From Octopus bimaculoides (Eukaryota), in assembly GCF_001194135.2 (NCBI RefSeq), contig NC_068988.1, positions 34,107,783 through 34,150,783 of the forward strand: 43,001 nucleotides of DNA. The letters run 5' to 3'. Below the pieces are notes generated by a model that was not told the origin of the DNA, searched no databases, and was given only the letters and a program-made list of their open reading frames with translations. This document shows positions 1-43,001 of the stretch, in pieces (position 1 is the stretch's first letter; each line of letters starts with the position of its first letter). The position numbers and the translations under genes are program-made.

Positions 1-53
<53 letters not shown>

Positions 54-54
54 A

Positions 55-88
<34 letters not shown>
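1..88. repeat. (TA)n/(TG)n microsatellite
   Basis: Direct reading: pure TA run followed by TG run. Confidence 0.97.
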
Positions 89-90
<2 letters not shown>

Positions 91-104
91 AACACGAATG
101 CTTC

Positions 105-2585
105 AGCCCAAATCTGTGACTGGTGCAATGTCCTATCGAGACCTAGTAGAACGATGCGATAGACAGGGTCATTAGAGCTAAGAAACAGGCTTGGAAGGCC
201 TAGACGGATAGGCGTAGCAGGGAACTGTATCAGATTCCATGAAGGGATGCTAGGAAACAAGTATTTCTAACCAAGGGAGAAGCAGAAAAGAAATTTGCCT
301 ATGTTCAGCGACGTGAGGGCCAACGAACTGCAGTGTTTTGCATTGCAAGAGAATGTGAGAGACAAAATCGTGATGTCATAGAGAGAAAGGTGTCCGTATG
401 GCTGATGGTTCGCTTGCATGTAATGATTCTGCAAAAGGAGGCTTGGAAATGCCATTCTGAAAGTCTACTGAACGTAGAGAATGAGTGGCAGCAGGAGAGT
501 CAGCCCAATATTGACCCAATTGAGGGACTTCGACGGTTCTATGACAGATAAAGTAATTAAGGATATGAAGACAGGACAAGCCCTCGGCCCGCTCAGATGC
601 TGAAAATATATGGGGCGATGTGTGTTATCGTCTAGTCACCCGTATTGTACATCAGGTGGTTCACGAAATAGTTATACCCAATGACTGGTGTAAAAGCACA
701 ATAGTCAACTGTTACAAAGGTAAATGTAGGGCCTTAGATTAAAATAACTACTGAGGTATCAAATTGCTGGATCAGGTGATGAAAGTTACAGAGAGTCATA
801 GCCAATCTAATTCGAGAGAGAGTTTCCTTAGATGAGATGCAGTTTAGTTTTGTGCCAAGAAGAAGCACCACTGATGCTGTATTTCCGGTAAGGCAACTGC
901 AGAAGAAATACATAGTCAAAGATAAACTTCTTTACTTAGCCTTTCTTAAGCTCGCGAACGCATTTGACAGGGTCACCCGATCCCTTATCTTGTTGTCAAT
1001 GCGGAAACTACGGATAGACGAGTGGTTGGTGAGAGCTGTACACGCTATGTACAGGTATGCTACCAGTAAGGTGAGAGTTGGCAATGAGTACTGCGAAGAA
1101 TTCAGGGTACAAGCAGGGGTTCACCAAGGATTGGTTCTGAGCCCCCTCTTGTTCATCATAGTCCTCCAGACAATAACAGAGGAATACAAGACAGGCTGCT
1201 CTTATAGCTGAATCATTACCTGAACTAGAAAAGTTCCAGGTATAGAAGCTAGGTCTAGAAACAAAGGGCCTTAGAGTTACCATAGCAAAACCCAAAATCT
1301 TAGTAAGTAAGAAGCAGACAAAGCACAAATCCCTATGTGTAGATGGCCCTGCTCGATCTGTAGAAAACTTGAAGGTAGAAACTCCATAAGATACACCCAT
1401 TGTACACTTTGGACACCTAAAATGTGCAGCAATATCAAAGCTAAAGGTAACAGGGAAACTAGTTTTTGTATGTGGAAGATACACAGATAAAATAAACGCT
1501 GAACATGTGCAGAAAATAGACTCCATCAACTGCCAAAGTGGCAAGTTAGTGGTAGTAGATAGCTTCTGTTATCTAGGTGGCCAAGTTAGTAGTGGAAGTG
1601 GATATTCCGAGAGCGTAGCTGTGAGAATAAGTTTAGGCTGGGCAAAGTTCAGAGAGTTCCGACCCTTGCTGGCAACAAAAGGCCTCTCTCTCAGAGTGCA
1701 AGGCAGCTTGTTTAATACCTGCGCGTGAACAGCTATGCTTTAAAGCAGTGAAACATGACTGTGACAGCTGAGGATATACGTAGGCTTGAAAGAAATGGAG
1801 CCAGTATGCTTCGATGGATGTGCAATTTTAGTGTGCATGTTCGACAGAGTGTAAGCATCTTGTGAGAAAAGTTAGGGATAAGAGGCATCTGATGTGGTGT
1901 GTAAGAGAGACGACTGCACTGGTATGATCATGTGATGCGTATGGACGAGGGTAGTTGTATAAAGAAGTGTCGATCTCTAACTGTGGCGGGATCTTGTGGT
2001 GCAGGTAAACCTAGGAAGACATGGGACGAGGTGGTGGAGTATGTTCTTCGAACATTGAACCTCACAGATGCCAATGTCTAGTAACCGAGACCTTTGGCGA
2101 TGTGCTGTGCTTGAGAGCTCAAGCCAAGTGAATTTGGGCTGGTAGCACGTAAAGAACACTTTTCGAGCGTCAGCCCTCACGGAATCAAAGTAGTTGAGTT
2201 CCTTTCGCGTGTTGGCCCTCACAGAGGCAATGGCCGAGACTTTTGGCATTATGTGGTGATTGAAAAGAAGACACATGAAGCAGAGCAAAATCGCAGTTGT
2301 GGCGGAGACCGGTGTCAGGCATATTAGCACCCGCGCTGGCGGCACGTAAAAGCACTCTGGAAAAACACCCAGGTGTCACGCAAATGGCACCCTTAACGGT
2401 GGTACGTTAAAGCACCCATTATACTCTCGGACTTGTTGGCATGAGGAAGAGCATCCAACCGTAGAAAATCATGCAAAAATCAGACTGGAGTCTGCTGCAG
2501 CATGTCAGCCCGGTCAAAACGTCCAACCCATGCCAGCATGGACAACAGACGTTAACCGATGATGATGCTGAGGATGACGATAATG
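105..2585 (+). mobile_element. 5'-truncated, decayed RTE-clade LINE (RT domain, ORF2 C-terminus, 3' UTR with (GAT)n-like tail)
   Basis: ORF 837-1211 has RTE RT motifs (QFSFVPRRSTTDAVF..QL, AFDRV, DEWLVRAVHAMY, GVHQGLVLSPLLFIIVL). Downstream pieces read VDSFCYLG, RISLGWAKFREF, RWMC, GKPRKTWDEVV. The 3' UTR has three ctggtggcacgtaaaagcac-like motifs (~2140, 2335, 2398) and ends cccatgccagcatgga...gttaaccgatgatgatg. Many stops and frameshifts. Confidence 0.92.
837..1211 (+). pseudogene. Reverse transcriptase fragment of the RTE LINE
   Basis: 124-aa open segment with RT subdomain motifs. The YADD region is missing or deleted right after TGCS. Confidence 0.9.
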
Positions 2586-2701
2586 AATATAATAAATGAA
2601 TATAATAAAAAGTGACAATTCTATTTTTATCTTATATTTATTTTGTAAACAAATAATACAATGTTACATAAATATTTTATAAGCATTTTAATAGTATTTT
2701 A

Positions 2702-2798
2702 CAATGTTCCTTTCTTTTCTGGAAACTCGCCGCATACCGGCAGCTGCTGGCTCGCGGACTGGCACCGGAGTGCGCACCACCACTTTGGTTTAGCACTG
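2702..2798. mobile_element. Possible short hAT/Charlie-type MITE remnant
   Basis: The 3' end gctcgcggactggcaccggagtgcgcaccaccactttggtttagcactg resembles Charlie-type termini (..ccacactttgagtagcactg). The 5' caatgttcc is a weak partner. No clean 8-bp TSD. Confidence 0.35.
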
Positions 2799-3144
2799 GT
2801 TTAGCAAAAGTATTGACTGTCCCCCAGTCATACAAGTATGTGGGGCGGGGCTTCGTGTGAGTGCATAGAAACAGCTAACTTTTCTTTAACAGCTCAAATG
2901 TACGACAGAGTTTCGAGAGGGTAAGTGACAAGAAGAAATAGCAGTCAAATTTAGTTCACACTGATACAAGCGTCACCACAGAGGAAAGAAACCGTGCAAT
3001 GTTTTAGTTCTTGCTAAAATGTTTGCGAAATCAAGGTGGAAGCTCGCAGGAATATGATATTTCAATCTGTGGGATCAGGGTTAATGTTAAAGAATTTTAA
3101 GGAGAGTATCTGCAAGTAAATTCATCTTCCTTTAACGGGGTTTA

Positions 3145-3166
3145 TCACACATACACGCGCACACAC

Positions 3167-3207
<41 letters not shown>

Positions 3208-3360
3208 TGCATTCACACATGATATACACAAATATATTTATCTTTATAGCTATATGTATCAATATACGTGTTCTACATATATATGTGTGAATGTATGTAT
3301 ATTCATACACACACCCACCCACACACACACACACACACATATATATATGCACACCCACAT

Positions 3361-3410
<50 letters not shown>

Positions 3411-3448
3411 TGATACACACACAATATTTATACACTATCTATGCAAGT

Positions 3449-3491
<43 letters not shown>
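3145..3491. repeat. Compound (CA)n/(TA)n/(GATA)n microsatellite cluster
   Basis: Direct reading. Confidence 0.95.
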
Positions 3492-5127
3492 CTGCACAAA
3501 TTTGATATAAATGTAAGGTGTCGTTCTCCTAGTCTTTCTTGCCCGTTCTTTTCTCCTGCTACATATTTCGCTTAATAGCTTAAAATGTAACTTCCCCGCC
3601 TTGATATTCCCTTCTATTAATCGGATCTTCTCAAAGACCCAGAATTAAAATTTCGTTTGATCTGCTAGAAGCCCTCTACAATTTATGCCACGGTCAAACA
3701 TTGCGCTTCAAAAAGAAGCCAAGTTAACTTGTTTTATAGATGTAATGGGTATAATAAAACTTTGAAAATGTTATTGCTGTTTAACTCAAGCAAATCTTCC
3801 ACAAAAACTCAAAAATACTTTTGCAATTCCAAGGCAGATATGAAATATTTCAAGAATATTACACTTTTGTAGCTGCGGCAATATATATGCTAATAGGTAC
3901 GTGTTCCTATATATTCGTATGTGCGTGTGTGTGTATACGCATGTATGTATATACGTAGGTATGTATGGAGGCATGTACGTGTATATTTATATATAAATAT
4001 ATATATATATANNNNNNNNNNNNNNNNNNNNNNNNNNNNNNNNNNNNNNNNNNNNNNNNNNNNNNNNNNNNNNNNNNNNNNNNNNNNNNNNNNNNNNNNN
4101 NNNNNNNNNNNNNNNNNNNNNNNNNNNNNNNNNNNNNNNNNNNNNNNNNNNNNNNNNNNNNNNNNNNNNNNNNNNNNNNNNNNNNNNNNNNNNNNNNNNN
4201 NNNNNNNNNNNNNNNNNNNNNNNNNNNNNNNNNNNNNNNNNNNNNNNNNNNNNNNNNNNNNNNNNNNNNNNNNNNNNNNNNNNNNNNNNNNNNNNNNNNN
4301 NNNNNNNNNNNNNNNNNNNNNNNNNNNNNNNNNNNNNNNNNNNNNNNNNNNNNNNNNNNNNNNNNNNNNNNNNNNNNNNNNNNNNNNNNNNNNNNNNNNN
4401 NNNNNNNNNNNNNNNNNNNNNNNNNNNNNNNNNNNNNNNNNNNNNNNNNNNNNNNNNNNNNNNNNNNNNNNNNNNNNNNNNNNNNNNNNNNNNNNNNNNN
4501 NNNNNNNNNNNNNNNNNNNNNNNNNNNNNNNNNNNNNNNNNNNNNNNNNNNNNNNNNNNNNNNNNNNNNNNNNNNNNNNNNNNNNNNNNNNNNNNNNNNN
4601 NNNNNNNNNNNNNNNNNNNNNNNNNNNNNNNNNNNNNNNNNNNNNNNNNNNNNNNNNNNNNNNNNNNNNNNNNNNNNNNNNNNNNNNNNNNNNNNNNNNN
4701 NNNNNNNNNNNNNNNNNNNNNNNNNNNNNNNNNNNNNNNNNNNNNNNNNNNNNNNNNNNNNNNNNNNNNNNNNNNNNNNNNNNNNNNNNNNNNNNNNNNN
4801 NNNNNNNNNNNNNNNNNNNNNNNNNNNNNNNNNNNNNNNNNNNNNNNNNNNNNNNNNNNNNNNNNNNNNNNNNNNNNNNNNNNNNNNNNNNNNNNNNNNN
4901 NNNNNNNNNNNNNNNNNNNNNNNNNNNNNNNNNNNNNNNNNNNNNNNNNNNNNNNNNNNNNNNNNNNNNNNNNNNNNNNNNNNNNNNNNNNNNNNNNNNN
5001 NNNCATACATACATATATATACAGGTATAGACATTTGTGAGTATATATATATATATATAGATATATATATACATACACACAAACATATATATATACTTGC
5101 ATACAAAAATATATACACGCACGTGTG

Positions 5128-5162
<35 letters not shown>

Positions 5163-5688
5163 ATTGTATACAGTTACATATATAAACAACCGCGCCAATA
5201 TTTGTTTGTAATGTTGTATTCATTCGTGATATATAAATATTTTCTTTCATTATAAACACACTTATGTATATATGAATTGGAGCATATCCTATGTGTACAT
5301 ATACACTCTATAAGCATATACACAGATATGCATGCATACATGCACTCGTACATTCAACCATATACGGACATATAAATGCATACATACATAAACGTGTTTA
5401 TTTAAGATTGTTTCATAAGTTCGGAAATATGCGATGATACAAATGTATATTTATGCGTTCATATCCGAGTGATAGATTCACGTACATATATGTCGTTATA
5501 AAGCTATGCAGAAATATTCTGCTTAATACCTGTTCCGTTACTGTGGTGTATGTTACGAATGAAATATTTACGCAGGTAACTGCCCATTCAGTTTCATTTT
5601 CTTGTTTCCGCTCCTGTCCAATGCCTTCCTCCCCGACCTTACATTACTTGGTCATTGCTGCATCTGCGTAGTGTGAAATTAGATACGT

Positions 5689-5719
<31 letters not shown>

Positions 5720-5945
5720 CGTGCGTGTGCGTGTGTGTTTGTATGTGTGTATATATGTGTATACAGAGAGAGAGCGAGAGAGAAGGAGGTAGATAGAGAG
5801 ATAACTAGATAGATACACATATATATATATATGGGTAGTTTATACACCCCTCCCCAAATAACAGCAGAATCTCTAATACCCACTGCTAGAATGACTACAG
5901 GAAAAATAACGGAGCACCTCACCACAAAGTTCAAAAAGTTGGCAT

Positions 5946-6027
5946 ATTATTATTATTGTTATTGTTGTTGTTTCTGTTGTTGTTGTTGTTATTATCATCA
6001 TCATCGTCATTATCATTATTATTATTG
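5946..6027. repeat. Compound trinucleotide repeat (TAT)n-(TGT)n-(CAT)n-(TAT)n
   Basis: Direct reading. Confidence 0.92.
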
Positions 6028-6561
6028 CTCTTAGAGTATTAATAACTCCTCTGGAAAGAACTTCCATATACACCCATCCACCACATACAGAACTGACACG
6101 CACGCGCCCAGCAAATTTTTAAAATATAAACAGCTTTCAAAACGCAACGAATAACGTTGGTGCCAGGGACCATGTACGTATGGGAATATTTGTGTATACA
6201 TATATGTATGTATGTACGTATGTGTGAGGGTATATATATATGTATATTTCCCCCTCACATGTGGTGGCAGTGACTGTTGACGTACATCTGGATACACATA
6301 TGCACTCATCTATGTATGCTTTTGTATCCATAGATATCTAAGTATGGTTATAGACACAGGCACAGACATGTGTATTGGAGTGTCTAAAACTATTTATATG
6401 GTCTTATATACTGTTTGTAGGCATTTTATGTGCCTTATATTTTTATATTTTCATTTCTTCATTTATTTTTATTTTTACAGCATTCTTATTTTTATTTTTA
6501 TTTATTTTTTAATTTTTATTATAATTTTAATTTTTACTTTATATTTGTGTTGAATTTTTGT

Positions 6562-6696
6562 GAATCTCTGAAGAGGCCTAGCGAATCATGCATGTACCCC
6601 CATTACAGCACTTCATCTGCTAATTACTCCGGCACGCAGGAGCTATAGGGATAGAATGGGGCATGCCAACGCTAGGCCGAAACAGCTGTAAGATTC
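6562..6696 (+). ncRNA. Type I hammerhead ribozyme with extended, branched stem II
   Basis: Stem I gaatct (6562-67) / agattc (6691-96). Core CTGAAGA (6568-74). Stem II ggcctagcg (6575-83) / cgctaggcc (6670-78), perfect 9 bp. GAAA (6679-82). Palindromic stem III ACAGCTGT (6682-89). Cleavage triplet GUA, cut after 6690. All conserved core positions are present. Confidence 0.9.
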
Positions 6697-6984
6697 TGTA
6701 TAGTCTCCTATTGCTAAATGTACTTTATATTTGTAACCTTAACTGTTAATATGACACGGAATGGCATAAGCATCTGTATATTGTGTTTTTTGTCATTTTA
6801 GTTACAAATTAAGTAAATTAATTCAATGGAATACACTGTCTGCAAATCGATGGATACCGCATATTCTCCTCTATTTTCTTATTGCTAAATAAATTTAGGG
6901 TAAAATAACCCCCTTTTACCCGCACCCACTTATTACACTTGGTATAACACTAGTGTAACAATAATTGGGTACCCTCCCAGCAGT

Positions 6985-7246
6985 ATTTTTTGTTTGTTTG
7001 TTGGCCCTCCGTCGCTTACGACGTCGTGGGTTCCAGTTGATCCGATCAACGGAACAGCCTTCTCGTGAAATTAACGTGCAAGTGGCTGAGCACTCCACAG
7101 ACACGTGTAACCTTAACGTAGTTCTCGGGGATATTCAGCGTAACACAGTGTGACAAGGCTGACCCTTTGAAATACAGGTACAACAGAAACAGGAAGAAAG
7201 AGTGAGAGAAAGTTGTGGTGGAAGAGTACAGCAGGGTTCGCCACCA
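6985..7246 (-). mobile_element. SINE-like dispersed repeat, 3' part (5' end lost in gap)
   Basis: The minus strand ends ...gatcggatcaactggaacc...gtcgtaagcgacggagggccaacaaacaaacaaaaaa, a GC-rich body plus A-rich tail typical of a retroposed short element. The family assignment is from recall, not searched. Confidence 0.6.
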
Positions 7247-7860
7247 NNNNNNNNNNNNNNNNNNNNNNNNNNNNNNNNNNNNNNNNNNNNNNNNNNNNNN
7301 NNNNNNNNNNNNNNNNNNNNNNNNNNNNNNNNNNNNNNNNNNNNNNNNNNNNNNNNNNNNNNNNNNNNNNNNNNNNNNNNNNNNNNNNNNNNNNNNNNNN
7401 NNNNNNNNNNNNNNNNNNNNNNNNNNNNNNNNNNNNNNNNNNNNNNNNNNNNNNNNNNNNNNNNNNNNNNNNNNNNNNNNNNNNNNNNNNNNNNNNNNNN
7501 NNNNNNNNNNNNNNNNNNNNNNNNNNNNNNNNNNNNNNNNNNNNNNNNNNNNNNNNNNNNNNNNNNNNNNNNNNNNNNNNNNNNNNNNNNNNNNNNNNNN
7601 NNNNNNNNNNNNNNNNNNNNNNNNNNNNNNNNNNNNNNNNNNNNNNNNNNNNNNNNNNNNNNNNNNNNNNNNNNNNNNNNNNNNNNNNNNNNNNNNNNNN
7701 NNNNNNNNNNNNNNNNNNNNNNNNNNNNNNNNNNNNNNNNNNNNNNNNNNNNNNNNNNNNNNNNNNNNNNNNNNNNNNNNNNNNNNNNNNNNNNNNNNNN
7801 NNNNNNNNNNNNNNNNNNNNNNNNNNNGTGTTTTGAAATCAGAGAACATTTTCTGTATTT

Positions 7861-8226
7861 TTTTATTCTTTTACTTGTTTCAGTCATTTGCTTGCGGCCA
7901 TGCTGGAGCACAGCCTTTAGTCGAGCAAATCGACTTATTCTTTGTAAACCTAGTACTTACTCTAGCGGTTTCTTTTGCCGAACCTTTAAGTTACGGGGAC
8001 GTAAACACACCAGCATCGGTTGTCAAGGGATGGCGGGAACACACACACACACACATATATATACGACGGGCTCCTTTCAGTTCTCGTCTGCCAAATCCAT
8101 TCACAAAGCTTGGTCGGCCCGAGGCTATAGTAGGAGACAGTTGCCCAAGGTGCCACGCAGTGGGACAGGACCCCAAAGCATGAGGTTAGTAAGCATGCTA
8201 CTTCCCACTCAGCCACTCCTGTGCCT
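7861..8226 (-). mobile_element. Octopus-type tRNA-derived SINE, near full length
   Basis: tRNA-like head (ggctgagtgggaag...cccactgcgtggcacc), internal CA/TA microsatellite, body ttgacaaccgatgctggtgtgtttacgtccccgtaac, tail gactgaaacaagtaaaagaataaaa. Alignable by eye to other copies in this window. Confidence 0.88.
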
Positions 8227-9605
8227 GTATATATATGTTTTTCCGTGAATGGGTCTAAGTTTTGATTGGTTATCATTCTGATGGCATCTTATTCTTTTGG
8301 TGGATGTTTTTGATGAAAAAATAGATTTTGTTTTGGCGTTGGTTGGTTGTTTGGTCGGTCGGTAAGTTGGTTGGTTGGTTGTATATAGAAANNNNNNNNN
8401 NNNNNNNNNNNNNNNNNNNNNNNNNNNNNNNNNNNNNNNNNNNNNNNNNNNNNNNNNNNNNNNNNNNNNNNNNNNNNNNNNNNNNNNNNNNNNNNNNNNN
8501 NNNNNNNNNNNNNNNNNNNNNNNNNNNNNNNNNNNNNNNNNNNNNNNNNNNNNNNNNNNNNNNNNNNNNNNNNNNNNNNNNNNNNNNNNNNNNNNNNNNN
8601 NNNNNNNNNNNNNNNNNNNNNNNNNNNNNNNNNNNNNNNNNNNNNNNNNNNNNNNNNNNNNNNNNNNNNNNNNNNNNNNNNNNNNNNNNNNNNNNNNNNN
8701 NNNNNNNNNNNNNNNNNNNNNNNNNNNNNNNNNNNNNNNNNNNNNNNNNNNNNNNNNNNNNNNNNNNNNNNNNNNNNNNNNNNNNNNNNNNNNNNNNNNN
8801 NNNNNNNNNNNNNNNNNNNNNNNNNNNNNNNNNNNNNNNNNNNNNNNNNNNNNNNNNNNNNNNNNNNNNNNNNNNNNNNNNNNNNNNNNNNNNNNNNNNN
8901 NNNNNNNNNNNNNNNNNNNNNNNNNNNNNNNNNNNNNNNNNNNNNNNNNNNGTGTAACTTCAATCATGAAGGATTGCGAGAGCAGATATTTTTATTAACA
9001 CAATATACAATTCTTTCATTGAAATTCATCTTCATGAATATTATGTATATTATGTAGTAATATATGCAGCGATGAACTAAAGAAATCTCGAAAGCAACTC
9101 ATCAGAAATATGCATAAAAGTCATTTGCCGTAGATACTTGAATTACCAATAATTCATACCTATATTGACTTAGGAGTGTATAATTGAATAAATTTGCGGA
9201 TAAGAAGCGAATCAAAACAAGCTACTGGTTTGAATTAACCGGTCAAAACAACCAAGAAGAGAGCAAAAGAACTTAAATTGAGAAACACGTATTACTGTCC
9301 GTCCGATAGCGTGTACTCGTCGACGGGCTCCATGGGGTAAACTCCAGATTTAATAACCGAATGAAATTATATATCTGTGCACGTAAGTATGTATGCATAA
9401 TGTATATACATATAAACATACATATACAATATATATCGAGTGCTTGCAACATCGGGTGCATCGCTAGCCAGCTCTAGCTCTAGGGGATCCTCCTGGAATT
9501 AAAGGCGGTAGTAACGTCCATTCCTATCGAGCAGCCATACTGATGTGGCAATAGGCATTGCTTCTCAGTATAGTTACTACTTTCATCTCTTATAGAGATT
9601 TCCTA

Positions 9606-9708
<103 letters not shown>

Positions 9709-10080
9709 TTGCGTGCGTGCGTTCGTGTGTATTTCTTGTGTGCTTTACTGAGCCGGGATAATCGGCTTTTATTGTGTTTCCGAATTTTTCGTTTATTACC
9801 CTATGTATTCAACACATGCTCAGCGGACAATTAAAGTACAAAAGTACAAGTGGGGAAAAAAATTATTATGAGAAAGTAGAAATTTATCGGAATGGAACAA
9901 AAAATTACCATAAGTCAGCAAGCATGTAAGTGGTGTTATTAATGCTACTAAACAGGTCAAGGACATTGTTTATTTGCGTTTTATTAATCCCTTGATATTC
10001 ACGATATTGTTTTAATTATTCCAATACATCTCCTATTTTATTACTACACTTATATACATATGTTATCATCATCATCATCA

Positions 10081-10478
10081 TTATTAGTATTTCTAAATTT
10101 CTCTAAAGGAGACTACGGTAGCAGTACTGGGTATTAATAGTCATGGCCGAACTAACATGGCAGTCCAGAAAAATAGGACGAATGCTGCTGTTGATTAGCT
10201 GCAAGAGGCCATCGCCTCCAGTTAGCTATCTGACACACAAACGTGTGTCCATTACAACCTTCGAACAAAGGGAGCCATTAGCTTCTCCATGCTGGTTCGA
10301 ACAACCGCAAACCAGTTTCGGGGTATTTGCCCCTTATCAATATGAGGTAGCCCAACCCAGCAGGCGTCGCTGTTGACAGTTCCTATTCTTCTGGACTGCC
10401 ATGTTTCCTTGGCGATAACTATTGATACCCAGTACTGCTGCCGTAGTCTTCTTTAGAGAGATTTAGAAATAATAATAT
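10081..10478. mobile_element. ~400-bp element with ~98-bp imperfect inverted terminal arms
   Basis: 10081-10178 aligns to the reverse complement of 10381-10478 (tttctaaatttctctaaaggagactacggtagcagtactgggtattaatagt...aacatggcagtccagaaaaatagga). TA dinucleotides at 10088-89 and 10470-71 flank the tttctaaa/tttagaaa ends. Confidence 0.8.
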
Positions 10479-10499
10479 TTCTATTTATGAAAACCAGTG

Positions 10500-11112
10500 G
10501 ATGTGTTCCACTGAATATATATAAAACCAGTTTATCCACATTCTCCTTTGAGCATTTGCTAACAAAATCCAGTGCTCCAATTATAACTGATATGAATATG
10601 AATTCATAGTCTGGATATAGAAGCTCGAGGTCTCGAAGCTGTTGTCCATTGATATCCTTTTTTCTTTGATTTTCAAAGAGATATTTATATATGCAGAGCA
10701 GCTAACCTCTGTGATGTTGCATACCTTTGCTGCTCTGTGCCAAACAACAGCCAGCCTGTTATGCTACCATTTGACAGAGGTTTTGATAAGAATATTCCAC
10801 TAGTATTGCTTGAGTTGATGTTTATGAATCATAACAGGGGGATATTTTAAGTTTATTTCAGGATAGTCTTTTTTGCAGATGGCATTGTAGATTGTTTTAG
10901 CAAAAACATTGTGCCACATAGGAAAGTAGTACTGTGACGACATTTTAGTATAGCTGCCAATCACATGCGTGATGTTTTCCACAGAAACATGACATAGCCT
11001 ACACATGCAGTTGTACTATAGGATTATAAGAGCATCTCTGTCTCTCTTGTTCACCAGGTACTTTGTGGCAATCTCCTCTGCCTGGATTGCAAACGCATAA
11101 CCTTCAAAGTAT
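10500..11112 (-). mobile_element. R4/Dong-like (restriction-like endonuclease) non-LTR retrotransposon 3' remnant, copy 1
   Basis: Minus strand reads EGYAFAIQAEEIATKYL, the CCHC-type finger CRLCHVSVENITHVIGS, HNVFAKTIY, and a decayed RLE region (WNILIKTSVK..HNR..VV, EVSC, YPDYEFIFISVIIGAL). Confidence 0.85.
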
Positions 11113-11115
11113 GAC

Positions 11116-11178
11116 GTATGTACGCATGTATGTATGCATGTATGCATGTATGTATGTATGTATCTATCTCTCTCTCTT

Positions 11179-11232
<54 letters not shown>

Positions 11233-11287
11233 CATATACATCCATATATATACAGACATACATATATATATATATATATATATGTAT
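11116..11287. repeat. (TATG)n/(CT)n/(TA)n compound microsatellite
   Basis: Direct reading. Confidence 0.95.
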
Positions 11288-11458
11288 GCTGTTCTTAACG
11301 TGTATAAGGAACCCCCTAATTTGGGGGGCTTAAAATGTAGAAAAAATACTTTGCAAGGGATTATAATACTATCTATGTATACGGAACTCCTATATATTTT
11401 AAACCTAATGTCTGATTTTTAAAAGATTCGTTCTTTATATATTTTAAAACACTGTATA

Positions 11459-11490
<32 letters not shown>

Positions 11491-12864
11491 TGTGTATCTA
11501 ACTATATATATGTATGTATATCTATACATATATCTCTGTATGGATATGCATATGTATATATGCTGCAAATATTTGTTAAGTGACTATTAATCCACAAGTT
11601 TAAACATTCCGCATACATTCTTAAGCTATAAAATAATTTATAATATGGTTGTGTTCACTCGACTGTTTTAATATTCACTTATACACAGAAATATGGATAA
11701 TATGTATATTTACTACTTTATGTATGGATATATGTATAATCGTATTCTAATTTATTAAGGTATTGAGACATTCAGAGAAATGTGTTTGTATGAGTTTATT
11801 TATTCTGTATTTGCTTATGTATGTGTGGGTGTGGGATCGTTTACACACATATCCATATACAGGCATACATAGATTTATATATGTATAGATGTAAGTACAT
11901 ATATGTGTGTGTTTCTGTGTGTGCGTGTGTGTGTGATATTAATGGATTTTTCTCGTAATTTACTCCTTATTAACTATTTTCAAAGAAGATATGAAAATAG
12001 AGCTTTTTTAATTTTATTCTATTATTAAAATTTACTAATTTCATCTTCTATTTATGTATTTGGTTGCTAGCCGTTCGTTTATAGAAGGCTTACTTTAAAT
12101 ACTGTCTCTCTTTATTTTTCTTCTTTTTACTTCATACTGGGTAATAGCTTGGAATTTCGTTTAATTTATGCCTTAATATTTTTTTCTTTCAAGGTAGCTA
12201 CCTTTGAAGTTTAATATCTTTGCTAAATTTTCGTTCGTTTATTTTTCTGAACCTGCCGCATAACACCACGTTGCTTTTAATTTTTTTTTTTTTTTTTTTT
12301 NNNNNNNNNNAATGGTATGCGTAGCCTTGTCTAGTAAACTCTTATATGAAAGGCATTTAATTTCGTTGGTATTTTGTAACTCCTCAACTTTCCTCTCACT
12401 TTCAAATTTCTCTGTTTAAATCCGCAATTTCCTAACTGGTCAACAATCACACAAATCACCGCCGTTACAATATAAATCTCTCAAAATGTATGCATTTGAA
12501 AGACTAGTTGGAGACGGCTTTTGATTCACTGCTTAATTTTCAACCATCTTCAAAAGCCATTGATTTTTATGTATTTTTATTTTCAAAAGGCGGCATCTTT
12601 TGTATGGCGTAGCCATGTTGTGATTTATTTATTCTTGTTTTGTTTTGATCCTCATATAAAATGTCGTTAATTTTTAATACATATTCATTCCTAATTTTAA
12701 AAGTATATATATCAAAAATTGTATCGTTCTAAACTATTATTTCTTTCATAAATCAAATATATTTTAGGTATATACTGTAGCAAGACATTTTCTTGTGAGC
12801 ATTACGCGATATAGAATTGTGAATGTAACAATCTTTTATGAATATTTTAAAGATATATACACAG

Positions 12865-13050
12865 AAGTGGCTACGTAGTAAGAAGCTTTCTTCCCGGTTC
12901 AGTCACACTGCACTGCACTTTTCGCAACTGTCTTTTACTACAGCCTTGAGACTACCAAGGTCTTCTTAGCGAATTTTGTTGACGGAAACTGAAGGAAGAC
13001 CGTCGTGTGTGTGAGAGTGTGTGTGCGTCTTTATTTGTCCCCCACCAACG
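12865..13050 (+). mobile_element. tRNA-derived SINE, 5' half, diverged
   Basis: gtggctacgtagtaagaagctttcttcccggttcagtc...gacggaaactgaaggaagaccgtcg matches the other SINE copies. Confidence 0.78.
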
Positions 13051-13435
13051 TTTTACACATATACATATATATATACATCTTCATCACTTAATTGTTTCGA
13101 ATGAATCTACCCCAATGCATACTGTTAGATGTGTCTACTGATATACATAAAGATACTTAGGCTGTGTTTCGTCTTTGTGTATATATGTATATGTGTATAT
13201 ATGTATATATATATATATATATATATGCGAGNNNNNNNNNNNNNNNNNNNNNNNNNNNNNNNNNNNNNNNNNNNNNNNNNNNNNNNNNNNNNNNNNNNNN
13301 NNNNNNNNNNNNNNNNNNNNNNNNNNNNNNNNNNNNNNNNNNNNNNNNNNNNNNNNNNNNNNNNNNNNNNNNNNNNNNNNNNNNNNNNNNNNNNNNNNNN
13401 NNNNNNNNNNNNNNNNNNNNNNNNNNNNNNNNNNN

Positions 13436-13477
<42 letters not shown>

Positions 13478-13619
13478 GAGAATGAGGGTGTATCGCTATG
13501 CACGTTTTGCATGGTATGTGTGCATGCATAATTGTATATACGTCTTCGAATACTAAAATAACAATAATATGTGAATAAAGACGCATTTATGTTAACAGTC
13601 GGACTGGCGGCTATATACA

Positions 13620-13691
13620 CAGGCAGACAGACAGGCAGACAAACAAACAGACAGACAGACAGACAAGCAGACAGACATACAGACAAACAGG

Positions 13692-13727
<36 letters not shown>

Positions 13728-13742
13728 TAGATAGATAGATAA

Positions 13743-13793
<51 letters not shown>
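13620..13793. repeat. (CAGA)n-(GATA)n tetranucleotide array
   Basis: Direct reading. Confidence 0.95.
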
Positions 13794-14100
13794 TATTAAA
13801 TCAGATCACATAAAATAAAACATGATTCTCTGTTAATACAACTTACAAGTATCGCTACACAAATATTCCAGTTGAAGCATAGATCTCATAAACATATTTT
13901 TCGTCTTAAAGGTTAAGTTTCATAAAATATCACAATATCGTAAATCCATCAAATCTATGGGAGCTGCTAGTTGCAAGCTAAATTCATAAACCAAAAATAG
14001 CTTTAACATATGCGAACATACGTACGAGTTGTAGGCGTATGCGCCGCTTGACCGCTAAATCCACAAGTTCTTTATTCTCTTTCTGTTTATTTTCTCGTAT

Positions 14101-14139
14101 TACTTTCTGATGAAGAGCGTAGGCTTGAAACGTAAAGTA
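14101..14139 (+). ncRNA. Minimal type I hammerhead ribozyme (Penelope-type), slightly decayed
   Basis: tacttt-CTGATGA-A-gagc(gtag)gctt-GAAA-CG-T-A-aagta. Core intact, extra A after A9, stem II closed by G.U, 4-nt palindrome ACGT as stem III, stem I of 5 bp with one bulge. Confidence 0.72.
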
Positions 14140-14167
14140 CTTTCTTACTTTACCGAGCGTCAAACTA

Positions 14168-14221
<54 letters not shown>

Positions 14222-14999
14222 AGAAAGAAAGAGAGAGAGGGAGGAAGAAAATGAAAGGGATACAAAAATGACACATCAGCCGGTAGACATTCTATTGTCT
14301 ATTTATTCTAAAACATAAGGAAGTATTATAAGAATGCATACACATGCAAAGACTATATGTTACACACATATCTACTAGTAATACATGAAATAGTAAAAGA
14401 TCAGTTCCTTACGTTTCTTTCAAGAGGCCACGATATCCTCTATGCTATCTCCATTACTTCAGTGTTCTGTAGAGATGGGTAGATAAAGTTTGGACGATGA
14501 GTTTGCCGCCAGGCCTCATCAGAGGTTATAAATGGTTAGGAGAGCCAATACATACAAGAATCAGTTACCAATAGGTACAGTATATTTTTCTTATTGAAGA
14601 GGTCATAAGAAGAATAGGAGCAAAACTTAGTGTGTGAGAGGAGTACAACTTAGTAAAATAGATTAGATATAGGAAAGGAAAATAAGTAATAGATTCCAGT
14701 GTTGCCTTCCAAGATTCATGTTATTTTGTCCAGTATATTGGATAGGTACTATCCCTTAGTTGGTGGCCTCCCCAATCTCTAACTCTCACAGAGGAGTCGA
14801 TGCTAGATGTGTCGAAACAATTGTTGAGATTAATAATATATTCTCGTATATGCCATCATCTGCCTTTCATTTGCTATATATATATATATATATATATACC
14901 AGAGTAAGCACATAAATGTGAAATAAGGTAGAAAAAAAGCAATAAAATACCATATATATATATATACATTTATATATATTGCTCCCAAATATGGTCCCC

Positions 15000-15552
15000 A
15001 GAGAGTGTGAAACAAACTGTGGAACTCGAAGCAATACACAAAGAAGATTGACTCGATGCAAAAGATGGGCTACCGAGAGAGGCTAAATGAGCTGAGTCTC
15101 TATTCTCTGGAGAGAAGACGAGAGAGATATGCGGTGATATGTATTTGGAAGATCTTGAGGAGTTTAGCTCCCAATTTGGGAATTAACAACTATATCAATC
15201 CTCGAACTGGACGGTTCTACATCATACCAATGGTCCCGTCTACTCCATCTAAAATAAGGACACAGTGCTGCACTAGTCTGGGTTTCAAGGGCACGCAATT
15301 GTTCAACATCCTGCCAGGCAACCTTAGAGATTTACATGGTGTTGATGTGGAAGTTCTCAAGGAACGTCTGGACAGGTTTCTGAGATACCAGATGAACACA
15401 CATCGGGGCAGGAAACACGGAGAAGAGCAGGTCCGTCCAGCTCGCTACTTCATCAAAAGCAATACCGGAAACAACACCGAATAACCACAGGCGGTGCACC
15501 AGCATGATCTCAGCCCTAGGTTAAAACCAGTAAATGATAAAAGATAAAGATA
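15000..15552 (+). mobile_element. CR1/L2-group LINE 3' end (ORF2 C-terminus + short tail)
   Basis: ORF 15056-15484: YRERLNELSLYSLERRRERYAVICIWKIL...SLGFKGTQLFNILP..LRDLHGVDVEVLKERLDRFL is the typical CR1-group post-RT region. It is followed by a gataaaa-type tail. Confidence 0.85.
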
Positions 15553-15836
15553 TATTAGTTTTTAAGTACACAATTCTAAAAACATAATTATAATTAAGGG
15601 CATTGGAATATCAGCACCTATATGCTAGAAGTAGATGTCAAACACCTACAATCCAGTCTAAATTTGTTCCTTTTTTTATAACCCGAGGCCGAATCCGAGG
15701 AAATTAACCAGAAGATAATATAAAATTATATTTTTATAATTATGTACTTAAAAATTAATGTTACTGATATGGTCGTTTGTTGTACACTAGCCACTGATAT
15801 AATTATATTCATGATTATATCCTCAAGTTATAAATG

Positions 15837-15954
<118 letters not shown>

Positions 15955-16010
15955 TCGTATTTCTATTTTGTTTGCAAGATTCTTGACGTGAATTCGTATG
16001 TTGGAAGAAA

Positions 16011-16933
16011 TACTATTGAACCTTGGGAGAGGTATTATGCCGGTAATAATAAACACACGCACTAGTTCGGCCCTTTATTGATATTGTTAGTTAAAGATTT
16101 AATTACTCCGTTCGCCAATTTTTCTATCAGCCGTTTTTTAAACTCGTGTTAAACACTTTGGTCAAACAGGTAATCAGAAATATGCATAGAGAAGTACACA
16201 CGCACACACAAACACAGAGGAACTCACACACCTGAATGCAAACAGATATACCCAAACATACACACACATAAAGACACACTGAAACACAAACACACACTCA
16301 CATACACGCAAACACAGACACACACGCTCGTACACACATGGACACGCGCACGCATACGCATGCTCACGCACAGATAATTTATTCAACATTTAACAAACAA
16401 AGAAGACGGTGTAACTGTCTTTGAGAGAAACGTTACATGGATGAACGTGTGCGTTTGCGAAGAGAACAAAGAGAAAACCAAAACCGCTGTCTTATGTATA
16501 TGAAACATGGCATAGTCAGTATTTAAAACACGCATACGGATGCACACACTTATGTATAAACGCACACGCATGCAGACATACACACACTCATACTCGTCTC
16601 GGACAGATCTCGGACGAATCCCAACACTGGAACATAAGTTCAAAACAAATGGAAGTAGAGAGATGTGTCACTGAAGAGATTGCAATAATGCGATGAAATA
16701 ATTATTTGACAAAAAAAAAAACGAAATCACAGCACTAGCAATTCTGATCATTTGAACGATTAACTGTTTGAACAAAGTTTAACATGTGAGCTTGAAAACC
16801 TAATAACAAAACGTCTGATCAATAAATTGGTTAACAGAGTAACTAGCCTATTAACTAACAATAATAATAAAGGACCGAACCAGTGCGTGTGTTTATTATT
16901 ACCTGCATAAACCCCCTCCCAAAGTTCAATAGC
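16011..16933. mobile_element. Non-autonomous DNA transposon-like element (~920 bp) with long (~160 bp) imperfect TIRs
   Basis: 16011-16094 is a close reverse complement of 16851-16933 (ctattgaaccttgggagagg.attatgccggtaataataaacacacgcactagttcggccctttattgatattgttagttaa). Weaker similarity continues inward to ~16170/16764. No internal transposase ORF. Confidence 0.82.
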
Positions 16934-17997
16934 ACTTTACTTTCCCTACATATATTTTGTTGGCAGAGAAAACTTTTTGGCTTCGGCTGACTCTTTTATT
17001 TATTCATTTATCTGTGTGTTCAATAATGTTCGACCCATGTCGTAAACAGTTATGTACATCCCCTTTTCTCTACTTGAACCAACCTTGCTTTACATTATTC
17101 TACCTGCAACTTAAATTCCATTCACCCTTGTTCTCTAATTACTCCACTTATCCATCAAAAGTGTCTTATGCACTTCACATTACACTCTGCGTGCGCTAAC
17201 TACAATCACCTAAAACTGTTAACCCGTTGCTGCTGTTTTGCTTGTATCATTTTCGCGTCTGTGTCATTCAAGTGCGTGGCTCTTCTTGAACGCAATCTAA
17301 GAATCGAGATTTAAACTTTCGAACCAAACCAAATGCTCACAAATTTTCCTTGTTCATCAGCCACCATTTATCTCTAGGCGTAACCAACATTTACCTCATA
17401 TATCCTGCATGAGCCATCATGTGGAGAGGTCTAGGAATTGCCCCATTCTGTTAATGTTGACCTCTGCACCAACGACCAACTTTTTTTCCTCCTTCACATT
17501 CTATTGATTGGCTTTAACAATGATAGAAAATCATCAGACCGCGATATCTCTTCTAGCTGTAATTGGTTACATTCATGAATGGTTCCGGATGTACAATGGA
17601 CATGCTCTGGTGCAGGGCTTCTTTTCTCCAGAAGTTCATACACCGGAACAGCACAACACTCTCTTTCTCGGTTACTCTGAAGATATTGCATCGGCGATTA
17701 TCGAACGGGGAGAAACTAGACAAAATATTGTTGCTTTGCTTCCCCTTTTGAAGCTAAAAATATCAAAATAAATGTAGGACTTGCATAGAAATATGTCTAA
17801 TGTGTACAAATAATTTTCATGAATAATACAGGCATTTTTACGTAGGAGAAATTTTTAAGTAGGCGAGATGCAAATAAATTAAGACAAAGACATGATATTA
17901 TATTGCCATACGTATGTTGGGATAATAGAGCATCTTGCTTCCATTATATTTCGGAAAATATTTCGTTATCAAATATAAGCAAGAAAATAATTCAAGA

Positions 17998-18068
17998 TGG
18001 TTGTGTAGTAAGAAGCATGCTTTCCAGTCTCATGGTCCTGGGTAAAGTGCCACTGCACGGCACCTTGT
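17998..18068 (+). mobile_element. SINE tRNA-like head fragment
   Basis: tggttgtgtagtaagaagcatgctttcc...ccactgcacggcaccttg matches the SINE head. Confidence 0.7.
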
Positions 18069-18139
18069 TACCTGGATTGAATTGATCGTTACTTTATATG
18101 TATGTATGTATGTATGCATGTATGTATGTATATATATGG

Positions 18140-18211
<72 letters not shown>

Positions 18212-18212
<1 letters not shown>

Positions 18213-18389
18213 CTCTTTATACTTTACTCTTTTACTTGTTTCAGTCATTTGACTGCGGCCATGCTGGAGCACCGCCTTTAGTCGAGCACATCGACCCCAG
18301 GACTTCTTCTTTGTAAGCCTAGTACTTATTCTATCGTTCTCTTTTGCCGAACCGCTAAGTTTCGGTGAGGTAAACACACCAGTATCGGT
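18212..18389 (-). mobile_element. tRNA-derived SINE, 3' half
   Basis: cttttacttgtttcagtcatttgactgcggccatgctggagcaccgcctttagtcgagc...gccgaaccgctaag aligns with the 7861 copy. Confidence 0.88.
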
Positions 18390-18899
18390 ACACACACACA
18401 CACACACTTATATATATATATATAATAGAAATAGGTTTCAAAGATAAAAGACACTACACGTGGTAAATATATGGGGAAATTAAGAAGCAAAAGCGAAAAT
18501 GCACATTGGATATAAAAAATAAGGCTTTTTTATGAAAAGTAATGATAAATATATACAATTAAATGAACTGAGGTAGAATTAAGTGGAATAAAAGTCATTA
18601 TTTTGAATTGGTAAGTCATACCGGTATCGTCAATTGCTGTTCACTGGCATTGAATGCGCAACGGTTACCAAACGGTGTCCCTGAGTAAAAAGATTGTATG
18701 CAAGGGAGGTAAGCAGTTTTGGTGTGGTGCTATTAGAGTAGATATAATACTGTAATTTGAATGATGTATGGAATGTATCGGAATTAGTGGTATTAATGGT
18801 AAGATTAGTAGTGTTTCTTTTTTATTATGTTAAGTGTTCATGTTGTGTTGTGGATGATATTTATTGATGAAGTTGCTTCTTTATTCATTCTTTGCTGAA

Positions 18900-19378
18900 C
18901 TTAGGTGTTCTGTGGACATTGATAGAAAGGGAAAATTTGGGAGTTAGGATTAAGTTTCCTAGCACAACTTTCTATGTGTTCACTGACCTGTAACTGTCTG
19001 TATTGTGGGTAGCGGATTTGGGTCTTAGTTTTAGGTCAGTAGGGGAAGGAACATTATGCATAGGCTTGGAGAGACTTTGCAAGCTTTACAAATATGTGAA
19101 TTTTTCTGCACTTTAGGTAATCCGTAGAAAACACTTGGTCTATATATAAAAATGAATAAATAGTCAATTTCTTTTTTAGTGAGGCCCTATCCATGTACTT
19201 GATGTAATGAGGATAACTTTTTAACTGTCTTCTGTGACTTGTATTTATTATCTTTTCATTATAAATATTGTTTTCCAAAATGGAGAGTATAAATTTTTTA
19301 TAGTACTCAGTGTCCAACACTACTACCACACTTCTTTTATCGGCTTCTTTAATGGTCAGATTTATATCATTTTTTAAA
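18900..19378 (-). mobile_element. Penelope-like element (PLE) RT N-terminal fragment, decayed and internally deleted
   Basis: Minus strand reads SLKNDINLTIKEADKRSVVVVLDTEYYKKFILSIL (PLE IKxADKGxxVVV motif), then PTDLKLRP (~19020-19045) and a KLNPNSQIFP-like post-RT piece (~18930-18960). Confidence 0.72.
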
Positions 19379-20879
19379 CTCGATTAGGTCACCGTCAACT
19401 GACTAAAACTAGTAAAAGAGTAAATAATACTGGAGAAAAAATGACATTATCTGCAAACGATCCTGGTTCGGAGAAAAACAGTCATCGACAGGATATTCAC
19501 AACATACCATAATGCACAAGGGGAGATCTGCAATAGATTAGGTGAACGTTCATACTTAACCATTTCCCGTAAATGACAATAAACATTTAGCTTGATTTTT
19601 GGTATTGCTTGCTTAGAAAAAAATGTTTTTTTCTCTGAACTCTTGGCCTATTTTCTACCTTATATTTCATAATGGGAAGATTTCTCGAAATATAATAGAA
19701 GAATTATACAACCTATATAGTACGATACAATAGCTTGTCGTCATTCCATTTGTTTCGCTTCAATTACATATGTTATATTAAGTTCTCACCTGCATTACAT
19801 AAAGGTCTTCTTACAAATGTATCATTTATATATTGCAATGCTTCAAGCAAATTACAGTACTCTTTTTATATTTTCATAAATGTTCAGAAGATTAATGATT
19901 TTTGCCACACCGATTCTCATTACAAATATTACAGGAAAGCACAAACATTTTCAAGTGATGTCACTTTGAGTTCATGACTTCTGAATCTCACCCATTTCGT
20001 TCTCCAATATCTCCTACTAAATGCATAATAACCTCAAGCTTCTTCTTCGTTATTTAGTAGGAATTGGCACAGTGAGTACGTTATACAAACAGTTCATTTG
20101 GTTAGTTTTGTACGTTTACCTGTTTACTACTGGATTCACTAGTAGGGTTGGTATCATTCTCTCAGCAAATTTATTTCCTTTCGACCTTTACACTCGGTAG
20201 AATGCTCCTGCAATATTACGATTTCATAAAATCAGAAAACAGGCTACCATAATAAAATCAAACTTAAGAATAACTCTCAAGTATTGGTTACTTAATAGTG
20301 AATTGTATTTTATTTTCCTGTCTTCAGACATATGTACAAGTTTGATGTGACACATGTGAACTCTTGGCCTCTCAGAAATCAAGTATTCTTTAAACGCATT
20401 TCAGCAGATCATTTTATTGTATATTTACCTGTCTCTAGATTATAAAATATAAATCACACATCACTGTCCATTGAAAGAACCATCATACTTGACCTTCATG
20501 AATAGCTGATGACAACATATTGTGATTTTCCTTAAAATACTTTTCCATCCTCTATAGATGTTGACATTAAATATTGATTTCGGTTTGCGAAGAAAACAGT
20601 AAACTTGCACAGGGTATATTTTAGAGGATATAGTCTCGTTAATCAATGCAAGTCTCTTATCATATTGCTCATACTTATTTTATTGATTTTTAGAAGAAAA
20701 CGTTGTTTTCTCTTGAACTTAGAAACGTGGGTGACGGAACTACAGCATTATCAATAATTTGGCTCTGGTTTTTACTCTCAGTAATTAGAATACTTAAGAT
20801 TTGTTCAAAACCGGCGGGCATTGGTAAGATGACAGAAGTAGCAGAACGCCAGATTGATTTGCTTTGCAATGAATGATAA

Positions 20880-20940
20880 TTCTTATCTAATTTTGGAGAG
20901 ATGAAAGGTAAAGTGGATCTTGGAAAGATCCGAGGATTTA
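20880..20940 (-). mobile_element. Possible MetaSINE-type central-domain fragment
   Basis: gagatgaaaggtaaagtggatcttgg resembles the recalled Meta-domain motif gatgaaaggcaaagtcgacctcgg. Short and diverged. Confidence 0.35.
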
Positions 20941-22393
20941 GCCAAAGAGAAGAAAAAAGACTTAACCTAAGCTATAAGTTAAATGTTCTTACTTTATTCT
21001 GTCAACCATTACTTTTGCAATGATAAATAGGCTGGTGATTTATACTACATTTACTTCGTTTTACTTCCCAACCCCTGCTTCAACTGAATCATTTTCGCCA
21101 TTTTGAATTTAGATTTACCACATTCACAAACCTTAAAAGTTGTGAGAGTTATAGACATCGATGAAGTTGACTTAACTACTTAACAACTATATATTCAAAC
21201 TACTCTGCAAGGCTGAATACTCCGCGACATTTGAACTTTTGTTAATTAGTATATCACTATTCGCAGACAATAAACCATGTGAGCAAAAGCATTTTAGTAT
21301 ATATTTTGTTTCTCTATATTTCTGTCTCAAATCCCAGATATCATCCTAGTCTTTCTGTTTTGGGGTTTTTGTTACTTGGGATTCAATACAATAAGCATCA
21401 GAGATAAATTCATTGATATCTATTTAATATCACATACTCACAACACAATAGAAGTTGATCAAGTTGTACTAAGTAAAATATATCCATGGTCATTCATACC
21501 TTACGAAAGGATAACAATAGAGCTCTAAACAGCTTTATGTATTGGTAGGATTGTGCATCTTTAACAAACTTTGAAAGAGACTCTGCATTGCAAATTTCGA
21601 TCATTACCCAATAATGGATTATTGCATTTTATTCACCCCTGAAGATCTATTCATAGTTTACCAAGCCAAGTTTTTTTTTAATTAAACCAGAAAACAATAT
21701 ATATATATATATATATANNNNNNNNNNNNNNNNNNNNNNNNNNNNNNNNNNNNNNNNNNNNNNNNNNNNNNNNNNNNNNNNNNNNNNNNNNNNNNNNNNN
21801 NNNNNNNNNNNNNNNNNNNNNNNNNNNNNNNNNNNNNNNNNNNNNNNNNNNNNNNNNNNNNNNNNNNNNNNNNNNNNNNNNNNNNNNNNNNNNNNNNNNN
21901 NNNNNNNNNNNNNNNNNNNNNNNNNNNNNNNNNNNNNNNNNNNNNNNNNNNNNNNNNNNNNNNNNNNNNNNNNNNNNNNNNNNNNNNNNNNNNNNNNNNN
22001 NNNNNNNNNNNNNNNNNNNNNNNNNNNNNNNNNNNNNNNNNNNNNNNNNNNNNNNNNNNNNNNNNNNNNNNNNNNNNNNNNNNNNNNNNNNNNNNNNNNN
22101 NNNNNNNNNNNNNNNNNNNNNNNNNNNNNNNNNNNNNNNNNNNNNNNNNNNNNNNNNNNNNNNNNNNNNNNNNNNNNNNNNNNNNNNNNNNNNNNNNNNN
22201 NNNNNNNNNNNNNNNNNNNNNNNNNNNNNNNNNNNNNNNNNNNNNNNNNNNNNNNNNNNNNNNNNNNNNNNNNNNNNNNNNNNNNNNNNNNNNNNNNNNN
22301 NNNNNNNNNNNNNNNNNNNNNNNNNNNNNNNNNNNNNNNNNNNNNNNNNNNNNNNNNNNNNNNNNNNNNNNNNNNNNNNNNNNNNNNNNNNNN

Positions 22394-22429
<36 letters not shown>

Positions 22430-23532
22430 AGTCTTGCTGAATCCGCCTTTAAATAATATCCTAGGAACATATGTATATATTCAAACATCCACTTAGACGC
22501 CTCAACACTTCATGGTCCAAATATATATGGAATTTAAAAGATGATATAACGAGCACGACTGAAATACTTGGTTCATTTTAGTATGATCCTACGTTTGTAT
22601 TCATGGTTCTTGAAGAAGTAAACCTTGGTTTTTTGAAATACTATACATACTCTTACATCATTTTGAACAGTAAAATAACATATTGCAAGAAGTGAGTTCT
22701 TGCCTACATTTCCATCGGGGTTTTCATGATTTTTAAAATAATGTGTAATACTTTCAATAATTTTTGATAATAATTTCATAACTATTAAGGAACGTACGAC
22801 TACTAATTAACTTAATAGCTTATTTTCTTAAAATATTCGTATTCCAGTTTTCATGCTATATATATAGTTATTGGATTTTCCATGAGCATGTACCTGAATA
22901 ACCAACTTCATTGCGTGTGCGTAGATTACACCTATGATACTGATGACAATGAAATATTATGTGCACTTGCCTGTACATAAATGGATGTCACGTGTTCTGA
23001 ATATGACAACTAAAAGAATAAATGTGAAGCAACGTTTCAAGTGAAGAAATCTCTTCGGTATTTTGCGAATATTTTTATTTACACTTTATAACAATGCATG
23101 TCTCTTCAGTCGTTTGAGTAATTGACAACGTGAAATAACAGATTCAGCAATCTTTGGTTTCTAATAAAATACACATATATGTGTACGCTTTTGTGTGAAT
23201 GTGTATGTGTTTGTGTGAATGTATATTCATTTAACTTTTCCTTTGTAGAAAAAAAAAGATTATATTGTTGCTTATGATTTTTATTTTGTCTTTTTCTATA
23301 ATTTATCTTACAATTCGCGTGCATTACTCCATTTTATCATTATATAGACTCTATTACTCACTATATTTTATTTATATTTTCATTGTTATTATCATTATTT
23401 TCAGTGACGAATATTTCCCAGCAGTATTTCATGTATTTCATTCCAGTTCAACTTAAGTTTGTTCTATTATACTTGTTGTTATACTTGTTCTTTTTTAGTT
23501 CATTCTCAGGTTGCGAAATTTAGGAAAAAAGC

Positions 23533-23533
23533 A

Positions 23534-23600
<67 letters not shown>

Positions 23601-23916
23601 CCCGGGGGCTGGTATGCAGACGACTTATATAATTATCTGGTATTTAGCTGCTCCTCAAATTCAATTACTTGACTTGCCTACAAGCGTTGAACTATACACC
23701 CGGTTAAACATGATGTTATATATATATGTATATATATGTACGAAGGTATGTATGTATGGCATCACACTACCTTACTCGTACACTCTATAAGTGTTATATC
23801 TTTGCTAAGTATAATAATTGGAGGTCACCATGAAGTTAATGTAAGAAGACAGAAAATATAGAAAAGTTGAGACATAATAAAGAAAATCTCAATATTAAAA
23901 AATAAAAAAGTAAATG

Positions 23917-23973
<57 letters not shown>

Positions 23974-24013
23974 TATATATATATATATTAATATATATAT
24001 ATGTGTGTGTGTA

Positions 24014-24059
<46 letters not shown>

Positions 24060-24182
24060 TAGTGGGAGAGAGATGATAGATAGACAGATAGATAGATATT
24101 TAGATATGTATATACGTACAGATGTTGTTATAGGTAAGTGTATGTATGCATGTATATATATATATGTATGTGTGTATATATA

Positions 24183-24240
<58 letters not shown>
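23533..24240. repeat. Cluster of (TA)n, (GA)n, (GATA)n and (TG)n microsatellites
   Basis: Direct reading; interspersed with AT-rich spacer. Confidence 0.9.
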
Positions 24241-24659
24241 NNNNNNNNNNNNNNNNNNNNNNNNNNNNNNNNNNNNNNNNNNNNNNNNNNNNNNNNNNNN
24301 NNNNNNNNNNNNNNNNNNNNNNNNNNNNNNNNNNNNNNNNNNNNNNNNNNNNNNNNNNNNNNNNNNNNNNNNNNNNNNNNNNNNNNNNNNNNNNNNNNNN
24401 NNNNNNNNNNNNNNNNNNNNNNNNNNNNNNNNNNNNNNNNNNNNNNNNNNNNNNNNNNNNNNNNNNNNNNNNNNNNNNNNNNNNNNNNNNNNNNNNNNNN
24501 NNNNNNNNNNNNNNNNNNNNNNNNNNNNNNNNNNNNNNNNNNNNNNNNNNNNNNNNNNNNNNNNNNNNNNNNNNNNNNNNNNNNNNNNNNNNNNCATTAA
24601 AATATTCAGCTCCAACATCTTTCCAGATACTCCGTAAATTTAGTGATCAAAGTTTAGTG

Positions 24660-25008
24660 CAATGGTTTTGAATCGGGGTCCATATGGTCCCCGAAGTTCC
24701 ATGAAATAGTGTTGGGGGTCTACTCAACAAACTTGTAAATTGGGTATCCGCAATAGTATTTTAAAGGCCACTGAAAAAGTTTTGGTTTTGATGTATGTAT
24801 TGATGTGTATATCAATAACAGCTAGGTTTCTTTCTCTAGCATTTTACAGAGCTCAGCCTACACAAGTTAATATGCGATAAACAAAATAGGAATTTTGAAA
24901 GAAGTGTCTATAAAACTAGTTTTTAATCATCGTATTTTTATGGGGGACCCACTAGAATAAAATAGTAGTAAACGGTATTTATAGATAAAATTGGCTGTGA
25001 ACACCTAC
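24660..25008. mobile_element. Decayed hAT/Charlie-type MITE (~350 bp)
   Basis: The start caatggttttgaatcggggtccatatggtcccc and the end gggggacccac...aaaattggctgtgaacacc resemble Charlie-type cagtggtt..ggggtcc / ggttgagaaccactg termini. Confidence 0.5.
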
Positions 25009-26168
25009 AGTTTAATGCAACTCCAGCATTCATAACCTGCAATTCATGCAAAGACACTGCTGATTCTGATGCAATTAATGGCGCTAAATTGTTCGCATCG
25101 AACCAAATTAGCATGAAATTAATGAAACAACCTTATTAAAAAAAACACACTCTTCAGAAATGAATTGAGCAAGAACAGAAACCCCTTAAACAATCCTTTA
25201 AATTCCTCATACTTGCAAATGAGTATGCAGTCGTCAAAGTATTGAGAACAAGTAGCAATAAAAGTTCAAAAAGAATCAGTCAGGTTACATATCGTACCAT
25301 TAAGGAATTGAAAGGACTTCTTTGCGCATTAAAAATAAAATTTTGCGTAGACCGACTCGGAATGTGTACATCTTAAGTTAGATCAAACCTAACATCTTTC
25401 AAATGCGGTAGTGTGTACATCGAATCCCACTCAAAAGTGATTTGAGAGTAGTTAGCTTTCGCATTCTTGCTACCACCCACAAAATTAGAAACATTATGAC
25501 TCCATAGGACATTGGATTGTTAGTGCTACCGTTGTCATCTTCAGAGTCAATTGTTTGAAAATAGTTACAAGTAACTTACATATACGTAGATAAACGTAAC
25601 ACATATGGTCGTATTTTCAAGGGAGGAAGGAGTTGAGCATAATATTCTTCAAAGCAGAAGATAGGACGGTTATTGCTTGAGTACATTTGATATCGAAACA
25701 AATATCATGAACAATAACATGATGTGTACAGTGCACAGTGATTAATTTAGGATAACTAAAATCTATCGAAAGCAATTCGTATATAAAAGTATCACTAACA
25801 TTCTTATCTCACACCTTCACTTTCTTTCTCTATAATTCTCTCAAACAGCCTCATAGACAAACACACACATAAATGTGTATATNNNNNNNNNNNNNNNNNN
25901 NNNNNNNNNNNNNNNNNNNNNNNNNNNNNNNNNNNNNNNNNNNNNNNNNNNNNNNNNNNNNNNNNNNNNNNNNNNNNNNNNNNNNNNNNNNNNNNNNNNN
26001 NNNNNNNNNNNNNNNNNNNNNNNNNNNNNNNNNNNNNNNNNNNNNNNNNNNNNNNNNNNNNNNNNNNNNNNNNNNNNNNNNNNNNNNNNNNNNNNNNNNN
26101 NNNNNNNNNNNNNNNNNNNNNNNNNNNNNNNNNNNNNNNNNNNNNNNNNNNNNNNNNNNNNNNNNNNN

Positions 26169-26223
<55 letters not shown>

Positions 26224-26258
26224 ATGTATATATATATACATATATACATAAATACATG

Positions 26259-26413
26259 CGACGGACTTCTTTCAGCGTCTGTCTAAGAAATCCCCTCACA
26301 ATCCTTTTGTCGGCCCGAAGCTATGGTAGAAGACACTTGTCCAAAGTGTCACACAGTGGAACTGAACAAGTAACCATGTGGTTGGAAAGCAAGTTTCTTA
26401 CCACACAGCCACG
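26259..26413 (-). mobile_element. tRNA-derived SINE, 5' half
   Basis: Reverse complement begins cgtggctgtgtggtaagaaacttgctttccaaccacatgg...gttcagttccactg. Confidence 0.85.
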
Positions 26414-26469
26414 TATGTTTGTTCTATGTTTGTATTCTCATGCATATACTTACATATCTAGACATGCTC

Positions 26470-27420
26470 ATAAATACATAAATGATAGACTTTTGGAGAG
26501 TTTTGCAGATTTTTACAATTCCACTCACAGATTGCACTTGTAACGTACGAATTAGCCGGTCAGTTTCTCTTGCTGAAAATCCCCGTTTATCCAGATTCTC
26601 CTTTAAGCATTTACTAACAAAATTCATAGTCTGGATATACAAGCCGGAGGTTTCGAAGCAGTTGTCCTTAGACATCCTCTTTTACTTTGAGTTTGAAAGA
26701 GCTATTTATACCTGCAGGGCAGCTAAACACCATGACGGTACATACCTTTGCAGCTGTGTCCCGAATAACAATATCCTGCTTATTTTTATATTATACAGAA
26801 GCTTTGATAGGAATATTCCACCAGTATTTCTTGAGCTGGTATTTATGAATGTATTTCAAAGGAGAGGGATTTTCTAAGTTTATTTCAGGATAGTCTTTTT
26901 TGCGGATGGCACTGTAAATTGTTTTAGCAACAACATCGTGCTGCATAGGGTGGTAGTACCTCGACGACATTTTAGTACAGCTGCTAATCACATACGTGAT
27001 GTCTTGCACAGAAACATTACATGGCCTACACATGCAATTGTACTATGGGATTACAAGAGCCTCACTGTCTCTCTTGTTCACCAGATATTTTGTGGAAATC
27101 TTCTGTTCTTGGATTGCCAACGCATAGCCTTCAAATTTTGATATAATGTAGTGGTCGTGTGTCTAAGAGAGGCTGCGCTTAGTGTCAATTCTACTATCTT
27201 CTTCAAGGTTCCGGGCAACATACCCTTGAATCTTTTATTTTTTTTGTATGTTGAGTGCTTTCCATCCAGATCTTCTCTGAGGTAAGAGAGCCTAGCTGTT
27301 TTAGCGCTGTATAGGAAATCATATGGAAGAGAGTGCTTCTTGAGGAGTTCACTGCTTACGCGTATAATGTTGCTCACATCACTTTTCAGCACTATATTTA
27401 TATATTTATTTGTGCTGCTG
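26470..27420 (-). mobile_element. R4/Dong-like RLE non-LTR retrotransposon 3' remnant, copy 2
   Basis: EGYALAIQEQKISTKYL, CRPCNVSVQDITYVISSC..HDVVAKTIY, WWNIPIK, NKQDIVI (PD motif), FSCP, YPDY, SVSGIVKICKT. Same family as 10500-11112, with a ~35-nt deletion near 26621. Confidence 0.88.
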
Positions 27421-27431
27421 TTGTTCAGTAG

Positions 27432-27502
27432 TATGTATGTATAAATATATGTATGTATGCTTGTATGTATGTATGTATGTATGTATGTATGTATGTATGT
27501 AT
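27432..27502. repeat. (TATG)n microsatellite
   Basis: Direct reading. Confidence 0.95.
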
Positions 27503-28318
27503 CTATATATTATTATTATTTTAAAATTTTATTTAAGTTCTTGAAAGACCTCAAGGCGATCGGTAACAAAACAAAGACTTTTATAGTGAAGAGAGCTTCT
27601 GTAGTTTGTAGATATGTGCTTGAGTTGGTGTGTTAGTTGACCTGTCGATGCATACACTCAAGTGTGCGCATCTAATCACATAGGAATCTCAGGTGGAGGA
27701 TTCTTGAACTTTCTTACAAATTTTCCCTGTTCCAATAATAGATTGGGTTTGGAGAAACCATGATTCTTTTTAATTATTTTTTCTTTCTCCGACAAACTGA
27801 GTATTTCTAGTTTTATGTACAAATTTGTTGCAACATAACTTAATGGACCTATGATGATAGGTGCAAATGAGAATTCATAGTCAGGTTACAAGACATGTAA
27901 GGTCCGCATATGCATGTAGGTCTGTATGTATGTATGTGCGTATGTGTGTGTGTATCTATATATATGCTTGTCTGTGTACATATACATGCGTACGTACATA
28001 TGAATTATACATATAATCACAAACACACACATATACACAAGGACACACATTTACAAAGAAAATGTGGACAGCGACATCGAAGCTTTGTCGATCGTAACCC
28101 CCATCAGGTCATAATTTGCGAGATGAGGTTAAAGATTATTTAAAAACTTCTGCTTTACCATTTAGGTGTGACTTAGTGCTTGTAATGTATGTGTTGTTTA
28201 ATAAAGTATTTTGAGACATAAATTACAATTCTTGTGTGGGTGAGCGTAGAATGGCATTTTCATATGTATACTCCTATATTAATACATGGTATACGACTTT
28301 TCAATAAATGTACATAGA

Positions 28319-28455
28319 AAAAGAAGAAGAAGAAGAAGAAGAAGAAAAAGAAGAAGAAGAAGAAGAAGAAGAAGAAGAAGAAGAAGAAGAAGAAGAAGAA
28401 GAAGAAGAAGAAAAAGAAGAAGAAGAAAAAGAAGAAGATGATGATGATGATGATT

Positions 28456-28487
<32 letters not shown>

Positions 28488-28637
28488 AACGATGATGATG
28501 ATGACGATGATGAGGAAGATGATGAAGAAGATGATGATGATGATGATGATGATGGTGATGGTGGTGATGATGGTGATGATGATGATCATCATGATCATGA
28601 TCATGATGATGATAATAATGATGATCATGATGATGAT
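28319..28637. repeat. Compound (GAA)n then (GAT)n trinucleotide array
   Basis: Direct reading; ~120 bp GAA followed by ~200 bp degenerate GAT. Confidence 0.96.
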
Positions 28638-29353
28638 GAAGGAGAAGACGTTACATACACACTAAGTCCAATGATTGGCGAAACTTCAAAGTCACTGTCA
28701 ACAATTTCCTTGTAACGATAAACATGATATTCAATTCAAATATATTGAGTGATCCTTCAACAGAAGAGACAAAATGTTGCAAGATGTTATAAAAGCAGGA
28801 AACAGATGTGGTAAAAAAAAAAGCAATACAATAGTTATTTCGTTTTTTTTTTTTTTAATTCACCAAATCGTAATAGTCTATTACTAATTTGTGTTAAATT
28901 TTCCTTGGTTTTTTATTTATTTATTTATTTATGTATATACTTATTTATTTATTTATTTATGTATATACTTATTTATTTATTTATATTATGTTTGCAGCTG
29001 GCTATGCCTCACTTATACAAATGTAAGTGTTTAACATTATCACCAATTTTCTTGATTCTTGAGAATCTATTGCAGAAATAAGATTCTGAAACACCTTTCG
29101 TAGACAAAATATTGAGTTGGGAAGTGTGTTTTCTTTTTTCCTTTTTTTCTTTTTCGGTAATTATTTTGTTTTTCATTCAGTTATTCGTATTTTCTTTAGT
29201 TACAGCAAAGCAAAATTCTAAATTGGTATGGTAAAGAATAATGGAGAAGGAAAATAGTTATTTTCATTTCTAGTATATCTCTAAGTCTTCATTACTGAGA
29301 TGTACTAAAAGGTATAGAATATAACGTATATACACATACCTACATATGTGTAT

Positions 29354-29384
<31 letters not shown>

Positions 29385-30248
29385 NNNNNNNNNNNNNNNN
29401 NNNNNNNNNNNNNNNNNNNNNNNNNNNNNNNNNNNNNNNNNNNNNNNNNNNNNNNNNNNNNNNNNNNNNNNNNNNNNNNNNNNNNNNNNNNNNNNNNNNN
29501 NNNNNNNNNNNNNNNNNNNNNNNNNNNNNNNNNNNNNNNNNNNNNNNNNNNNNNNNNNNNNNNNNNNNNNNNNNNNNNNNNNNNNNNNNNNNNNNNNNNN
29601 NNNNNNNNNNNNNNNNNNNNNNNNNNNNNNNNNNNNNNNNNNNNNNNNNNNNNNNNNNNNNNNNNNNNNNNNNNNNNNNNNNNNNNNNNNNNNNNNNNNN
29701 NNNNNNNNNNNNNNNNNNNNNNNNNNNNNNNNNNNNNNNNNNNNNNNNNNNNNNNNNNNNNNNNNNNNNNNNNNNNNNNNNNNNNNNNNNNNNNNNNNNN
29801 NNNNNNNNNNNNNNNNNNNNNNNNNNNNNNNNNNNNNNNNNNNNNNNNNNNNNNNNNNNNNNNNNNNNNNNNNNNNNNNNNNNNNNNNNNNNNNNNNNNN
29901 NNNNNNNNNNNNNNNNNNNNNNNNNNNNNNNNNNNNNNNNNNNNNNNNNNNNNNNNNNNNNNNNNNNNNNNNNNNNNNNNNNNNNNNNNNNNNNNNNNNN
30001 NNNNNNNNNNNNNNNNNNNNNNNNNNNNNNNNNNNNNNNNNNNNNNNNNNNNNNNNNNNNNNNNNNNNNNNNNNNNNNNNNNNNNNNNNNNNNNNNNNNN
30101 NNNNNNNNNNNNNNNNNNNNNNNNNNNNNNNNNNNNNNNNNNNNNNNNNNNNNNNNNNNNNNNNNNNNNNNNNNNNNNNNTATACATATATATATATATA
30201 TATGTATGTATACGTGTGTATGTTTGTAAGTAGGTATTTATAAACAAA

Positions 30249-30273
30249 GATAGATAGATAGATAAATAAATAA

Positions 30274-30312
<39 letters not shown>
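30249..30312. repeat. (GATA)n microsatellite abutting the Tx1 3' end
   Basis: Direct reading. Confidence 0.93.
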
Positions 30313-30313
<1 letters not shown>

Positions 30314-32835
30314 GTTTCTTTATTAGCCACATACGACCGAACACAGAGGGAACAAAATGCAATGTAGAGCTTTTCTTTTCGAAAATAGAAAAAAAGGAGA
30401 AAAATTAAATCCCGATCAAAAGTGATCGTGAGAAGGAAAAGAAACCATCAAAGGGGATTGTATATCACAGAAAAAAATTTAAAGTGCAAAAAGCCAGATT
30501 AGGTTTATCTGTGAAAAGAAAAGCCAACGGAAAAGACCACGGTAACCTCAGCAGGGAGGGAATAAACACATACGAGCAAAGTGCTCTCTCTCCCTCTTCT
30601 TTCGATTTACAGGATCATACTCAAAGTCACTCGCACGCACCATTTTGCTATATTCACGCACCTTTTATTGAAACTTTCACGAGACAAAACTTGCCTCTCT
30701 ATTTTCACCTTCCTTTTCAAGTGGTACATGAAAAAGTTGATGAGCTATTGACCAGAGAGGTAAGTGCTTGTCTCTAAACCTTTCGCTCGAGTCCACCACA
30801 CACACTCTTTCACCATGGACACCAGTACGATGAAGACTGCTTTGCCTTCCCGGTTAAGGGAAGGCAGCGGAGCAATTTTCCCGCTAGACTCGGTTGATTG
30901 GCGGAATCGTCCCAGACGTGACAGCAGCCGAAATTGTTGAACACTGCACGAGTGCGTGCAGAACGGTTTCGTCGCTCTGACCACATCTCGGACAAGTCGG
31001 TCGGTCCGGTGTGTGTCGAACCGTGCCTGTAAAGATTATCCCGAACGGGTAATGCTTCTCGATAGCATTGCCAAGTCAGGGATCTTTGATGATTGTCCAT
31101 AGGTCCCGGCCAGAAAGTTGTCCTGAACAGGCGGGTCAGGTGTTCTTCGACGACACCCAAATTCTGACTGAGAACGTCGTCGCGCCTCCCCTCCACTAAT
31201 CCTCTATAGAACGCCTTTGTGGAGTTCAAGTCGCACAAGTTTGGTCCCGGACGGCAGAGTTGCTTGAGAGCAAGGCGGCACTCGTGGTGCCATTCGCCTA
31301 GCCTCGGTCTCTGTTTGNNNNNNNNNNNNNNNNNNNNNNNNNNNNNNNNNNNNNNNNNNNNNNNNNNNNNNNNNNNNNNNNNNNNNNNNNNNNNNNNNNN
31401 NNNNNNNNNNNNNNNNNNNNNNNNNNNNNNNNNNNNNNNNNNNNNNNNNNNNNNNNNNNNNNNNNNNNNNNNNNNNNNNNNNNNNNNNNNNNNNNNNNNN
31501 NNNNNNNNNNNNNNNNNNNNNNNNNNNNNNNNNNNNNNNNNNNNNNNNNNNNNNNNNNNNNNNNNNNNNNNNNNNNNNNNNNNNNNNNNNNNNNNNNNNN
31601 NNNNNNNNNNNNNNNNNNNNNNNNNNNNNNNNNNNNNNNNNNNNNNNNNNNNNNNNNNNNNNNNNNNNNNNNNNNNNNNNNNNNNNNNNNNNNNNNNNNN
31701 NNNNNNNNNNNNNNNNNNNNNNNNNNNNNNNNNNNNNNNNNNNNNNNNNNNNNNNNNNNNNNNNNNNNNNNNNNNNNNNNNNNNNNNNNNNNNNNNNNNN
31801 NNNNNNNNNNNNNNNNNNNNNNNNNNNNNNNNNNNNNNNNNNTCCCGTTACCGCTTCGTATTGTTTTAGTGTCTCGCCGACCAGATCGATATGCCTGTGG
31901 CTCGACAGTATCGCGGTGATGTCGTCCGCGTATGCAGACACACTCCTGTCACATCCCAGCTCTCACGAGTTGCCCCTCATCGTCGCTAGTCTCCATAGTA
32001 GTGGCTCAAGAGTAAATACGTACAGAATTGACGAGAGGGGGCATCCTTGACAAACCAATCACGTGATGTTAAAAGGTCTGGACAGATGACCATTTGCATG
32101 AACTACCGAGCGGATGCCGCTGTATAAGACAGCGATCCAACCACGGAAGATGGGACCGAAACCAGCCGCTGTAAGACAGACTCCAAGTAGTGATTGTCTA
32201 CCCTCTCAAAAGCTTTTGAGTGATCCAAATTGATCAGCTTCCCACCCATGCCAGGTTCCTTAACTACCCTGATGTACCGCATCAGTTGGTGGTTGTTATG
32301 GATACTCCTACCCGACACGGCGGACATTTGCGCCTTCTCGACCAGTTTCTTGATGTCAAGCGCCAACCTCTCGGCTAACACCTTGGCCAAAATCTTCAAG
32401 ACTGCGTTGAGGAGAGTGATGGGCCTGAAGTTATCTATGACGTTCTCCTTGTTTGGATCTTTCTTTAGCAGTGCCACCGCTCCTCGCTTTACAGAGACGG
32501 AGATACTCCCCTTTTGCTGCCAGTTGCAGTAGACAGTTGCCATGACACCTCCAAACAAGTCTGGCATATAACAATAAAGTTCCTAGGGCAGACCATACGC
32601 AGCCTGCCATTGCATCTCGTACGTCTGCGGATGTGATAGGTCTTTCACAACACTCCGCCTCTCTTGCCAATTGTCGTTGTATACTATGCAGGTAGGCACT
32701 AAAGTCCACTCTGCGTTCTGACACACCAGCTGTCCCGAACAGTCGGGCAAAGTGTTGTTGAAAGGCCTCACACATCCAATCAGGTTCGAGTAATTCGAAC
32801 ACCTGCTCATCTGCCAGGGACCTAACGCTGGCTTT
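30313..32835 (-). mobile_element. Tx1/L1-clade LINE, 5'-truncated, with intact-looking 3' end
   Basis: Minus strand reads LLKKDPNKENVIDNFRPITLLNAVLKILAKVLAERL, LDHSKAFERV, SAYADDIT, C-terminal CYREALPVRD and CPRC..ETVLHALVQC. ORF2 stop near 30607, T-rich 3' UTR, AATAAA at 30319-24, then (TATC)n. Confidence 0.9.
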
Positions 32836-34351
32836 GTTAAGTGATATAATGTAACCATATTTTAAAACTAAAGTAATATACTCGTAGAATCATGAATAAA
32901 GACGAATATATAGCAAAACACACGAATATACCACGAGAAAGATATATTTATAATGGTTCAGCGTATTTGCACCACTAATTAGAAGTTAGCCTGAGTGAAA
33001 GAATCACAGCTTTAAATGAACAAGCTAATTATGTCCGCAATATTGAAAAGAATTTATCCACGTATACATCTAGCGAAAAGTCAAAATGGTGAAACAAACC
33101 TAACGCTTCCGACCTGTAGTTTTTCAGACGCATACAACAAGTACAGACGAATATAAATATCATACCTCGATATCGCTAAAATAAAAAAAAACTTTCGTTT
33201 ATCAAACCACAATGTGAGAATATATCAGGTCTTTTCTGACAGATGAATCGATAAATGTAGGACGCAATTTCTAACGAATTTTTATCAACCAATCAAATTT
33301 TGATGACCAGTCTTATTTCCATATGTTTTAATCGGCCTATATATTTTGACGTTTTCTCCTTATTTCAATACTTTGAATGGCCGGTAACGTGCAGCTTCTA
33401 ATAAATTTCATACACTATATTTTATCATGAGGGTAGTATTTTTCTTCATTGGCAAGCATAGGTGCTCGTCAATTCCTCTATATCATTCTAAAATAGATCC
33501 GTATGTATGCATGTATATAAATAGATATACTTTCATTTGCATATATATATNNNNNNNNNNNNNNNNNNNNNNNNNNNNNNNNNNNNNNNNNNNNNNNNNN
33601 NNNNNNNNNNNNNNNNNNNNNNNNNNNNNNNNNNNNNNNNNNNNNNNNNNNNNNNNNNNNNNNNNNNNNNNNNNNNNNNNNNNNNNNNNNNNNNNNNNNN
33701 NNNNNNNNNNNNNNNNNNNNNNNNNNNNNNNNNNNNNNNNNNTTTCTCCTTAACCATAAATATTTTCCTTAATTTTCCTACGTAATAAATTTTTTTCATT
33801 CTTTTTACTAATTTCACATTCCTATTTAAAAAAAAAACTGTTGGACCATTTCTCCCGCCAACTGTCTTATTTCCTAAATGTCCAAATAGTTATATCTCTT
33901 AATCTTAATGATATTATTAGCCTTATTTATTCCATATTTTATTAACTAGTATATACTGTGCTATGCTTTTTCGGGCCCCTTACAACATATACAATTTGCT
34001 CTTTCATTTATTTATTTATCTTATCCCGTAAAACAGTCTCAATAACTGGTCGTTTTGTTTCTAAATTTTAACTGACCAATTATATTGAACGCTGGACTTT
34101 GGTCTATCTCACTTCGGACATGAGGTTGATGGGTTTAATTACCTACTAGAGAGTAAAAAAAATTGCATTTAATCGATTATCACTTTATTGCGATAAATAA
34201 TATTAACTAGTACTAATAAAAATAATTATTAAAAAATATTATGATTAATTTACAGCCTTATCGTATCTTCGCCCCTTCTTCGACTAAAACCTATTGGCGT
34301 ATCCCGCTATTATCCTTATTCTTCTATAGGCTCTTTTTTTAAATTTATTCT

Positions 34352-34455
34352 TCACTGTGATGAAGCTCCATGTCTCAAATCGGTTGTATTATCAAATACA
34401 ATAAATATTTTTAGCATATCATAGAACTTTGGAAGCGGAAACAGCTGTTAGATGG
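34352..34455 (+). ncRNA. Decayed hammerhead ribozyme related to the 6562 motif
   Basis: cact-gTGATGA-agctcc...ggaagcg-GAAA-CAGCTG-T-T-agatgg. Shares GAAACAGCTGTnAGAT with 6679-6694. C3 is mutated and stems I and II are damaged. Confidence 0.5.
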
Positions 34456-34548
34456 TATACAGTCTATTTGTATTGAACTAATAAATAATAACTGACGTAA
34501 GTCAATTGTTGTTCATTAATATTTCTCCATTTTCTCTTTTCTTTACAT

Positions 34549-34581
<33 letters not shown>

Positions 34582-34643
34582 GTATGTAGAGAGAGAGACA
34601 CACACACACACACGCACACACACGCGCACACAGACACACACAA

Positions 34644-34702
<59 letters not shown>

Positions 34703-35717
34703 TANNNNNNNNNNNNNNNNNNNNNNNNNNNNNNNNNNNNNNNNNNNNNNNNNNNNNNNNNNNNNNNNNNNNNNNNNNNNNNNNNNNNNNNNNNNNNNNN
34801 NNNNNNNNNNNNNNNNNNNNNNNNNNNNNNNNNNNNNNNNNNNNNNNNNNNNNNNNNNNNNNNNNNNNNNNNNNNNNNNNNNNNNNNNNNNNNNNNNNNN
34901 NNNNNNNNNNNNNNNNNNNNNNNNNNNNNNNNNNNNNNNNNNNNNNNNNNNNNNNNNNNNNNNNNNNNNNNNNNNNNNNNNNNNNNNNNNNNNNNNNNNN
35001 NNNNNNNNNNNNNNNNNNNNNNNNNNNNNNNNNNNNNNNNNNNNNNNNNNNNNNNNNNNNNNNNNNNNNNNNNNNNNNNNNNNNNNNNNNNNNNNNNNNN
35101 NNNNNNNNNNNNNNNNNNNNNNNNNNNATATATATACATACATACATATATATATGCATACATATATACATACATACATACATTTATATATGCTCATTAA
35201 TTTATAGTTTATATAGCTGATATTAATGAGCTAACGATGTATATTACCATAGACCATTTTGCTTCGAAGAAGTTGTACATAACACGGAATAAATAGAGTA
35301 TCGAAAATAATTCCAGATCAAACGTAGATGTCAAAAACAATAAAAATGTTAACAACAAACATGAAACCAACAACAATGTGATTGTTCGAAAAGGAGAGCA
35401 TTTGGATCATTTTACACTATTAGAGCCAACAACCTTTAGCTTATACATTCACAAAACAAGATGGCATTTCTATTTAGCTAAGAAAGAAGACTCATGCTAC
35501 GTAAGAAATAATTCAATTACGAACTATGCAGGTGTACTGTCTAGAATTTAGCAATCTATCTTCGAGAACCACTTGTAGTTCAGACATATTTGTCCTACCA
35601 TTACACGTGAGTGCAAGGACAGGAACATGACGTGTGTGAGTTTTGAGTTGTGAGTATGGAATGTGTGTGTCTGTGTGCGTGTGCATTTGTGTGTATGTAT
35701 ATATGAATGTGTATATA

Positions 35718-35896
35718 CTCTTTAATTCTTTAATTCTTTTACTTGTTTCAGTCATTTGAATGCGACCATGCTAGAGGACCGCCTTGAAATGATTTTAGTC
35801 GAACAAATCAATCCCAGGACGTAAACACACCAACACCGTTTGTCAAGCAATGTTGGGGGGGGGGGAGAACCACAGATACAAAACAAACACACATAA

Positions 35897-35962
<66 letters not shown>

Positions 35963-36072
35963 ATATATATACATACATACATACATACATGCATACGACG
36001 AGTTTCTTTCAGTTTCTGTCTACTAAATTCACTCACAAGGATTTAGTCGGCCCATGGTTATAGAACAAGACA
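35718..36072 (-). mobile_element. tRNA-derived SINE (head missing, internal deletion)
   Basis: cttttacttgtttcagtcatttgaatgcgaccatgc...gtaaacacaccaacaccgtttgtcaagc...ttctttcagtttctgtctactaaattcactcacaagg. Confidence 0.85.
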
Positions 36073-36083
36073 CACACATATGT

Positions 36084-36472
36084 GCGTGGCTGTGTAGTAA
36101 CACGCTTGCTTCCCAGCTATGTGGTTTCAGGTTCAGTCCCACTGCGTGGTACCTTCGACATGTATCTTCTTCTGTAGTCCTGGACCGATCAAAGCCCTGT
36201 GAGTGGATTTCGTAGTCCAAAACTGAATAAGAAGCCCATCGTGTGTGTGTGGGGGGGGTCTGTTTGTTACCCTACCACCGCTTGACAACCGATGCTGGTG
36301 TGTTAATCTCCCGTAAATTAGCGGCTCGGCGAAAGAGACCGACAGAATAAGTGCCGGATTTAAAAAATAAGGACTAGGATCGATATATTCAACTAAAAAT
36401 TCTTCAAGGTGCTGCCCCAGCATGACCGCAGTCTGGTGTCTGAAACAAATAAAAGATAAAAGATAAAAGAAA
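36084..36472 (+). mobile_element. tRNA-derived SINE, full length
   Basis: Head gcgtggctgtgtagtaa...ggttcagtcccactgcgtgg (B-box-like), body ttgacaaccgatgctggtgtg, tail (ataaaag)n. Confidence 0.9.
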
Positions 36473-37286
36473 ATAGATATATGCGAAGGCGTGCTGAAAG
36501 GTTACGGGCTTTAAAAGCATCAGGAAAGGCCTGTTTCGAGTTGTTTTACAGGGCTTAGAAAAACTGAATGACCACTGCAATAACTGTGAATCTGAGAGAA
36601 GGATATGGTGAATAAACATCCTNNNNNNNNNNNNNNNNNNNNNNNNNNNNNNNNNNNNNNNNNNNNNNNNNNNNNNNNNNNNNNNNNNNNNNNNNNNNNN
36701 NNNNNNNNNNNNNNNNNNNNNNNNNNNNNNNNNNNNNNNNNNNNNNNNNNNNNNNNNNNNNNNNNNNNNNNNNNNNNNNNNNNNNNNNNNNNNNNNNNNN
36801 NNNNNNNNNNNNNNNNNNNNNNNNNNNNNNNNNNNNNNNNNNNNNNNNNNNNNNNNNNNNNNNNNNNNNNNNNNNNNNNNNNNNNNNNNNNNNNNNNNNN
36901 NNNNNNNNNNNNNNNNNNNNNNNNNNNNNNNNNNNNNNNNNNNNNNNNNNNNNNNNNNNNNNNNNNNNNNNNNNNNNNNNNNNNNNNNNNNNNNNNNNNN
37001 NNNNNNNNNNNNNNNNNNNNNNNNNNNNNNNNNNNNNNNNNNNNNNNNNNNNNNNNNNNNNNNNNNNNNNNNNNNNNNNNNNNNNNNNNNNNNNNNNNNN
37101 NNNNNNNNNNNNNNNNNNNNNNNNNNNNNNNNNNNNNNNNNNNNNNNNNNNNNNNNNNNNNNNNNNNNNNNNNNNNNNNNNNNNNNNNNNNNNNNNNNNN
37201 NNNNNNNNNNNNNNNNNNNNNNNNNNNNNNNNNNNNNNNNNNNNNNNNNNNNNNNNNNNNNNNNNNNNNNNNNNNNNNNNNNNNNN

Positions 37287-37342
<56 letters not shown>
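37287..37342. repeat. (GA)n microsatellite
   Basis: Direct reading, next to a gap. Confidence 0.93.

Positions 37343-37348
<6 letters not shown>

Positions 37349-43001: not shown

What the first reader, a model, noticed from the sequence alone, without database searches (positions are those of the whole stretch)
6562..6696. Intact hammerhead ribozyme whose stem II carries a cloverleaf-like four-way junction
Seen: every conserved hammerhead core base is present (CUGAAGA / GAAA / GUA), with a perfect 6-bp stem I and a perfect 9-bp stem II. Stem III is the 8-nt palindrome ACAGCUGU. In place of a short loop II there is an 86-nt insert (6584-6669) that folds by eye into a closing helix (gcatg 6590-94 / catgc 6662-66 and ccccatt 6598-6604 / aatgggg 6655-61) bearing three hairpins: agca/tgct (6607-21), ctcc/ggag (6627-42) and ctat/atag (6643-54). 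That is a tRNA-like cloverleaf on top of the ribozyme. Established: metazoan type I hammerheads with palindromic stem III occur in Penelope-like elements and retrozymes and can cleave as dimers. Inference: this is a young or conserved, probably active self-cleaving RNA with an extra structured domain (ligand/protein-binding, processing or RT-recruitment module). It sits in a non-coding element with no nearby ORF.
Basis: partly seen in the sequence, partly recalled or inferred. Interest (0 to 1): 0.88.

Follow-up and report, generated by a model that had tools for sequence, protein, structure and literature searches.

The report
Intact hammerhead ribozyme, long stem II
This is a real, intact self-cleaving hammerhead RNA motif of the kind carried by small animal retroelements, with an unusually long arm on stem II, but the "tRNA-like cloverleaf" on that arm folds no better than random sequence.

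Summary
The motif at 6562-6696 (+) is a complete type I hammerhead:
- core CUGAAGA / GAAA / GUA, with the G10.1-C11.1 pair;
- a 6-bp stem I and a 9-bp stem II;
- an 8-nt palindromic stem III.

It is far beyond chance. A strict descriptor expects 0.003 hits per shuffled window even with much shorter stems.

The 86-nt insert is real. Only its base is non-random: a 5+7-bp closing helix that extends stem II (9 of 1000 shuffles match it). The three-hairpin top is not supported. The inner 50 nt fold no better than shuffles (z = -0.10), and two hairpins have pairing probability of about 0.5. ARAGORN and Rfam find no tRNA or known RNA there.

Stem III and the GAAAC/GUA core match published retrozyme hammerheads from coral, mussel and axolotl. 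Cofolding two copies gives the classic double hammerhead.

The 50% GC motif sits in 22-33% GC flanks between exact 14-nt direct repeats. This fits a solitary ~172-bp copy of a hammerhead-bearing non-autonomous retroelement. At least one other good hammerhead lies in the window.

No related copy could be retrieved, so conservation of the insert is untested. I rate it an ordinary kind with an unusual stem II.

The parts
6535..6548 (.). Upstream copy of the exact 14-nt direct repeat TACTTTATATTTGT. Candidate target-site duplication, or a repeat-unit boundary.
   Evidence: family D12. A shared word of 14 nt or more between the 80-nt flanks occurred in 0 of 1000 shuffles.
6549..6720 (+). Putative inserted element of 172 bp and 46% GC. 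It consists of the hammerhead plus 13 nt on the 5' side and 24 nt on the 3' side.
   Evidence: Bounded by the 14-nt direct repeats. GC is 0.50 in the hammerhead against 0.22-0.33 in the flanks; the whole element is 0.46.
6562..6567 (+). Stem I, 5' strand GAAUCU. It pairs with 6691-6696.
   Evidence: pairing probability 0.96-1.0.
6568..6574 (+). Conserved core CUGAAGA (C3-A9).
   Evidence: descriptor hit.
6575..6583 (+). Stem II, 5' strand GGCCUAGCG. It pairs with 6670-6678 and begins with G10.1-C11.1.
   Evidence: pairing probability 0.99-1.0; -18.2 kcal/mol as an isolated hairpin.
6584..6669 (+). 86-nt insert in place of loop 2. Helix IIa (6590-94 / 6662-66) and helix IIb (6598-6604 / 6655-61) extend stem II. 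One firm 4-bp hairpin lies at 6627-42. The rest has no significant structure.
   Evidence: The closing 12 bp are matched by 9 of 1000 shuffles. The inner 50 nt give z = -0.10. Hairpins 1 and 3 have p of about 0.5.
6670..6678 (+). Stem II, 3' strand CGCUAGGCC.
6679..6682 (+). Conserved core GAAA (G12-A15.1).
6682..6689 (+). Stem III, the 8-nt palindrome ACAGCUGU. In a monomer it gives 2 bp plus an AGCU loop. In a dimer it gives an 8-bp intermolecular helix.
   Evidence: Cofolding gives the double hammerhead at -100.9 against 2 x -47.3 kcal/mol. The palindrome duplex alone is -11.1 kcal/mol.
6690..6691 (+). Predicted cleavage site, GUA|A. N17 is A6690.
   Evidence: Position in the motif; follows the RUH rule quoted in the supplement of PMC7229834.
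6691..6696 (+). Stem I, 3' strand AGAUUC.
6691..6720 (+). 3'-terminal segment 'E' (…ATTCTGTATAGTCTCCTATTGCTAAATG). It recurs in diverged form at 6862-6890.
   Evidence: family D9. The local alignment score of 14 was reached by 1 of 500 shuffles.
6721..6734 (.). Downstream copy of the 14-nt direct repeat.
6862..6890 (+). Segment E' (ATTCTCCTCTATTTTCTTATTGCTAAAT), similar to the element's 3' end. It may be a 5'-truncated second copy or the end of a second unit.
   Evidence: The interiors 6549-6695 and 6735-6862 are unrelated (323 of 500 shuffles reach the score).

Best explanation
The locus is a solitary (monomeric) genomic copy of a small, non-autonomous, hammerhead-bearing retroelement. It is of the metazoan non-LTR retrozyme / Penelope-like-element (PLE)-derived kind. 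It is about 172 bp long and was inserted into AT-rich DNA with a 14-bp target-site duplication.

Shown here: the RNA would carry a complete type I hammerhead.

Inferred:
- When two copies meet, either in tandem transcripts of sister loci or between molecules, the palindrome ACAGCUGU forms an 8-bp helix III. Each core then cleaves after A6690, leaving a 2',3'-cyclic phosphate and a 5'-OH.
- In tandem arrays this releases unit-length RNA that host RNA ligase can circularise and a PLE or LINE reverse transcriptase can copy back into DNA.
- The 86-nt insert is not a tRNA-like module. It is a rod-like continuation of stem II (9+5+7 bp) capped by about 50 nt of weakly structured sequence. It forms most of the element's body and stiffens stem II.
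- Loop 2 is displaced and stem I has no internal loop or extension, so the usual loop1-loop2 tertiary contact is absent. The ribozyme should therefore behave like a minimal hammerhead: slow at physiological Mg2+ and dependent on dimerisation, on protein help, or on both.
- At this single-copy locus it probably has no host function.
For: - The core and helices are intact and non-random.
- It meets the motif criteria used by the field, CUGANGA / GAAAY / RUH with perfect helices (supplement legend of PMC7229834).
- Helix I of 6 bp and helix III of 2 bp with a palindromic tetraloop match the 'canonical metazoan type I' description (PMC4209133).
- Published retrozyme hammerheads show the same pattern: axolotl Ax353 has GAAACACGUGUA|, mussel Mg353 has ACGCGCGU, and coral Amil224 has GGCC…GGCCGAAACAG..CUGU.
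- Cofolding predicts the double hammerhead.
- The hammerhead is a GC-rich island of 0.50 in flanks of 0.22-0.33, between exact 14-nt direct repeats (0 of 1000 shuffles).
- Retrozyme target-site duplications are reported as longer than 4 bp (PMC7229834). Retrozyme consensus lengths run from 51 to 972 bp, and dispersed monomers are common (bioRxiv 10.64898/2026.07.22.740005).
- PLEs insert preferentially into microsatellites (PMC8557442). This site follows a T-rich simple repeat.
- The window holds further hammerhead motifs: 16666-16711, with a PLE-style bulge after A9 and the palindrome AUAAUUAU, plus decayed ones. Such elements are therefore common in this genome.
- The flanks do not extend stem I, and stem II is stable on its own.
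Against: - No second copy of this element was found, in the window or in any searchable collection. Family status and mobility are inferred from one locus.
- It is not in a tandem array, which is the defining arrangement of retrozymes.
- No PLE ORF (RT plus GIY-YIG) was seen among the ORFs tested. The RT fragments present look LINE-like, with RVT_1 and Exo_endo_phos hits. Assembly gaps at 4012-5003 and 7247-7827 hide the wider context.
- The E/E' similarity is not explained by a simple single insertion with a target-site duplication.
- Rfam hammerhead models do not hit it. A covariance model built from four published retrozyme hammerheads gives only a partial 7.4-bit match. Both are expected with a 104-nt interruption but remain negative results.
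- A stem II this long is not described for retrozyme or PLE hammerheads in the papers read.
Confidence: 0.6

Rival explanations
1. The insert is a selected, structured accessory domain on stem II, with a cloverleaf or four-way junction. It binds a ligand or protein, or recruits a reverse transcriptase or processing enzyme. The ribozyme is either a conserved functional RNA or a new retrozyme subclass built around this domain.
For: The closing helices IIa and IIb are perfect and unlikely by chance (9 of 1000 shuffles). All 27 pairs of stems I, II, IIa and IIb are Watson-Crick. The minimum-energy fold does show a four-way junction. In one PLE studied in vitro, the hammerhead cleaved only when the element's protein was present (PMC11167929), so protein-ribozyme contacts exist in this world.
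Against: The junction region is no more stable than shuffles (z = -0.10), and two of its three hairpins have p of about 0.5. ARAGORN finds no tRNA. Rfam gives no hit of E<=10 to any tRNA-like, aptamer or other family. No pol III A or B box is closer than 3 mismatches. The 9-bp GC-rich stem II isolates the core from the distal domain, so allosteric control through stem II is mechanically implausible. There is no comparative evidence at all.
Confidence: 0.1
2. The insert is a private accident of this copy. An unrelated hairpin-forming sequence (a small foldback or inverted-repeat fragment, or a template switch during reverse transcription) landed in loop 2 of an otherwise canonical 4-bp-stem-II retrozyme hammerhead (GGCC-loop-GGCC). 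It was tolerated because the copy is not under selection.
For: The base of stem II (GGCC/GGCC) followed by GAAACAG…CUGU is the same as in the coral retrozyme hammerhead, which has only a 5-nt loop there. The insert's ends form an imperfect inverted repeat (GCATG-TAC-CCCCATT / AATGGGG-CATGC). Elements flanked by inverted repeats are present elsewhere in the window.
Against: Stem II continues perfectly for 5 more pairs (UAGCG/CGCUA) beyond GGCC before the insert starts, which a random insertion into a loop would not create. No duplication flanks 6590-6666 (AATCAT against CAA). The insert sequence is not repeated anywhere else in the window.
Confidence: 0.2
3. The locus is the collapsed or decayed edge of a tandem (satellite-like) array with a unit of about 186 bp. 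The 14-nt repeat marks a unit boundary rather than a target-site duplication, and short-read assembly or decay has left one good unit.
For: The layout is DR14-X1-E-DR14-X2-E', with spacings of 186 and 171 nt. The similarity between E and E' is non-random (1 of 500 shuffles). Retrozymes are typically tandem (PMC7229834). The assembly is gap-rich.
Against: The interiors of the two 'units' are unrelated (323 of 500 shuffles reach the score). The second unit has no trace of a hammerhead core. Uniform decay cannot leave one unit perfect and erase the other. Fourteen nt is too short to be an assembler overlap artefact.
Confidence: 0.08
4. The match to the hammerhead consensus is a chance one, with no biological origin as a ribozyme.
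For: Hammerhead-like motifs do arise by chance in large genomes (PMC3088659). The relaxed descriptor gives 0.05-0.3 hits per shuffled window.
Against: The strict descriptor gives 0.0033 hits per window at stems >=4/4/2. This motif has stems of 6/9/4 Watson-Crick pairs. Scaling by 0.25 per extra pair gives about 1e-8 per window, which is my extrapolation. It also has G10.1-C11.1, GAAAY, RUH and a palindromic helix III, none of which the descriptor demanded.
Confidence: 0.01

Closest known systems
Canonical type I hammerheads of metazoan non-LTR retrozymes (coral Amil224, mussel Mg353, axolotl Ax353 and Ax330; PMC7229834)
   Same: The core is CUGANGA / GAAAC / GUA|. Helix I is 6 bp. Helix III is a 6-10-nt palindrome giving 1-3 bp plus a short loop, and is dimer-capable. 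The G10.1-C11.1 pair is present. The base of helix II (GGCC/GGCC) is identical to the coral motif. The element is small (about 172-186 bp), below 50% GC, and flanked by a direct repeat longer than 4 bp.
   Different: Helix II is 9 bp and continues into an 86-nt arm, instead of 4 bp plus a 5-6-nt loop. There is no loop 1 or upper stem I, so the usual tertiary contact is missing. There is a single copy rather than a tandem array. A covariance model built from the four published motifs does not recover it, giving only a 7.4-bit partial match.
Minimal hammerheads of Penelope-like elements (min-HHR in pLTRs; PMC4209133)
   Same: Helix II is longer than usual (7-8 bp there, 9 bp here). Loop-loop tertiary contacts are absent. 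Positions 15.2-16.2 and loop 3 are palindromic. A dimeric mode of action is expected. The insertion lies in simple-repeat DNA.
   Different: There is no unpaired nucleotide between A9 and G10.1. Helix I is 6 bp rather than 4-5 bp. No pLTR/RT/GIY-YIG context was detected in the readable flanks. PLE motifs have short loops on helix II. The neighbour at 16666-16711 fits this class much better.
Discontinuous hammerhead in mammalian Clec2 3' UTRs (review PMC6155905)
   Same: It is a natural hammerhead in which one helix is interrupted by a long extra sequence without disturbing the core.
   Different: There the long interruption (150-1500 nt) is in helix I of a type III motif inside an mRNA, and is conserved between species. 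Here it is 86 nt in helix II of a type I motif in repeat DNA.
Engineered allosteric hammerheads (aptazymes) with an aptamer grafted on stem II (review PMC2777235)
   Same: The topology is the same: a structured domain replaces loop 2.
   Different: Aptazymes need a short, marginally stable stem II or communication module. Here stem II is nine stable pairs (-18.2 kcal/mol), and no known aptamer is detected.
Schistosome Sm-alpha / Sj-alpha SINE-like retroposons carrying a hammerhead (Ferbeyre et al. 1998 and Laha et al. 2000, cited from my own knowledge and not re-read here)
   Same: They are short non-autonomous retroposons whose RNA contains a type I hammerhead. They occur both dispersed and in tandem.
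   Different: Those elements carry a pol III (tRNA-type) promoter and a canonical short helix II. Here no A or B box and no tRNA-like region are found.

Membership tests
Hammerhead ribozyme (class) | Conserved core C3-U-G-A-N-G-A9 and G12-A-A-A15.1 | tested here: met
   CUGAAGA at 6568-74 and GAAA at 6679-82.
Hammerhead ribozyme (class) | A15.1-U16.1 pair, an N-U-H cleavage triplet, and the G10.1-C11.1 pair at the base of helix II | tested here: met
   A6682-U6689; GUA at 6688-90; G6575-C6678.
Hammerhead ribozyme (class) | Three helices radiating from the core | tested here: met
   Stem I is 6 bp and stem II 9 bp, both with p >0.96. Stem III is 2 bp in a monomer and 8 bp in the predicted dimer.
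Hammerhead ribozyme (class) | A match to the curated covariance models (Rfam Hammerhead families) | tested here: not met
   There is no hit at gathering score or at E<=10 on 6300-7000. This is explained at least partly by the 86-nt insert. Rfam also fails to call the compact motif at 16666-16711, so the test has low power for this type.
Hammerhead ribozyme (class) | Site-specific self-cleavage | not testable with these tools
   This needs in vitro transcription and a cleavage assay.
Canonical metazoan type I HHR / non-LTR retrozyme | Helix I of about 6 bp, open-ended (type I) | tested here: met
   6 bp, with the 5' and 3' ends leaving through stem I.
Canonical metazoan type I HHR / non-LTR retrozyme | Helix III of 1-2 bp capped by a 2-4-nt palindromic loop (PMC4209133) | tested here: met
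   A-U and C-G pairs plus an AGCU loop; ACAGCUGU is a perfect palindrome.
Canonical metazoan type I HHR / non-LTR retrozyme | Helix II of about 4 bp, with a loop 2 that contacts loop 1 of helix I | tested here: not met
   Helix II is 9 bp plus an 86-nt arm. There is no internal loop or upper stem in helix I.
Canonical metazoan type I HHR / non-LTR retrozyme | Tandem repeats of about 170-400 bp | tested here: inconclusive
   There is one full unit. Direct repeats lie 186 nt apart and there is a diverged copy of the 3' end 171 nt downstream, but the second 'unit' has no hammerhead. Dispersed monomers are known for the family.
Canonical metazoan type I HHR / non-LTR retrozyme | Sequence and structure similarity to published retrozyme hammerheads (covariance model R1, built from coral, mussel and two axolotl motifs) | tested here: not met
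   Only a 7.4-bit partial hit at 6663-6690 (E = 6.7). The insert is heavily penalised, so this result has limited weight.
PLE minimal hammerhead | An unpaired nucleotide between A9 and G10.1, helix I of 4-5 bp, helix II of 6-8 bp | tested here: not met
   There is no bulge, helix I is 6 bp and helix II is 9 bp or more.
PLE minimal hammerhead | Location in a pseudo-LTR next to an RT + GIY-YIG ORF | tested here: inconclusive
   No such ORF is present among the 20 ORFs scanned. Only RVT_1 and Exo_endo_phos hits of LINE type were found, all far away. Gaps at 4012-5003 and 7247-7827 limit the view.
tRNA / tRNA-like cloverleaf | Recognition by a tRNA detector or by the Rfam tRNA or tRNA-like models | tested here: not met
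   ARAGORN finds 0 genes in the window. Rfam gives no hit of E<=10 in 6300-7000 other than a 16-bit snoRNA noise match.
Riboswitch / aptamer-coupled ribozyme | A recognisable aptamer domain, coupled to the core through a labile helix | tested here: not met
   Rfam finds no aptamer family. The connecting helix is stable by itself at -18.2 kcal/mol.

The most novel reading that the evidence does not exclude
The long stem II arm is a conserved feature of a so far undescribed family of small hammerhead retroelements in this animal lineage. In that family most of the element's body is nested inside helix II. The arm would serve as a protein- or reverse-transcriptase-recruitment platform, or as a stability platform for the circular RNA. 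That would make it a natural hammerhead with a functional accessory domain on stem II.
Probability: 0.1. Interest if true: 0.6.

Novelty: new member of a known kind. Interest (0 to 1): 0.3.

Why it matters
Type I hammerheads are already known in very large numbers in animal repeat DNA (retrozymes and Penelope-like elements). Another intact copy is therefore not surprising in itself.

What is unusual is the architecture: a perfect 9-bp stem II running into an 86-nt arm, with no loop1-loop2 contact.

If sister copies show that this arm is conserved, two things follow. It would define a new retrozyme subfamily, and it would give a natural test case for how much peripheral RNA a hammerhead tolerates on stem II. 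It would also show that standard tools miss such motifs, since Rfam models and a model built from published retrozyme ribozymes both failed to call it.

If the arm is private to this copy, the locus is just a young, slightly odd retroelement insertion.

Tried and rejected
1. Rfam at gathering score on the whole window, and at E<=10 on 6300-7000, gave no hammerhead, tRNA or aptamer hit. Rfam also misses the compact motif at 16666-16711, so a negative result is weak evidence.

2. ARAGORN found no tRNA.

3. I tried to fish for other copies in several ways:
- Self-BLAST and mismatch searches in the window found none.
- A concatenated six-frame peptide query of the element against 5.8 billion predicted proteins found none.
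- Exact-protein look-ups of the overlapping 72-aa ORF and of an RT ORF found nothing on record.
- A 19-mer of the 3' half in the metagenome, viral and prokaryote genome collections gave 4 hits. All lacked an upstream core and were chance matches.
- A 16-mer of the 5' half in viral contigs gave 4 chance hits, and a gapped pattern for a long-stem-II hammerhead gave none.
- Full-text sequence search of papers found none.
- Supplements of the retrozyme papers contained no cephalopod or matching sequence.

4. I tried to identify the organism from an RT ORF. The best hits were at most 44% identical on long ENA contigs, or 56-62% on contigs under 1 kb. One 21-kb ENA locus that I fetched has 44% GC, no hammerhead and only distant LINE similarity. 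The source genome and its close relatives therefore seem absent from the collections.

5. Covariance model R1, built from four published retrozyme hammerheads, found other motifs in the window but only a partial hit here.

6. No pol III A or B box of the SINE type is closer than 3 mismatches.

7. I looked for an extension of stem I, or a pseudoknot partner for the internal loop AAUCAU, in the flanks and found none (and inspection).

8. I considered the insert as a miniature inverted-repeat element and rejected it, because no flanking duplication and no other copy exist.

9. I considered homology between the two adjacent 'units' and rejected it for their interiors.
Full report
**Setting.**
The window is eukaryotic draft assembly. 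It has 31% GC, 14 runs of N, abundant (TA)n and (CA)n microsatellites, and a CpG observed/expected ratio of 0.89. It carries scattered reverse-transcriptase fragments with Pfam RVT_1 and Exo_endo_phos hits and several interspersed repeat families. I could not identify the organism. The best protein relatives of an RT ORF are at most 44% identical on long ENA contigs and 56-62% on very short ones. One ENA locus that I fetched is clearly from a different genome.

**The observation.**
Reading 6400-6860 confirms every coordinate in the finding:
- stem I GAAUCU (6562-67) / AGAUUC (6691-96);
- CUGAAGA (6568-74);
- stem II GGCCUAGCG (6575-83) / CGCUAGGCC (6670-78), starting with G10.1-C11.1;
- GAAA (6679-82);
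- the 8-nt palindrome ACAGCUGU (6682-89);
- the triplet GUA, with N17 = A6690;
- an 86-nt insert (6584-6669).

**Is the hammerhead more than chance?**
I wrote an RNAmotif-like descriptor: CUGANGA, an optional bulge, stem II, up to 160 nt, GAAA, stem III, UH, stem I. I ran it on both strands of the window and on 300 dinucleotide-preserving shuffles.
- With Watson-Crick pairs only and stems >=4/4/2, shuffles give 0.0033 hits per window.
- With G-U allowed, shuffles give 0.053 hits per window.
- With stems >=3/3, shuffles give 0.32 hits per window.

The real motif has stems of 6, 9 and 4 pairs (stem III counted as a palindrome). Scaling by 0.25 per additional pair puts its expectation near 1e-8 per window. 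That is far below one even for a genome of several Gb. This scaling is my inference.

The motif also satisfies features the descriptor did not demand: G10.1-C11.1, GAAAY, RUH and a palindromic helix III. Specialists use these features to separate real motifs from noise (PMC4209133; supplement legend of PMC7229834). The hammerhead is real.

**Is the cloverleaf more than chance?**
It is not.
- The insert alone folds at -23.7 kcal/mol against -19.95 +/- 3.09 for shuffles (z = -1.21; 22 of 200 shuffles fold as well).
- Pairing probabilities are above 0.87 for helices IIa and IIb, apart from IIb's last pair at 0.70. They are 0.97 for the CUCC/GGAG hairpin. They are only about 0.5 for AGCA/UGCU and about 0.46 for CUAU/AUAG.
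- The centroid structure drops hairpin 3 entirely and keeps only two pairs of hairpin 1.
- The 50 nt inside the closing helix fold at -8.2 kcal/mol against -7.98 +/- 2.09 for shuffles (z = -0.10). On their own they do not even adopt the three-hairpin fold.
- ARAGORN finds no tRNA in the window.
- Rfam at E<=10 finds nothing in 6300-7000 except a 16-bit snoRNA noise hit on the other strand.

What is non-random is the closing helix. Twelve pairs join the two ends of the insert, and 9 of 1000 shuffled inserts match that.

The defensible description is a stem II prolonged to an interrupted rod of 9+5+7 bp, capped by about 50 nt that hold one credible 4-bp hairpin.

**What kind of hammerhead is it?**
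Published descriptions say most metazoan hammerheads are type I. They have helix I of 6 bp, helix II of 4 bp with loop-loop contacts, and helix III of 1-2 bp capped by a 2-4-nt palindromic loop. That helix III makes them work as dimers (PMC4209133).

The constructs tested by Cervera and de la Peña give concrete comparators:
- coral Amil224: …CUGAUGA GGCC AGAAA GGCC GAAA CAGUACUG UC|;
- mussel Mg353: …GAAA CGCGCG UC|;
- axolotl Ax353: …GAAA CACGUG UA|;
- axolotl Ax330: …GAAA CAUG UC|.

The motif here reads CUGAAGA GGCC[…]GGCC GAAA CAGCUG UA|. It has the same helix I length, the same kind of palindromic helix III, the same GAAAC/GUA, and the same first four pairs of helix II as the coral motif.

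Cofolding two copies gives the textbook double hammerhead, with an 8-bp intermolecular helix III and exchanged stems I. Its energy is -100.9 kcal/mol against -94.6 for two monomers. A hypothetical head-to-tail dimer folds the same way.

It differs from the canonical type in three ways.
- Helix II is 9 bp plus the arm.
- There is no loop 1 or upper stem I. With the hammerhead constrained, the flanks fold on themselves and do not extend stem I.
- Consequently the usual loop1-loop2 tertiary contact, needed for fast cleavage at physiological Mg2+ (PMC3088659), is absent.

In this respect it resembles the 'minimal' hammerheads of Penelope-like elements (PLEs). Those have long helices II (7-8 bp), no tertiary contacts and poor activity in vitro. 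It lacks their hallmark unpaired base after A9 and their shorter helix I.

The curated models do not call it. Rfam gives nothing. A covariance model that I built from the four published motifs gives only a 7.4-bit partial match at 6663-6690. That model does pick up 16665-16712 (15.2 bits). Rfam also misses that compact motif. I therefore treat these negatives as a limit of the models when faced with a 104-nt interruption, not as evidence against the core.

**Genomic anatomy.**
- The hammerhead is a 50% GC island in 22-33% GC DNA.
- It is bracketed by an exact 14-nt direct repeat, TACTTTATATTTGT, at 6535-48 and 6721-34. No shuffle of the 80-nt flanks shares a word of 14 nt (0 of 1000; the maximum was 12).
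- The simplest reading is a 172-bp insertion (6549-6720, 46% GC) with a 14-bp target-site duplication, next to a T-rich simple repeat.
- This agrees with what is reported for these elements. Retrozyme target-site duplications are longer than 4 bp. Unit lengths run from 51 to 972 bp and dispersed monomers are common. PLEs prefer microsatellite targets.

One detail does not fit a single clean insertion. The last ~28 nt of the element (ATTCT-GTATAGTCTCCTATTGCTAAAT) recur, diverged, at 6862-90. One of 500 shuffles reaches the alignment score. The sequence between is unrelated to the hammerhead (323 of 500 shuffles reach that score). This may be a 5'-truncated second insertion of the same family, or the remains of a second unit. 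I cannot decide which.

No pol III A or B box is present; the best matches have 3 mismatches. No ORF with a Pfam hit lies within about 5 kb. Gaps at 4012-5003 and 7247-7827 bound the readable context.

**Other hammerheads in the window.**
The descriptor and the model reveal several further motifs.
- 16666-16711 (+): UGUCA CUGAAGA g AUUGCA AUAA UGCGAU GAAA UAAUUA U U|UGACA. This is a well-formed PLE-style minimal hammerhead, with a bulge after A9, a 6-bp helix II and the palindrome AUAAUUAU.
- 14104-14137 (+): a weak minimal motif.
- 10304-10348 (-): hammerhead-like with core mutations, 17.2 bits.
- 14783-14830 (+): hammerhead-like with core mutations, 13.1 bits.

Two well-formed motifs were observed where 0.053 was expected. 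Hammerhead-bearing repeats are therefore a regular component of this genome, which makes a retroelement origin for the motif under study the economical explanation.

**Mechanism.**
Shown:
- an intact core with three helices;
- a palindrome that can form the dimeric helix III;
- a stem II that is stable on its own (-18.2 kcal/mol when capped with GAAA);
- direct repeats flanking a compact GC-rich unit.

Inferred:
- transcripts cleave after A6690, mainly when two copies pair, or with help from element-encoded protein (one PLE hammerhead needs this in vitro; PMC11167929);
- in tandem loci this yields unit-length RNA that is circularised and reverse-transcribed (the model of PMC7229834);
- the arm is structural ballast that forms the element's body;
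- this solitary copy is probably inert for the host.

A ligand-gated switch through stem II is unlikely. Engineered stem-II aptazymes depend on a weak connecting helix (PMC2777235), and here nine GC-rich pairs insulate the core.

**Limits.**
No relative exists in the window. Every route into the public collections returned nothing or chance matches. The judgement on the arm therefore rests on single-sequence thermodynamics and on analogy.

**Verdict.**
The hammerhead is real and intact and belongs to a well-known kind, the type I motifs of small animal retroelements. The extended stem II is real and unusual. The 'cloverleaf' and its proposed functions are not supported. I score interest at 0.3. 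I keep a 0.1 probability that the arm is a conserved accessory domain defining a new subfamily.

Noticed in passing
window 16666-16711 (+), inside 16013-16932: A second well-formed hammerhead of the PLE 'minimal' type: stem I UGUCA/UGACA, CUGAAGA, a bulged G, a 6-bp stem II with an AUAA loop, GAAA, the palindrome AUAAUUAU, and cleavage at AUU|. It is followed by an A-run. It lies between ~125-nt inverted repeats (16013-16137 / 16808-16932, 82% identity). Rfam does not call it. My model R1 gives 15.2 bits.
   Followed up: partly
window 10304-10348 (-), inside 10082-10477: A hammerhead-like sequence with a decayed core: UUGAUAA in place of CUGAUGA, then GGGG-CAAAUA-CCCC and GAAAC. It scores 17.2 bits (E = 0.009) with model R1. 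It also sits between ~97-nt inverted repeats (10082-10178 / 10381-10477, 88% identity). The same 'inverted repeats around a hammerhead' layout occurs at 16.0-16.9 kb.
   Followed up: partly
window 14104-14137 (+) and 14783-14830 (+): Two weak or degenerate hammerhead-like motifs. The first has CUGAUGA, a bulged A, GAGC/GCUU, GAAA, CG and UA|, with only a 3-bp stem I. The second has CAGAGGA in place of CUGANGA and the palindrome ACAAUUGU (13.1 bits). Either could be a relic or chance. The 13-mer CGTAGGCTTGAAA of the first also occurs at 1779-1791.
   Followed up: partly
window 7848-8236, 18171-18416, 26256-26413, 35672-35820, 36084-36474, 41537-41725, 42308-42670: An interspersed repeat family of about 150-390 bp in both orientations, at 69-80% identity (SINE-like). 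The sequence just downstream of the hammerhead locus (about 6985-7246, running into a gap) also looks like a repeat with tRNA-like GGTTC motifs.
   Followed up: no
window 10601-11114 and 26621-27141: A 520-bp direct repeat pair at 82% identity, of unknown nature.
   Followed up: no
window 837-1211 (+), 15056-15484 (+), 30810-32802 (-), 38847-40734 (+): Non-LTR retrotransposon fragments. RVT_1 hits lie at 837-1211, 32103-32567 (-) and 40180-40734. A weak Exo_endo_phos hit lies at 39004-39501. 32222-32596 and 39695-40074 are inverted copies at 69% identity. The 15056-15484 ORF has a CR1/L2-like C-terminal motif by eye (…LSLYSLERRRERY…) but no Pfam hit.
   Followed up: partly
window 28260-28715: A long homopolymer and trinucleotide tract. 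It reads as poly-Phe/Ile on one strand and poly-Glu/Asp on the other in the ORF list. It is low-complexity DNA rather than a gene.
   Followed up: no
window 6430-6648 (+): A 72-codon ORF overlaps the 5' half of the hammerhead. It has no Pfam hit, no exact match on record and a low-complexity N-terminus. I treat it as spurious.
   Followed up: yes
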